Source: a bacterium (GTDB lineage: Bacteria > Planctomycetota > Planctomycetia > Gemmatales > Gemmataceae). Taken from it: a stretch of 64,000 nucleotides of DNA. The notes beneath the pieces are model-generated. The model did not search any database and was not told the origin of the DNA. It saw only the letters and a program-made list of their open reading frames with translations. Shown here piece after piece: positions 1-64,000 of the stretch (positions are counted from its first letter, which is position 1; every line of letters begins with the position of its first letter). Position numbers and translations under genes: made by a program. The DNA is taken from positions 23,412 through 87,411 of the forward strand of contig JAFKFQ010000258.1 of assembly GCA_017308215.1 (NCBI GenBank), written 5' to 3'.

Positions 1-437
1 AAGAGGGGGACGGAAGGCGGTGGGTTGTGCCGGCGCAGCGAGCACTGCACGCAACACGGCTCGGCGGCGAGAGGCGAAACGCACGCGGGCAGGGCTTCGC
101 AGTCTGGGGCGACCGAGTCGCTGCTCGTCTGGGAGAGAACGGCATCTCCGCCCGTAACCCAGGGGCTCACGATCGGGCAGTCTTGTTCGTGCTCACCACC
201 GGCGGGAACAGAGCGGTCCAAACACGCGTCGCTTCGCGCCGTGCCCGAGTCTTCTGCATGAACGATAGCGTGACGACACTTCGAGTGGTGTCCAGCAGAG
301 CCGTGGCTCGAAGCCCTGTGCTCGGACTCGCGAGGAGTGAGTGGTGTCGTGTCTGCGGCGGAAGCTGCGCAAGTGCAAACCCTTGCGGGGATTTGCCCCG
401 TAACGAGCAGCACGACGAGCAGCAGCCGGAGCAGCAT
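1..437 (-). CDS. Cys/His-rich exported leader-type protein (leader 1), 3' end runs off the window
   Basis: Not in the ORF track; manual translation from ATG at 437: MLLRLLLVVLLVTGQIPARVCTCAAS...GEHEQDCP...HNPPPSVPL, open to the edge. N-terminus closely matches 20696..21148 (MLVRLLLAVLTVAGPVPIRVCTCA). Confidence 0.75.
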   Translation of the reverse strand, partial: MLLRLLLVVLLVTGQIPARVCTCAASAADTTPLTPRESEHRASSHGSAGHHSKCRHAIVHAEDSGTARSDACLDRSVPAGGEHEQDCPIVSPWVTGGDAVLSQTSSDSVAPDCEALPACVSPLAAEPCCVQCSLRRHNPPPSVPL

Positions 438-618
438 CGAAGCCCCCGAAACACCAGCATTATGCCTCGTAAAGCTCTCGGGTCAATACCGCGTGGTGAC
501 CTTGCGCTTACCTCGGCTGCGGTTCCGCGGGCCTGGTCCACCCCAGCATAGTGTTCGTCCCGACATCGGTGTAAGACCGGGTCGAGAAGCGACGGGATGA
601 CGCCAGCTAGGTTGGAGC

Positions 619-1023
619 GTGGGTACTTCGAAGAAGAAAAAGAAGCAGCGGCCGCGGAAGGAAACTCCGGAGCCGCTCCTCTCGCCGGGTCAGGATCTCC
701 TCGCCCGAGGCCTCGGCATTCTCGTCGTGTCGCTCCTGTTTATCATCTGGCTGGTCTCGCTTCGGCAGTACCACCGCCACGGCGTGGTTACTGTCGTTGA
801 CGCGCCGCATCAGACGCTGACCCTCCGCTTCGACTCGACGGGTGAGTGGTCGGTGTACACCTGGTCGGCGGGCACAAAGTTCTCGCACCGGGGAGTGCCG
901 GTGCGTCCGGAGTCGCTAGAGGACGGCACAGAGGTGGGGATCACGTTTCGGGGTAAAAAGTCGCCGTTTACCGCTCTTCGCGTCGAAGTGCTCGCCCGGC
1001 CAGAGGATTTTGGTCCCGCCTAG
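619..1023 (+). CDS. Hypothetical single-TM membrane-anchored protein with small beta-rich (OB-like) exported domain
   Basis: Lys-rich N-terminus, TM segment GLGILVVSLLFIIWLVSL, then a beta-strand pattern. Confidence 0.55.
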   Translation: MGTSKKKKKQRPRKETPEPLLSPGQDLLARGLGILVVSLLFIIWLVSLRQYHRHGVVTVVDAPHQTLTLRFDSTGEWSVYTWSAGTKFSHRGVPVRPESLEDGTEVGITFRGKKSPFTALRVEVLARPEDFGPA

Positions 1024-1139
1024 GTCTTTCCCCGAGGGCAGAATGAGTACTTCACAAGCCCGCCTGCATCTGATTATCCGCTGAGCTGGGCCGTCTAAGT
1101 GCCGGATGGTCTGCTTGGCTGAGAGCAGACATTTGGTGT

Positions 1140-1592
1140 ATGGACCCCCGTATGACTCACGTCCGCAGGATTTTCCCTTGGCTCTGTGCCGCCGCGCTGC
1201 TCTTCTCCGGGGCAGTCGGGCGTGGTGTTGTCCTGTGCTTTGAGTCAGACGGGAATGTCCGGTTCGAGGCCGCCGACGCGTCCGGGCGATGCCTGGAAGG
1301 CGAGGCGACGGTGAGCCACCCGGAGAGTGACCGCTGCGCCACGATCTCTTCGGCCGCCGGGCATCTCGGGGGCTGCGAGGACGTGAGCGTGTCACGCGAC
1401 TCCGTGCAGCCTACATCTCTCGGCCTCGAAGCCGCGCTCGTCCTGCCCACACTTCTGTTCGATGCGGCGGTCGCCTTGTGCGAAGTCCCTGTTGAATTCG
1501 TGCGGTACGTGAAAAACTCTCGATCGCTTCCCCCGCCGTCCATGCTGTCTGACGTGAACGCGATCCGGAAGACAGTGACTCTCCTCATCTGA
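1140..1592 (+). CDS. Exported Cys-containing leader-type protein (leader 2; CzcI-like position)
   Basis: Signal-like N-terminus, several Cys, PPP, C-terminus RKTVTLLI*; 114 nt upstream of czcC. Confidence 0.75.
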   Translation: MDPRMTHVRRIFPWLCAAALLFSGAVGRGVVLCFESDGNVRFEAADASGRCLEGEATVSHPESDRCATISSAAGHLGGCEDVSVSRDSVQPTSLGLEAALVLPTLLFDAAVALCEVPVEFVRYVKNSRSLPPPSMLSDVNAIRKTVTLLI

Positions 1593-1706
1593 TCCCGTTG
1601 TTTCCTGCTGTTCATCGGTGCGGGCTCGCCGCCTGCTTCCGATTCCATGCGCCGATAACTGTCGGGCGTGTTCGCCCAATTAACCAGAAACCATCGAACG
1701 TACGCC

Positions 1707-3062
1707 ATGAAGACACGACTCTTGCTTCTCGGACTGCTGCTCCCGATCCACCTTGGGCTAGGAGCAGCCCACGCAATCACGTCCAACGACGCGCAACCCG
1801 GCGAGCCTGACCCAACGGCCGACGTGCCGCACGACGACTCGCCCCACGAGGAGCCTGCACCGCCGCCGGACATCTCGGGCGAGGTGACGCTCCGCGACGT
1901 GCTCGCGGCGACGCTAACAAGCAGTCCGCGTCTCCGGGCGTACTCGTGGGAGGTGAGGTCGAGCGACGCGAAGGTGCTCCAGGCCGGCCTCCGCCCGAAC
2001 CCCGAGCTGTCGATCAACCCCGAGAACTTCGTCGGGTCCGGGGCGTTCGGGAATCAGGTCCAGTACCAGAACACGCTGCAACTGAGTCAACTGGTCGAGC
2101 TGGGTGACAAGCGGGAGCTCCGGAGGGAGGCCGCTTCAGCCACCCTGGACCGGACGCGGATGGAGTACGAGTCGGCACGGGTCGAGGTGCTCGGCGCGGC
2201 GACGATCGATTTCATCGACCTCGTGGCGGCTCAGGAGGATGTCCGCATCGCGAAGCTCGCCGTCGCACAGGCGGAGGAGTTAGTAAAGGCCGTCGACCAA
2301 CGGACCAAAGCGACCATCGGATCGCCGCTTGAGGGGAAGCGAGCGCGGATAGTCATGGCCCGCTCGAAGAACGCTCACTCCGAGGCGGTGCGTTCTCTTC
2401 AAGCCGCCAAGCAGAAGCTCGCAGCGAACTGGGGAAGCCGCGGGCCGGGCGTGCGGTCGGCCTCGGGCGACCTGTTTACAACTCACCCGCTGCCACCCCT
2501 TGATCAGTTACTTGCCCAGGCCGAGTCCGCTCCGGAGCGGCGGGTGGCGTCTGCCGAGGAGAAGGTGCGTGCGGCAGAAGCGGCGCTCGCCCGCTCGCGG
2601 CGGGTTTCGGACGTGACTGTATCGGGCGCGTGGCGAACGGGGCGGAACTGGGACGACCAAGCGGTGGTCGCCGGGGTGAGCTTCCCCTTGAAGATTTTCG
2701 ACCGCGCACAAGGCGACATTGCCGCCTCCGACGCGCAGGTCGAGAAGTCGAAGGCGGAGACCGTCACTGTGGACGTCCGCCTTCAGGCGGCAGTCTTTGC
2801 GCTCTACCAGGAGATTGTCCAAGCGAAGGACGTAACGGAGGGGATGGCAAGAGAGATCGTCCCGCGCGCAGAAGAAGCGATGGGAATTGCAAAGAGCGGA
2901 TTCGCCCAAGGGATTTACACGCAACTCGACCTCCTCGACACCCAGCGGACGCTCGTCGAGGTCCGTCGGGAGCATTTGCTAGCCGGCGCGAAGTACCACC
3001 GCCTTGTTGCCGAAGTCGAGCGGTTGCTCGGAACACCACTGAATTCACACGGGAGGAAATGA
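1707..3062 (+). CDS. czcC: Outer membrane efflux protein, TolC/CzcC family
   Basis: Signal peptide MKTRLLLL; QAGLRPNPEL and FPLKIFDRAQG motifs; first gene of a C-B-A cluster. Confidence 0.9.
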   Translation: MKTRLLLLGLLLPIHLGLGAAHAITSNDAQPGEPDPTADVPHDDSPHEEPAPPPDISGEVTLRDVLAATLTSSPRLRAYSWEVRSSDAKVLQAGLRPNPELSINPENFVGSGAFGNQVQYQNTLQLSQLVELGDKRELRREAASATLDRTRMEYESARVEVLGAATIDFIDLVAAQEDVRIAKLAVAQAEELVKAVDQRTKATIGSPLEGKRARIVMARSKNAHSEAVRSLQAAKQKLAANWGSRGPGVRSASGDLFTTHPLPPLDQLLAQAESAPERRVASAEEKVRAAEAALARSRRVSDVTVSGAWRTGRNWDDQAVVAGVSFPLKIFDRAQGDIAASDAQVEKSKAETVTVDVRLQAAVFALYQEIVQAKDVTEGMAREIVPRAEEAMGIAKSGFAQGIYTQLDLLDTQRTLVEVRREHLLAGAKYHRLVAEVERLLGTPLNSHGRK

Positions 3063-4132
3063 TGAAACGGACAACTATTCGAGCGTGGCTTGCGGCAGGC
3101 TGCGTCGCGCTCCTCGCAACCCAGTTGCAACTGCTGAGCATCACCGCCGTGGCCGAGCCCGACGCGCAGTGCGGCACGAAGGCGTGTTCTTCAACCAAGG
3201 ACGCTCATGGTCATGACGAGGGCGAAGGGGAGGAGGGGCACGATCATGGCGACGAGAAGGCGCATGGAGCGGAGAAGGAGCGCGGCGGCGAAGAGAAGGG
3301 ACACGGCGACGAAGAGGAAACCCTGAAGCTCTCGCAGGACGTACTGAAGGAGTTCGGGATTCGCATCGCCACCGCGGCTCCTGCGAAACTAAACCTCACG
3401 CTCACCCTGACCGGAAAGCTCGTTCCGCACGAGGACCGCGTCGCCCATGTCACCTCGCGCTACCCCGGCGTCATCCGGGAGGTGAGGAAGCGCCTCGGCG
3501 ATCCGGTTGCTCGCGGGGAAACGGTGGTCGTCGTCGAGAACAACCAGACACTCCAGCCGTTTGAGGTGAAGTCGCAGATCCCGGGCATCATCGTCCGTCG
3601 TCACGCGATCATCGGAGAATCGGTGAGCGACACGTCGAGCCTGTTCGACATCGCGGACTACAGCGAGCTGTTCGCCGACTTCTTCGTCTTTCCGGCCGAC
3701 CACAACAAGGTGCGGCTCGGCCAGCGGGTGCTCGTCCGTATTCAAGGGCAGCCCACGGTCGAGTCGACGATCTCTTTCCTTTCACCGATCACGGACACGG
3801 ATACACAGTCTCGTTTCGTCCGCGCCGTCCTGACAAACCCCGCTGGTGCGTACCAGGCGGGCATGTTCGTCACGGGGGACATCGTGCTGGAGGAGAGGAG
3901 TGCTGCGGTCGCGGTCGACAATTCCGCGCTCCGCACGAACGAGGGCAAGCCAGCGATCTTCATCGAGGAAGAGCCCGGGCACTTCGAGACGCGAGCCGTG
4001 TTCACTGGGCGAAAAGACAAGGACAACACGGAGATTCTCTCCGGGCTGAAAGCCGGTGAGCGGTACGCGGCTGGGAACACCTTCATCCTTCAGGCCGAGA
4101 AGGAGAAGGGCGAAGCGGAACACGCACACTGA
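3059..4132 (+). CDS. czcB: RND periplasmic adaptor (CzcB-like) with His/Glu-rich N-terminal region
   Basis: ATG overlaps the czcC stop; HGHDEGEGEEGHDHG; MFP motifs (SRYPGVI, GMFVTG, EILSGL). Confidence 0.9.
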   Translation: MMKRTTIRAWLAAGCVALLATQLQLLSITAVAEPDAQCGTKACSSTKDAHGHDEGEGEEGHDHGDEKAHGAEKERGGEEKGHGDEEETLKLSQDVLKEFGIRIATAAPAKLNLTLTLTGKLVPHEDRVAHVTSRYPGVIREVRKRLGDPVARGETVVVVENNQTLQPFEVKSQIPGIIVRRHAIIGESVSDTSSLFDIADYSELFADFFVFPADHNKVRLGQRVLVRIQGQPTVESTISFLSPITDTDTQSRFVRAVLTNPAGAYQAGMFVTGDIVLEERSAAVAVDNSALRTNEGKPAIFIEEEPGHFETRAVFTGRKDKDNTEILSGLKAGERYAAGNTFILQAEKEKGEAEHAH

Positions 4133-4148
4133 GCGAGGCGAAGAAAAT

Positions 4149-7100
4149 ATGCTTGAACGGGTCCTTCACTTCTCAATCCATCACCGCCTCCTGGTCATCC
4201 TGCTCACGGTCGGTGCCGCGCTCGTCGGCGTCGAGTCCCTGCTCCGGCTGCCCATCGACGCGGTGCCGGACATCACGAACAACCAGGTGCAGATTAACAC
4301 CGTGTTCCCCGCGTTCTCGCCGCCCGAGGTCGAGAAGCAGATCACGTTCCCGGTCGAGACCGCGCTCTCGGGCATCCCCGGGCTTTCGTACACGCGGTCG
4401 CTGTCGCGGAACGGCTTCTCGCAGGTGACGGCGGTGTTCGACGACGCCGTGGACATCTACTTCGCGCGGCAGCAGGTGAACGAGCGGCTGAGCGAGGCGC
4501 GGGCCGCACTCCCGCCTGGGGCTGACCCGAAGATGGGGCCGATCTCCACGGGGCTCGGCGAGATCTACATGTGGGTCGTCGAATACGCCGAGGTGGATCA
4601 GCGGAGTGTGGCCCCGGAGGTGGGGCCGCAATCGGACGGATCTTACCGCACGCCCGAGGGGCGGACGCTTCGGTCTCCTCTCGAAAAGGCCGCCTACCTT
4701 CGCGAACTCCAGGACTGGGTCATCCGCCCGCAACTAAAGACGGTCACGGGCGTTGCCGGGGTGGATGCGATCGGCGGCTACCTCAAGCACTACGTCGTTC
4801 AGCCCGACCCCGCCAAACTGGTGGCGTTCGGCGTGTCCCTCGACGACATCCTCACGGCCCTTGAGCGGAACAGCCAGAGCACCGGGGCGGGGTACATCGA
4901 GCAACGGGGTGAGTCCTACGTGGTCCGCTCCTCCGGGCTGCTCCGGAACGAGGAGGAGATCGGGGGCGTGGTGGTGCAGGAGCGAAAAGGCATTCCAGTC
5001 CGCGTGAGGGACGTGGGCGACGTGGTCCTCGGCTCCGAGCTCCGCACCGGGTCGGCGAGCGAGAACGGCGAAGAGGTCGTCGTCGGCACCGCGCTCATGC
5101 TCATCGGGGAGAACAGCCGCACGGTCGCGAAGGCGGTCGACGCGAAGCTCGCCCAGGTGAACAAGTCGCTTCCGTTCGGCGTCCGCGCGAAGCCCGTTCT
5201 GAACCGCACCAAGCTGGTCGACGCCACCATCAAGACGGTCGAGAGGAACCTGACGGAGGGGGCGATCCTGGTGATCGTTGTCCTCTTCGCCCTCTTGGGC
5301 AATATCCGCGCGGCGCTCATCACCGCGCTCGCGATTCCTCTCTCGATGTTCCTCACGGCCATCGGGATGGTGCAGGGGCGGGTGAGCGGGAACCTGATGA
5401 GCCTCGGTGCCATCGACTTCGGGCTCATCGTGGACGGGGCCGTGATCATCGTCGAGAACTGCGTCCGCCGACTCGCCGAGCGACAACACGAACTTGGGCG
5501 GACGCTCACACTCGCCGAACGGCTTGACACGGTCTACGAGGCGAGCCGCGAGGTGCGCGGGGCGACGGCCTTCGGGGAGGCGATCATCATCACGGTCTAC
5601 ATCCCGATCCTCTTCCTCACCGGGGTCGAGGGGAAGATGTTCCAGCCGATGGCGATCACCGTCATCCTCGCACTATGCGGGGCGTTTGTGCTCTCGCTCA
5701 CGTTCATCCCCGCAATGGTCGCGCTCGGCCTTTCGGGGAAGATCACGGAGAAAGAGAACTTCTTCATCCGGGTGCTGAAACGGGGCTACGAGCCGGCACT
5801 GCGTGTAAGCCTAAGGGCGTCCTGGGCGGTTGTTGCCGTCGCGACGGTTGCGTTTCTCGGGTCGCTGCTTCTATTCCGTACGCTCGGGCAGGAGTTCGTC
5901 CCGACGCTGGACGAGAAGGACATCGCACTGCACGCGCTCCGCATGCCGCGTACCGGGCTCACGCAATCGCAGGACATGCAGTTCGCCGTCGAGCGAGCTG
6001 TTAGCCGGCAGCCGGAGGTAGCCTTTGTGTTCTCGAAGACGGGGACAGCGGAACTCGCGGCTGACCCGATGCCACCGAACGTGTCCGACACCTTCATCAT
6101 TCTGAAGCCGCAAGCGGAGTGGCCGACCCCGGACCTTCCGAAGGCGGATCTCGTCAAGCGCATCCAGGCCGAGGTGGAAAAACTTCCGGGGAACAACTAC
6201 GAGTTCACGCAACCAATCCAAATGCGGTTCAACGAGCTCATTGCGGGAGTCCGCAGCGATGTCGCGGTCAAGCTCTTCGGAGATGACTACGAGAGCATGC
6301 TCCCGGTGGCGCAGCAGATCTACACCCTTCTCCGAAAGGTGCCTGGAGCGAACGACGTGCGGGTCGAGCAGGTCTCCGGGCTCCCGATGCTCGACGTCGC
6401 GGTCAAGCGACAGGAGGCATCCCGACTCGGGCTCGACGTGAGGGATGTACAGGATGTCGTGGCGACCGCGGTCGGTGGACGCGAGGCGGGCTTCGTTTTC
6501 GAGGGCGATCGCCGCTTCAACCTCCTCGTCCGCCTGCCGGAGACCTTGCGCGCGGACCTGGAGCAGCTAAAGAGGCTTCCGGTCCCGCTCTCGAAATCAG
6601 AGCAGAGCGACGAGGATGGTGCGCTCGCACTCGGTGACCACCCTCCCGGGTTCGTCCCGCTGGAGTCGGTCGCCGAACTGAGCCTCGTCGACGGCCCCAA
6701 CCAGATCAGCCGCGAAAACGGAAAACGCCGCATCGTGATCCAGGCGAACGTCCGCGGACGGGATCTTGGAAGCTTCGTAGCGGAGGCTCAGGCGGCCATC
6801 GACACGCAGGTGAAGCTCCCCTCCGGGTACTGGATGACGTGGGGAGGGCAGTTCGAGAACCTGACTGCGGCGAAGAAGCGGCTCACCATCGTGGTGCCGG
6901 TATGCTTCTTCATGATCTTCCTGCTGCTCTTCAGCACCTTCGGGTCGGTGCGCCAAGCGTTCATGGTCTTTAGCGCGGTGCCGCTCGCGCTCTCGGGCGG
7001 GATCGTGTCGCTCTGGGCGTGCGGGCTGCCGTTCTCGATCTCGGCCGCGGTGGGCTTCATCGCGCTCTCGGGTGTCGCGGTGCTGAACGGGCTCGTGATG

Positions 7101-7394
7101 GTCTCGTTCATCAACGGCCTGGTTGCCCAGGGGGTGAGGCGGGACGTGGCGATCGTGAACGGCTCGCTCACGCGCCTCCGGCCGGTGATGATGACTGCGG
7201 TTGTCGCCGCCCTCGGTTTCGTCCCGATGGCGCTCGCAACAGGTACCGGGGCCGAGGTGCAGCGGCCGCTCGCGATCGTTGTCATCGGCGGCATCGTGAC
7301 TTCGACCGCGCTCACGCTCTTCGTGCTTCCCGCGCTCTACCGCCTCATCATGAAGGACAAGCAAGCGACACCGAGCGAGGAGGTGCCCGCATGA
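4149..7394 (+). CDS. czcA: Heavy-metal efflux RND permease CzcA/CusA family
   Basis: [16 protein letters not shown]4 [35 protein letters not shown]. Confidence 0.95.
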   Translation: MLERVLHFSIHHRLLVILLTVGAALVGVESLLRLPIDAVPDITNNQVQINTVFPAFSPPEVEKQITFPVETALSGIPGLSYTRSLSRNGFSQVTAVFDDAVDIYFARQQVNERLSEARAALPPGADPKMGPISTGLGEIYMWVVEYAEVDQRSVAPEVGPQSDGSYRTPEGRTLRSPLEKAAYLRELQDWVIRPQLKTVTGVAGVDAIGGYLKHYVVQPDPAKLVAFGVSLDDILTALERNSQSTGAGYIEQRGESYVVRSSGLLRNEEEIGGVVVQERKGIPVRVRDVGDVVLGSELRTGSASENGEEVVVGTALMLIGENSRTVAKAVDAKLAQVNKSLPFGVRAKPVLNRTKLVDATIKTVERNLTEGAILVIVVLFALLGNIRAALITALAIPLSMFLTAIGMVQGRVSGNLMSLGAIDFGLIVDGAVIIVENCVRRLAERQHELGRTLTLAERLDTVYEASREVRGATAFGEAIIITVYIPILFLTGVEGKMFQPMAITVILALCGAFVLSLTFIPAMVALGLSGKITEKENFFIRVLKRGYEPALRVSLRASWAVVAVATVAFLGSLLLFRTLGQEFVPTLDEKDIALHALRMPRTGLTQSQDMQFAVERAVSRQPEVAFVFSKTGTAELAADPMPPNVSDTFIILKPQAEWPTPDLPKADLVKRIQAEVEKLPGNNYEFTQPIQMRFNELIAGVRSDVAVKLFGDDYESMLPVAQQIYTLLRKVPGANDVRVEQVSGLPMLDVAVKRQEASRLGLDVRDVQDVVATAVGGREAGFVFEGDRRFNLLVRLPETLRADLEQLKRLPVPLSKSEQSDEDGALALGDHPPGFVPLESVAELSLVDGPNQISRENGKRRIVIQANVRGRDLGSFVAEAQAAIDTQVKLPSGYWMTWGGQFENLTAAKKRLTIVVPVCFFMIFLLLFSTFGSVRQAFMVFSAVPLALSGGIVSLWACGLPFSISAAVGFIALSGVAVLNGLVMVSFINGLVAQGVRRDVAIVNGSLTRLRPVMMTAVVAALGFVPMALATGTGAEVQRPLAIVVIGGIVTSTALTLFVLPALYRLIMKDKQATPSEEVPA

Positions 7395-7867
7395 AGAAGG
7401 GAGCTCCTTTCGCCTTCAAGGCGCTGCTCCATGCGGCGCTTCTCTCGCTCGCTGGCTGCGTCCTGTTCGGCCGCGACCAGTTCTCGGCCGGGGTGTATCG
7501 CATGGAGACGGCCGGCGTCATCGGCTGCGAGGTGGCGGCCACAGCAGTCGAGCGGGAAGGGAAGTTGCGACTCGACGGGTTCATCCGAGGGGCACGGCTT
7601 ACCGGACCGGCCGAGGGTGAGGTGGAGGTCAGGCTTCGAACCCCCGACGGGAAGCAAAAATCCGTAGGGCGGTTTCCGCTTCGGCTCGTGAACCACCGGC
7701 GGACGAGCCACTCGCACCCACGGTTCGAAGCGGTTCTCCAGGAAGTGCCGCCGCCCGGAATAGTCGTCATGTTCGTGCCGACGTTTTCACTCTGCACCCC
7801 GGTCGCAGTGAACGAAACGGCTAGCGAGAGGGAGATTCGGAAGAAGCGGGAGCTCGAATCGCAGTGA
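7391..7867 (+). CDS. Putative lipoprotein
   Basis: ATGA overlap with czcA; lipobox LAGC; HRRTSHSH motif. Confidence 0.65.
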   Translation: MKKGAPFAFKALLHAALLSLAGCVLFGRDQFSAGVYRMETAGVIGCEVAATAVEREGKLRLDGFIRGARLTGPAEGEVEVRLRTPDGKQKSVGRFPLRLVNHRRTSHSHPRFEAVLQEVPPPGIVVMFVPTFSLCTPVAVNETASEREIRKKRELESQ

Positions 7868-8712
7868 AGGAGAATGGGTTCAAAGTCATTCAGGGAAACG
7901 CTCAGCTGAACGGAGCGGAGAAGTGGGCCGGCGCGAAACGGGCCGGTTCGTCACTTGGGAGTAGTGAAGGGGACTTCGCACCGCCGGTCCTGGGAATCGT
8001 TTTCCAACCAGCCGTCCCCAAGAAGCGGAGGGGATTCCGAAGCTGGCGACTGTGGCTGGTTCCGGTACTTCTGCTGTTCGGTGCTGTCGGCTACCAGATG
8101 GGAACCGAGTCAACGTACTTCACGAGCTACGCGGCAAACGCCATCTTCCGGAACAACTTCCATGCGGTCGTTCCTGGCCGACTGTACCGCTCGGCACAGA
8201 TGTCCAGGGACGAACTGATCGACACGATTCGGAAACACGGGATCAAAACGGTGATCGATCTGCGGCTGAATGACGACGCCCCGGACGAGACCGGCTTTAC
8301 CGAAGCAGCCGCCGCACGGCAGGCCGGGGCGGCGTACCGCCATATCCCGTTTTCAAGTTCGAGAATGGATCAGCGGGAGAGTTTGCTCGCGCTGATGGCG
8401 ACATACCGCGAGGCGAAAGGACCGATTCTGGTTCACTGCTCAAGCGGCACCCACCGCGCCGGTGTGGCGTCTGCTATCTGGCTGATCGAACAAGCCGGCA
8501 GATCACCTGCGGAAGCTGCCGAGCAGTTGACTCTCAAGTACGGCTTCTTCCAACCCGAGCGAGATCTGAAAGCCTACTTCCAAGGACGCCCGACGCTCGA
8601 TCGTGCAATCCGTGACTACGCAGCCGTCCGTCGGGAGCGGGGGATCTCGTTCTGGGACTGGGTCAACTCGTCCGTGCTCTTCGACAGGGATCCGCCGAGT
8701 AGGTCTCGCTGA
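7864..8712 (+). CDS. Membrane-anchored tyrosine/dual-specificity phosphatase family protein
   Basis: LYRSAQ, GIKTVIDLR, CX5R loop VHCSSGTHRAG; one TM helix. Confidence 0.85.
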   Translation: MKENGFKVIQGNAQLNGAEKWAGAKRAGSSLGSSEGDFAPPVLGIVFQPAVPKKRRGFRSWRLWLVPVLLLFGAVGYQMGTESTYFTSYAANAIFRNNFHAVVPGRLYRSAQMSRDELIDTIRKHGIKTVIDLRLNDDAPDETGFTEAAAARQAGAAYRHIPFSSSRMDQRESLLALMATYREAKGPILVHCSSGTHRAGVASAIWLIEQAGRSPAEAAEQLTLKYGFFQPERDLKAYFQGRPTLDRAIRDYAAVRRERGISFWDWVNSSVLFDRDPPSRSR

Positions 8713-10418
8713 TGCATCGGTCGGCCGCTTCTCCGGAGAGCTTTGCTCGCACCAGCCTGCCGGCAGTCGGCGCGCTCCTCGTTGTCTGTGTGCTCCGCGG
8801 GATGACGCTCGATTTTCCGGACCTGCTCGATCCGACTGAGGGAAGGTACGCGTTTATCGCGCAGCAGATGAACGTGGACCGCAATTGGCTGACCCCCCAC
8901 GTGTCTCTCTCTGGTGAGGTCGTGCCGTATCTGGGGAAGCCGCCGTTTCACTTCTGGCTGACCGCTGCGTTCTTCTCAGTCTTCGGGTTCGACGAGTGGG
9001 CAGCGAGGATGCCGAGTTTCCTCTCGTTCGTGTTTCTCTGCTGGTGCGTGTGGCGAGTCGCCCGGTTGCTCATCTCGCGAGACGCGGGACTCGTTGCAAT
9101 GCTGGTTTTCTCTTCGACCATCCTCGGATTCTTCTTCGGCGGGGCCTCCATCGTGGACTTCACCCTCGCCGCCTGCGTCGGCGGGTCACTGACTGCCTTT
9201 GCCCACTTTTCGGTGCAGAGCGGGTCGTCTCGGTCCTTCTTGCATGGACTGCTGGTATTCGTCGCGGCCGCGCTGGGGTTCATGACGAAGGGGCCTGTCG
9301 CGCTCGCCCTCGTGGCGATCCCGGTGGTGGGCTGGTCGGTCGCAAGCAGGAATTGGACGCCGATTCGATCGCTGCCGTGGGTCGCTGGGATGGCTGCGTT
9401 CCTGGTGCTCACGCTGCCGTGGTTCTACCTCTCCGAACGCGTGAACCCGGGGTTCACTCGCTACTTCTTCCTCCAGGAGAACGTCGGCCGCTTCCTCTTC
9501 TCTGACTACGGCGACAGATACGGGCTGGGGCACCGGAAGCCGTACGGCACGATTTGGCTTCTGTACACTCTGGGTTGCTTGCCGTGGACGCCGCTCGTCG
9601 TGAGAGAGGTTCTCGCGAGACGACGGGGGAAGACACCGCTTTCGATGAACGTCCGGAGCGCGTTCACCTTCGTCCTCCTCTGGGCGGCCGCTCCGCTGGT
9701 GATCTTTACCTTCGCCCGGCAGCTCCTCGTCACCTACGCAATTCCAGGCCTCGCGGGCTTCTCGTTGTTGGCGGCGGCATTCCTGTCGAGTGCGGACGTT
9801 TCTCCCACGCTGCGACGCTGGCTGCGGGGCGGTGTGAGCTGGGCTCCCGCCGTGGGTCTGCTTGTCGCCGCCGCCTACTTCGCACTCGGCGACGATCCGC
9901 ACGTGTCGCCGGTCGCGCTCGTACCGCTGGCGTCGCTTCTCGCGATTCCGATTCTCCTTCGCAGCAACCCCGGGGCGTCCCAGCCGAACTTGATCGCGGC
10001 GTTTGCCGCCTGCTTCGTGTCGCTGTTCGCCTTCTCTCTGATCCTCCTCGAAGCGCCCATCAGCCAGCGATACTCAGCGAAGCCCATCCTCCAATGCCTA
10101 GCCCGCTACTCCCCGGCTTCGTTGTCGGCTGTCGGTGTCCTCAGCAACCGGAGCAACTCCTCCTCGTACGTCTACGGTCGGGCGGACTCGGGCAAGGATG
10201 AGCGGCCACTCGCCGTGGTTCCGGTCAACTCGTTCATGCACGAAGGGACGACGCCGAAGGACTTGATTGTCTCGCGGCAGGTCGGTGCCGCGCAGAGCGA
10301 GGCGATCCCCGACAACTACTCGCTTGTCCTCAGCCTCGGCGCGTGGTCGTGGGCGAGCACCAGCGGCATTCGGATCAACCGCGAGGACTGCCCGGTAAGC
10401 GAAGGCGAGCGGGGGTAA
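8712..10418 (+). CDS. ArnT/PMT-like GT-C membrane glycosyltransferase
   Basis: DPTEGRY, GKPP, EWAARMPS, FMTKGPV motifs; many TM helices. Confidence 0.85.
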   Translation: MHRSAASPESFARTSLPAVGALLVVCVLRGMTLDFPDLLDPTEGRYAFIAQQMNVDRNWLTPHVSLSGEVVPYLGKPPFHFWLTAAFFSVFGFDEWAARMPSFLSFVFLCWCVWRVARLLISRDAGLVAMLVFSSTILGFFFGGASIVDFTLAACVGGSLTAFAHFSVQSGSSRSFLHGLLVFVAAALGFMTKGPVALALVAIPVVGWSVASRNWTPIRSLPWVAGMAAFLVLTLPWFYLSERVNPGFTRYFFLQENVGRFLFSDYGDRYGLGHRKPYGTIWLLYTLGCLPWTPLVVREVLARRRGKTPLSMNVRSAFTFVLLWAAAPLVIFTFARQLLVTYAIPGLAGFSLLAAAFLSSADVSPTLRRWLRGGVSWAPAVGLLVAAAYFALGDDPHVSPVALVPLASLLAIPILLRSNPGASQPNLIAAFAACFVSLFAFSLILLEAPISQRYSAKPILQCLARYSPASLSAVGVLSNRSNSSSYVYGRADSGKDERPLAVVPVNSFMHEGTTPKDLIVSRQVGAAQSEAIPDNYSLVLSLGAWSWASTSGIRINREDCPVSEGERG

Positions 10419-10434
10419 ATGCCTTGGACTGGAA

Positions 10435-11673
10435 TCAGAACGTAGCTTGCCCGGTGTCCCGGAAGAAGAAGAACGAATAGAAGATCGTCTGGAGTAGCCA
10501 GGTGCGGAACTCCGCGGCGTGGGCGATCATTCCCGCGTCCGCCGGGTTAAACGAGTGAGACGTCTCGTTCCGGAGTCTGTAGGCAAGCAGGAATCGCTTG
10601 GCGAGCGCGTCAGCGTTCGGGGCAGCCGCATTAAGGGTGTTCGTGTCGAGGTAGGCGCGGACGTCAGCGATCGAAACAGAATGAAAATCCTTCACCGAGT
10701 CGAAGCCGGCGTCGATTCCGGTGATGAGATCGTTCTCCTTCCGAAGAGCGTTCCAGAACAAACCCTCGCTTCGGACCAAACGTTTTGCGAGGTCGGCGTT
10801 CCGTGCGCTGTGGTGGTAATGCATGTGGTGGACGACGCTAGCGAGCATCGGACTGTCCGCAAACTTGTTCCGGACGGCGACATCCGGGTGTCTTGAGCCG
10901 ACTCGTTTGAGAAACACCTCGGTGAGGGTTGCCAGGTCGCGGAGGCATGTGAAGCGAACGGACTGAGCTACGTAGTCGTTCCGCCCCTCGAAGCGCGTGA
11001 AGTTCATGATCCCGGCCAGGAGATTCAAGTCCCCTTGGCCTGCGAGTGCGCGGAGGAAACGCATCACGTCGGGGAACCCGTATGTCGTCCCGAGTTGGGC
11101 GTTGACGAAATCGAGCACTGCGTTGGGAATCGAGGGGAGAAGGTGGCTCTTCACCCACTGGCCGAATATGCCGTCGTCGCTCAACGCATAGCTGTCGTAG
11201 ATGGTCGGAACGCGGTTGAACCGCACGTCTTCGTTCGCTGCCGCGAGCAGCCACGAGAGACCGAGCTCGAATTGACCTTGGTCGAAGTAGGTGATCGCCA
11301 GATCGGCGTAGAGGGCGCCGCGGTGGAGGTCCGTCCCCGTGTCGGTGCAGTGCTTGTCGGCCAGGCGTACCGCGACGGCGTAGATGCGGTGTGCCAGTCC
11401 CTTGAAGCCGGTCTGCTTGCGGAGCATCTCGGCGACGACGATCAAAGGCGAGGCGTAGCTGTCGTAGTCTTGCCCAGCCGGGTTAGCCTTGTCCGGAGCC
11501 TTGGCCGTGACGAGGAAGTCTCGTGTCCACCGGGCGCCGATCTCTTCCACCAGATTTCCGGCGTCCCCGACGGCCCTCATCAGGTCACTGAGTTGCGCTA
11601 CATACGGGTGCTGCTTCGCCTGCATCACCTGAATGAGATTTGCGATCGCTGCCATCTCGTCTGGTCTGCTCAC
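10435..11673 (-). CDS. Helical (TPR-like) protein with C-terminal HEPN-type RxxxxH motif
   Basis: AYRLRNETSH; GTG start with GGAGG RBS (alternative ATG at 11655); co-directional downstream of gajB. Confidence 0.7.
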   Translation of the reverse strand: MSRPDEMAAIANLIQVMQAKQHPYVAQLSDLMRAVGDAGNLVEEIGARWTRDFLVTAKAPDKANPAGQDYDSYASPLIVVAEMLRKQTGFKGLAHRIYAVAVRLADKHCTDTGTDLHRGALYADLAITYFDQGQFELGLSWLLAAANEDVRFNRVPTIYDSYALSDDGIFGQWVKSHLLPSIPNAVLDFVNAQLGTTYGFPDVMRFLRALAGQGDLNLLAGIMNFTRFEGRNDYVAQSVRFTCLRDLATLTEVFLKRVGSRHPDVAVRNKFADSPMLASVVHHMHYHHSARNADLAKRLVRSEGLFWNALRKENDLITGIDAGFDSVKDFHSVSIADVRAYLDTNTLNAAAPNADALAKRFLLAYRLRNETSHSFNPADAGMIAHAAEFRTWLLQTIFYSFFFFRDTGQATF

Positions 11674-11770
11674 TGTGCCCCTCCCTGTCGACTGTTTACA
11701 CCCCGGGCGTGCTACTCGTGTTGAGTAGCTGCCTGCTAGCACCAGCCCTTGCTGTCAGCAATGGCCCTGC

Positions 11771-13678
11771 TCACGTTACGATCTCTTCCTCGACGCCGGC
11801 CGCGGCCAGCAGTTCGTAGAGAGAGCCGATCTTCGTTCGAGACTGCATCGCCGCTGATCGCCCCCCTGATCGCTGCTGCGTCTCCCGCTTCGCACAGTAA
11901 GTGAAGAGCACACGCTTCCGCGCGCGGGAGAAGGCGACGAAGAACGCCCGCCGCTCCTCGTCGGACTGGTTTGCGAAGTTCCACAAGGCAGAGTCTTCGA
12001 GCCCCATGAAGACGACCGAGTGGTATTCGAGCCCTTTACTCTTGTGGACGGTGATGATCGGGATGGCGTCCTTGCCGACGAGGTCTGTTATCGCTTGGGG
12101 CCAGTCATGGCACTCCTCGTAGCACTTCCAGAGGGCGTTCGTGAACTTCGTGAAGAGACCGCTGATAAAGTCATCCTGGAGGTATTGTGGGTGAAGCCGT
12201 CGGAAGGCGTCGAGCCCGAGAAACTCGAAGAACTTGGACAGCTGATCGACGAGCACGTTGACGGTACTCCCAGCAGCTCCGATTGCATCGCGGATGGTGC
12301 CGCAGAATGAGTTCAGCTCGGCCTCCACCCGCCGCAGCCGTGGGTCTGACTCGTCAAAGCCTCTGAGCTGTTGCAGCAGCCCCATGAGGGAGGTCCAGGC
12401 GACCCGATCGCTATCGCGGACGGAAAGCGAAAGAATGTCGAGCGATACTTCGACAAGCGGCTCAACGAGAAGGTCTTGCAGGTCAGTCTCGGCACGAGCC
12501 TTGATGCCCCGTTTCGCCAACCCCCTGATGAGGAAGCCGGCGTATTCGTCCGGCTTGTTCCGCGTCAGCACGCAGATGTCCCGCGGGTGAATGCCATCCG
12601 TGAAGATCCATTCCGCTGCAAATTCTGCCAGGTGCGAGGCCTCTCGTACGTGGTCGGGGTAGAGGAGTACGCGGCAGTCGCCTTCACCGGAGGTGCCGTC
12701 GTCGGCCGGAGTGGGCGGCGGGGTTCCGGGCTCGATGGCGGCGATGAGCGTCTGCTGGATCTGCACGAGTCTCGGAGCGGAGCGGTAGTTCATGACGAGG
12801 TCGTGCTGCTCAGCCCCGAAGTCCCCTTTGAATCGCTCGAAGACGTTCTCGACGGCGCCTGCCCAGGTCATGATGCGCTGCTTCGAGTCGCCGACCGCGG
12901 TCACGACCGCGGCAGTGTTCCGGAACATGCTCCGGGTGAGTGCGTACTGGATTGCGGTGGTGTCCTGAAATTCGTCGAGGAAGACGTGGGAGTAGGTCTG
13001 CCGGAGTGCCTTCATGAGGCGCGGGTTGCTGCGGAGCAGCAGTTCGGCGAGCCTGCCGATCATCCCGAAGTCGAGTTGGGAGCGTTCGCGGCCGGTGAGG
13101 AGTTTCTTCCACATCGCTGTGGCCGCGCGGTCGGGGATGGACTGGGGTTGGGCTGAAGGGATGGGGAGCGCTCGCCCGAGGAACTCCCGCTTGTAGAAGA
13201 TGCCATCGCTGATGCCAGAGACGTCATCCATCGTGAGCCCGGTCGTGCTCCCGACCAACTGGTCGAGCAAGTCTCGCATTCGCTTCTGGATGTCGAAGTT
13301 GATTTGGTAGTCGGGTGTTGGGCGATACCCGTCGGGTAGCGCCTGCCCGAACCTGTCGATGAGCCCCTTTGCGAACGCATCGAAGGTGAGCGAGTGAAAC
13401 CGCCCGGCAAGTTCCCCGCCGCACCGCTTCTCCACCCGGGCGCGGAGGTTGGCCGCGGCATCTTTCTTGAAACTGATGGCGAGGATTTGGCGGGGCGCGC
13501 GGCAGCGACCTGTCTGGAGGAGGAAGCACGCCCTCTGAGCGAGGAGTTCTGTTTTCCCGGCGCCCGGTCCGGCGACGACGAGCCCGTTCGTCTCCTCGCG
13601 CACCGCCTTGTCCGCGTTCGGCTCAAGTCCGACGACTCCGACCGGCTTCCAGTCTGGGGCAGGAACCAGCTTCGGCAT
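11771..13678 (-). CDS. gajB: UvrD-like helicase, Gabija GajB
   Basis: AGPGAGKT, DEFQD, GDSKQRI, NYRS, TVHKSKGLEY, VAFSRAR; directly downstream of an OLD nuclease. Confidence 0.85.
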   Translation of the reverse strand: MPKLVPAPDWKPVGVVGLEPNADKAVREETNGLVVAGPGAGKTELLAQRACFLLQTGRCRAPRQILAISFKKDAAANLRARVEKRCGGELAGRFHSLTFDAFAKGLIDRFGQALPDGYRPTPDYQINFDIQKRMRDLLDQLVGSTTGLTMDDVSGISDGIFYKREFLGRALPIPSAQPQSIPDRAATAMWKKLLTGRERSQLDFGMIGRLAELLLRSNPRLMKALRQTYSHVFLDEFQDTTAIQYALTRSMFRNTAAVVTAVGDSKQRIMTWAGAVENVFERFKGDFGAEQHDLVMNYRSAPRLVQIQQTLIAAIEPGTPPPTPADDGTSGEGDCRVLLYPDHVREASHLAEFAAEWIFTDGIHPRDICVLTRNKPDEYAGFLIRGLAKRGIKARAETDLQDLLVEPLVEVSLDILSLSVRDSDRVAWTSLMGLLQQLRGFDESDPRLRRVEAELNSFCGTIRDAIGAAGSTVNVLVDQLSKFFEFLGLDAFRRLHPQYLQDDFISGLFTKFTNALWKCYEECHDWPQAITDLVGKDAIPIITVHKSKGLEYHSVVFMGLEDSALWNFANQSDEERRAFFVAFSRARKRVLFTYCAKRETQQRSGGRSAAMQSRTKIGSLYELLAAAGVEEEIVT

Positions 13679-13690
13679 TCGCAGTCCTCC

Positions 13691-15697
13691 TTACTTGAGC
13701 AACTTCCGAACGCGCGTCACAAGCCGCTTGAGCCGATCCGGAGCCTGCTTCCACAACTCTCCCTTCGGGATCTGGTTCAAGGCAAGAATGTGCGTCGACG
13801 GCTTTCCCCGCCCGAGAAACAGGTGCTGATACCAGATGAACGCGTGTTTCTCGTCGTCGTCGAAAGTGGCGCCCGTCGCCTTGGTACTTTTCAGAACGGC
13901 CTTGCACGCCGCTTTCACTCGTGCCGAGTAACGTTTGGGATGCGTTTTCCTGTTCGGGATTCGCGGCCCTGTTCCCGACTTCGCCTTCTTGTAGGCGGCC
14001 GGGAAATGCCGCAGCATCGCGAAGTCGAGGTCGAGCGGGTGGGAGACGAAGACATCGTACCCTTCGAGGAAGTTCAGCCAACCGTCGAGGCTTGGGTCGT
14101 CCGGACGCCAGCCCTTCATCTCTTCGAATTCGTCGTCTGTAAGCACCGATGCCGTTGCGCCCTCGCCGATCGCGAGCAGCGTATCGCGCGGCTTTCCGAC
14201 GGCGATTAGTTGCTTAATCAGGTAGTGGACACGAGACCAACCGCCGAACTCTCGCTCCAGGTCCAGATCGATCAGGGTGACGTGAGGGATCGAGAGATCG
14301 TTCAGCAGCTTCCAGAAGTGGTTCACGTGGCGGCCGCCGAGCGGGACGATGGAGACGAAGCTCGGGTCCACGCGAACGTCCGCTTCCTCGCAAAGTCTTG
14401 GCAAGACAATCTCTTCGCTCGCGCCTTCGCAGAGAACGACGAGTCGGGCGAAGTACAGCTCGGGGTAGGCCCGCACTGCTTCGCGCACGTACTTGTGGGC
14501 CGCGTGGGTAGTAGCGGGTAGCTTGATGGCTTTGACGATCGTCTGGTGAGTCTTCAAATCCAGCCGCAGGTGGCGCACCGAGCCTGGGTCGATTCGCTTC
14601 AGAATCGCCGACGAATGGCTGGTCAGTAGCACCTGGGCGCGGGGCGACCCGGCGATGTCTTCGAGCAGCGCTAGGATGCGGCCGAGATAATGCGGCGCGA
14701 GGTGGTTCTCCGGCTCTTCGATGGCGAGCACCGTGAGCGAGGGCACATCGAGCTCCGCCCCGCGGAGCGGCGAGTCGTCACCCGAATCGCTCACCGCCTG
14801 GTCCTCAGTGTGGAACACGGCGGTGATGAGCGTCAGGTAGAAGAGCGAGCGGAGACCGTCGCTGAGGCGGTCAGCGGGTTGCTCCGCGTCTCCCTCGCCT
14901 GGGCTAAAAACCATCTCGACCTGCCGCAGCAGATCTTCGAACTGTGGTTTGATCGGACGGAAGTGGACGTTCCTGAGAATCGCGAAGTCGTGCAGCGCTG
15001 CCCAGTTCTTGTTGATCATCTTCTCGATGACCGCGACACCAGCCTCTTCTCGAAAGGCGGCATTCGATTCGCGCGAGGCCGTCTCGACCTGCTCTCGCAA
15101 CTCGTCGGACCACCGAATGGCGCTGAGGAGGCGGTGGAGGAGTGTGCCGGCGGCTTGCCGGAGTTGGCGGAGAGGATCCCTCGTCGCGGGCACATAGAGC
15201 ACGTGAATCCGCGACCGCTGGTCCCCGGTGACTTTCGTCTTGTCCTCCTCAGCTACGTCGTCTGACGCGGTGTTCACCCAAGAAAGAGTTTCTTCGACCT
15301 CCCCCTCGGGGAGGGTTGTCCTCGTCCACTTCGCGTCGAGCCGGACGCGACAGTGGAGCGGCCCTTTCGGTACATCGACCTTCATCTGCCGGAAGAACGT
15401 GGGAACCGAATCCGCCGGGGTGTCGCCGTCGAGTTCAGGGAAATCGATCCGCGCTTCGATGGAGAGCGTCATTTCCGAGACGGTGTTGGGATCCTTGTCG
15501 GGGGGCAGGTGGAAGTCGCTGCGGCGAATCCCCCGGTCACCGGGAGTGACGCCGAACAGCCGCGCGAGGGCACCCAGTGCGGCGGTCTTCCCGCAGGCAT
15601 TCCCGCCGACGAAGGTCGTCATCGCGTCCAGGTCGATGCGTGTCGGCACCTCACCAAAACAGCGGAAGTTTGAGATCGTCAGGCTCGTGATCCGCAT
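13691..15697 (-). CDS. gajA: OLD-family ATP-dependent nuclease (ABC ATPase + TOPRIM), Gabija GajA
   Basis: NFRCF, GGNACGKT, LSDGLRS, IEEPENHL, TSHS, TOPRIM LCEGASE and DLD. Confidence 0.88.
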   Translation of the reverse strand: MRITSLTISNFRCFGEVPTRIDLDAMTTFVGGNACGKTAALGALARLFGVTPGDRGIRRSDFHLPPDKDPNTVSEMTLSIEARIDFPELDGDTPADSVPTFFRQMKVDVPKGPLHCRVRLDAKWTRTTLPEGEVEETLSWVNTASDDVAEEDKTKVTGDQRSRIHVLYVPATRDPLRQLRQAAGTLLHRLLSAIRWSDELREQVETASRESNAAFREEAGVAVIEKMINKNWAALHDFAILRNVHFRPIKPQFEDLLRQVEMVFSPGEGDAEQPADRLSDGLRSLFYLTLITAVFHTEDQAVSDSGDDSPLRGAELDVPSLTVLAIEEPENHLAPHYLGRILALLEDIAGSPRAQVLLTSHSSAILKRIDPGSVRHLRLDLKTHQTIVKAIKLPATTHAAHKYVREAVRAYPELYFARLVVLCEGASEEIVLPRLCEEADVRVDPSFVSIVPLGGRHVNHFWKLLNDLSIPHVTLIDLDLEREFGGWSRVHYLIKQLIAVGKPRDTLLAIGEGATASVLTDDEFEEMKGWRPDDPSLDGWLNFLEGYDVFVSHPLDLDFAMLRHFPAAYKKAKSGTGPRIPNRKTHPKRYSARVKAACKAVLKSTKATGATFDDDEKHAFIWYQHLFLGRGKPSTHILALNQIPKGELWKQAPDRLKRLVTRVRKLLK

Positions 15698-15868
15698 GGG
15701 CGACTGCTTGCTCCTCTCGGGTGGTTGGTCGAATTCCTCCCATTATGCACAACTGCGGCATTCGGGCGAAGGTCATCGTCGGAAGACCAAGTCTGATTCC
15801 TGGCGAAGTTCGCAGAGATCCGAGACGGCAACCCCGTGCCGTCTCGGGCTGACGTGCTGACTCGCCTC

Positions 15869-17158
15869 TCAGCGGTTCGTCTTTCCTTCGATCCGCCGGA
15901 TCGCCTCGCTCGCACTCCGCCGCACGTCCTTGTTCCTGTCCTTCGTGAGCGGGGTGAGCGCGGGAACCGCGTCCCGCGCTTCCGGGCCGATGCCGCCGAG
16001 TGCTTCCGCGGCCTCGCTCCGCAGAGTCTTGTCAGTGCTTTTCAGCCCTTCCACCAGCACCGGGAGTGCGTCCTTCACCGCCGCGCGGTCGACTTTCACC
16101 AGCGCTTCCGCTGCGTGAACGCGGATCCCGGGGTTCTCGTCCCGGAGCGCCGCTCGGATGGCCGGGAGGGCGTCCTTTGCCGGTGGGCCGATCTCACCGA
16201 GGGTGTGCGCCGCGTCGCCCCGCACGAAGGGGTCCTCGTGCTTGAGCCCTTCGATGAGGACCGGGAGGACCAGCTTGGTGTTGCCGTCGATCTCGTAAAC
16301 CGCTTCGGCGGCGTGGACCCGCACCCCGTGGTCGGTGTCCTTCAGCATCTTGGTCAGGGCCGGCACGGCGGACTTGGCTTTGTCCTTGAAGGTGGCGAGT
16401 GCGTGGGCCACGTCACCCCGTACTCCGGGATGCTTGTCAGCGAGGGCGGAGGTGAGTGCGGGCACCACCAGCTTGGGATCGGCCCCGAGCTTGCCGAGGG
16501 TTTCCGCGGCCTGCCCGCGGACCCCTTCGTCGCGGTCCTTGAGGAGTGGCAGCATCGCGCGGTCGGCGGACTTCGCGTCTCCGCCGAAGACGCCGAGGGT
16601 TGCCGCGGCGTTTAGCCGCACCTCGGGGTCGGTGTCTTTGAGCAGCCCGATGAGCCCGGGGACGGCGGCTTTGGCCGCGGGGCCGATTTCGCCGAGCCCC
16701 GCCGCGGCGGAGGCCCGCACCTGTTCGTCCCGGTCCTTGAGGAGGGCGATGAGGTCCGGCACGGTCGCCTTTGCTTCGTCGCCGAAACCGCCGAGCGCGA
16801 ACGCGGCCTTCGCCCTTACCTCCGGGATGGGATCGCGGAGGAGTGCGCGGACGGCGGGGATGGCCGACTTCGCGTCCGGGCCGATGAACCCGAGTGCCTC
16901 GGCGAGCTCCCCGCGGACGATCGCGTCGCGGTCCTTGAGCGCTTCGACCAGCGCCGGAACGGCCGCGACGAAGTCGCCGTCTCCCGTCTTGCAGATGTCG
17001 CTGATGGCTTCTGCGGCCTTTCGCCGGTCGGTGGGGTCGGCCTTGCGGAGGTTCGCGAGAAGCTCTTTTACGTCGGTCGCGTCGGCCCCGGGCGCACGCG
17101 GGGCAGTGGCGGAGAGGCCGAATGCGAGAAGGAACAGCGCACACGCGGTCCGGTTCAT
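15869..17158 (-). CDS. Secreted HEAT/PBS-lyase repeat protein
   Basis: Signal peptide plus about 11 repeats of AVPALxxLLKDxDxxVRxxAAxALGxIG. Confidence 0.9.
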   Translation of the reverse strand: MNRTACALFLLAFGLSATAPRAPGADATDVKELLANLRKADPTDRRKAAEAISDICKTGDGDFVAAVPALVEALKDRDAIVRGELAEALGFIGPDAKSAIPAVRALLRDPIPEVRAKAAFALGGFGDEAKATVPDLIALLKDRDEQVRASAAAGLGEIGPAAKAAVPGLIGLLKDTDPEVRLNAAATLGVFGGDAKSADRAMLPLLKDRDEGVRGQAAETLGKLGADPKLVVPALTSALADKHPGVRGDVAHALATFKDKAKSAVPALTKMLKDTDHGVRVHAAEAVYEIDGNTKLVLPVLIEGLKHEDPFVRGDAAHTLGEIGPPAKDALPAIRAALRDENPGIRVHAAEALVKVDRAAVKDALPVLVEGLKSTDKTLRSEAAEALGGIGPEARDAVPALTPLTKDRNKDVRRSASEAIRRIEGKTNR

Positions 17159-17252
17159 GGGGTCTCAAGTTTGGGTGAGGGGAGAGCGGGCGAGCGTTGA
17201 TGGCGACCCGCCCGCTCTTGGTTGTGTGTCACCGCGCCGAACTGCCGATCGG

Positions 17253-17825
17253 CTACCGCCGGCCGCGGTGCGCGCGGTGGGTGAGCGCGCCGCGGTAGCC
17301 GCCGCGGACGCCCGGCGTGTAGACCCCGTAGCGACGCAGGTTCGAGTAGGCCGAGCGCTGTTGCTGATAGGCGCGCTGCTGGTAGCGAAGCCCCGCCGAG
17401 TAGGGGTTCGTCCCGTAGGCCCGGCCGGCGACTCCGCGGTGGCGGAGCGGAGCCCGGTAGCCGGCTCGTCCGCCGCGGGTGTAGGTGCGGCCGCGGTTCG
17501 CGGCGGTGCGGGCGCTCGCCAACGCCGCGGACTCATACCGCTCGAACTCGGCGAGGCTGATCTTTCCGTCCTTGTTCGCGTCCCAGGCGTCGACGAAGGC
17601 GTGGTCGGGGTGGGTTTCCTTCGCTCCGACCTTGTCGTCGATCACCTTCGCGCTCGGGCCGCGGAAGGCCCGGGCCAGCTCGGCGGCGTCGAGGAAGCCG
17701 TCCTTGTTCCGGTCGGCCTGGTGGAACGACGCATCGAACCGGTGCCCGCCGGGCTGCGCGGGGGTGGCCCCGGCCGCGAGCGCGAGGGTGAGGACCGCGC
17801 AGGCGGATGGTGTGGCAACTCGCAT
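17253..17825 (-). CDS. Secreted EF-hand protein with Arg/Gly/Tyr-rich tail
   Basis: Signal peptide; DRNKDGFLDAAE and DANKDGKISLAE loops. Confidence 0.85.
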   Translation of the reverse strand: MRVATPSACAVLTLALAAGATPAQPGGHRFDASFHQADRNKDGFLDAAELARAFRGPSAKVIDDKVGAKETHPDHAFVDAWDANKDGKISLAEFERYESAALASARTAANRGRTYTRGGRAGYRAPLRHRGVAGRAYGTNPYSAGLRYQQRAYQQQRSAYSNLRRYGVYTPGVRGGYRGALTHRAHRGRR

Positions 17826-17989
17826 GACGTACTCCGGCCCCGTGGGGATGCGTGAACCGGACCGGGAGGACGGGGCGGCCTTCCCGAGGCGGTCGGGGTT
17901 TGCAGACACTCGTGAGACGAACGACGGCGGGAATGCCGCAGGCTCGCACACACGGTGCGAAGAGCCGCGGAGTGAGACGTGCTAACCGG

Positions 17990-18421
17990 CTAAATGAGGA
18001 AGGCGCAGTGGCGGACGAAGAGTGGGGGAGACGGAGCTAGCGTTCGGTCCGCTCTTGATCGGGGAAGCGATGAGTCTTCCGGCCACCACGGAAGGAGGTG
18101 CGGAACCAGAACCGGACAGGCAGCGAGATCGCTGTCGATCGCGGGTGTCGGCTCGGCGGGTGCCACCGAAGCCGCAGTCAGGCAGGACGGGTCGTGTGGG
18201 AGCGGGGCGGGACAGTGGTGATCGTCTGCGGTGAGCCGCGTACGGGTCGCAGTCGCTACGTTGCAGCAACCCGATTCATGATCGTCGCCGAAAGCAGCCG
18301 TGTGCCCTTCGTGGGCCGAGACAGGATGATCCGGGCAGGCGCGCGGTCCACCCTCGCAGGTGCAGACGCCGCCCGGCGCCAGCATCAGCAGTGAGAGAAC
18401 CAGTGACAGCACGGGTCGCAT
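17990..18421 (-). CDS. Cys/His-rich exported leader-type protein (leader 3)
   Basis: MRPVLSLVLSLLMLAPGGVCTC...HHCP...HDPSC...PPLFVRHCAFLI*. Confidence 0.75.
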   Translation of the reverse strand: MRPVLSLVLSLLMLAPGGVCTCEGGPRACPDHPVSAHEGHTAAFGDDHESGCCNVATATRTRLTADDHHCPAPLPHDPSCLTAASVAPAEPTPAIDSDLAACPVLVPHLLPWWPEDSSLPRSRADRTLAPSPPLFVRHCAFLI

Positions 18422-18592
18422 CACGACAGTAACCGTACCTCCGCGATGCCGAGAATTCAAGGCAATCGGGGGGCGGCTTGGACCGGTCACGCGGGCCGAT
18501 CGAACTTTTCCTTCTATTGCGGTCGGTGCGGCGCCGATGAAGGAGGGGACGCAAGAGGGTCGGTCGCCGCCGTCCATCCGAGAAGCCGAGTC

Positions 18593-19048
18593 ATGCGGGC
18601 GCTTGCCACGATCATCGCCGCGGTGCTGTCGGTCACGACCGGCGGGCCGCTGCGTTGCCCGTGCCTGCTGGTGCCGCAGATTCGCGCGGCTTGCGTCGAG
18701 ACGGTCGCCCCGCCAAGCGGGGACGATTCGTCACCCAGCGGATGCCGGTGCCGCGCCCACCAAGAGGCGGAAGTCCCGCCGCTGACTCCCCCCGACTCGC
18801 CGCACCAAGGCCGTCACGAACCACCTCACGCTCCCTGCCCCCACGGCCCCGGGATTGATCTCACGGCGCCCCCTGCGGGAGTGGAACAAGGGGAATCGCA
18901 GTCGGGCGCCGAGCAGCCCGCCCTGGTCGGGGCCGGAACGTTCGCGCTCGTGCTGTCGACCCTGGGCTACGTAGCGGCTTCGCACCCGCCAGCACCTCCG
19001 CCAGCAACTTGTCAGCACCTCCGCTTCTGCCACGCCTTCCGCTGCTGA
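18593..19048 (+). CDS. Cys/His-rich exported leader-type protein (leader 4)
   Basis: MRALATIIAAVLSVTTGGPLRCPC...GCRCRAH...PPPATCQHLRFCHAFRC*; 79 nt before the TolC gene. Confidence 0.7.
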   Translation: MRALATIIAAVLSVTTGGPLRCPCLLVPQIRAACVETVAPPSGDDSSPSGCRCRAHQEAEVPPLTPPDSPHQGRHEPPHAPCPHGPGIDLTAPPAGVEQGESQSGAEQPALVGAGTFALVLSTLGYVAASHPPAPPPATCQHLRFCHAFRC

Positions 19049-19127
19049 GTTCTCACGCCGACGCTGGCCGGTATCGGAAGGCTCACCCCCCACATCGGCG
19101 CGCCCGGTAGGGCGGCGGAGAAGGACC

Positions 19128-20642
19128 ATGCTGAGTTCCCAGTGGGCTCGTCGCGTATTTCCGTTCGGCCGCGTCGCGAGCGGCCTCTGTCTCGCCGGCA
19201 CGATCGGTTGTGCGGCGGGGCCGCCAGCGTATGACCCGTCGGTGGTTCGCCCGTACGCGATGCTGCCGACACCGCCGCAGCGTCCGGCGTCTTCACCGGT
19301 CCTCCCGGTGGCCCACCAGGAGCCGGTGAAGGAGAAGGAGAAAGGAGCGGCGCAACCGGCAGCGCAACCCGCCGCCGCGGCCCCGCCGGTGCGGGTGGAC
19401 GACCTCGTGCAACTCGCCGTCGGCGGAAACCCGCGCCTCGCCCGGGCGACCTTCGCGATTGATGCCGCACAGGGGCGGCAGGTGCAGGCCGGGCTCTATC
19501 CGAACCCGACCCTCGGCGCGAACTGGGACGAAATCGGGGACCGGACCGGCCCGGGCGGGATTCTGAACGTCCCCCGGGTGACGCAGGAGATTGTCACCGC
19601 AAAGAAGCTCAGTCTGTCCCAGGCGGTCGCGTCCCGGGAAGTGGACCAAGCCGCGCTCGGCCTGATGCGCGAGCGGTACTCGCTCATCGGCTCCGTCCGC
19701 GGCGCGTTCTACGACCTCTACGCTTTGGAGAAGCGAGTCGCAGCACTCGACGAACTCGTCGGGCTCGCCGGCGAGGCGACGAAGACCGGGCAGACGCTCC
19801 TCGACAACAAGCAGATCGCCCGGCTCGACCTGGTGCAGCTCGAAGTCGAACTCGCCCGGTTCCGGTCGCAGGCGGAGGCCGCGCGGCGGGAACTCCCGGG
19901 GGCCAAGAAGCGGCTCGCGGCGGTCGTCGGCGACCCGCGCCTTGCGATCGGGTCGGCCGACGGGCCGTTCGACGTGCTCCCGCCGTACGATCCCGACCGG
20001 ACGCTAGAAGTTGTCCTCGCGACGCACCCGGAGGTTCGCTCCGCCCGGGTCGGTGTCGAGCGGGCGCAGGCGGCCATCCGCCGGGCCGAGGTCGAGCCGA
20101 TTCCGAACGTCACGGTCACGGCCGGGTACGTGAAGCAGTACGAGAACCGGTCGAACGACTTCTCCTTCGGCCTCTCGGCGCCGGTCCCGACGTGGAACCG
20201 GAACCAGGGGAACATCCGGGCGGCGAAGGCCGAACTGGGGATGGCGATTCAGGAGGTCGGGAAGACGGAGAACGAACTCGCCGAGCGAGTGGCCGTCGCA
20301 CACCGCACGTATGCCGCGGCTTTGAAACTCGCCGAGCAGTACCGGACCGACATCCTCCCGAAGGCGGAGGAGACCTACCGCCTGTCGCGGGAAGCGTTTA
20401 AGGGCGGGCAGTTTGAGTACCTCCGGGTGATCCAGGCCCAGCGGGCGGTGGCTGAGGCGCGGCTCGAATCGGTGCGTGCCCTGGGCGAGGCGTGGCGGGC
20501 GGCGGCCGACCTCTCGGCCCTGCTGCTTGAGGAGTGGTGGCCCGGCCCGCCGCCGCCGGTTCCTGGTCCGGGTGCGGGGCCGGCCCGTCTGCCGCTCCCC
20601 CAGCCCGAGCCACAGCGCAAGGACGGCGTACAACCGCGTTAG
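19128..20642 (+). CDS. TolC/CzcC family outer membrane efflux lipoprotein
   Basis: QAGLYPNPTL, PVPTWNRNQGNI; lipobox-like TIGC. Confidence 0.9.
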   Translation: MLSSQWARRVFPFGRVASGLCLAGTIGCAAGPPAYDPSVVRPYAMLPTPPQRPASSPVLPVAHQEPVKEKEKGAAQPAAQPAAAAPPVRVDDLVQLAVGGNPRLARATFAIDAAQGRQVQAGLYPNPTLGANWDEIGDRTGPGGILNVPRVTQEIVTAKKLSLSQAVASREVDQAALGLMRERYSLIGSVRGAFYDLYALEKRVAALDELVGLAGEATKTGQTLLDNKQIARLDLVQLEVELARFRSQAEAARRELPGAKKRLAAVVGDPRLAIGSADGPFDVLPPYDPDRTLEVVLATHPEVRSARVGVERAQAAIRRAEVEPIPNVTVTAGYVKQYENRSNDFSFGLSAPVPTWNRNQGNIRAAKAELGMAIQEVGKTENELAERVAVAHRTYAAALKLAEQYRTDILPKAEETYRLSREAFKGGQFEYLRVIQAQRAVAEARLESVRALGEAWRAAADLSALLLEEWWPGPPPPVPGPGAGPARLPLPQPEPQRKDGVQPR

Positions 20643-20695
20643 TCTTGACCCTTGGGCGGCCGAGCGGATAATGCGTCGGTCCGACGGAGGCGCGG

Positions 20696-21148
20696 ATGCT
20701 CGTGCGGCTGCTACTCGCGGTGCTGACGGTGGCGGGGCCAGTGCCCATCCGCGTCTGCACGTGCGCGACGGCGGCCGAAACAACGTCGCCCGCTCCTCTT
20801 CCTGGCCCGACCGTTCCGGAGCCCGCCCAAGGGTGCGGCTGCAAGCGGCACCAGGCGGAAGCGGGGTCGGCGGCTGAAGCGTCCGCCCAGATGTCCGGTC
20901 ACGTCCGGTCTGATTCCCACCCCGCGCAGGACCCCGACCAGCACGAGCGCGGGTGCCCCTCGGCGAGCCCCCGCCCGGTCATGACGGAAGGGGCGGCGAC
21001 GGCGGTGGACCCGCCGGCGGATGCCGCTGCTGTTCCGCTGCTCCCGTTCGCCAAGATCCCCGGCAGTCGGCTCCTGATGCCGCCTGACCGCAGCACCTCC
21101 CGGTTACCGCTCCCGATCTACCTGTCCCTGCTCTCCATCCGCATTTAG
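20696..21148 (+). CDS. Cys/His-rich exported leader-type protein (leader 5)
   Basis: VCTC, GCGCKRH, HERGCP; C-terminus LPLPIYLSLLSIRI*. Confidence 0.75.
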   Translation: MLVRLLLAVLTVAGPVPIRVCTCATAAETTSPAPLPGPTVPEPAQGCGCKRHQAEAGSAAEASAQMSGHVRSDSHPAQDPDQHERGCPSASPRPVMTEGAATAVDPPADAAAVPLLPFAKIPGSRLLMPPDRSTSRLPLPIYLSLLSIRI

Positions 21149-21250
21149 CCACAACTCCTCAACCGACGTGTCGTGGGCAAAACCCGCGCGCACCCGTCGT
21201 CTCGTTTCGTCTGCCCGTGTGATCGCCAACTGCTCTTCCCCGAGGGCGTC

Positions 21251-22660
21251 ATGAGCCTCCGTAGGGTCGTCTCCCCACTCGTCACGCTGGCCGTGCTCGG
21301 CGCGGCCGGGTACGCGGCGTACCTGACCCAGGACCGCTGGGTGCCGCTCGTGTTCCCGGCCAAGGCCGCAAAGCCCGCCGGCGGGCACGGAGATCACGCC
21401 GAGGGCGGCGAGGGGCACGCCGACCACGGTGCCCGGGGAGACCGCGTCACGCTCTCCGAGCAGGCTCAGAAGAACCTCGGCCTCGACGTGGACCAGCTCA
21501 CGCCCCAGGAGTACTGGCGGACCATCCTCATCCCGGGCGTCGTGGTGGACCGCCCGGGCGAGACCGACCGCGGGGTGACGTCGAAGGTCGCGGGTGTCGT
21601 CACGGCGATCAACGCCCGGCCGGGCAGCACGGTCAAAGCCGGCGAGTCGCTGTTCACCCTTCAGCTCGCGAGCGAGTTCCTCCAGAGCGCCCAGACGGAC
21701 CTCGTGAAGACGTCGAAGGAGCTGGAGTTCGCAACCCTCGAACGCGACCGCGTCTCGAACCTGGTGAAAAAGGGGACGACCGCCGAGGCGGAACTCCTCA
21801 AGCAGCAGAGCGTCGTCGACCGCCTCATCACGCAGCTAAACGGCTCCCGCCGCCAACTCCAGGTCTTCGGCCTCACACCGATGCAGGTGACGAAGGTCGA
21901 GAAGGGGGAGGTCATCACCGAGGTGACGATCCCGGCCCCGGCACCGACCCCGACGCCGGGCGAGGGGAGTGCGGCGCCGTCGCTGTTCGAAGTGCAGGAG
22001 CTGAAGGTCAATCTCGGCGACCAGGTCACGGCCGGGCAGACGCTCTGCCTGCTCGCGAATCACCAGCGACTGTTCGTCGAGGGGCGGGCGTTCCGGTCGG
22101 AGGCAGACGCACTCGCCGCCGCGGCCGAACGAAAGACGCCGGTGCGGGCCGAGTTCGCAGACGAGGTGCCCGGGGCGTGGCCGCCGCAACCGCCGCTCAC
22201 CATCCACCACCTCGCGAACCAGGTAGACGCCGCCACCCGGACCTTCGGGTTCTACCTACCACTTGAGAACGTGCCACGGACGTTCGAGCGGGACGGGAAG
22301 ACGCACTTCGCCTGGCGCTACCGGCCGGGCCAGCGGGTGCGGCTGTACCTGCCGGTCGAGAAGCTCGTCACCCTCGCCCCGGATGGGAAGACCGAGATGC
22401 TTCCGTTCGTCCTCCCCGCCGGGGCCGTGGCCCGGGAGGGCGGCGAGGCCTTCGTGTTCATCCAGTCCGGCGACGCCTTCATCCGGAAGCCGGTCCGGGT
22501 GCTCTACGCCGACCGCTCGGACGTGGTGATCGCAAACGACGGGAGCGTCTCGCAGGTCGAGTACGTCGTTCGCAACCAGGCCGCGGCGATCAACCGCGCG
22601 GTGAAGGCCCAGTCCGCCGGCGGCGGGGGCGACCCGCACGCCGGCCACTCCCACGATTAA
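21251..22660 (+). CDS. RND efflux periplasmic adaptor, His-rich termini
   Basis: N-terminal TM, HGDH...HADH, PGVVVDRPG; ends HAGHSHD; paralog of 40086..41477. Confidence 0.9.
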   Translation: MSLRRVVSPLVTLAVLGAAGYAAYLTQDRWVPLVFPAKAAKPAGGHGDHAEGGEGHADHGARGDRVTLSEQAQKNLGLDVDQLTPQEYWRTILIPGVVVDRPGETDRGVTSKVAGVVTAINARPGSTVKAGESLFTLQLASEFLQSAQTDLVKTSKELEFATLERDRVSNLVKKGTTAEAELLKQQSVVDRLITQLNGSRRQLQVFGLTPMQVTKVEKGEVITEVTIPAPAPTPTPGEGSAAPSLFEVQELKVNLGDQVTAGQTLCLLANHQRLFVEGRAFRSEADALAAAAERKTPVRAEFADEVPGAWPPQPPLTIHHLANQVDAATRTFGFYLPLENVPRTFERDGKTHFAWRYRPGQRVRLYLPVEKLVTLAPDGKTEMLPFVLPAGAVAREGGEAFVFIQSGDAFIRKPVRVLYADRSDVVIANDGSVSQVEYVVRNQAAAINRAVKAQSAGGGGDPHAGHSHD

Positions 22661-22672
22661 CTGGAGCCGCCC

Positions 22673-25600
22673 GTGCTAAACGCCGCGATCAAGTTCTCGC
22701 TCCGCCACCGGCCGCTCATCGTGGTCGTGTGCCTCGTCGCACTCGGCTACGGCGCGTTCCTCGCCGCCCGGATGCCGATCGACGTGTTCCCGGACTTGGA
22801 CCGCCCGCGGGTGGTGGTCATGACCGAGTGCCCCGGCCTAGCGCCGGAAGAGGTCGAGACGCTCGTCTCGTACCCGCTGGAGTCGGCCTTGCTCGGTGCG
22901 ACAGGCGTGCGAGACGTGCGCAGCCAGTCCGGGTTCGGTCTCTCGGTGGTGTACGTCGAGTTCGGGTGGGAGGTAGACATCCGCACCGCCCGGCAGACGG
23001 TGCAGGAGCGGTTGACCACCGTCGCCGGGGATTTGCCCGAAGGGGTCCGCCCGCAGATGGCACCCATCAGTTCGATCATGGGCCAGTTCATGATCGCCGG
23101 GATGCGGCGGCAACCGGGGCCGAAGGGCGGAGAACTCGCCGCGGTGCCCGACACCTCGCTCTACGTGGAGCGAGTCCCCGGCGCCGAGGGGAGCGATCCG
23201 TCGCTCTTTGCGTGGAAGGCCGGTGACCGCCGCGACTTCACGACGTGGGAGCCGGTCTCTGTTTCGGTGCCGACATGGCAGCAGGCATCATCCGACGGAT
23301 CGCGGACGGTACGCGCGACCATCGGCGGGCAGTCGCGGGAGGTGGTATTCCAGTCCGACGCGCAGCGCCAACTCGCGCTCCGCACACTCGCCGACTGGGC
23401 CGTGCGTCCGCGGCTCTTGAAGACCAGTGGCATCGCCCAAGTTATTGCGATGGGCGGCGGGCGGAAGCAGTACCAAGTGCTCGTCGACCCGGTGAAGCTC
23501 TCCGAGTACGGGGTCTCGCTCCAAGACGTCGAGGGGTCGCTCCGCGCGAACAACGTCAACCACACCGGCGGGTTCTCCGTGGCCGGCGGGTTCGAGACGC
23601 CGATCCGCGTCATCGGCCGGCTCGGGCCGGACACGAAGCAAGTCGTTTCCGACCTGCAACTCATCACTGTAAAGCCTCCCGAGAAGCACGAGCCGGGCCG
23701 CCCGCTCGGCCGCCCGGTGTTGCTCCGCGACGTGGCGCGGGTGACCGAAGGCGCCCAGGTCAAGCGCGGGGACTCGACCGTAAACGGCTACCCCGCGGTC
23801 GCGCTCACCATCACCAAGCAGCCGCACGTGGACACCCGCGACCTGACCGACCGGGTCAAGGCCGCCCTCCGCGACACGGAGAAGACGCTGCCGCCGGACG
23901 TGCTGGTCGAGACCGACCTGTACCAGCTCCGCGACTTCATCGACCGCGGCGTGTTCAACGTCGGCGAGGCACTGGTCGTCGGCGCCGTGCTGGTCCTCAT
24001 CATCCTGTTCCTGTTCCTGATGAACCTCCGCACCACGTTCATCTCGCTCTCCGCCATCCCGCTGTCTCTCGCGCTCACGGTGTTGGTCTTTAAGTTCGTG
24101 GGACTCATCACCGGCGTCGAGCTTTCGATCAATGTGATGACGCTGGGCGGGATCGCGGTGGCGATGGGCGAACTCGTCGACGACGCCATCGTGGACGTGG
24201 AGAACATCTACCGCCGGCTCGGCGAGAACAGCCAGCTTCCGAACCCGCGGCCCGCGCTGAAGGTGATTTACGACGCGAGCGTCGAGATCCGCTCGGCGAT
24301 CGTCTTCGGCACGGCGCTCGTCATCCTGGTGTTCCTCCCGCTCTTCGCGCTCTCGGGCATTGAGGGCCGGCTGTTCACTCCGCTGGGGATCGCCTACATC
24401 GTGTCGATCATGGCGTCGCTGGTGGTGTCCATCTGCGTCACGCCGGTCCTCTCGTACTACCTCCTCGGCAGGTCGGACGCGTCCCACGCCCACGGGGACG
24501 GTTTCCTCCTTCGCGTGCTCAAGTGGTTCGGGGCGCACCTCATCCGGTTCAGCATCCGCCGGCAGGTTGCCATCCAGGTCGTCACCTGGCTGCTGGTCGG
24601 ATACGCCGCGTGGCGGCTGACGACGATCGGCGCGGACTTCCTCCCGCCGTTCGACGAGGGGACGGTCCAGGTGAACGTGACGCTCCCGTCTGGCGCGTCG
24701 CTCGACGCCTCGAACGCCGCCACAAAGATGGTGGACGACAAGTTCCGGACGCTCCAGAAGTCCGCAGCAAATCCGAAGGGAGAGATCCTCGCGTTCCTCC
24801 GCCGCACCGGGCGGGCGGAGATGGACGAGCACGCCGAGCCGCCGAACGCGAACGAGTACTTCGTGGTCATCAACCCCGAGAGCGGGAAGTCGCGCAAGGA
24901 AGTCATCGGCCAGTTGCAGACGGACGTGAAGGCCGAAGTGCCGGGGGTTGACGTGGAGGTCGAGCAGCCGCTCGCCCACCTGATCAGCCACATGATCTCG
25001 GGGAGCACGGCGCAGATTGCCATCAAGGTGACCGGCGACGACCTGGACACGCTGGAGAAGGTGGCGAACCAGGAGGTCCACGTCAAACTCCGCCCCGAGG
25101 CGCTCGCGTTCTACGGCGTAGACCGCGCGTCGGTCGGGAACTTCGTGCAGGTGGCGCTAAACGGCGAGGTGGTGTCGCAGGTGGTCGAGGGGCAGCGGCG
25201 CTTCGACCTGCTCGTCCGGCTGGAAGAGCCGTACCGGGCGGACGTGGCGAACCTCGGCGAGCTCCGGTTCGATCTGCCCGGGGGGCGGGAGCAGGTGCGG
25301 TTGAAGGACTTGGCCGACATCACCCCGCCGACCGGCGGCGACGCCGGGGCGAACCAGGTCAAGCGGGACAACGCCCGTCGCAGGATCGTGATCCGGTGTA
25401 ACGCCCTCGGCCGAGACCTGGCCTCGGTGGTCGGCGACATCGAACGAGTGGTCGCGGCCGACGTGCCGATGCCCGAGGGGTACGCGGTCGAGTACGGCGG
25501 GCAGTTCCAGAGTCAGAAAGAAGCGACCCGGCTCATCACCGTCCTCTCGGCGGTGTCGGTGGTCGGCATGTTCTTCGTGCTCTACATGCTGTTCCCGTCC

Positions 25601-26179
25601 GGCCGGATCGTGGCACAAATTCTCACGGCGGTGCCGACCGCGTTCGTCGGCGGAGTCTTCGCGCTCGTCCTCAGCGGGCAGACGCTGACGGTGGCGAGCC
25701 TGGTCGGGTTCATCTCCCTCGGCGGGATCGCCGCCAGAAACGGCATTCTGCTCGTCACGCACTACCTGCACCTGATGCGGCACGAGGGGGAGAAGTTCGA
25801 CGAGAAGATGGTGCTCCGCGGCAGCCTGGAACGGCTCTCGCCGGTCTTAATGACGGCGCTCACGGCCGGGATCGCGCTCGTCCCGCTGGTGGTGGTCGGG
25901 CAGGAGCCGGGGCGGGAGATTCTCTACCCGGTTGCCACCGTCATCCTCGGCGGGCTCATCACGTCCACGTTCTGCGAGTTCCTCATCCGGCCCGGGCTGT
26001 TCCTGCGCTTCAGCGGGAAGGACGCGGTGGCTCTCGCCGCCGCCGACGAAGCAGCAGACGGCCTGGACGACGAATCCCACCCGGTGCCGGCGGCGCCTCA
26101 CGCGCCCGCCCCGCACGACGAACACACCCCGCCGGCACCGGCCGCGGGGCACGAGCCGCGGCCCCATCCGGGGTCGTGA
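22673..26179 (+). CDS. Heavy-metal RND permease (CusA/CzcA family)
   Basis: IDVFPDLDRP, TM4 AVAMGELVDDAIVDVEN, ERLSPVLMTA; apparent 23-aa in-frame deletion near 25072. Confidence 0.92.
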   Translation: MLNAAIKFSLRHRPLIVVVCLVALGYGAFLAARMPIDVFPDLDRPRVVVMTECPGLAPEEVETLVSYPLESALLGATGVRDVRSQSGFGLSVVYVEFGWEVDIRTARQTVQERLTTVAGDLPEGVRPQMAPISSIMGQFMIAGMRRQPGPKGGELAAVPDTSLYVERVPGAEGSDPSLFAWKAGDRRDFTTWEPVSVSVPTWQQASSDGSRTVRATIGGQSREVVFQSDAQRQLALRTLADWAVRPRLLKTSGIAQVIAMGGGRKQYQVLVDPVKLSEYGVSLQDVEGSLRANNVNHTGGFSVAGGFETPIRVIGRLGPDTKQVVSDLQLITVKPPEKHEPGRPLGRPVLLRDVARVTEGAQVKRGDSTVNGYPAVALTITKQPHVDTRDLTDRVKAALRDTEKTLPPDVLVETDLYQLRDFIDRGVFNVGEALVVGAVLVLIILFLFLMNLRTTFISLSAIPLSLALTVLVFKFVGLITGVELSINVMTLGGIAVAMGELVDDAIVDVENIYRRLGENSQLPNPRPALKVIYDASVEIRSAIVFGTALVILVFLPLFALSGIEGRLFTPLGIAYIVSIMASLVVSICVTPVLSYYLLGRSDASHAHGDGFLLRVLKWFGAHLIRFSIRRQVAIQVVTWLLVGYAAWRLTTIGADFLPPFDEGTVQVNVTLPSGASLDASNAATKMVDDKFRTLQKSAANPKGEILAFLRRTGRAEMDEHAEPPNANEYFVVINPESGKSRKEVIGQLQTDVKAEVPGVDVEVEQPLAHLISHMISGSTAQIAIKVTGDDLDTLEKVANQEVHVKLRPEALAFYGVDRASVGNFVQVALNGEVVSQVVEGQRRFDLLVRLEEPYRADVANLGELRFDLPGGREQVRLKDLADITPPTGGDAGANQVKRDNARRRIVIRCNALGRDLASVVGDIERVVAADVPMPEGYAVEYGGQFQSQKEATRLITVLSAVSVVGMFFVLYMLFPSGRIVAQILTAVPTAFVGGVFALVLSGQTLTVASLVGFISLGGIAARNGILLVTHYLHLMRHEGEKFDEKMVLRGSLERLSPVLMTALTAGIALVPLVVVGQEPGREILYPVATVILGGLITSTFCEFLIRPGLFLRFSGKDAVALAAADEAADGLDDESHPVPAAPHAPAPHDEHTPPAPAAGHEPRPHPGS

Positions 26180-26217
26180 TGACGGAGAGTCCGGGTTACC
26201 CACAGGAGGACGACGCG

Positions 26218-26655
26218 ATGCGGAAGATGCTCGGGCTGGGCCTGGTCGGGTTGATCGGCGTGTTGGGCGTGGGGGCGGTCGGCTCCGCCCAGGACCACCA
26301 CGAGGGGCCGCACAAGGGCATCCTGGTGGAGTGGGGCGACGAGGAGTACCACCCGGAGATCGTCGTGGACCAGAAGGCGGGGGCGGTGACGGTGTACGTC
26401 TACGGGAACCACGACGACCTCCACAAGAAGAAGCTGAAGGCCATCGACTCGAAGAGCCTGACCCTGCTCCTGAAGAACACCACGCCGCCGACGGCGGTGA
26501 AGCTTGAGCCGGCGCCGGAGAAGACCGACCCGAAGGGCTCCTCGACCCGCTTCGTCGGCAAGTCCGACGTGTTCACCAAGGCGGTGAAGTGGGAGGGGAC
26601 GATCAGCGGGAAGGTCGGGACCAAGCCGTACTCGGGCGACTTCAAGCAGAAGTAA
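26218..26655 (+). CDS. Secreted putative metal-binding protein (GPHxG family)
   Basis: GGAGGA RBS, signal peptide, DHHEGPHKG...YHPEIVVD. Confidence 0.8.
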   Translation: MRKMLGLGLVGLIGVLGVGAVGSAQDHHEGPHKGILVEWGDEEYHPEIVVDQKAGAVTVYVYGNHDDLHKKKLKAIDSKSLTLLLKNTTPPTAVKLEPAPEKTDPKGSSTRFVGKSDVFTKAVKWEGTISGKVGTKPYSGDFKQK

Positions 26656-26767
26656 GGGCTTGGTCGGCGTGGTGCCGACCGGAGCGTGATCGGGGCTCGG
26701 GCTCGATGAGGGTTCCACGCACTTCCGCCGGTGGCGACAGCCGGAGAGTCGCCGCCGGGTCGTGCGG

Positions 26768-27622
26768 TCAGAGCGAGTAAGCGTTTAGCCCGTCGAGAGA
26801 GTGCGGATCAAACCGCACTCTCCGCACTGGCCCGAGGCCGAGTGCGGCGTGCAGGTAGAGATCGATCCAGTTGAGAACAGCAACTGCCACAGCGCGGCAG
26901 TCTTCTGCGGCCTTCCCCGAGTAACTCGTTCCCGACAGCGTGCCGTCGTGGATGAGGTCGTTCCGCATGTTTTTGAAGTCGTGCGAGAGGACTGGCAGGC
27001 CGTAGCGATTGGCCGCGGCGGCGACGTATTTGAAGAAACTCGGCTTCTTCTTTTTCGGAATCGGCAACGTCCGCATCTCGGTCGCGGCGATGGTCTGGAG
27101 AACAGTAGTGGCGCTCAGGTAGAGGTCTTCGAGCGACCAGCAGGAGAGGCTGTCTAGCCAGTGGTGAACGAGGAGAATCGCTTTCTCCCGCCGTCCGAAC
27201 GCTCGGTAGCCGTGAAGGAATGCTTCGAGGAGAGTCTTGAACTCGTGCTCGTCGTTCACGACCGGGTTCACGCCGGCCCACGAACGCTCGCGCGGGAAAT
27301 GCTCGCCGACCTGGAAGAACTGCACCGCAGAGTGCTGCGTCGTCGTGCTCATCGTGACAGCGTGGCCGGTCGCGTAGGTGGCGCCGAGGCAGAGCGAGAG
27401 CATCTCGTCGACCGACTGGCCGAGAACGGCGGCACCGGCCGCGTGCGACGCGGGGTGTACTGCGAGGTAGGTCTCGGCGGACTTGTGCTGCGTGAGGATT
27501 GCGTCCTTCGCCGCTGCGTAGCCTGTGGCGGCAGTGAAGACCCAGTCGCCGTTCAGTCCGACGATGGTGACCGTCTGCGGGTCACCCGGGAGGAGGAGAT
27601 TTACAACTCGAAAGCCAATCAT
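26768..27622 (-). CDS. HEPN-domain protein (ApeA/MAE_28990-like architecture), putative anti-phage RNase
   Basis: MRNDLIHDG RxxxxH motif preceded by LEDLYLSATTVLQ helix; AGGAG RBS. Confidence 0.7.
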   Translation of the reverse strand: MIGFRVVNLLLPGDPQTVTIVGLNGDWVFTAATGYAAAKDAILTQHKSAETYLAVHPASHAAGAAVLGQSVDEMLSLCLGATYATGHAVTMSTTTQHSAVQFFQVGEHFPRERSWAGVNPVVNDEHEFKTLLEAFLHGYRAFGRREKAILLVHHWLDSLSCWSLEDLYLSATTVLQTIAATEMRTLPIPKKKKPSFFKYVAAAANRYGLPVLSHDFKNMRNDLIHDGTLSGTSYSGKAAEDCRAVAVAVLNWIDLYLHAALGLGPVRRVRFDPHSLDGLNAYSL

Positions 27623-27884
27623 GGTTCGCACTCCTGATTCTCCGCGGGCACGCTAGGTCAGCGAGCGACAAGTTGCAAACGGCACATCCGCGGTGAGGCC
27701 TATCGGCGATCACGGAAGTACGGGTTTGGATGGGTGACGATGAGAGTGATGGCCCCTCGGGTACGTTCGCGTGGAGCTCCTCGCCCTTTTCCACCACGCT
27801 GATCCGACCCGTTGCAGGGGATGGCGCGATGTCGGACTATCAGCCGCGGATTGCAGGTGTCATGACGTCGGGGGAGGGGAACGA

Positions 27885-28352
27885 ATGGACTGGGGGCTTG
27901 AGCTTCAGATGGCGGTTCGAGTTGTGGCCGCAGCAGGGCTTGGCGGTTTCGTCGGGTGGGAGCGGCACTGGCACGGCCGGGAGGCCGGGATCCGAACGTA
28001 TGCGGCGGTCGCCGTCGGGGCGTGCGTGTACGCGCTGATCTCGACGCACGTGACGGGCGGGAACAACCCGCACGTCATCCCGGCCGGTGTCGTAACCGGG
28101 ATCGGGTTTCTCGGCGCCGGCGTCATCGTGCGAGAGAAACAGAACATTGCCGGCCTGACGACTGCCGCCACGCTTTGGGCGACTGCCTCTGTGGGTCTCG
28201 CGGTGGGATACGGGATGTACATGCTGGGCACCCTCGTCTCGCTCATCGTCTTCGGTCTTCTCGCCGCGCACCACCTGCCGGGCTGGGATCGACTCACGTG
28301 TAACCCCGCAACACCATCGGGCGAGAACGGCCCGACGGCGCGAGGGGAATGA
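27885..28352 (+). CDS. mgtC: MgtC/SapB family membrane protein
   Basis: GWERxxxxREAGIRT, VTGIGFLGAG, GLTTAATLW. Confidence 0.9.
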   Translation: MDWGLELQMAVRVVAAAGLGGFVGWERHWHGREAGIRTYAAVAVGACVYALISTHVTGGNNPHVIPAGVVTGIGFLGAGVIVREKQNIAGLTTAATLWATASVGLAVGYGMYMLGTLVSLIVFGLLAAHHLPGWDRLTCNPATPSGENGPTARGE

Positions 28353-28439
28353 CGAAATGGTTCTCGCCCTGGGCCTGCGAATAGTTGCTTTATCTCCCGC
28401 GCGCGGTTTGTCGCTCGCCGGGCAGTTAGGGGATCAGCC

Positions 28440-29333
28440 ATGAGCGAGATGTTGTCCGTCACCGCGAAGAACCGTCGCTCGCTCTGGATCGTCTTCGGAC
28501 TGACGTTCACCTTCTTCCTGGTCGAGGTGATCGGCGGTGTGCTGACGAACAGCCTCGCCCTCCTCGCCGACGCCGCGCACATGCTGACCGATGTCGGTGG
28601 TCTCGGCCTGGCGCTCTTCGCGGCGTGGATGTCGTCGAAGCCGGCAACGCCGCAGCGGACCTACGGCTACTACCGCGTCGAGATCCTGGCCGCACTGTCA
28701 AACGCGGTCGTTCTCTTCCTGATGTCGTTCTTCATCCTCTACGAGGCCTACCGCCGGTTCCAGGAACCGCCCGAGGTCGCGAGCCTGCCGATGCTCGCCG
28801 TTGCCGCCGTCGGTCTCGTCGTGAACATGGTCGGCATCGCTCTGCTCAGGAGGACTTCCGGGGACAGCTTGAACATGCAGGGGGCTTACCTGGAAGTCGT
28901 CAGCGACTTGCTCGGATCGGTAGGCGTGATCGTGGCCGCGGTGGTGATCTGGGCGACCGGCTGGTACACCGCCGACGCGGTGTTCAGCGTCGTCATCGGC
29001 CTGTTCATCCTGCCCCGGACGTGGGGACTGATGAAGCAGGCCGTGAACGTGCTCATGGAGGCAACTCCCGCGCACATCAACCTCGCGGAGCTGGAGCGCG
29101 TGATGCTCGCGGTCGAAGGTGTTGCTTCCGTTCACGACCTCCACGTCTGGACCATCACCTCCGGCATCGACGCGATGAGCGCTCACGTGGTTCTGGCGTC
29201 GGGCCTAACTCCCTCGGTCTCGGAAGTTGTGGCCGAGCAGGTCGCCGGACGGGTGAAGGAGAGCTTCAGCATTGGCCACACCACGATCCAAGTCGAGCGC
29301 GCGGACCGGAGAGCGAGTGAGCCGTCGCTCTGA
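28440..29333 (+). CDS. czcD: Cation diffusion facilitator (CzcD/ZitB)
   Basis: SLALLADAAHMLTD, TYGYYRVE, VHDLHVW, HTTIQVE. Confidence 0.93.
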   Translation: MSEMLSVTAKNRRSLWIVFGLTFTFFLVEVIGGVLTNSLALLADAAHMLTDVGGLGLALFAAWMSSKPATPQRTYGYYRVEILAALSNAVVLFLMSFFILYEAYRRFQEPPEVASLPMLAVAAVGLVVNMVGIALLRRTSGDSLNMQGAYLEVVSDLLGSVGVIVAAVVIWATGWYTADAVFSVVIGLFILPRTWGLMKQAVNVLMEATPAHINLAELERVMLAVEGVASVHDLHVWTITSGIDAMSAHVVLASGLTPSVSEVVAEQVAGRVKESFSIGHTTIQVERADRRASEPSL

Positions 29334-29419
29334 CGGGCGATGTCGAGGAGCCGAGCCCCGCGCCGCCCGCGCGACTAGCCACGACTCACGGGTGGCTCCG
29401 TGTTTTCGCCAACTGGCCG

Positions 29420-29767
29420 CTAACGGAACCTCCGGCGAGTGATCCGAAGTCGCTTCCTCCGGAAACGAAACCTTCTGCGGCGAAACCTCCGCCCAGAACG
29501 CCTCTTCCCTGACCGAAAAGCCCGCCGCGCTCTGCCGCGGCGGTTGCCAAACCGGTTGAGGTGAAAGCCGGTCACGGACCGGAAGCGGCCGCTGCCGACT
29601 CCGCGGGATCCGTACTCAAGCCCGCAATTCCCTGAAGCACAAGGATCAACGGGTGGCGCTCCTTGCGGCGGGGCTGCTCCGAACCCGTCCGGTTCCGCCT
29701 GAACCCTTCTCGCAAGAAGGGAAACGCCGAGCAGCAGCCCGCCGACGATGAATTGTCTTCGCAACAT
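29420..29767 (-). CDS. Exported small protein with extremely Arg-rich tail
   Basis: AGAGG RBS; MLRRQFI Tat-like signal ending VQA; CxxxxC; C-terminus RRFRRRRFRFRRKRLRITRRRFR. Confidence 0.65.
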   Translation of the reverse strand: MLRRQFIVGGLLLGVSLLARRVQAEPDGFGAAPPQGAPPVDPCASGNCGLEYGSRGVGSGRFRSVTGFHLNRFGNRRGRARRAFRSGKRRSGRRFRRRRFRFRRKRLRITRRRFR

Positions 29768-29941
29768 TTTAATGTCCTCTCTTCGCTTGGGCGAAGGCAA
29801 AGGGCCTCGCACCCATCGATGCGTGAATGAATGCCGCTCCGGCACACGGAGTGTGTTGACGCGACCGCGAGACAGGTGAAGCTGCGACCCGTGCGGCAGG
29901 AGTTGTTCAGTGAGTGGAAACGAGAATCGCCCCGTTTCCGA

Positions 29942-30337
29942 TCACGAGGCGGGAGGCGCGTTCGGAGAGTTAGTCAGGCATGTGACTGCGGGACGTGACG
30001 GTGGCGGAATGCTCTCAACCGGATCCGGGTCGGAGCGTAAGGGTGAAGCCGTCGAGAACTCCGGTAACAGCGGGGCGAAGAACGGCGTGGGTAGGATGAA
30101 CACTTCTGGGGCGGTCGGGTTCATCACTTCCGGCGCGCTGGCCGTGGTGCATGCCGGACAGTCGCCACAATCTAGCGGGGCTGGTTGGGTGTTTCCCGTT
30201 CCGGGTAGTCCGCAGCACTGGTGAGCGGCCGCGTTCGAGACTTGTGCGAGCGCGGCTTCGCAGACGCCTGAGTGAAGCGCGGTAACGATCCAGACCACTG
30301 CGAGGACGAGCGCACGGGCTGTCCGAGGAGGAAACAT
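29942..30337 (-). CDS. DUF2946-like leader protein (leader 6) with CxxC and C-terminal NAPP
   Basis: TM N-terminus, HQCC, DCGDCPAC, C-terminus SPNAPPAS*. Confidence 0.75.
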   Translation of the reverse strand: MFPPRTARALVLAVVWIVTALHSGVCEAALAQVSNAAAHQCCGLPGTGNTQPAPLDCGDCPACTTASAPEVMNPTAPEVFILPTPFFAPLLPEFSTASPLRSDPDPVESIPPPSRPAVTCLTNSPNAPPAS

Positions 30338-30405
30338 ACAAGTCACTCGTGCGAGGTCCGTCGGCTTGCGGCGCGACCGAGATTCGGACCAACGCATGTA
30401 CTTGT

Positions 30406-30435
30406 TATGCAACCACAATGAGCCGTGGTTGCATA
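30406..30435. promoter_or_regulatory. 11-8-11 palindrome, candidate operator
   Basis: TATGCAACCAC-aatgagcc-GTGGTTGCATA, about 70 nt upstream of leader 6. Confidence 0.5.
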
Positions 30436-30537
30436 GGCCCCGTAGCGCAAGCGGTCCTGCTGTTCGAACAGCCGGTCGCCTCGCGCGGAACCTCCGGTGG
30501 AGCCCGGAGGCACCCGGAGGTAAGGGGCGATTCGCGT

Positions 30538-31914
30538 TCAGTTCGCCTTCGCGGCCTCAGGTGTCGCCCGTCTGACGCGAATCAGTTCGGTGCCGGTACG
30601 GATTAGAAACCCATCAGGAATGACAGCCACGCCGTAGACCACATCCCCCACGGCGTCCCGAAGCATGACTTCCATCGCGTCTCGCCCTTGCGGGGGGAGA
30701 GGCGGGAACTGGTTCTCCGGGCTGCTTTTGCTGAGGGTGGTCCGTTTGGCGAGTTCATCCTTTCCCCAGAGCCGGTTCGTGGCGAGCGGGCGGAACTCGG
30801 CACCGGCCGCGACAACGGTGGTCACGCCGTCCTTCCCGAAGCAGTAGAGCCGGTCGCCGGCAGAAACCGGAGTTGCCCAGCACGGGCTCTCAAGCCGCTC
30901 GCTGTAGCGCTCCTCTCCGGTCTTGAGGTCCAGGCAGTGGAGGATGCCGTGCTTGGTCACGTAGTAGACGTGCTCGCCGCCGACGACCGGGCTCGCGTGC
31001 TGGAGGACAACCCGTTTCCCCTCCCACACCTTTTCACACCCGAGCTTTCCGTTCACAGCGGTAAGCCGCACGCAGCAGTTCGACTTCGCGGCCGCCTTCA
31101 TGTCGAAGGTGATGCCGCTCTCTCCCGCGCCGACGAAGACGAGGTCGCCCGCGAGAGTCGGGGAGGGGATGAGGTTCCCGGACAAACCGCCCAGGGACCA
31201 GACCTCGGCACCGTCTCCGGCGTCGTAGCCGGTGAGCGAGCCGTTGCTGCTCACGACGACGATTTCCCGCCCACCCTGAGTGGTGACGATCGGAGAGGTC
31301 CACGAGAGCCCGCTCTTCCGGTCCACCTTCCAAAGGGTCTTCCCGGTCGGCTTCTCGACGGCGAGCAGGTACGACTTCCCGCCGTGGTCTGCGAGGATGA
31401 CCACAGCCCGCTTCGTCTGGGCGAGCGAGCTCCCGAGGCCGTGGTGGTTCTTGAATTCTCCGAACTCGGGCGTGAGGGACCGCTGCCAGCGGACTCCGCC
31501 GGTGTGCGCGAGAGCGACAAGGTCGCCGCTTTCGAAGAATGCGTAAACACCGCCGACGTCTACCACGGGTGTCGGTGCCGCCCGGCTCATGGACGGGTTG
31601 TTCTTCCCCTTCTGGGAGGCGGGGAAGCGCTCCTCCCAGGCGAGCTTCCCCGAGGCGACATCGACCGCGCAGGCGACACAGGTCTCCTTCTCCTTTCCTT
31701 CCACCGCGGTGACGAAGGCCTGCCCCTCCCAGACGACCGGCGAGGACTGACCGTAGCCGGGGAGGGAAAGTCGCCAGGCGATGTTCTCGGTCGGGGTCCA
31801 GCGAAGCGGTAGGTCTGAGGCGGAAGTCCGATTTGTGCCGTCGCCCCGGAATCCGGGCCAGTTGGGACCGGGGTCGGCACAGGCGAGTAGCGATAGAAGG
31901 GCTAGGGACGACAT
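30538..31914 (-). CDS. PQQ-like beta-propeller repeat protein
   Basis: NWPGFRG, GQSSPVVW, repeated GKxLW and SPV blade motifs. Confidence 0.9.
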   Translation of the reverse strand: MSSLALLSLLACADPGPNWPGFRGDGTNRTSASDLPLRWTPTENIAWRLSLPGYGQSSPVVWEGQAFVTAVEGKEKETCVACAVDVASGKLAWEERFPASQKGKNNPSMSRAAPTPVVDVGGVYAFFESGDLVALAHTGGVRWQRSLTPEFGEFKNHHGLGSSLAQTKRAVVILADHGGKSYLLAVEKPTGKTLWKVDRKSGLSWTSPIVTTQGGREIVVVSSNGSLTGYDAGDGAEVWSLGGLSGNLIPSPTLAGDLVFVGAGESGITFDMKAAAKSNCCVRLTAVNGKLGCEKVWEGKRVVLQHASPVVGGEHVYYVTKHGILHCLDLKTGEERYSERLESPCWATPVSAGDRLYCFGKDGVTTVVAAGAEFRPLATNRLWGKDELAKRTTLSKSSPENQFPPLPPQGRDAMEVMLRDAVGDVVYGVAVIPDGFLIRTGTELIRVRRATPEAAKAN

Positions 31915-31955
31915 CGTTGATGCCTCCGGACGGGATTCGGTGGTGGGAGAACGGA

Positions 31956-32807
31956 CTAGGACCGGCCGACTCGGAGCGAACCTCCGGGGAGGAAGGCGGT
32001 CATGACGGCTCCGCCGAGGGCGGCGACGAGCGCGAGGAGGACGACCGGGCTGCTGATGAGCCCGTAGTGTTGCTGCTCAAAACTCGCAGCAACGATCCAG
32101 CCGAGAACGACGACAAGACAACCAGCGGCAGAGACCGTCATCGGAAGGAGGATGCGCGCGGGACGACGGCACGCGAGGAGGATCCCTGCGGCAAGAAGAT
32201 CCCACATCGCAATTGCTAGTCCGCCCACCTCCCGCGAGTCGAGCCCGTAGCACCAGCCGTTCTTCTCGAACGGGCAGTACGTCCCGAGAGCGATGCCGGA
32301 ACCGGTGAGCACTGCCGCGGCGACCGCGAGGAGAATCGCCGCGCGGCGGATGGTGACCCGTTGGCCGATCGCCGGCTCACGAACCAGCCGGGCGAACAGG
32401 AACGACAGGGCGAGTCCGCCGAGGAGGACCGAGGCCGCGTAGCCAAGAAGCACTGCACCCATGTGCCCCGCGAGGAGCGCGGCGAGCCCGCCGGCAGAAA
32501 GCTTCGGCGCGAGCACGTACCCGACGAGGATCAGGATCGCCGCGGCACACGTCCAAACAACTTGCACCGGCCGCCAGGGCAGTGGCGGTGTCGGAATTTT
32601 CGTGAACTCGGTCGCGATCTCATTCGCGAGACCGAGCCGCGTGACCGCGCGACGAAACGCCTCACCGTGGTCGGGACACTCTTCGCGGAGCGCGTCGAGC
32701 GTGTCCCAGAGGTGACACTCCAACTCGTCGAGGGCGTCGCGCCGCCCGGCGAAGAACTTCGCAGTTTGCTCGCGCCAGGCGGCGACAAGGGATTCAAGTT
32801 CAGGCAT
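31956..32807 (-). CDS. Membrane protein: permease-prefix (HAAS-like) N-terminal domain plus degenerate CcsA-like TM domain
   Basis: DELECHL...AVTRLG...IATEF; HMGAVLLGYA; GIALG...GWCYGLDSRE. Confidence 0.7.
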   Translation of the reverse strand: MPELESLVAAWREQTAKFFAGRRDALDELECHLWDTLDALREECPDHGEAFRRAVTRLGLANEIATEFTKIPTPPLPWRPVQVVWTCAAAILILVGYVLAPKLSAGGLAALLAGHMGAVLLGYAASVLLGGLALSFLFARLVREPAIGQRVTIRRAAILLAVAAAVLTGSGIALGTYCPFEKNGWCYGLDSREVGGLAIAMWDLLAAGILLACRRPARILLPMTVSAAGCLVVVLGWIVAASFEQQHYGLISSPVVLLALVAALGGAVMTAFLPGGSLRVGRS

Positions 32808-33135
32808 CGGCTGCCCCCCAGAGTCGGGTCAGTGTCGCCTGCACCACCCCCCACTGTTCCTTCTGTTCGGCGAGTTCCGCGCGGCCCTCTTTGGTGAGCG
32901 AGTAGTACTTCCGCTTTCGCCCGGCGTCGGACAGTCCCCAGCGAGCGGTGACGAACCCTTGGCCCTCCAGCCGGTGGAGGACGGGGTAGAGCATCCCGTC
33001 GGTCCACTCGATCTGCTCGGCGGAGAGTTCCCGGACCCGCTCGATGATGGCGTATCCGTAACTCTCGCCGCCTTCGAGCAGGGAAAGGACGAGTGGGGCC
33101 GCAGACGCGCCCACCAGGTCTTTCGAGAGCTTCAT
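32800..33135 (-). CDS. PadR family transcriptional regulator
   Basis: ESYGYAII, GMLYPVLHRLE, GRKRKYYSLT. Confidence 0.93.
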   Translation of the reverse strand: MKLSKDLVGASAAPLVLSLLEGGESYGYAIIERVRELSAEQIEWTDGMLYPVLHRLEGQGFVTARWGLSDAGRKRKYYSLTKEGRAELAEQKEQWGVVQATLTRLWGAADA

Positions 33136-33144
33136 GCAGAAACG

Positions 33145-33165
33145 ATACGTAACAGTTCTAGGTAT
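33145..33165. promoter_or_regulatory. Imperfect palindrome, probable PadR autoregulatory operator
   Basis: ATACGTA-N7-TAGGTAT, 10 nt upstream of the padR start. Confidence 0.4.
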
Positions 33166-33340
33166 GGCAATGCGGGTTCCCGAATTCTCGGAGGGTGGGT
33201 TGTGGCTGCGGGCACGAGGCGTGTTCGCTGCGGGTCAGCGTGCGGCCTCTCCGAGGGAGCGACACACACGTCATGCCACGTCGCGGGATCGTGGTGCCAT
33301 CCACGCGGGATCCCCAGCCGTCCGAGGATCCCACGTCGGG

Positions 33341-34387
33341 CTAAAAATCGCTGAGCACCTGCCCGTCATCGCGGAGCATCAGGTTAAGGAACGTGCCCAG
33401 GTCGATCGAGTCGCGGATGAAGCGGGCCGACCCGTCGGCGAGGCTGACGTGGACCCCGCCGGTGTGGAAGCTGTACGGCTGCCCGCTGTTGGTGTGGTTG
33501 ATGAACTTGTAGGTGCCCGGGGCGGAGTCGATTGCCGCCTCCCACGCGGATCCGAGGCTCGGGTCGGTCGCGGTGATCGGCGGAGTGGGGCTCCCTGCGA
33601 CACCCCGCCCGCTGTTCGTCGGGCTGCTGGCGGCAGTCAGATTGTCCGCGCGGTAGGCGCGCATCTTCACCCCGTCTCCGGCCCCGGCCCACGCAAGTGA
33701 CACCGCTCCGGTCACCGTCCGCCCCTGGACGTAGAGGAGGGGAGACCCGGCGCACTCGTAGAAGAGCATCGTGTTGCTGTACCCGTCGGTGATGGCCGCG
33801 TAGCTCGCCCCGCGGCGGCGGGGGTCGGTGCTCCGGGAGTCGGGCGGGCTCATCGCGGTGTTGAAGTTCATCTGCGGCTCCCCCTCTTGGTACCACAGCG
33901 GGTGGCCGACCGGGCGGAGGGCCGGGATGCGGGGAGAGGTGTAGTCCGTCGCCTGGGCGTTCAGCGTCGCGTTGACCGCGATCGTCCGGTCGCCCGGGGT
34001 GCTCGGGCACTGGAAGATCGGCACCGGGACGTTGAAGTAGGTACGGAGCTGGGCCGACCACCCGGAGTCGGTGAGAGCCCCGTTGAACCCGTGCAGGCCG
34101 TTCGAGTGCCGCGCTGCCTCGAACTCCTGTGACATGGTGACCTGCTCGACGTAAGGCAGGACGCGCCACAGAGACCCGGTTCGGGAGTACGGGAAGTAGT
34201 TGTTGTTGTGCTCGTACTGCATCATCCCGAGGCCGATCTGCTTCATGTTGTTCAGACACTTGGCCCGGGCGGCGGCGGCCCGAACCTTTTGCACGGCGGG
34301 TAGCAGCAAGCCGATGAGCACCGCGATGATGGCGATGACGACGAGCAGCTCGATGAGGGTGAAGGCGCGACGGGACTGGCGGCTCAT
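33341..34387 (-). CDS. DUF1559 prepilin-type N-terminal cleavage/H-X9-DG protein (Planctomycetota)
   Basis: [29 protein letters not shown]; [15 protein letters not shown]. Confidence 0.95.
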
Positions 34388-34504
34388 GGCCGATCTCCGG
34401 GCGAACGGGTGGTGATGAGCCGCGTTGCGTCGGCTGGTGAGCGTCGGGCAAGACGGCGGACCGTCCCCGCGCGTCCCGATCGGAGGCGGAGCGTGCTCGG
34501 CGGG

Positions 34505-34525
34505 TACTGAGATTCAATCTCAGTA
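34505..34525. promoter_or_regulatory. Perfect 10-1-10 palindrome, Fur-family-like box
   Basis: TACTGAGATT-C-AATCTCAGTA, about 118 nt upstream of the DUF1559 gene. Confidence 0.6.
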
Positions 34526-34894
34526 AGTAGAGTGTACTTTACGGAGCCAATTTGGTCGGTCAACGACCATATGCGGGTTTTTCAAGGAAATTTGCCTGGC
34601 TTAATAACGATCAGTCTGGATCTGTAGAGTCCAAAAGGCCAATTATTATCCACAATATTCAAATATATTTACTTAGTTTGAATGTTTCAAATGCGTCGCT
34701 TTGCCGCTCACAACTCGTTCTCAAACGCGAAATAATCTCAGGCTTACTCGAGTCGCGTGGTCCGCTCGCATCCAAATGGAACTTATCTCGATCTCGTCGG
34801 GCGCAGGCAGCGTTTGAGTGACGTACGCACTCGCCGTCGGGGTTGCGAGGAGACGAGCACGGAACCGCCGCCGCGGAAATTCTCGGTTGTTGTT

Positions 34895-35986
34895 TCACCC
34901 ATCAGTCTCGTTGGTGAGCCGAGCCGGCGTCGCATGATCATGACGGTGGTGGATGTCGGGGTAGTGAGGGTGGGAGTGCCGCATGGGCGCGTGCCTGTGC
35001 GGGTGGCTGTGCGGCTCTCCTGGCGGGTCGTCGGGACCGTGCTTGTGCTGGTGGTGTTCGTCATGCACGTGGCTGTGGTCGTGGAACATCTCCTCGTGGT
35101 CGTGCTCGTGGGCGTGCTCCTCGGTGAGGTGGAGCCAGACGCCGACGCCCATCAGGGCCGCAGCAACGAAGAATCCGAAGCCCGGTTGGTCCCCGAGAAG
35201 AGGAACCGAGACGGCCGCGCCGACAAACGGGGCGACGGAGAAGTAGGCTCCGGTGCGTGCCGTGCCGAGCGTCCGGAGGGCGAGAACGAAGAAGGTCAGA
35301 CTGAGCCCGTAGCCGAGAAGTCCGACAACGCCCGCGGCGAGCGCGGTGAGTGGTCCCGGTAACTCTGCACCACGGGCGAGCGCGATTGCGAGGTTCGTAC
35401 TCCCGGCGACGAGCCCCTTGATCGCGGCGATCTGGACCGGATCTCCGCCCGAGACGACCCGGGTGAGGTTGTTGTCAATTGCCCACGCAAGGCAGGCTCC
35501 GGCGATCGTGAGTGAGGCCCACGGGAGGCCGGACTCGGGCCGTCCTTCCCAGGAGAGCACGATTCCGCCGGCCGTGATGGCGACCATGCCGAGGGCGATG
35601 CGCCGGTCGAAGTTCTCCTTGAAGACGAACCAGGCAAGAACTGCCGTGAGGACTCCTTCGAGGTTGAGCAGGAGCGAGGCGGTTGAACCCGGAGTGTTCA
35701 CGAGCCCGGTCATGAGCAGCACGGGCGCGACGATGCCACCGAAGAACACCGCGCCGGCGAGCCACGGGAGGTCTTTCCGCTTCAGGCTGGCTTCCGTCGT
35801 TGTTGACTCGTCGCCGCTCGATGTGAACCACCACCACGCTCCGAGACAGAGCCCGGAGCCGAGGTAGAGGAGGCCGGCGAGGAGAACGGGCTCGACTCTG
35901 CCGACGAACAACTTCGCAAGCGGCGTGCTCGCGCCGAAGAGCCCGGCGGCCCCGAGTGCGTAGAGAACTCCGCGGTCAAGTTTCAT
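34895..35986 (-). CDS. EamA/DMT transporter with His-rich C-terminal tail
   Basis: About 10 TM helices; FGASTPLAK; tail HAHEHDH...HYPDIHHRHDH. Confidence 0.9.
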   Translation of the reverse strand: MKLDRGVLYALGAAGLFGASTPLAKLFVGRVEPVLLAGLLYLGSGLCLGAWWWFTSSGDESTTTEASLKRKDLPWLAGAVFFGGIVAPVLLMTGLVNTPGSTASLLLNLEGVLTAVLAWFVFKENFDRRIALGMVAITAGGIVLSWEGRPESGLPWASLTIAGACLAWAIDNNLTRVVSGGDPVQIAAIKGLVAGSTNLAIALARGAELPGPLTALAAGVVGLLGYGLSLTFFVLALRTLGTARTGAYFSVAPFVGAAVSVPLLGDQPGFGFFVAAALMGVGVWLHLTEEHAHEHDHEEMFHDHSHVHDEHHQHKHGPDDPPGEPHSHPHRHAPMRHSHPHYPDIHHRHDHATPARLTNETDG

Positions 35987-36034
35987 TCGTCTCAGGCGCT
36001 CCGAATTTCGATGGCGACTTCTGTATACCCCCGC

Positions 36035-36067
36035 GCGGGCGGGCGCCGCAAACGGCGGCCCGCCCGC
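36035..36067. terminator. GC-rich hairpin after RND cluster 3
   Basis: GCGGGCGGGCGCCG-caaa-CGGCgGCCCGCCCGC; no U-tract. Confidence 0.4.
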
Positions 36068-36078
36068 GGCGGTTCTGA

Positions 36079-36603
36079 TCAGTGATCACCTTCCTTGAAC
36101 GAGCCGGACGCCGGTCGGCCGTTGATCTGGCCGGTCAATGTCCCCTCGAAGTCGGCGACGTTGCCGAGCCCGGGGTCGGTGCCGACGAACGTCGTCGCCT
36201 TGCCGTCCTTCGCGTCCGTCGGCTGCATCTTGATCGTCATGGGCGCGACCACCGTCCCCTCCTTGGTCTTGGTCGCCTTGGTCGACAGGGTGAACTCGGT
36301 CGCCGCAACGGCCATCGCCTTGGCGTCCTTGTTGTCCCCGTTGACGAACAGGATCTTGCACTCCTTCGTGGTGTGGTCGACGGTGAACTCGGCGTGGTCC
36401 TTGCCCAGGTCGAAGATCACCCCGCCGTTCGGCCCCGCACCGTGCGGGACGTGGTCGCCGTCCTTTCCGCCCTTCTTGTCACCACCCTTCTTGTCGCCGC
36501 CCTTCGCGGCCTCGTTCTTCGACGCCTCGCCCTTCGGGCCGCAGCCGCTTACGGCGAGGGCCGTCACCAGGACTCCGAGCACGAGCCACTTTCCGTTCGT
36601 CAT
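36079..36603 (-). CDS. Lipoprotein, putative metal-binding (GPxGG family)
   Basis: Lipobox VSGC; HVPHGAGPNGGVIFDLGKDHAEFTVDH. Confidence 0.85.
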   Translation of the reverse strand: MTNGKWLVLGVLVTALAVSGCGPKGEASKNEAAKGGDKKGGDKKGGKDGDHVPHGAGPNGGVIFDLGKDHAEFTVDHTTKECKILFVNGDNKDAKAMAVAATEFTLSTKATKTKEGTVVAPMTIKMQPTDAKDGKATTFVGTDPGLGNVADFEGTLTGQINGRPASGSFKEGDH

Positions 36604-36652
36604 CGCATCGGTCCTTTCACAGTGGGTCGGAACAGGTCGCGCGCCCGTGCGC

Positions 36653-39600
36653 TCACCCCGCCGCCTTGAGGAGTTCCTCGTCGGAACCCTCGGAGCGGAC
36701 GAGGCGTTCGGCGTCCTTGCCGGAGAACTTCCAGAACAGCCCGGGGTGGATGAAGAACTCGCAGAACGTCGAGGTCATCAGCCCGCCCAGGATCACGGTG
36801 GCCACCGGGTAGAGGATCTCAAGCCCCGGCTTCTTGCCGCCCACGACGAGCGGGATGAGCCCGATCCCGGCCGTGAGCGCGGTCATCAGCACCGGGGCCA
36901 GCCGCTCCAGGCTGCCCCGCAGTACGGTCTCGCGGGAGAAGGGCTGGCCCTCCTCCTTCATCAGGTGGAAGTAGTGTGTGACGAGGAGGATGCCGTTTCG
37001 CACCGCGATGCCGCCGAGCGAGACGAAGCCGACGAGGCTCGCCACCGTGAGCGTTTGGTTCGTGATGACGAGCGCGAGCACCCCGCCGATGAAGGCCGTG
37101 GGGATGGCGTTTAGGATCTGGAGTGTGATGCGGACCGACGGGTAGAGCATCATCAGCACGAGGAAGATGCCGGCTAGCGAGACCAAGGCGAGGACGGAGA
37201 TGAGCCGCGTTGCGGAGCGCTGCGACTCGAATTGCCCGCCGAACTCGACGAAGTAGCCTTCGGGCATCCTCACCTGGCCCCGCACCTTCCGCTCAATTTC
37301 TTCGACCGTGCTCACGAGGTCGCGGTCAGCGACGTTGCAACGCACCACCTGCTTCCGGCGGACGTTCTCGCGGTTGACGAGGTTGGGGCCGCTCGCGGAC
37401 TTCGGGAAGTCGGCGACCTCGCGGAGGCGAATCTGCCCGCCGTCGTTCGGAAGCTCAAGCCGCAACTCGCCGAGCCGGTATGCGTCCGAGCGGAACGGCT
37501 CCTTGAGTTTCACGACGAGCTCAAACCGCCGCTGCCCTTCGAGAACGACTGACACGGGCTCGCCCTTGAGCGCGGTCTGGACGAAGTCGGCGACGTAGTC
37601 CCGGCTCAACTTGTAGTGGGCAAGGTCGTCCGGGCGGAGAACGACGTGGACTTCGTCGATGCGCTCTTGGGGGTCGATGATCGGGGGCGTGACGCCTGGA
37701 ACCTGGGCGACGACGTCGCGGATCTGCCCGGCGAGCTCCCGGAGCTTGTCCAGGTCGTCGCCGTAGATGACGATGGCGATCTGCGAGCGAACGCCGGAGA
37801 GCATGTGGCTGATGAGGTGGGAGAGCGGTTGCTCGGTCTCGATCTCCACCCCCGGAACGGCCGCGCGCAGGTCCGCAAGCAGCGAGCGCAAGAAGTCGTC
37901 GCGCCGGACCCCGGACTCGGGGTTCATGGTGAGGATGTATTCGCCCACGTTCACCGGCTCGGCGTGTTCGTCGAGCTCCGCCCGACCCGTCCGCCGGGCG
38001 AAGTGGAGGATCGGCCCGTTCGGATTCTCGGGCGTCTTCTGCATCGTCTTGAGGCGCGCATCAACGAGCGCGGCCGCCTCGTTCGACGCCTTCAGAGACG
38101 AACCGCCGGGGAGCGCGACGTTCACCTGCACGCTCCCCTCGTCGAACTTCGGGAGGAAGTCCGCACCGATCGTGGTGAGCTTCCATCCGCAGTAGCCGAC
38201 GGCGACCCAGGTGAGGAGGAGGAGCAAGCCGGCGCGGCGCATGCTGAAGCGGATGAGGAATCCGGCCGCCCACTTGAGCACCCGCAGCAGGAGTCCGTCG
38301 TGGTGGGCGTGCGCCTCTTTGGAGGCACCGAGCAGGTAGTAGGAGAGGACCGGGGTGACGGTGAGCGAGACGACGAGCGACGCGAGAATGGAAACGATGT
38401 AGGCGACGCCGAGCGGTACGAAGAGGCGCCCCTCGACGCCCGAGAGGGCGAAGAGCGGCATGAACGCGAGGATGACGACGGCCGTGCCGAAGACGATGGC
38501 GGAGCGGATCTCGCGGCTCGCCTCGTAGACGACCACAATCGACGGCTTCGGGCTCGGCAGTGCGGCGTTCTCGCCGAGCCGCCGGTAGATGTTCTCCACG
38601 TCCACGATGGCGTCATCGACGAGTTCGCCCATCGCCACCGCGATCCCGCCGAGCGTCATGACGTTGATCGATAGCTCTTGCCCGGTGACGAGCCCGGCGA
38701 GCCGGAACACGAGAGTCGTGACCACGAGCGAGAGCGGGATCGCCGTGAGCGTGATGAACGTGGTGCGGAGGTTTAGCAGGAACAGGAAGAGCACGATGAC
38801 GACGAGGACCGCCCCGATGACGAGTGCCTCCTCGACATAGTAGACGCCGCGGTCGATGAAGCTCTTGAGCTGGAACAATTCAGTTTGAACGACGACGTCG
38901 GCGGGAAGTGCCGCCTCGGTCTCACGCAGCGCGGCCTTCACGTCGTCGGTCAACTTCCGCGTGTCCGCGTGGGGCTGCTTGACGATGGTCATGATCACAC
39001 CGGCGCTGCCGTCGATGCTCGCGTCGCCGCGCTTCGGTGCGGGGCCTTCGACCACGTCGGCCAGGTGGCCTAGGAGCACGGCTCGGTCCCGGTTCGGTTT
39101 CACCGCGACCTGCTTCAGGTCGTCGATGACCTTCTCCGGAAGCGGCCCGAGCCGGCCGATGACCCGCACCGGCCGCTCGCTCTGGCCCTCCTCGATGAAG
39201 CCCCCGCTCGCGTTCGAGTTGTTCGCTTTGATCGCCCCTTCGATCTCATTCAGCGAGACGCGGTACTCCTCAAGCTTGGTCGGGTCGATCAGCACCTGGT
39301 ACTGCTTCCGGTCGCCTCCCAGAACGATCACCTCGGCGATCCCGGAGAGCCGGAGCAGCCTCGGCCGAACCAACCAGTCGGCCGTGGTCCGCAGGTCCAT
39401 TCGCTCTTCGAGCGGCGTGCGGAACCTGGCCTCGTAGGACCGCCCGCCGGAGAGAAACGTGACACTCCTCCCCGGGGTTCCAGCGGACCAAGTGGGGCTG
39501 AGCACTTCCACCCGTTCCCACGCCTCGGGGCGGTTCCGCTCGCGTGGGCGCCAGACGGCGAGGCCGAAGTTGGCAGGCCCGCCGGTGCGCTCCGCGACGA

Positions 39601-40081
39601 GCCCGGTCTGCCCGACGGCCGAGAGCTCGCCGCCCTGCGGGCCTTTCCGGCGCGTGATGCCGACGTGCATGATCTGCCCCATGATCGACGCGGGCGGCGT
39701 CATCTGGGGGCGGATGCCCGGGGGCATGGTGACGGTCGCCATCCGCTCGGCGACGACCTGCCGCGCGTAGCGCGTCTCGGTCTTCCAGTCGAACTCGACG
39801 TAGATGACGTTCATCCCCTGGCTCGACTGGCTGCGCACGGCTTCCACGCCGGACGCGCCGAGGAGCGCCGTCTCGATCGGCTGGGTGACGAGTGACTCGA
39901 TCTCCTCCGGGGAGAGCCCCGGGCACTCGGTCAGGATGACCACCCGCGGGCGGTCGAGGTCGGGGAACACGTCGATGGGCAGCGTCGTCGAGAGGTACCC
40001 GCCGTAGGCGAGCACGACGAGGCAGCCGGCGAGGACGAGGGTCCGGTGCGTGAGGGCGAGGCGGATGATGGCGTTTAGCAT
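36653..40081 (-). CDS. Heavy-metal RND permease, paralog of 22673..26179
   Basis: IDVFPDLDRP, AVAMGELVDDAIVDVEN, ERLAPVLMTA. Confidence 0.93.
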   Translation of the reverse strand: MLNAIIRLALTHRTLVLAGCLVVLAYGGYLSTTLPIDVFPDLDRPRVVILTECPGLSPEEIESLVTQPIETALLGASGVEAVRSQSSQGMNVIYVEFDWKTETRYARQVVAERMATVTMPPGIRPQMTPPASIMGQIMHVGITRRKGPQGGELSAVGQTGLVAERTGGPANFGLAVWRPRERNRPEAWERVEVLSPTWSAGTPGRSVTFLSGGRSYEARFRTPLEERMDLRTTADWLVRPRLLRLSGIAEVIVLGGDRKQYQVLIDPTKLEEYRVSLNEIEGAIKANNSNASGGFIEEGQSERPVRVIGRLGPLPEKVIDDLKQVAVKPNRDRAVLLGHLADVVEGPAPKRGDASIDGSAGVIMTIVKQPHADTRKLTDDVKAALRETEAALPADVVVQTELFQLKSFIDRGVYYVEEALVIGAVLVVIVLFLFLLNLRTTFITLTAIPLSLVVTTLVFRLAGLVTGQELSINVMTLGGIAVAMGELVDDAIVDVENIYRRLGENAALPSPKPSIVVVYEASREIRSAIVFGTAVVILAFMPLFALSGVEGRLFVPLGVAYIVSILASLVVSLTVTPVLSYYLLGASKEAHAHHDGLLLRVLKWAAGFLIRFSMRRAGLLLLLTWVAVGYCGWKLTTIGADFLPKFDEGSVQVNVALPGGSSLKASNEAAALVDARLKTMQKTPENPNGPILHFARRTGRAELDEHAEPVNVGEYILTMNPESGVRRDDFLRSLLADLRAAVPGVEIETEQPLSHLISHMLSGVRSQIAIVIYGDDLDKLRELAGQIRDVVAQVPGVTPPIIDPQERIDEVHVVLRPDDLAHYKLSRDYVADFVQTALKGEPVSVVLEGQRRFELVVKLKEPFRSDAYRLGELRLELPNDGGQIRLREVADFPKSASGPNLVNRENVRRKQVVRCNVADRDLVSTVEEIERKVRGQVRMPEGYFVEFGGQFESQRSATRLISVLALVSLAGIFLVLMMLYPSVRITLQILNAIPTAFIGGVLALVITNQTLTVASLVGFVSLGGIAVRNGILLVTHYFHLMKEEGQPFSRETVLRGSLERLAPVLMTALTAGIGLIPLVVGGKKPGLEILYPVATVILGGLMTSTFCEFFIHPGLFWKFSGKDAERLVRSEGSDEELLKAAG

Positions 40082-40085
40082 GGCG

Positions 40086-41477
40086 TCACTTCCCCTCGTC
40101 TTCGTTCTTGTGCAGGCTGCCGTCGGCGTGGATGTGGTAGCCCTTCGGCACCGCGCTCGAACCGCCCGCCTTGACCATGCGGTTGAGTTGGGTCGCGCCG
40201 CTCTGAACGACGAACGTGCCGGGCGGGACCGAGCCGTCGTTCGCGAGCACCACCTGGTCCCGGCTCTGAAGAAGAACCCGGACGGGTCGCCGCTCGAAGG
40301 TGTTCACGTTCTGCGAGAAGATAAAGGCGTCTGCGCCCTCCCGGGCGACGGCGTCGGCCGGAAGGACGAAGACGTTGTCGATCCTCTCGACGCGGACGAG
40401 GAGTCGGCACTTCTGTCCCGGCCGGAACCGCCAGAGGGTTTGAGTCCGCCCCTCGTCGTCGATCGCGCGCGACTCGTTCTCAAGCGGCATCAGGAACGCG
40501 AACGTCCGGTTCACCTGGTCGATGGTGTTGGACAGCGTGCGGATGCGGAACGCCTGCTTGACGTCGCCCCACTCGGCCGCGGCGTCTTCCTGGAAATCGA
40601 CATCGACCGGCCAACGCTCCCTGACGCTCTTCTCAAGGAGCGGCGTTTCGTCGCGGAACGCCCGGCCCTCCACGGCGAGCTTCTGGTGGTTGGCGATGAA
40701 GCAGAGGGTCTGTCCCGCCTGGACCTGCTGGCCTGGGTCGACCTTGAGCTCCTGGACTTCAAGGATCCCCTGGAGCGCGGGCGTCCCAGCGGGGCTTGAG
40801 ACGGCGAGTTCTCCAGCGGCGAGCGGGGTGGGGACCGTGATCTCGTTCACGAACGTCCCTTCGGCGACGCCGTCTACGAGTCGCGGGGTGAACCCCCGGT
40901 TGAGGAGTTCCAGGCGGGTCGCCTTGTGCGCGATCTGGAGCCGCGTGATCTGCTGGTCGACCTTGATGATCTCGACGCCAGCGACGGTGTCGGTCAGAGC
41001 CGCGAGGCGGCTCCGTTCGGCCTGCGCGAGCTTGATGTCCTGGGTGGTCTTGAAGAGGTCCGACTGGGTCTGGTGGAGCGTCTCGCTCATGAGCTTCAGG
41101 GTGAAGAGCGGGTCGCCGGACCGCACGCTGTCTCCCGGGAAGTGGTGGACGCGTGAGACCACGCCTGCGGCCGGCGCGACCACGCCGCGGTCGCTCAGCC
41201 CGGGCCGATCGACGACCATCCCCGGCACCTGGATGGTCTTCCAGTAGGTGGTCGCACTGAGCACCTTCGCGGTCAGCCCGAGGTTCAGCTGGGCCTGCTC
41301 GTTGACGATGACCTTCCCGGCCGGGGCGGAGGACTCCTCTCCCGACTCGGCGCTGGGGGGCGACGCGTTCTTCTCCAGCAGCGGCAACCAGTGTGCGCGG
41401 GACGCGTAGGCGCCCGCCCCGATGCCGGCAAAGCCGGCCGAGAGCGCGACGAGTCGGAGCAGACGACGGAGCCACAT
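40086..41477 (-). CDS. RND periplasmic adaptor
   Basis: GAGGAGG RBS, MWLRRLL; PGMVVDRPG; C-terminus GYHIHADGSLH. Confidence 0.9.
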   Translation of the reverse strand: MWLRRLLRLVALSAGFAGIGAGAYASRAHWLPLLEKNASPPSAESGEESSAPAGKVIVNEQAQLNLGLTAKVLSATTYWKTIQVPGMVVDRPGLSDRGVVAPAAGVVSRVHHFPGDSVRSGDPLFTLKLMSETLHQTQSDLFKTTQDIKLAQAERSRLAALTDTVAGVEIIKVDQQITRLQIAHKATRLELLNRGFTPRLVDGVAEGTFVNEITVPTPLAAGELAVSSPAGTPALQGILEVQELKVDPGQQVQAGQTLCFIANHQKLAVEGRAFRDETPLLEKSVRERWPVDVDFQEDAAAEWGDVKQAFRIRTLSNTIDQVNRTFAFLMPLENESRAIDDEGRTQTLWRFRPGQKCRLLVRVERIDNVFVLPADAVAREGADAFIFSQNVNTFERRPVRVLLQSRDQVVLANDGSVPPGTFVVQSGATQLNRMVKAGGSSAVPKGYHIHADGSLHKNEDEGK

Positions 41478-41652
41478 GGACGCCTCCTCTCGGCCGGTGT
41501 GACCGAGGGCGCTGCGCGCGCCTATCGGCACTCACCGGACAACGGTGGTCTGCGTGATCAGACGGAATGGTGACGTTGGCGCGTGCGGACGCGCGAAACG
41601 AGTGGCGTGGGCGCTTGAACGCCCCGGCCGCTACACCACGTGTCGAGAGTGG

Positions 41653-42144
41653 CTAAATGAGGAGTGCGAGATGGCGCACGTAGAGTGGGCAGTGCGCGCG
41701 TTGGGGTGACCGCGTGAGACTACCCGCGGGGGAGTTGGTGCTCTCCCCGAGAGTAAGTAGCAGAGAGCCACCGTCGAGGGAGGAGACCGCGTCTGGTTGC
41801 TCGGCGGACCAATCCGAGTGGCGGTCTACGGGCGGAAGAGTCTCAGCTTTCAGATAGACCGCGTCGCTGTCGTGGCTCGGTGCGGAGCCCGACTCGACAT
41901 TCTCGCTCGGTACTGGCGCGTCATCCACCTCGGCGAGGTGGTGATGGCTGTGCCCGTGCGAGTGCCCGTGATGGCCGTCGTGTTCGTTGTCTTCGATGAC
42001 CCGAACGGGAGGAACGTGCGTGTGGGGACGAAGGTCGTGATCCGCCGGGCTCACACTCCGGTGCGAGTGCGCAAGTGCCAGCGGAGCCATCTGGCTCAGC
42101 AGCACGCACGGCACCAGGAGAAGCGTGACCCCGCGGCGAAGCAT
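41653..42144 (-). CDS. His-rich exported leader-type protein (leader 7)
   Basis: Signal peptide, HDGHHGHSHGHSHHH, HDSDAVY, C-terminus CPLYVRHLALLI*. Confidence 0.8.
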   Translation of the reverse strand: MLRRGVTLLLVPCVLLSQMAPLALAHSHRSVSPADHDLRPHTHVPPVRVIEDNEHDGHHGHSHGHSHHHLAEVDDAPVPSENVESGSAPSHDSDAVYLKAETLPPVDRHSDWSAEQPDAVSSLDGGSLLLTLGESTNSPAGSLTRSPQRAHCPLYVRHLALLI

Positions 42145-42340
42145 CCGTCCCTCTCGGCGAAAACGGCTTTGGAATTGTAACTCACGTGCTCGGGAAAACC
42201 AGGCGGAATTCCGCGCCGCGATAAGTGGAGAGCACCTGCCGCGGGGTTCCCCGGCGGGAGCTTATCGTGTCGCCGGAACGTGTTTTCCCGCGAGCCGGGA
42301 GCGGGGTCGAACACGGAGTCGCACGCACGCTGTAGCTTGG

Positions 42341-47412
<5,072 letters not shown>

Positions 47413-48669
47413 TCAGTGATCGTGGGAGGCAGCGCTCTTCCCGACGTCGGCCTTCACGAGGAAGCTGTTTGTGGTCACGTACTCCTGGCCCGGCTCGATC
47501 CCCGAGAGCACCTCCACCCAGGTCGGGTCTCGCCGTCCGATCTCAAGGGGGCGTATCTCGAATGTGTTCCCGACTCTCAGGAACACGACATCCCAGTCGC
47601 GAAACGTCTGGAGCGCTTCGGCCTTTACTGCGAGCGGCACTGCGTTTTCTTCAATCACGATCGTGCCGGAGACGAAGAGGCCCGGCCGCCAATTGCCGTC
47701 GTCATTCGGGAGGATGGCCCGCGCAGTGGTCATCTGCGTCGCGTTGTCGCCGACGGGCGAGAGGTAGGAGATGCTGCCTACCTCGGAGGACGCGCCGCCG
47801 TCTCGCGAAACGGAAACTGTCTGCCCCGGGCGAACCCGCGCAGCTTCAAGTCCGGGAATCCCGAACTCAACCCAGACCGTGCTCAGGTCGGAGACAAGGT
47901 AAACCGGCTCCTCGTCGACGAACGCGCCGTTGTTCAGGTACTTCTCGATGATCGTGCCCGATATGGGCGACCGTAGCTCGTAGGTCTGAAGGGTTGCGTT
48001 GTTCTCGACGAGCGCGAGCAGGTCTCCGCGTTCGACCCGCTCCCCCCTCTGTTTCCTTGCGTCCCTGAGCAAACCGGGGAAGCGCGGAACGGCTCGCACC
48101 GACTGCTCACTGTTGGCGGTGACGCGGCCGTAGACCGGCAGGAGGTTCTTGATGGTCGCCGGGCCGGCGGATTCGATTCCGAGCTCGGACGCTCGCACCG
48201 CTTCCTCGGAGAATGTTGTCCGCCCCTCGTACGAGTCGTACTTCCAGCGGAACGACTTGCCCTTGTGCTCGGCGAGGACCTCGACGTCAAAAGAGTGCGG
48301 CTCGGTGATCTCTTTGTCGCTTCTCAGAAAGTCTCCGCTCGGTGAGAACTTGATCACATCCGTACGGCCGCCGAGCCGGTACAGTTTCACGGTGAGAGCC
48401 ACCGCCGTCGGCGGGAGTTCTCTCCCGTTCTCGGTAAGGAACACGCGGAATTCTGGTGGCACCCCCCGCTCGAAGATGGTCATCTCGACCGAAAAATTCC
48501 CCTCGGTGAGTAATCGTCCGCCGTGCGATCCCTTTGGGAGTTCGTTGGCGCCTTCGCCGTTCTTCCCTTCGCTCTGTCTGGTCGAGGGCTTAACCCCAAA
48601 GTGGGTCACTGCTACCCCGGCGCCAAGCGTCAGTACGCAGGCAAATGCTAATACTTGTTTCGTGTTCAT
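47413..48669 (-). CDS. czcB: CzcB-like periplasmic adaptor
   Basis: KGSHGGRLL, EPHSFDV, WRPGLFV; ends AASHDH. Confidence 0.92.
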   Translation of the reverse strand: MNTKQVLAFACVLTLGAGVAVTHFGVKPSTRQSEGKNGEGANELPKGSHGGRLLTEGNFSVEMTIFERGVPPEFRVFLTENGRELPPTAVALTVKLYRLGGRTDVIKFSPSGDFLRSDKEITEPHSFDVEVLAEHKGKSFRWKYDSYEGRTTFSEEAVRASELGIESAGPATIKNLLPVYGRVTANSEQSVRAVPRFPGLLRDARKQRGERVERGDLLALVENNATLQTYELRSPISGTIIEKYLNNGAFVDEEPVYLVSDLSTVWVEFGIPGLEAARVRPGQTVSVSRDGGASSEVGSISYLSPVGDNATQMTTARAILPNDDGNWRPGLFVSGTIVIEENAVPLAVKAEALQTFRDWDVVFLRVGNTFEIRPLEIGRRDPTWVEVLSGIEPGQEYVTTNSFLVKADVGKSAASHDH

Positions 48670-48875
48670 TGGGACTCCTGTCGCGATTCGTATCCCCGGC
48701 CGTTCGTGGCGGCTGAATGCTTCGTGGGAATAATTAATCTCTCTTTGAAAGATTGCTTGTGGTGCTAGGAGGCGCTGCGACTGACTGTGCACGCGCCAAA
48801 ATGGAGCGGTGGATCACCAGCAAAACCCTGGATCGAGTCCACGGTTCAGTGTGATGTGTCCGCCGTCGCAGGGGA

Positions 48876-49325
48876 TCAGATCATGAGGATCGAGGTCTGG
48901 AGGAGAATCGAGGAACGAGATCGCACCGATGCGGCCGGCGTGCTCTCCGTTCGACGAATCCGTGATAAAGCTAGCTCGCGCGCAATCGGCTCGCCCCAGA
49001 ACGTTGCCGCCGCGACAAAGTGGGAGGCATGGTCGACGCTCGGCGTCGCGGGCAGGGGGGCTTTGCTTGAAGCGGTTACGTAAAAGGCATCTCGATCGTG
49101 GTCGATCCGGAGTTGGCAAAGCGAAGTCGGGTCGCCCGAAGTGTTGCCTTGCTCAGCCATCTCGTGATTGTGGTCCACATTGAGGCCTCGCTCGGTGTGG
49201 ACGTGGGCGAGCACGTAGCTGCTCACCGTGCCTGTCGTCGTGGCGTGTGCGAGAGCATCATTCCCACGAGGGAGCCCTAGTGTCGCAAGGGCAAGAAAGG
49301 CAGTAATGATTCGAAAAGCAAGCAT
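48876..49325 (-). CDS. His-containing exported leader-type protein (leader 8)
   Basis: Signal peptide, HVH, DHNH, DHDRDAFY, C-terminus ILLQTSILMI*. Confidence 0.7.
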   Translation of the reverse strand: MLAFRIITAFLALATLGLPRGNDALAHATTTGTVSSYVLAHVHTERGLNVDHNHEMAEQGNTSGDPTSLCQLRIDHDRDAFYVTASSKAPLPATPSVDHASHFVAAATFWGEPIARELALSRIRRTESTPAASVRSRSSILLQTSILMI

Positions 49326-49529
49326 TGCTGGTTAGACGACGAAATGTGCATTTTCATGCACTGTAACACGATGCGCGTTCCGCTGCACTACCGGAAATCA
49401 CACCCGTCGTGGCCTGGCCCCATTTGCCCGCCTACATGCGATCCGAGCGATTCCGGTCACTTTCAAACTGAGGCCGGCAATCTGATTGATTCTGCTGGGA
49501 ATCGTCCAGCGTTACCGACGAGTCGGCGC

Positions 49530-50822
49530 CTAGTCCGAGTCGGAAACAGTAGTCCGAGGAGGCAGAACCGGGGTTCGGCCAATCGGTGGCGGGACGTACT
49601 CGGGCTGGTCAGACATAAGCCGCACGAGGCGTTCAAGTCCGTTCGGGTCGGAGACGTTAAAGTAGAGATTGCCGAGGAGCACGGATGGAATCGCCGCCAC
49701 ATCCGCCCTATTGACCACGACGGGGAGGAACTTTCCGTTTCGGAACTCGTCCTGGTAGATCCTGCGTGTGATGATTCCGGTCTCCCACTTGGCGCCTTTC
49801 CCTTTACCGGGATCCTCGTCGCCCTCGCACCGCTTCCGGTACGTCTCTGTGATCACCATCAGGACGTAGTCGGCCTTGCGAATGCTGTTCAACATCCACG
49901 CAGGGAGTCCCTCGGGCGGGTTGAGGGCGTAGAGATCCATAGTGGCCTCGAACCCGTCCCCTCGGAGGTCGTCCACCAACTGTTTCACCCGCTGCTGGTG
50001 GGCATCAGAGTCCCACGAGTAACTCACGAACACCTTTTTCACGACCTTCCCTCCATCCGAGTCTGTGTAGCTTGCACTCCTGCTTAGCCCGCCGACGACA
50101 CCCCCGGCAATGGTTTCGCTCTTCAACACGTCGAAGGCTGCGGCACGGATCACGGCGCGCACGAATCCCAATTCCTCCCCGCTGTCACCGAGGAGCAGCC
50201 GGATAAGTCCCGCTTCGTCGGAGTGGCTGTCCGCAGAATGGGTTGCCGGGAGTACCCCCCGTGCCCGAAGAACTAGCCTGCAATCCGCGACCCTAGGGTC
50301 GGCGGGAAGTTCCGAGGTGCCCTGCAAACGCAGAAGATGTTTCACCGCGCAGACCAGGCATTGCTCCCAGAGGTCTGCGACCGGCTGGCTTGCACGAGCG
50401 GTCAATACCCGAGTCATCCAGCCCGACACCGCCTGCTCCACCTTCGCATCACCGGAGCAACGCGCGCCGCACGCAATCCCCAAGAGAGCCACCGGATCGG
50501 TAACGAACCCGGCAGGCGTGGCAACTATGGTCATGGGCCGCTGGCTGATCCAGCCGAGCGCGTCACAGAGTTCGGCGCGGAAAGAACATGCAGGGCTCAA
50601 CCGTTGTGCGGCGTAGCCGAGCGCGGCGACCTCGCGATAACTCCGGGTGCGCTCGCCGACGAGTGAGTCGAGCTCGCCCGCGTCGTCGAAAGGGAAGTGG
50701 TCCACGCCGAGTAACCAGGCCGCGAACAAGCGGTCCGTGAAGTCGACGGTCGCCATGCCGCGGATCTGCCGCTCCAGGGCAGTACGGCAATCCGACAGCA
50801 GCCGTTCGCGGCCCGTGCTCAC
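49530..50822 (-). CDS. Argonaute-associated effector: helical N-terminal domain plus C-terminal SEFIR/TIR domain
   Basis: GTG start overlaps the Ago stop (GTGA); KVFVSYSWDSDAH...W...ADYVLMVITETY...GKGAKWE...KFLPVV. Confidence 0.85.
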   Translation of the reverse strand: MSTGRERLLSDCRTALERQIRGMATVDFTDRLFAAWLLGVDHFPFDDAGELDSLVGERTRSYREVAALGYAAQRLSPACSFRAELCDALGWISQRPMTIVATPAGFVTDPVALLGIACGARCSGDAKVEQAVSGWMTRVLTARASQPVADLWEQCLVCAVKHLLRLQGTSELPADPRVADCRLVLRARGVLPATHSADSHSDEAGLIRLLLGDSGEELGFVRAVIRAAAFDVLKSETIAGGVVGGLSRSASYTDSDGGKVVKKVFVSYSWDSDAHQQRVKQLVDDLRGDGFEATMDLYALNPPEGLPAWMLNSIRKADYVLMVITETYRKRCEGDEDPGKGKGAKWETGIITRRIYQDEFRNGKFLPVVVNRADVAAIPSVLLGNLYFNVSDPNGLERLVRLMSDQPEYVPPPIGRTPVLPPRTTVSDSD

Positions 50823-53155
50823 AGGAACCACCTCGTCCACCCGATGTTTCCGAGAAGCGCTGAAGAATTCCACTCCGGCAGAGTGGCGAGGTTGCCGAGC
50901 AATCTTGCGATCATCGCGGAATACTCGATCGTAACCGGCATGTCGCACGGGAAGAAGCCCTGCCACGAATGGCCGGCAAAGGCGTACACTTGGCGGGCGA
51001 GGTAGACGGGATCCGTGAAGGTGGAGTCTCGGTGGATCCGGAGCAGAACAGGTCTCGGCACCCCGTCCTCGGGCCGCTTCACCTCCTTGAACCCGGTCAG
51101 CGTGAGTAGCACCTCCCGCTCGGAGAGCAGCATGAAAATGCCGCGGCTCGGCCCGAGAACGCCTTTCGTCGAGCGGGTCTTCTTGTCCGGCTTGCCCTTT
51201 TGTTCGAGGTCGAAAAGCCGGTAGGGGTGATCGTCGACGACGTGAACGAAGGCGAACTCTGCGTTGAACTCGCCGAGGTCTTCCATCACCTGCTTCACGG
51301 CCGTGATCTCAGCATCTCGGAACGGCTTAAACGCGTGGAACACGAGCCGCACGGGACGAGCCCGCTGCCAGCCGGTGTCAGTCCGCACCTGCCGCACGGC
51401 GAGCCGCAAGGTGTCGAGAAGCTCCTCTTGATACGTCTCGAAGGACGCCGCTCGGGACAGGTTCGACAGGCAGTAGTTCCCGTCGCCGGTGAACACGGTC
51501 GTAATGCCCACGACCCGCTGCCCCGACCCGAGTCGAGAGTCGCCGATGCGAGCGCTGCCGAGGCCGACAACCATTTCTTGCAGGAGCGGCTGATCGGATT
51601 TCAGCAGCCACGGCGTCCCGTTCATCTTCGCGTAGCAGGCAAGCGAGAGGTTGTTCAGCGCGAACTGAATCGAATAGGGCGAGAGCTCCATCGTCTCGGC
51701 GGTGAATGCCTGGACCGGCGTCTGATGCGTGAGTAGCTCGGACTTGCAAATCAGGTACGGATTCTCGGTGTTGGGGAGATCCTTGAACCGCTCCTCGGTT
51801 TGGACGAAGCAGATGTCCCACTTCGGCCCGCCAGGCCCGACGCTCGCGATCGCGCTCCGGGCTGCCTTGCGGTAAGCCGCAGCCGAATTGTTCTCCGTGA
51901 CGAAGAACTCGAAGTCGATCCCGCCCAAGTGGTACTTGTCGAGGAAGCCCTGCTCGAAGGGCTGGATGCCGTCTCCTCCGGCCACCACACCTTCCTTGAA
52001 CTTCACGAGGAACTGTTCGACCTGACCCTTCTTTCCCTTCTGACAGAGGACACACACCCTCGGGCGATTGGGTGTGAATCCACGGCTGGAGTAGGGGCCG
52101 TGCCGCGTGATGCCCGCATCCACGGGCCACTCGCACGCTTTGCTCGGGGTCGCCGAGTCGAAGAGGTACACCGGACTCCTCGCGCGGTGGACCTTCGGGA
52201 ACGGGTGCGGATCGTCCTTGGCGGCGGTTGCCAGAAAGTAGCCCAGGGTGCAGGTAACGTCCTGGGGGAGCGGAAGCGTCTGCTTCCTGATGTGCTCGCG
52301 GACCGCGCTCAGCCGTTCGAGCAGTTGGCCCCCTTGCCGGAAGTTGGCCCGCGCCTGCTCGATGCTCGCGAGCATCGTGGTCGCGTGCCGCGGGAACAGA
52401 GTCCTGACGCAGCGGTCGAAAAACTCGCCACGTGCCTGCGGGAAGGCTTCGTCAGCCAGGATGGTCGGCGTGTCCTCCCGGTGATCCAAAAGCGAAAGCC
52501 TGTCGCCGTCGACCGCACCGACCTGTCCAACAGTCTCAAGTTTCGGGGCCAGCCGCTGATCGTTCGTCTCGGCGATCCGCTTCACGTACACGCCGCGGAC
52601 ATCCACGCCGTTCCGAATCAGCTCCGCGCAACTCGCGAGAATGCGCCGCGAGACGAACCCGTCGAAGATGATCGCGACGTAAGCGGGCTGGTCCTCCGGG
52701 GAGATGACCCGGACATCGAGCTCGAAGACGGGGCTAACCCGAAGTTGCCCCGGATTGTTCATCCCGTCGGGGAGGGCCGCGGCGAAGTAGTCGTCGTTGT
52801 CACCGCTCGCCAGGAACGTGATTGGCCGGAGGTGCAGGACGGTGCGCTTGATGCTGTTCAGGTATGCGAAGAGGCCGTTCCGCACGAGGCTCGCGGCGAG
52901 GTAGAGGTCTTCCCTCAAGTCGATGATTTCGGTCGCCCCGCCGAGTGAAGGGGCTTCCTGCTTCAGCGGAACGCAGACGACGGTGTCGGTCTCGACATCC
53001 CTCCGCACCACGTGCGAATCGCGCGTTTGACCCCGAAGATCTCGGAGCCAGTCCGCATCGACGTAGCGCAGCCGCTCCGCCTGGACCGGGCCACCGGCCA
53101 GTTCTAGCGGGGCTACGTTGAGCACGTGACCCGTTCGGAAAGAAACGTTCCCCAT
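50819..53155 (-). CDS. ago: Long-B prokaryotic Argonaute (RsAgo-like, inactive PIWI*)
   Basis: 778 aa; MID PYLICK...PVQ...YAKMNG; PIWI VGITTVFTGDG, PVTIEYS, C-terminal RWFL; catalytic Asp positions replaced (VVGLG, FHAF). Confidence 0.93.
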   Translation of the reverse strand: MGNVSFRTGHVLNVAPLELAGGPVQAERLRYVDADWLRDLRGQTRDSHVVRRDVETDTVVCVPLKQEAPSLGGATEIIDLREDLYLAASLVRNGLFAYLNSIKRTVLHLRPITFLASGDNDDYFAAALPDGMNNPGQLRVSPVFELDVRVISPEDQPAYVAIIFDGFVSRRILASCAELIRNGVDVRGVYVKRIAETNDQRLAPKLETVGQVGAVDGDRLSLLDHREDTPTILADEAFPQARGEFFDRCVRTLFPRHATTMLASIEQARANFRQGGQLLERLSAVREHIRKQTLPLPQDVTCTLGYFLATAAKDDPHPFPKVHRARSPVYLFDSATPSKACEWPVDAGITRHGPYSSRGFTPNRPRVCVLCQKGKKGQVEQFLVKFKEGVVAGGDGIQPFEQGFLDKYHLGGIDFEFFVTENNSAAAYRKAARSAIASVGPGGPKWDICFVQTEERFKDLPNTENPYLICKSELLTHQTPVQAFTAETMELSPYSIQFALNNLSLACYAKMNGTPWLLKSDQPLLQEMVVGLGSARIGDSRLGSGQRVVGITTVFTGDGNYCLSNLSRAASFETYQEELLDTLRLAVRQVRTDTGWQRARPVRLVFHAFKPFRDAEITAVKQVMEDLGEFNAEFAFVHVVDDHPYRLFDLEQKGKPDKKTRSTKGVLGPSRGIFMLLSEREVLLTLTGFKEVKRPEDGVPRPVLLRIHRDSTFTDPVYLARQVYAFAGHSWQGFFPCDMPVTIEYSAMIARLLGNLATLPEWNSSALLGNIGWTRWFL

Positions 53156-53346
53156 ACGACTCTCGAAAATCCGGCTCGAACCGGCTTCGGAGAGTATACC
53201 AGCAGCCCGCCCGCTAGGGGAACACAAGTCCACCTGGGCTGAGCCGCCCGATTTTCACCCCGAGCCTCGTCGCCACAACTCGCAACGCTACCAGTTGAGA
53301 CCAGGGTCCGCGATGTCCGTAGGAGGCGCCGGGTAGTTTGGGTCGT

Positions 53347-54339
53347 TCAGATAAGAATGCGTTCGATTTCGTCGAGGGTGATCTCGTCGCCGGTTCGGTC
53401 GTAGAGCTTCGTCGTCCGCGGGGATTCGTGCGCAGCGATCGCCTGAGCGTTTTCGATCGTGCCACCGTTGTCCAGGTAGGCAGTGATTCCTGTCGCGCGG
53501 AACGTGTGATTGCAGGTGCTCTCCGGGATCCCCGCCGCCTTCGCCCTTCGCTTTACCATCCGGAACGCGTCGTTCCGGGTCATCTGGTTCCCGGTTACCA
53601 CGCCCTTGCGGCTGATGGACTGGAACAGCGGCAGCTTCTTGTCGTCGCCGATCCGGGCGGCCAGGAGGTAGGCGTCGAGGTAGGCCTCCGCCGAGTGGTG
53701 CGCAGGAACTTGGTGGAGCTTCCCGCCCTTTTCGCGGAAGCGAAACCACCAGCGCTTGCCATCCTGGTAGTAGTCTTCGACGCGGAGCGAGACGGCGGCA
53801 GTGACGCGGGCAAAACTGAAGACCATGACCGCGATGAGCGCCCGGTCGCGCAAGCCGGAGAGCTTGGCCGTGTCGATGGAGTCGAGGAGCTGTCGGGCTT
53901 GTTCCTTGTCGAGCACCGGAGTTTTCCCGCGCTTCACCACGTGCTTCGGCCCACGGACGGAGCTCGCCGGGTTCATCGCGAGCACCTGGCCGATCACCAG
54001 CCAGTCGAACAGCACCCGGATGGCCGCGAGGTGCTGCTTCACGGTCGGCGGAGCGCCGGGATGCTGCTCGATGTAGGCCGCGACATGGATGGGCTCGATG
54101 TCGACGAGCTCCAAATCGTGCTCCTGGCACCAGCCGAAGAACTGCCCGACAGCGCGGGCGTAAGCGAGTCGCGTGTTCTCGTTCCTGATGGTGGCTGTAA
54201 AGAATTCGAGGAAGCGCTTCCGGGCGGCCCGGCCGGCGTGGGCGATAACGGCAGGAACCTTCCCGGCCGGGTACCAGTCCGCGACCTCCGTCCGAGGTGC
54301 CTGAATTGACACGCTTTTTCTGCTCACCCGCTGCACCAT
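53347..54339 (-). CDS. Tyrosine recombinase/integrase (XerC/D-like, plasmid/transposon resolvase type)
   Basis: R (FARV), HTFR, H (AAHES), Y (TKLYDR); start uncertain (54339 or 54327). Confidence 0.92.
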   Translation of the reverse strand: MVQRVSRKSVSIQAPRTEVADWYPAGKVPAVIAHAGRAARKRFLEFFTATIRNENTRLAYARAVGQFFGWCQEHDLELVDIEPIHVAAYIEQHPGAPPTVKQHLAAIRVLFDWLVIGQVLAMNPASSVRGPKHVVKRGKTPVLDKEQARQLLDSIDTAKLSGLRDRALIAVMVFSFARVTAAVSLRVEDYYQDGKRWWFRFREKGGKLHQVPAHHSAEAYLDAYLLAARIGDDKKLPLFQSISRKGVVTGNQMTRNDAFRMVKRRAKAAGIPESTCNHTFRATGITAYLDNGGTIENAQAIAAHESPRTTKLYDRTGDEITLDEIERILI

Positions 54340-54360
54340 AAAGGACGTTATGGTGCAGCG
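54329..54360. other. dif-like tyrosine-recombinase crossover site (13-6-13)
   Basis: CGCTGCACCATAA-aggacg-TTATGGTGCAGCG, perfect inverted repeat at the recombinase 5' end. Confidence 0.75.
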
Positions 54361-54417
54361 TGGGGGATCACGCAAGCCGCCGAATTAGGCGGAAAGCCGG
54401 AGCCGGACAACGAGTCG

Positions 54418-54780
54418 TCAGTCTTTCGTGAGTCCCATCACCTTGAGAACAACTTCTCGCCAATTAGGATCGTTCGGATCATGCGAAAGCACACACAGCG
54501 GCATCCCGAGCTGGCCGTCTGCCGCCCCTGACCATTCGATGTCCGTTCCTAGTGAGGCCAGGTGGTGCCAGAGGGCGAAGTAGCAGAGGTAAATGGCCTG
54601 GAATGGGTTTTCGCCAGTGGAACCTTGGGACTTGGTCCGAGGCAGTCCCCTCACACGATACGTGCATAGATAATGTCGTGACTGCTTTGTGGGTGATAGA
54701 ATATCAACCTTTGCGGGCTTACCGCGATACATGAAAGTCCGGGATGCAATCACCACTGCTTTCGACAAATCTGGCTTCAT
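54418..54780 (-). CDS. Putative Rhs immunity protein 2 (DUF6968-like)
   Basis: IASR...ILSP...YLC...GENPFQAI; paralog of the adjacent gene; lower GC. Confidence 0.7.
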   Translation of the reverse strand: MKPDLSKAVVIASRTFMYRGKPAKVDILSPTKQSRHYLCTYRVRGLPRTKSQGSTGENPFQAIYLCYFALWHHLASLGTDIEWSGAADGQLGMPLCVLSHDPNDPNWREVVLKVMGLTKD

Positions 54781-54808
54781 ATACGTCCTAATCGAGGCTT
54801 ATTCTGGA

Positions 54809-55213
54809 CTATTTTCCCTTCGATGTCTCAGCATGCTTCGCCGTTACCTTGGCAGAGTGTCTAGCTCGGAGAGCATCACGCAGTTTCAAATTGTCCATAC
54901 TGCTCAAGAACTCTGTTTCAGCAAGTATGATGGGAAAAGAAGGACTAAGCTGCTTCCCCGCCTCATCCGTAGGGTACACTCCAAGTTCGGCAAGGTGACA
55001 TACAATCTCGGCGAGTGCCCGAAGCAGCGCTTGCATCGAGTCCACACCCGCACTGATCCTGCGTCGAGGCGGAGGCATTGAGGTCGTGTCGAAACTACAG
55101 GCATACCCTCCGTTGGGCACACGAACTGGCGAATAGAGCCGTATTGTAGCCCACTGTCCATTATAGCGAATCTTATGCGTCGCTATTACCTGCTGCATCC
55201 GAACTCGTTTCAT
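54809..55213 (-). CDS. Putative Rhs immunity protein 1 (DUF6968-like)
   Basis: Starts 3 nt after the Rhs stop; IATH...LYSP...YAC...GVDSMQAL. Confidence 0.75.
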   Translation of the reverse strand: MKRVRMQQVIATHKIRYNGQWATIRLYSPVRVPNGGYACSFDTTSMPPPRRRISAGVDSMQALLRALAEIVCHLAELGVYPTDEAGKQLSPSFPIILAETEFLSSMDNLKLRDALRARHSAKVTAKHAETSKGK

Positions 55214-55216
55214 AGG

Positions 55217-58200
55217 TTAGTGTATATACCTCCGTTTCTTCGGGGGAAATGAGCCATCGCAGTAGCCATAACACGTCTGGCGGTCTTCGGGACCACCTAT
55301 CGCGTCGGCCATCCGCGCCCGGCAAACTTCACGCTCTTCTGAGGTTTTGAGCGTGTCGCAGAAGACCCTTTGTGCTTCAACGAAGTACCCCGAGTTGGCT
55401 AGGTCGCAAGCGTCCCTGCACCGGCTATTCCGGGTTCGGCGTGGGCCCATTTCAAGCTGCGGGTCGAACGAGCATTGAGCTGGCTCCTCGGGTCCGAATA
55501 ACGCCTCTTGAATCTCGTCGTGGAAAAGCTCCTCTATGACACTGCCGATCGAGTATCCAGCCGCAGCCGCACCAATCACGCCGGCGTCTGGAGGAAACGG
55601 AATTAAATCCGAAACACTTACAGACGGCGACGAGGTTCCGGAAGCACCGTAGCCACCACCTTCAACTTGTTGGACCTCTAAACCGTCAGGATCAACATGA
55701 CTGATCGGATTTGCGATCGCGTAAGCGTGCATGTTGTCGCCACCAGCGTATCCGATCGGATCGGCAGAGATCCAGCGAGACAGGTTGGGGGAGTACCATC
55801 GGTGGGTGGCAAGTACCAGCTTTGAGTCGCCGTCACGGTAATAGCCGTCACGGCCACCGTACTTAAACGGGTTCGGCGTCACTCCCGACGAATACAGTTC
55901 CCAGCCGTATCCGTCGTACCTGTACCCATCGATTACGGCACCTGTCGCATCCGTTAAGAATCTCGTCTCGGCTTGCGGGCCGAAGTGATACCACCGAGAG
56001 TCTCCTATCCCGAAGAGTCGTTGTGAAACGATTCCATACGCTCCCCAAGTAGTCGCAGCACTTGGAGCTCCCGTATCGACTTCGCCAAGCAGGACACGTC
56101 CTGAAAAGACAAAGAATCGCTTCAAGGAGCCGCTTCCAGTGGGATGCCGCAGCACGCGCTTCCCGCTTGCATCGTAGCCGTAGGTCAGGTCGTCAGTAGA
56201 TGTCTGCTGCCGCTTTAGACGATTTCTCACGTCCCAGGTCAGTGTGGTGTTCGGTATCCCCGCTCCGCTCACCGCGATCATGTTCGCGTCGGCGTCGTAA
56301 CTCGCGCTCCCGCCGCTCAGCGAGCTGATCTTGTTGGCGTCGTCGTAGCTCGCGAACGTCGAGCCGCCGTACGTCGTCATGTTCCCGGCGAGGTCGTAGC
56401 CGTAGCTCCGCGTGTAGGCTCCTGTTCCCGTTCGGTCCTCCGCCGTCAGCCGGTAGAGCGCGTCGTAGGTGTACTCGACTTCGGACGAGTCGAGTTCCGT
56501 CACCTTCGTGACGTTCCCGACGGTGTTGTTCCCTCCGTCGTACTCCAGGTCGTAACTCGCAAACGGCGTGGTTCCGAGCTTGTGGAGAATCTGCGTCGGC
56601 CAGCCGCGGTTCTGGTTGTAGGTGTAGGTCGTCGATGTCCCGTTCTCGTTGGCTTGAGTCTTCAGCTTCCCCACCCCGTCGTAGGTGAACGTCGTCGTCT
56701 CACCGAAGCTGTTCACGACCTCGGTGAGGCGGCCGGCCCCGTCGTAGTCGTATTCCCAGTCCGCGACACTCGACGTTCCATTCTTCCATTCGAGTGCGTG
56801 GAGCGTGCCGTCCGGGTTGTAGTCGTACTCCAGTGTCTGGGCGTTCGTCAGCCCCGAGACGCTCCAGTCGTATTCGACCGCCGACACCCTCCGGCCTGAA
56901 GTGTAGGAGTAGGTCGTCGTTCCCACTTCGTCCGTCACCGCCGATACCCGCCCATCGGTCCGAAACGTGTAGCTGATCGAGGTCGGCGTTCCGCTCGCCG
57001 GGACGAGGTCAATCTCCTCCACCCGTCCCGAGCCGTCGTAGGTGTACTGCTTCTTGTGTCCTCGGGTGTCCTCGGTCTCGGCGAGTCGCCCGTAGTCGTC
57101 GTAGCGGTAGAGGAGGTACGAACCATCCGGGTAGAGCGTCTTCTTCAACTCTCCGGCGAGCCCGTACTCGTACTCGGTCTCCTTGCTCCGGGCGTCGATG
57201 AACGCAGTTGTCCTGTGGTCCGCGTCCTGGTCCCAGGCGAGGCTCTTCGAGAGCGGCATGTCCACTCCGGTGAGTTTCCCGCACACCGCGCAGAAATCGA
57301 ACGAGGTCACCGCACCTGCCTCGTCGGTGATGAAAGCCAACTTCCGGTAGCTGTAGGCGTAGTCCCGGTATTTGCCGTCCGGAAGGGTCTCTCGCGTCGT
57401 TCGCCCTCCTCCGTCGTAGGCGAACTGAAACGCGATGTCCGTCCCGCTCTCCGGAGTCTGTTCGATTTCCGTCACCTGGCCCGCGCCGTTGTAGCTCGTG
57501 AACCGGGTCTCGTTCCCCGCTCCGTTCGTGATTTTCTTCAGGAAGCCGAAGTTCGGAGAAGAACTTGTCTCCTCGTATTCGTAGGTCGTCGTTCCTGTTG
57601 GCGATCCACTCGGAGGGGCCACCGTGAGCAGTTGGCCATAAGCGTTGTACGTCTTGGTCCAGGTGTTCCCGTCCCCGTCCGTGACGCTCGTTCGAAGGTG
57701 CGGCTGCGCCACGTCGCCGTAGACGAGTTGGACCAAGCTTCCAATGCTGTCCTCGACTTCCGTCAGGTCCACGCCGTTTCCTGCGTAAGTGAACGTCCAG
57801 ACCCCGCCATTGTTGTCGTCGATCTCGGTCACCTTCCCCTTCGAGTTGTAGGTGAAGTCGGTGGTCGTCGCTCCATCCGAGATCTGCGTGATGTTGTGAT
57901 TCGAGTCGTACTGGAACGTGTAGCTCACACCTGCCGAAGCCCCACTCATCACCGGGAGAATCGTCCGGACAAGCCGTCCCGAAGAGTCGTAGTCGTGCTT
58001 CGTCACCCCTCCAAGCGAGTTCGTCACCTGCGTGCGGTAGGAGGCACCGGAACCCGGCGAGGCGAAGTAGTTCACGTTCGCGTTCCCGCCCGGCCAGGTC
58101 ATGTTCGCGAGGTACGTCGTCTGGCCGCTGACCGCACCTTGCGGGAGGTACGTGAAGGACAGTTTCGACGTCGTGTCGCCGTCCTTCTCGACGTCCTTCA

Positions 58201-60010
58201 AGAGGTGCTGCTGGCCGCTCGCGGTGAAGTAGGTGACGTCCACCTTCTCGATCACCGTTCCGGAGTTGTTCTTCCTCTGGATGGAAGAGATCTTCGCGTT
58301 ACCGTTGTAGGAGATTGTCGTGTAGTTCCCCGACGAGTCCTCGGTGATCTGGATGATCCGCGGATAAGTGTCATAGGTGAGCGTGACGGTCCTTCCCGTG
58401 CTCACCTCTTCGATCTCGACTGGGTGGTTCTGCCCACTCTTCAGCGCCCAGGTGATCTGCCGGATGTTTCCCACCGGGTCAGTGATCTTCGTGAGCCCGC
58501 TTCCGGGGCCGTTGAACTCGTAGGTCCAACTTCCGGCCTGCCAAATCTCTCCCGGAGCGCCGGCGTTCTGAAGCTTGTATCCCCCGGTGATGCTCGTGAA
58601 CGTCCCGTAGAACCCGGCCGGCGGTGTCGGCGAGCCGCTGGTCGTTCCGACGTAGAACTCGCTGCCGTCCGCATCGACGAAGTATCGGGAGCTGCCCGAG
58701 GTCATGAAACCGATGGAGTACGTGAAGTTGCCGTTCATCATACTCGTGAAGTACGCGCCACCCACGATCCGGTGGCTGTGAAGCTGGATTTCAAGCGGGA
58801 TGCCCGACCCTCGACCCGCTTGGCTCGACACACTCACGCTCACTGTCGCGTTCCCCGTCGCCGGGGTGACCGAGCCGGTGGCGCTCATCGAGCCGCGCTG
58901 CGCCGGTTCGGCAGAAGCCATACTCATGAAGGAAGCACCGCCTGCTCCGCCATCTCCCCCGTTCCCCGCTCCGCCGCACTGGTGCGAGATGGAGCCGCTG
59001 TCCGTCGCATCCGTCCCCGCTCTTGAAGGAGTTTTCGGGCGGCAGAACATGTCGGCCGAGGTGTTACTCGTCGAGCCCTCGTCGTCGGTGACAGTCAAAC
59101 TTGCCGTGTAGGTGCCGGCGTGGGGTGGGTTGAACGAGACGGAGGCGTTGCTCGACGAAGAGAAGCCGTAGCTGCTCGGCCCTGACACGCTCCATGCGGC
59201 CGAGCAGGTGTTCCGCGAGTTCGGAGGAGGTGATGTCGGGTTGTCCGGGTCGTAGGAGAAATTGGCGAAGGACGTGTCGAGGCCCTGAGAGCAGTTCTGC
59301 TGCACGTCGAGGACTACGACCGGGCTGTTCGCGCCGAATGCTGCGGTGATCGTCTGGTTCCCGGTGATGGTCGTCGTTCCGACTCCTGACCCGTCGGTCC
59401 GGGCGTATGACGTGACGGTGTACGTGCTGGAAGGTGCAACCTTGTAGTAGGTGACCCCGCCAAAGCTCTTCGTGTTTCCCGGCGAGCAGCCGAGATGCAC
59501 GGAACTGTTCCCGCTTCTGCTCGTCGAGCCGTTTTCGCTGATTCCGGTGCTCAGTTTCGTTGCCGAGAATGTTCCGGCGTTGTACATGTATCCGCCGTAG
59601 CTCACGGAGCTTGAGACCGGCGCGCTGATGTTGTAACTCGCGGTGCCCGAGCCCGAGAGGTAGACGTCTCCGCCGTGCTTCGCCCACAGGCTGAACCGGT
59701 ACCCTCCGCTGTACTCGCAGACCCCACTTCCGCTCGTTCTCTCTGCTGTCACAGAGCTGCTCAACGTCAGCGTCCCACCTGATGCGCCCGCACTGCTCGA
59801 CTCGTTGAACGAACAGACTCCGGAGGTCCAAGAGCCGGAGTCGCTCAGCGATGTGATCTGTGCCGCGCTCGACGAGTTGCTGCCGTTTGCGACGTGGTTT
59901 CCTTCGTAGATGAAGTCGGGAGGTGTTTGGGCGACTGCGCTTCCGAGAAAAATCAGCCAAGCGGAAGAAAATGCGAGTTTCAAGCTGTGCCGGTGGCTCG
60001 TGCCAATCAT
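55217..60010 (-). CDS. RHS/YD-repeat protein with signal peptide, PKD domain and Cys-rich C-terminal tip
   Basis: GTYTASLTVTDDEG (PKD), many YD repeats, core RWYSPNLSRWISADPIG...NPISHVDPDG. Confidence 0.93.
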   Translation of the reverse strand: MIGTSHRHSLKLAFSSAWLIFLGSAVAQTPPDFIYEGNHVANGSNSSSAAQITSLSDSGSWTSGVCSFNESSSAGASGGTLTLSSSVTAERTSGSGVCEYSGGYRFSLWAKHGGDVYLSGSGTASYNISAPVSSSVSYGGYMYNAGTFSATKLSTGISENGSTSRSGNSSVHLGCSPGNTKSFGGVTYYKVAPSSTYTVTSYARTDGSGVGTTTITGNQTITAAFGANSPVVVLDVQQNCSQGLDTSFANFSYDPDNPTSPPPNSRNTCSAAWSVSGPSSYGFSSSSNASVSFNPPHAGTYTASLTVTDDEGSTSNTSADMFCRPKTPSRAGTDATDSGSISHQCGGAGNGGDGGAGGASFMSMASAEPAQRGSMSATGSVTPATGNATVSVSVSSQAGRGSGIPLEIQLHSHRIVGGAYFTSMMNGNFTYSIGFMTSGSSRYFVDADGSEFYVGTTSGSPTPPAGFYGTFTSITGGYKLQNAGAPGEIWQAGSWTYEFNGPGSGLTKITDPVGNIRQITWALKSGQNHPVEIEEVSTGRTVTLTYDTYPRIIQITEDSSGNYTTISYNGNAKISSIQRKNNSGTVIEKVDVTYFTASGQQHLLKDVEKDGDTTSKLSFTYLPQGAVSGQTTYLANMTWPGGNANVNYFASPGSGASYRTQVTNSLGGVTKHDYDSSGRLVRTILPVMSGASAGVSYTFQYDSNHNITQISDGATTTDFTYNSKGKVTEIDDNNGGVWTFTYAGNGVDLTEVEDSIGSLVQLVYGDVAQPHLRTSVTDGDGNTWTKTYNAYGQLLTVAPPSGSPTGTTTYEYEETSSSPNFGFLKKITNGAGNETRFTSYNGAGQVTEIEQTPESGTDIAFQFAYDGGGRTTRETLPDGKYRDYAYSYRKLAFITDEAGAVTSFDFCAVCGKLTGVDMPLSKSLAWDQDADHRTTAFIDARSKETEYEYGLAGELKKTLYPDGSYLLYRYDDYGRLAETEDTRGHKKQYTYDGSGRVEEIDLVPASGTPTSISYTFRTDGRVSAVTDEVGTTTYSYTSGRRVSAVEYDWSVSGLTNAQTLEYDYNPDGTLHALEWKNGTSSVADWEYDYDGAGRLTEVVNSFGETTTFTYDGVGKLKTQANENGTSTTYTYNQNRGWPTQILHKLGTTPFASYDLEYDGGNNTVGNVTKVTELDSSEVEYTYDALYRLTAEDRTGTGAYTRSYGYDLAGNMTTYGGSTFASYDDANKISSLSGGSASYDADANMIAVSGAGIPNTTLTWDVRNRLKRQQTSTDDLTYGYDASGKRVLRHPTGSGSLKRFFVFSGRVLLGEVDTGAPSAATTWGAYGIVSQRLFGIGDSRWYHFGPQAETRFLTDATGAVIDGYRYDGYGWELYSSGVTPNPFKYGGRDGYYRDGDSKLVLATHRWYSPNLSRWISADPIGYAGGDNMHAYAIANPISHVDPDGLEVQQVEGGGYGASGTSSPSVSVSDLIPFPPDAGVIGAAAAGYSIGSVIEELFHDEIQEALFGPEEPAQCSFDPQLEMGPRRTRNSRCRDACDLANSGYFVEAQRVFCDTLKTSEEREVCRARMADAIGGPEDRQTCYGYCDGSFPPKKRRYIH

Positions 60011-60137
60011 AGGCCCTCCGTGGATAAGTCCCGCCGACGCTAGCACGGTCCGCGTGGCGAAAATACCCCCACTTCCCCCTGATGAAACCGCTGATTGAAG
60101 GAGGCCCGGTGGTGCGCGGGCCTGAACTGCGAACCTG

Positions 60138-60419
60138 TCAGTAGTCGTCCGGCAGGAGCACGGTCGTGACGGACCGGTCGGCCTCGGTGATCACCCAAAA
60201 GGTGGTCCCGCTTGCCGACTGGTAAACCGAGAGGAGCCGTGTTCCGTCGTGGAGCGCGTCGTCGTTGGCCGCCCGGTCTTCAGCGTCGACGTTCCCCCAG
60301 TCCCCCGAGGCGTGCCGCCGGAGCGCGGCGACGATTTCGGGTTGGGTGAGCACGCCGAGCGCTGCGGGCGTCGCCACGATCTGTCCCAGGGGGACGGGTA
60401 GCAAGTTCGGAGGGACCAT
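60138..60419 (-). CDS. Conserved plasmid/ICE-type hypothetical protein
   Basis: GQIVATP...RHASGDWG...WVITEADRSVTTVLLPDDY. Confidence 0.8.
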   Translation of the reverse strand: MVPPNLLPVPLGQIVATPAALGVLTQPEIVAALRRHASGDWGNVDAEDRAANDDALHDGTRLLSVYQSASGTTFWVITEADRSVTTVLLPDDY

Positions 60420-60434
60420 GCGGCACCTCCTGGT

Positions 60435-60737
60435 TTACTTCTCGGCCGACGCCGGGTTCTCGTACACCCAGACCATCGCCATGTCGGCCACCTTCGCGAC
60501 GAGGGGCAGATCCTCCCGCCCGAAGCTCGTCGAGTCCTTCCACTTGTCCTGCTTGTCCTTGTAGAGCCGGGAGATCTGCACGTTGTAGCGCGGACCGCCC
60601 TCGGTGTCGTTCAGCCAGACGGCGGCGCGAACGCGCCCGAGACGGATCTCGTGAACGGGTTTACTGCTGGTCTTCTGGTCACGGACCTCACCGCCTCGGG
60701 GCTCCTTGCCACCCGGGCCGTTTTTCGCAGCCATCAC
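60435..60737 (-). CDS. Small putative ssDNA-binding-like protein of mobile elements
   Basis: PVHEIRLGRVRAAVW...RLYKD...WKDSTSFGREDL. Confidence 0.7.
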   Translation of the reverse strand: MMAAKNGPGGKEPRGGEVRDQKTSSKPVHEIRLGRVRAAVWLNDTEGGPRYNVQISRLYKDKQDKWKDSTSFGREDLPLVAKVADMAMVWVYENPASAEK

Positions 60738-60904
60738 TGGGTCTCACTGAGGATGTGTGGAAGGCCCGGCAGCGCCCTGCCCGGCTGCCTCGTCGGGGGC
60801 GGTTCCTCCGCGGGGAGCGGCCGCGGGCGTCCTCGTTGCCGCTGCGGCACACGACTGAGCCTCCTCAGCGTGCGTGGGCGTCGTTCCCGTCGTGCGAACT
60901 CCAT
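60734..60904 (-). CDS. Small Arg/Pro-rich hypothetical protein
   Basis: MEFARRERRP...; stop overlaps the start of the next gene. Confidence 0.35.
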   Translation of the reverse strand: MEFARRERRPRTLRRLSRVPQRQRGRPRPLPAEEPPPTRQPGRALPGLPHILSETQ

Positions 60905-61303
60905 GAACTCGAACTCGGTCCTGGAAAACCGAACTGCACCACCGGTCTCCGCGCGCCGGCTGACGGTTCGCGGGGTCGGTGTTTGTTGCGTCTTTGGCGC
61001 GGCTACGACGGAAAGAGCTTGGTGACTGGGCTCGCGATAGCACCCGGGAGGCCGGGGCGCAATCGAATTGCTTGGAAACGCCGCTCGGGCTGCTGTTCTT
61101 CGTTGAAATCCAGCCTCGTTGCGTGCTAGCCAAGCCTGGTCCGGTCGCAGTTCCCGGCCCGATCTTTCTGCGGTCCTCACCTGCTAGATGCGACTCCGAC
61201 CTCGCGGCCGTCCGCGTTCCGCACGGCCCAACCGAGAGGCCGGTGGTGCAACCGATTTTGGTTTCTCAACGCCCACATTCCCGCTCCCATCCGAGGACAA
61301 GCA

Positions 61304-62335
61304 GTGACGAGACAGAACCTGACGCGCGCGAGCAGAGAGCTGTTCCGCCGCGGCCCCGACGAACGATTCCCGGACCTCGACGCCCTCCTCGCCCACTGCC
61401 GGCGCGAGAAGGAGGACTCCACCGACCGCTGGCACCCGCCCCCGTCGCTCGCTCCGGACGAAACGCCGGACGGGCGGCTCGGTGTTCGGGCCGGCACCGA
61501 CGGGCTGTTCACGCTGAACGACTGGAGCTTCGGCCAGCTGTGTTCCCTCGCCCGAGTCAGCAAGGAGACGGTGAACCGGCTCGCGCCGGTGACGGCGGCC
61601 CAGGTTCTCCGGGAAACGCTCCCCGGTGGGAACAAGCCGCTCCAACTCCTCACCCGCGGGGACGGCGTGCGGTCGGTCCACGGGACCGCCTACACCCGGC
61701 TCCACAACGCGGACCTGGTCAGCGTGCTCAAGGACTACGCGACCGACTTCCAGCCGCCCCAGGTGGGGATGAACGGCGGGACCGGCCTCTACTGCGGTGA
61801 GCAGGATCTCTTCGCGTTCCTCATCGACCCCGCCGGCTGGGCGGAGATCGACGGACAGGCGTTCGCCCCGGGGTTCTTCGTCTGGAACTCCGAAGTCGGC
61901 AAGCGCTCGGTCGGCATCCAGACGTTCTGGTTCCAGGCGGTGTGCGCGAACCACATCGTCTGGGACGCGGTTGAAGTGATCGACTTCAGCCGCAAGCACA
62001 CGGCGAGCGTCGGCGACGCGCTCGGCGAGATCCGCCGGCACGTCGAGCAGCTCGTTCGGAAGCGTGACGAGCGGCGGGACGGGTTCCTGCGGGTGATCCG
62101 GAAGGCGATGGAGCAGACGCTCGGCGAGGACGCCGAGGCGGTGATGAAGGAACTCGCGAAGCACGGGCTCGCCCGCGGCATCGCGAAGCAGGCGGTCGAG
62201 ATGGTCGCTGGCGGGCGGTTCACGATCTTCGCGCTCGTGGACGCTCTCACCCGCCTCGCGCAGAAGGCGGAGAATGCTGGCGACCGGACGGCGCTGGACG
62301 TGCAGGCGGCGGCGGTCTTCGCGCTCGCGGCGTGA
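61304..62335 (+). CDS. DUF932-like protein (mobile-element leading-region type)
   Basis: LNDWSFGQLC, GFFVWNSEVG, AVCANHIVW. Confidence 0.8.
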   Translation: MTRQNLTRASRELFRRGPDERFPDLDALLAHCRREKEDSTDRWHPPPSLAPDETPDGRLGVRAGTDGLFTLNDWSFGQLCSLARVSKETVNRLAPVTAAQVLRETLPGGNKPLQLLTRGDGVRSVHGTAYTRLHNADLVSVLKDYATDFQPPQVGMNGGTGLYCGEQDLFAFLIDPAGWAEIDGQAFAPGFFVWNSEVGKRSVGIQTFWFQAVCANHIVWDAVEVIDFSRKHTASVGDALGEIRRHVEQLVRKRDERRDGFLRVIRKAMEQTLGEDAEAVMKELAKHGLARGIAKQAVEMVAGGRFTIFALVDALTRLAQKAENAGDRTALDVQAAAVFALAA

Positions 62336-62497
62336 AGCAGTGCAGGCTGCGGACTCGGAGCAACGACAGCGGACAGGATGGATCTCCCGAACCCACCGAG
62401 AGGTTGGTCCTTGCACCACCGCCCTCTCGTCGGCTTGAAGATTCACGAGTCGCGGTACTCTGCCGCGGCTCTTCCTTCCGACTTTCCGTGTGAGGCG

Positions 62498-62803
62498 ATG
62501 AAGACATATTCCGGAAGCCGCACCGCGAGCGGCTGCTCGGTGACGGTCACCGACGATGACGGGCGCCGCGCGCTCAACCCGCGGCACGACCTCCGCAACC
62601 ACTCTCCGGACGGGTTCGAGTGGGGCTACGCCGGGAGCGGCCCCGCGCAGCTCGCACTCGCGCTCGCGGCGGACGTGCTGGCTGGTGACGATGAGGCGCT
62701 CCGCGTGTACCAGCGGCTGAAGGCGCGGGTCGTGGTCGGACTCTCCCGTGAAGGCTGGACGCTCACGGCCGATGAACTGGCGGAGACCATCCGTACGCTT
62801 TAG
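62498..62803 (+). CDS. DUF6166-like protein
   Basis: RNHSPDGFEWGYAGSGPAQLALALA. Confidence 0.8.
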   Translation: MKTYSGSRTASGCSVTVTDDDGRRALNPRHDLRNHSPDGFEWGYAGSGPAQLALALAADVLAGDDEALRVYQRLKARVVVGLSREGWTLTADELAETIRTL

Positions 62804-63201
62804 GTCACAACAGGCGGCTGACGACGGCGTCGTGTCCTGGAGGTTTGGCCGGTGGAGGTTTTGACCGCACCACCGGCCTCGGTCATCATCCTCCCCCACT
62901 CCGTCCGGAACTTCGCCTGCCGTCGCCGTCGGTCGTCGTCGGGGGATACCAACTGCTGCCCCCGACGACGACCGACGGCGGCGGCAAGGTGGGGAGTGCA
63001 TTGCGTGTCTGCTCTCCTCAACGACTGCTTGAACCGGAGGGAGTCGGAGGGGGAATGCGCCCGACGAATGCGACTCGTTGATCGCGAGCTTTACAAAGAC
63101 TCGCGCGCTTCGCCGGCTACGTCTCGGAGCCAGCCGCAGCCGACGCGGCACCTACAATTCCGGCTCACCTTGCGACGCGCACCCGCACCGAGGGAAACCC
63201 G

Positions 63202-63750
63202 ATGAAGCCCGCCTTCGCCTCAAGCCTGTTCTGCCTGGTTCTTGTCGGTGCTGCGGTCGGGCAGCCGGCGACTGAAATCAAACTCGTGTATCCGGTCGTC
63301 CCGGACGTTGGCGGAGTTGCGCCGCTTCCATCCACTGCCGAACAGCCTCGCAAGGGGGCGAAGGTCGTGTTCGACATCACCGCCGATGCGAAACCGGGTG
63401 ATCTGAACAAGGGGCTTGAGCGTGCGGCGAGGCTGCTCAACCTCTACGGAGCGTCCGGGCTAAAGGGGACCGACGTGAAGGTCGCCCTCGTGCTGCACGG
63501 CGAGGCGACGAAGGCCGCTCTGAACGACACGACCTACAGCGCAAAGTACGGGCATGGCTCAAATCCCAACCTTTCCGTGATTCGCAACCTCCAAAAGGCT
63601 GGCGTCGAGGTGTACGTCTGCGGGCAAGCCCTGAACTACAAGGGCTTCAAGCAGTCGGACGCCGCGAAAGAAGTGTCGGTCGCGGCCGCAGCGCTCACGG
63701 TGGTGGTGAACCGGCAGAGCGACGGCTTCGGCTACGTCCCGGTTCCCTGA
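63202..63750 (+). CDS. Secreted DsrE family protein
   Basis: Signal peptide, KVVFDI, LVLHG, GVEVYVCGQAL. Confidence 0.85.
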   Translation: MKPAFASSLFCLVLVGAAVGQPATEIKLVYPVVPDVGGVAPLPSTAEQPRKGAKVVFDITADAKPGDLNKGLERAARLLNLYGASGLKGTDVKVALVLHGEATKAALNDTTYSAKYGHGSNPNLSVIRNLQKAGVEVYVCGQALNYKGFKQSDAAKEVSVAAAALTVVVNRQSDGFGYVPVP

Positions 63751-63798
63751 CTCGGCATCGATGTCGCGGAACGACGGCCGCCGGCCGTGGCGGAGCGG

Positions 63799-64000
63799 TC
63801 AGGACATGATGTGACGGTTTCCGTTCTGCGGGTCGTTCGGAAGTATCGACCCGATTTCTTTCGCCCAGCAATTGAGAAGGCGGAGCGCCTCTCGCTCGCG
63901 ACCACCGACACAGAGCGCTTGCACGCAACGCGCCTCGGTGTCGTCGAGCACGGCCCAGAAGCCGACGCGGTCGGCCCTGGTTTGCACCGAACGGTTGATA
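63799..64000 (-). CDS. Hypothetical protein, 5'-partial
   Basis: Frame open to the window edge: ...VGFWAVLDDTEARCVQAL...EALRLL. Confidence 0.5.
   Translation of the reverse strand, partial: INRSVQTRADRVGFWAVLDDTEARCVQALCVGGREREALRLLNCWAKEIGSILPNDPQNGNRHIMS

Follow-up and report, generated by a model that had tools for sequence, protein, structure and literature searches.

A two-gene operon in the window (the whole 64,000-nucleotide stretch of Gemmataceae DNA that was analysed) encodes an intact prokaryotic Argonaute (pAgo), long-B and catalytically dead as judged from its residues, and a partner in which a helical adaptor of the type found in the nuclease bAgaN is joined to a C-terminal SEFIR domain (Table 1). 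By analogy with BPAN, the system of a long-B pAgo and bAgaN, the module probably confers abortive infection by NAD+ depletion.

The initial annotation called this a candidate new system, and thought that the pairing might be unreported. This is ruled out by Makarova et al. 2009 (PMC2743648), who described GobsU_24486, a 439-aa protein of Gemmata obscuriglobus in which SEFIR (pfam08357) replaces the nuclease of the PTH_0722 family. The protein is covered there in a pair of sentences plus one table entry, 'new_RecB2', which give no mechanism, distribution or test and predate the recognition of SEFIR as an NADase. The G. obscuriglobus pAgo is itself listed as truncated, at 518 aa, in the Ryazansky 2018 supplement. 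No later experimental test of the adaptor-SEFIR/pAgo pairing, and no name for it, was found in the literature searched, a body outside which most subscription papers lie; nor is SEFIR mentioned in the text of Song 2023 (PMC10620215) or its six text supplements (one picture file aside). Added here to the 2009 record are an intact copy, a clade of SEFIR-bearing partners, and the same adaptor with other effector domains.

The Argonaute and the SEFIR domain of its partner

The 778-aa pAgo matches Pfam Piwi (5.5e-9) and, over residues 11-778, PADLOC pAgo_II (PDLC02379, 5e-244); it scores 410 bits against the RsAgo-type NCBIfam model NF052569, under that model's cut-off of 700. Its closest solved relatives by phmmer against the PDB are EcAgo (23wq, 2.9e-120) and RsAgo (1e-101), and it aligns end-to-end with both (11-778 for EcAgo), giving a full-length N-PAZ*-MID-PIWI* layout in the RsAgo/EcAgo clade. 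The EcAgo tetrad positions G492/E532/Q568/D700 map to G533, E573, H607/A608 (across a one-residue gap) and A747, so that the protein lacks the catalytic aspartates and a DEDX tetrad. The YK-type MID pocket for the guide 5'-phosphate consists of Y467, K471, Q482 and K510, invariant in all 24 aligned sequences; the roles of pocket, tetrad and docking residues were taken from the EcBPAN structure paper (PMC13535254). A Zavarzinella orthologue, 87% identical, is classed in file 7 of the Ryazansky 2018 supplement as longB with small PAZ, YK and no tetrad. The initial annotation had correctly placed and measured the gene and recognized an RsAgo-like long-B pAgo without catalytic aspartates.

Table 1. 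Features of the operon and its upstream neighbour (positions in the window)
Feature	Position	Strand	Basis or remark
Long-B pAgo gene, intact, 778 aa	50819..53155	-	ATG at 53155, TGA at 50819; Pfam, PADLOC, EcAgo alignment
Partner gene, 430 aa (bAgaN-type helical adaptor, linker, SEFIR)	49530..50822	-	GTG start at 50822; Pfam, PADLOC
GTGA stop/start overlap of pAgo and partner	50819..50822	-	Sequence
N-terminal helical adaptor, residues 1-238	50109..50822	-	Homology to bAgaN N-domain; predicted alpha/alpha-toroid-like bundle
Predicted Ago-docking loop, R95-A104	50511..50540	-	Gapless alignment to EcbAgaN Q81-R90; beta-hairpin in model
SEFIR domain, residues about 261-422	49557..50042	-	Pfam, Foldseek, alignment
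Codon of E347, proposed as catalytic glutamate	49782..49784	-	Alignment
Tyrosine recombinase	53347..54375	-	192 bp upstream of pAgo, same strand; not among the system's conserved parts

From the GTGA overlap we infer that the two genes are translationally coupled. The same -4 overlap occurs in 77 of 85 pAgo-partner loci, most with nuclease partners (the choice of start favoured the one nearest -4); it is the norm for the family and not peculiar to the SEFIR pair.

Coordinates, Pfam, Foldseek and the structural model agree with the initial description of a 430-aa gene with a helical N-terminal region and a C-terminal SEFIR domain. In Pfam, SEFIR (residues 262-382, 3.5e-13, 50.5 bits) ranks above TIR_2 (6.5e-12, 46.5 bits); the closest PADLOC model is bSEFIR (5e-50), and NCBIfam gives a trace match to Thoeris type III ThcB4 (E=0.049). 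At E<=1, the partner matched no DpnII-MboI nuclease in Pfam and no SIR2 domain in either Pfam or PADLOC. The Foldseek comparison proposed earlier for the C-terminal domain returned a SEFIR fold, with the bacterial SEFIR structures 5y8e and 5y8f as best matches. Across the adaptor-SEFIR family the invariant residues are S267/Y268, D296, W309 and G343-K345-W346-E347, with D296 and E347 present in 19 of 19 proteins. Both align with the B. cereus SEFIR structure 5y8e, E347 with the Glu of that SEFIR, and the human Act1 SEFIR has no Glu at the position of E347. By alignment and TIR chemistry, E347 is a putative catalytic glutamate. The TIR WxxxE motif carries a Trp; of the earlier remark that the WE glutamate is kept, the Glu stands, but W346 is not that Trp, B. 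cereus having T-E at the W346-E347 place. In comparisons against the window's gene, dN/dS was 0.03-0.35 for the SEFIR part (7 of 8 computable), 0.12-0.33 for the adaptor (6 of 8) and 0.36-1.6 for the linker; SEFIR and adaptor are under purifying selection.

The adaptor domain and its predicted docking

On profile evidence, the N-terminal region of the partner belongs to the N-domain family of the BPAN nuclease, bAgaN. Two PADLOC models are matched both by partner residues 1-240 and by the first 225 residues of a near-identical Shewanella homologue of EcbAgaN (phmmer 1.7e-195): PDLC02404 (2e-21 and 5e-47, respectively) and PDLC02411 (2e-50 and 9e-40). A profile built from SEFIR-type N-domains alone picked up the N-domains of 82 of 84 partners, while reversed decoys scored 9.9 bits at most; an EcbAgaN-like N-domain (L103) stayed short of 1e-5 in profile iteration (best 0.007). 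Against the PDB, the adaptor profile had EcbAgaN as its top match with the docking loops in register, a weak direct match (E=0.09); the link to EcbAgaN rests on the common PADLOC profiles, whose seeds may hold both types. Word searches with the single adaptor sequence gave SEFIR-type relatives only (20 matches), the nuclease-type relatives being reached by profiles. In the AlphaFold2 model (pLDDT 93), the domain consists of helices apart from a hairpin at residues 98-103. Foldseek gave no match to it at E<=0.001 (structures to April 2026; 23wq was not among the results), and in VIA its best matches were alpha/alpha-toroid glycosidases and cyclases, with Z scores of at most 12.9 (rmsd 4.2, 227 aligned), in the range expected of a common helical arrangement.

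The initial proposal that the region LGWISQRP...FVTDP is the Ago-docking adaptor is supported by its alignment to EcbAgaN Q81-R90 and by the PADLOC models held in common with the EcbAgaN homologue. On the Argonaute side, three of the seven EcAgo docking residues are kept (Y355, R358 and F360, the GPYxxRxF motif, which touches the partner in EcBPAN; PMC13535254), and four are changed (S524 to N565, R552 to D593, N554 to G595, D559 to R600). The Ago-Ago contact residues D400 and H726 are replaced by P441 and W773, and on the partner side EcbAgaN R77, A82 and D86 are not conserved in the adaptor. Since docking and Ago-Ago contacts differ from those of EcAgo, the 8:8 assembly need not carry over. 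Complex prediction for MID-PIWI with the adaptor gave a weak score of 0.54, compared to 0.00 for the best control; the runs scored 0.54, 0.58 and 0.00, contacts agreed to at least 48%, and partner pLDDT was at least 79. Of 157 solved complexes, 116 attained the score mark, as did 2 of 215 mismatched pairs; those that did so with 0.60 or less were only 18 of the 157 and both mismatches. As a similar complex (23wq) has already been solved, this pass may reflect likeness only.

Distribution, origin and other effectors of the adaptor

As the initial annotation had asked of other genomes, the pairing is kept: 9 of the 10 distinct adaptor-SEFIR genes seen in DNA lie directly after a pAgo at -4, and the tenth (L002) has no upstream DNA. 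Among 85 loci, the partner downstream of the pAgo was a SEFIR protein in 8, a DpnII-MboI nuclease in 72, a weak nuclease with PNP in 1, PNP in 1 and none in 3. Before the loci were counted, 11 that duplicated counted DNA or the window itself were dropped (for example L028, 99.8% identical to L027 over 12.3 kb). In the pAgo trees (quick searches, midpoint root; the 84-row tree leaves out two short pAgo fragments), the nine SEFIR-partnered rows formed one clade (SH-aLRT 99 and 100), nested among nuclease-partnered pAgos. In an adaptor-only FastTree tree, all 14 SEFIR fusions likewise formed one clade (support 98). A single clade within the nuclease-partnered pAgos makes a single effector swap likely, and the trees support the earlier suggestion that a nuclease was exchanged, here for SEFIR. 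We suggest that a defence-type SEFIR would have replaced the PD-(D/E)XK nuclease once, in a Planctomycetota lineage, and would then have spread on mobile DNA.

The SEFIR type is patchy and rare, occurring in 5 of 252 genomes of the window's family. An integrase lies near 7 of 9 adaptor-SEFIR loci, plasmid RepA/ParA genes accompany one (L026) and another is on a plasmid (L027); around most copies there are integrases, toxin-antitoxin modules, a relaxase or plasmid replication genes. The tyrosine recombinase upstream of the window's operon represents this mobile-element context. No further defence gene was found beside the operon among the window ORFs scanned, nor did the ORFs scanned around nine loci include a third gene that is conserved. 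A promoter and terminator scan at the operon gave nothing above chance, and no repeats marking element ends were found around it. One RNA run yielded two short contigs in the operon (49761-50050 and 51350-51599), which speak neither for nor against expression, the run being strandless, picked by this stretch and open to DNA carry-over.

Besides nucleases, in the majority, and the SEFIR clade, adaptors directly behind pAgos carry a Cap12/Pycsar TIR (L110), a PNP of the ATP-nucleosidase type (L021/L114), a nuclease with PNP (L091), or small basic or helical tails (L115, L119, L126). Proteins seen apart from their gene context add two CHAT proteases, a patatin, membrane-type tails and extensions of the EAD1-trypsin and EAD7 kinds, besides one more Cap12-TIR and one more PNP. 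Genome samples of 401, 301 and 252 and a viral scan did not yield the fusions to CHAT, patatin or membrane-type tails, and Cap12 with a long-B or other prokaryotic Argonaute did not appear among the literature matches listed. An adaptor joined to TIR, PNP, CHAT, patatin and membrane-type tails suggests a general effector socket of long-B systems, analogous to APAZ; we lean towards regarding the bAgaN N-domain as the APAZ equivalent of these systems, a switch gated by Argonaute that is portable and has repeatedly been fitted with different killing domains.

PADLOC Aga_Helical-REase model PDLC02411 matches partner residues 7-419, effectively end to end. The earlier caveat that the system might already be modelled therefore applies to the match and not to the label, which says nuclease; by that name, defence inventories probably misassign the effector of adaptor-SEFIR genes. 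The PADLOC class names presumably stem from the Burroughs/Aravind PIWI classifications. Long-B effectors on record are nuclease, Sir2 and membrane proteins, and the EcBPAN structure paper (PMC13535254) ties the docking domain to the nuclease branch. If the proposed reading is true, a TIR-superfamily NADase would for the first time be shown in a long-B Argonaute system, that of the window's intact operon, and the adaptor would serve as a programmable socket to which target-triggered enzymes can be attached. A functioning adaptor-SEFIR would demonstrate that one switch can also operate an unrelated enzyme; it would provide a defined, programmable trigger, guide plus target DNA, with which to study SEFIR activation, and would carry Argonaute-TIR immunity beyond short pAgos. 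The significance is moderate at most, as effector swaps are common in defence systems, the pairing has long been in print and the type is rare.

Proposed mechanism and comparison with known systems

Following EcBPAN (Song 2023; Liu 2026), the pAgo would load 5'-phosphorylated small RNA guides and bind complementary plasmid or phage DNA. Once on its target, the pAgo would grip the loop R95-A104 between its MID and PIWI domains and free the partner dimer from autoinhibition, and several partners would be gathered together; this clustering would turn the SEFIR on, NAD+ would be destroyed, and the invaded cell killed. A stand-alone bacterial SEFIR is reported to deplete NAD+ (Millman 2022 preprint).

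With docking and sensing alike, the SEFIR might not deplete NAD+ itself: it could produce a signal resembling cyclic ADP-ribose, in the manner of Thoeris ThsB TIRs, or scaffold a separate effector from the host or the element. We consider this unlikely. Animal SEFIRs are interaction domains and human ones scaffolds, that of Act1 lacking the Glu; the tested bacterial mutant D40A was picked as a SEFIR-SEFIR interface residue (Millman 2022 preprint), and the trace ThcB4 match and the adaptors with small non-enzymatic tails point the same way. However, the nine loci share no third gene among the ORFs scanned, and genome G000 has one copy of each system part; the closest model, bSEFIR, describes a reported NAD+ depleter, and the SEFIR occupies the exact position of the killing nuclease in relatives.

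The other two readings leave the NADase in place. In one, which we hold to be quite improbable, it is triggered without Argonaute (for example by a phage protein), the pAgo alone silences or dislodges plasmids like RsAgo, and the operon is co-inherited cargo. The partial retention of docking residues, the complex prediction with one of three runs at zero, and a locus whose pAgo is split by an insertion sequence beside an intact partner (L015) are consistent with such independence; against it, the adaptor stands behind a pAgo at every locus with upstream DNA and is under purifying selection, both trees recover the SEFIR group as a clade, and Ago docking is the known job of this domain type in EcBPAN (PMC13535254). 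The patchy distribution and the mobile genes around most copies could instead indicate mainly an addiction or element-competition device, excluding rival plasmids or stabilizing its own element, with a minor anti-phage role. The trigger of EcBPAN and GbBPAS is a plasmid origin, that of CloDF13, but EcBPAN also stops a phage; we give this reading little probability, and it is compatible with abortive infection by NAD+ depletion, the biochemistry being identical.

SPARTA pairs a short pAgo with TIR-APAZ and is an Argonaute-gated TIR-superfamily NADase activated by oligomerisation, the mode of action predicted here. The window's pAgo is long, with its own N and PAZ regions (its N-terminal half aligns to long-B structures), whereas that of SPARTA is MID-PIWI only. 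The partner has no APAZ: its non-SEFIR domain matches PADLOC Aga_Helical-REase models and not TIR-PNTD models, and its effector is SEFIR, C-terminal and encoded downstream, while the SPARTA TIR is N-terminal. The stand-alone bacterial SEFIR defence protein (Millman 2022 preprint; PADLOC bSEFIR; 5y8e) resembles the partner in its SEFIR domain and the aligned Asp296 and Glu347, but is a single gene with an N-terminal SEFIR, in contrast to the C-terminal (262-422), adaptor-fused SEFIR of a pAgo operon.

BPAS (long-B pAgo with Sir2; Song 2023, PMC10620215) likewise places a likely NADase downstream of a dead long-B pAgo, with NAD+ depletion predicted, yet differs in its Sir2 fold, its separate pAgo subclade and, per Liu 2026 (PMC13535254), the lack of a bAgaN-type adaptor. 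The same paper states that long-B effectors of the NADase and membrane kinds lack this N-domain, to which the window's partner and the Cap12/Pycsar TIR partner are apparent counter-examples. By described architecture, GobsU_24486 is of the same type, a PTH_0722-family helical domain with SEFIR beside a full-size pAgo, of similar length (439 compared to 430 aa), although the window's pAgo is intact and that of G. obscuriglobus is listed as truncated. BPAN (og_15/RecB2; EcBPAN, PDB 23wq) shares the pAgo clade, the two-gene operon with the pAgo directly upstream, the -4 overlap, and the N-terminal helical adaptor with its docking loop in register. It differs in that bAgaN ends in a PD-(D/E)XK DNase (72 of 85 relatives have the nuclease), where the window's partner ends in SEFIR, and in that the Ago-Ago contacts and part of the Ago-partner contacts are changed in the window's pair.

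Gene pair and surroundings

The initial annotation described a prokaryotic Argonaute (pAgo) overlapping a partner gene, and the ORF coordinates bore this out: the two ORFs (table), each present in a single copy in the genome, share a GTGA at the pAgo end and the partner start. The pAgo ORF matches Pfam Piwi and is covered end to end by PADLOC pAgo_II (5e-244), while the NCBIfam RsAgo equivalog matches with a score below its cut-off. Its best solved relatives are E. coli EcAgo (PDB 23wq, 2.9e-120) and RsAgo (1e-101). Mapping of the residues named in Liu et al. 2026 (PMC13535254) showed the MID pocket (N465, Y467, K471, Q482, N501, K510) to be intact and the tetrad (G533, E573, H607/A608, A747) to be dead, and a Zavarzinella protein 87% identical to the window pAgo is listed as longB in the Ryazansky et al. 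2018 supplement, confirming the annotation as an RsAgo-like long-B pAgo without the catalytic aspartates.

Directly downstream of the operon lies a heavy-metal efflux cluster with two RND/CusA-type pumps, membrane-fusion proteins and a P-type ATPase, as named from their translations; according to Ryazansky et al. 2018, 14% of long-B operons contain RND genes. A 1609-aa RHS-repeat protein is followed by two DUF6968 genes, possibly an immunity pair, an integrase and the pAgo operon. The RHS/DUF6968 cassette is variable cargo, since a contig of run X7 replaces 54361–60098, joining these positions through 1221 different letters.

Coordinates of the features (window positions unless a locus is named; L, relatives' loci; P, adaptor proteins from the profile search)
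Feature	Position	Strand	Basis or remark
pAgo ORF, 778 aa	53155–50819	-	ORF reading, Pfam, PADLOC
Partner ORF, 430 aa	50822–49530	-	ORF reading, Pfam
Adaptor model	50109–50822		
SEFIR domain	partner residues 262–382	-	Pfam, 3.5e-13
RHS/DUF6968 region	54418–60046	-	
Efflux cluster	36653–48792	-	
SEFIR-subtilase	L004:5971–8289	+	PADLOC subtilase/IetS
IS in L015	5261–6352		DDE transposase, inverted repeats
Adaptor-Cap12/Pycsar TIR	L110:988–2235 (G721:C17)	-	PF10137, 2.9e-35
Adaptor-PNP_UDP_1 (Cap17-like nucleosidase), L021/L114	L114:7651–9282	+	genome G491
Adaptor, degenerate nuclease, PNP; long-B pAgo partner	L091:7205–9205	+	
pAgo, then adaptor with short basic tail	L115:6292–7290; L119:6310–7332		viral contigs
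pAgo, then adaptor with cyanobacterial helical tail	L126:1465–2952		
Microcoleus 657-aa partners	L058:7283–9253; L066:7286–9256		
P0058, P0067, P0140, P0127, P0133, P0154, P0128, P0180, P0189, P0083, P0197			Cap12-TIR, CHAT, PNP, patatin, DUF2272, membrane-like tails, or nuclease with EAD1-trypsin/EAD7

Adaptor and SEFIR domains of the partner

The N-terminal region of the partner (LGWISQRP...FVTDP) had been proposed as an Argonaute-docking adaptor. Residues 1–240 match two PADLOC 'Aga_Helical-REase' models (2e-50 and 2e-21), which also match residues 1–225 of a Shewanella plasmid protein (9e-40 and 5e-47), a near twin of EcbAgaN, the nuclease partner of EcAgo. Three rounds of a profile begun solely from SEFIR-type N-domains brought in 82 of 84 partner N-domains, with reversed decoys scoring 9.9 bits or less; the N-domain of locus L022 and that of the EcbAgaN twin (best E 0.007) were missed. 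Among 177,635 PDB sequences a 57-row adaptor profile ranked EcbAgaN first, at E=0.09 only. The adaptor-profile alignment pairs EcbAgaN R77–D95 with partner W91–D109 free of gaps and places the published docking loop Q81–R90 on R95–A104; the AF2 model (pLDDT 93) has a hairpin at 98–103 within the otherwise helical adaptor. The shared PADLOC models, family recruitment, loop register and modelled hairpin therefore support the adaptor proposal, family homology standing firmly and direct similarity to solved EcbAgaN being weak.

EcAgo residues Y318, R321 and F323 are kept in the window pAgo as Y355, R358 and F360, and S524, R552, N554, D559, D400 and H726 are altered. A MID-PIWI/adaptor complex is weakly supported by prediction, scoring 0.54 against 0.00 for the best control (runs of 0.54, 0.58 and 0.00), with contacts agreeing at 48% or more and partner pLDDT of at least 79. 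In calibration the mark was reached by 116 of 157 solved pairs and 2 of 215 mismatched pairs; scores up to 0.60 comprised just 18 of the 157 solved pairs but both mismatches, and a like complex has already been solved. As modelled, the adaptor looks like a reduced alpha/alpha toroid of the kind found in GH105/GH88 and squalene-hopene cyclase (VIA Z up to 12.9, rmsd above 4), a likeness that is borderline for helical bundles; Liu et al. 2026 reports no structural homologues for this N-domain.

The annotated C-terminal SEFIR fold was upheld: Pfam SEFIR is a little stronger than TIR_2, and both bacterial SEFIR structures (5y8e/5y8f) were the top Foldseek matches of the AF2 model. Eight residues (S267, Y268, D296, W309, G343, K345, W346, E347) are invariant (19/19). 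By alignment E347 pairs with the Glu of the B. cereus SEFIR, a residue missing from human Act1 SEFIR, and it putatively occupies the position of the TIR catalytic glutamate. Nei–Gojobori dN/dS against the window, where computable, was 0.03–0.35 for SEFIR, 0.12–0.33 for the adaptor and 0.36–1.6 for the linker, dS being near saturation in distant pairs. A stand-alone SEFIR fused to a subtilase, 41–43% identical to the window SEFIR, is the closest non-pAgo SEFIR seen and may hint at the donor type.

Conservation and history of the pairing

A word search found 18 further near-full-length adaptor-SEFIR proteins (52–91% identical); for 9 of them the longest contig equals in size that of a pAgo match, an indirect sign of pairing. 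The pairing is conserved in other genomes, a pAgo preceding at -4 in 9 of the 10 distinct adaptor-SEFIR genes seen in DNA, window counted (the contig of the tenth, L002, is without upstream DNA). Of 85 non-redundant pAgo loci, 72 are followed by a DpnII-MboI-type nuclease gene, 8 by SEFIR, 1 by PNP, 1 by a weak nuclease plus PNP and 3 by an unassigned gene; an in-frame start lies at -4 in 77 of the 85. No third conserved gene appeared among 67 neighbouring ORFs scanned at SEFIR-type loci.

MID-PIWI trees of 84 and 38 rows, each from a quick IQ-TREE run, placed the window and 8 SEFIR-partnered pAgos in one clade (SH-aLRT 99 and 100), nested both times inside nuclease-partnered pAgos. An adaptor-only FastTree (85 rows, SEFIR columns excluded) agrees, grouping 14/14 SEFIR fusions (support 98), and the annotated exchange of nuclease for SEFIR thus gains phylogenetic backing. 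A single swap would be the parsimonious reading, short of proof because the roots are midpoint only, without an AU test. All taxon-labelled clade members belong to Planctomycetota (Gemmataceae, Isosphaeraceae and a single Kuenenia MAG contig carrying plasmid genes) or to the window's family, where the SEFIR type is rare (5/252 genomes; nuclease type in 2 more).

The module probably acts as an abortive-infection system that depletes NAD+; beyond gene structure and homology, every step of the mechanism is inferred. A signalling or scaffold role for SEFIR seems unlikely. Less probable still, and equally so, are a partner that works independently of Argonaute and a module that mainly serves addiction or competition of its mobile element.

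Mobile-element genes are neighbours, with tyrosine recombinases near 7/9 loci, and also TA modules, relaxase and RepA/ParA. In the close relative L015 (G009) a 1.06-kb IS splits the pAgo and leaves the SEFIR partner intact. Tundrisphaera plasmid pTA3_3 (52.4 kb) has two copies (L027 and L028) lying 26.2 kb apart, with 99.8% identity across 12.3 kb; a dimeric plasmid or a duplication in assembly is the probable cause. GC3 is lower in the operon (0.45–0.50) than in the adjacent integrase (0.81).

Other effectors and known systems

In L110 a long-B pAgo overlaps at -4 a 416-aa adaptor-TIR gene, followed by a GajA-like gene; judged by sequence, this is a second, independent TIR-superfamily swap. 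The 543-aa adaptor-PNP_UDP_1 protein of L021/L114 also partners a long-B pAgo; in Rousset 2023, PNP appears only with short pAgos. The L115 and L119 adaptor genes lie beside primase-like genes, and their tails have no Pfam match; these and L126, forms without an evident enzyme, are possibly regulatory, decoy or effector-less. The Microcoleus partners combine the adaptor, a weakened nuclease match and about 250 further residues that match no Pfam family with confidence.

Among 1.84 billion representatives, a profile search returned 635 adaptor proteins at E<=0.001. The best 150 of them comprise 80 nuclease, 5 SEFIR, 37 short proteins without a recognised C-domain and 28 others, known as proteins alone except P0105, the L021 protein, whose locus was seen. 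By Pfam the 28 include Cap12-TIR, 2 CHAT, 2 PNP, patatin and a DUF2272 fusion; 3 have hydrophobic, membrane-like tails, judged by eye. These fusions are scattered in the adaptor tree, whose starred branches require at least two origins each for Cap12-TIR and membrane types. We lean slightly towards the bAgaN-type N-domain (that of the EcbAgaN family) being a general effector socket for long-B pAgos.

Liu et al. 2026 has this N-domain absent from NADase and membrane effectors, and SEFIR is unmentioned in the text and text supplements of Song 2023 (PMC10620215). In literature that took in few subscription papers and no picture-only or bioRxiv supplements, we found neither a name nor a test for the SEFIR variant, nor any study surveying what else the adaptor is fused to. 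The pair had been annotated as a candidate new system, which is not supported: Makarova et al. 2009 (PMC2743648) note SEFIR replacing this family's nuclease in GobsU_24486 of Gemmata obscuriglobus, in the supplement a 439-aa pfam08357 protein. The match to PADLOC PDLC02411 extends over the full partner. The C-terminal half of this model matches SEFIR alone (2e-15), which suggests that its seed contains a SEFIR-type protein. The window pair is a real, intact variant of BPAN, the type of EcAgo with EcbAgaN, already noted in silico.
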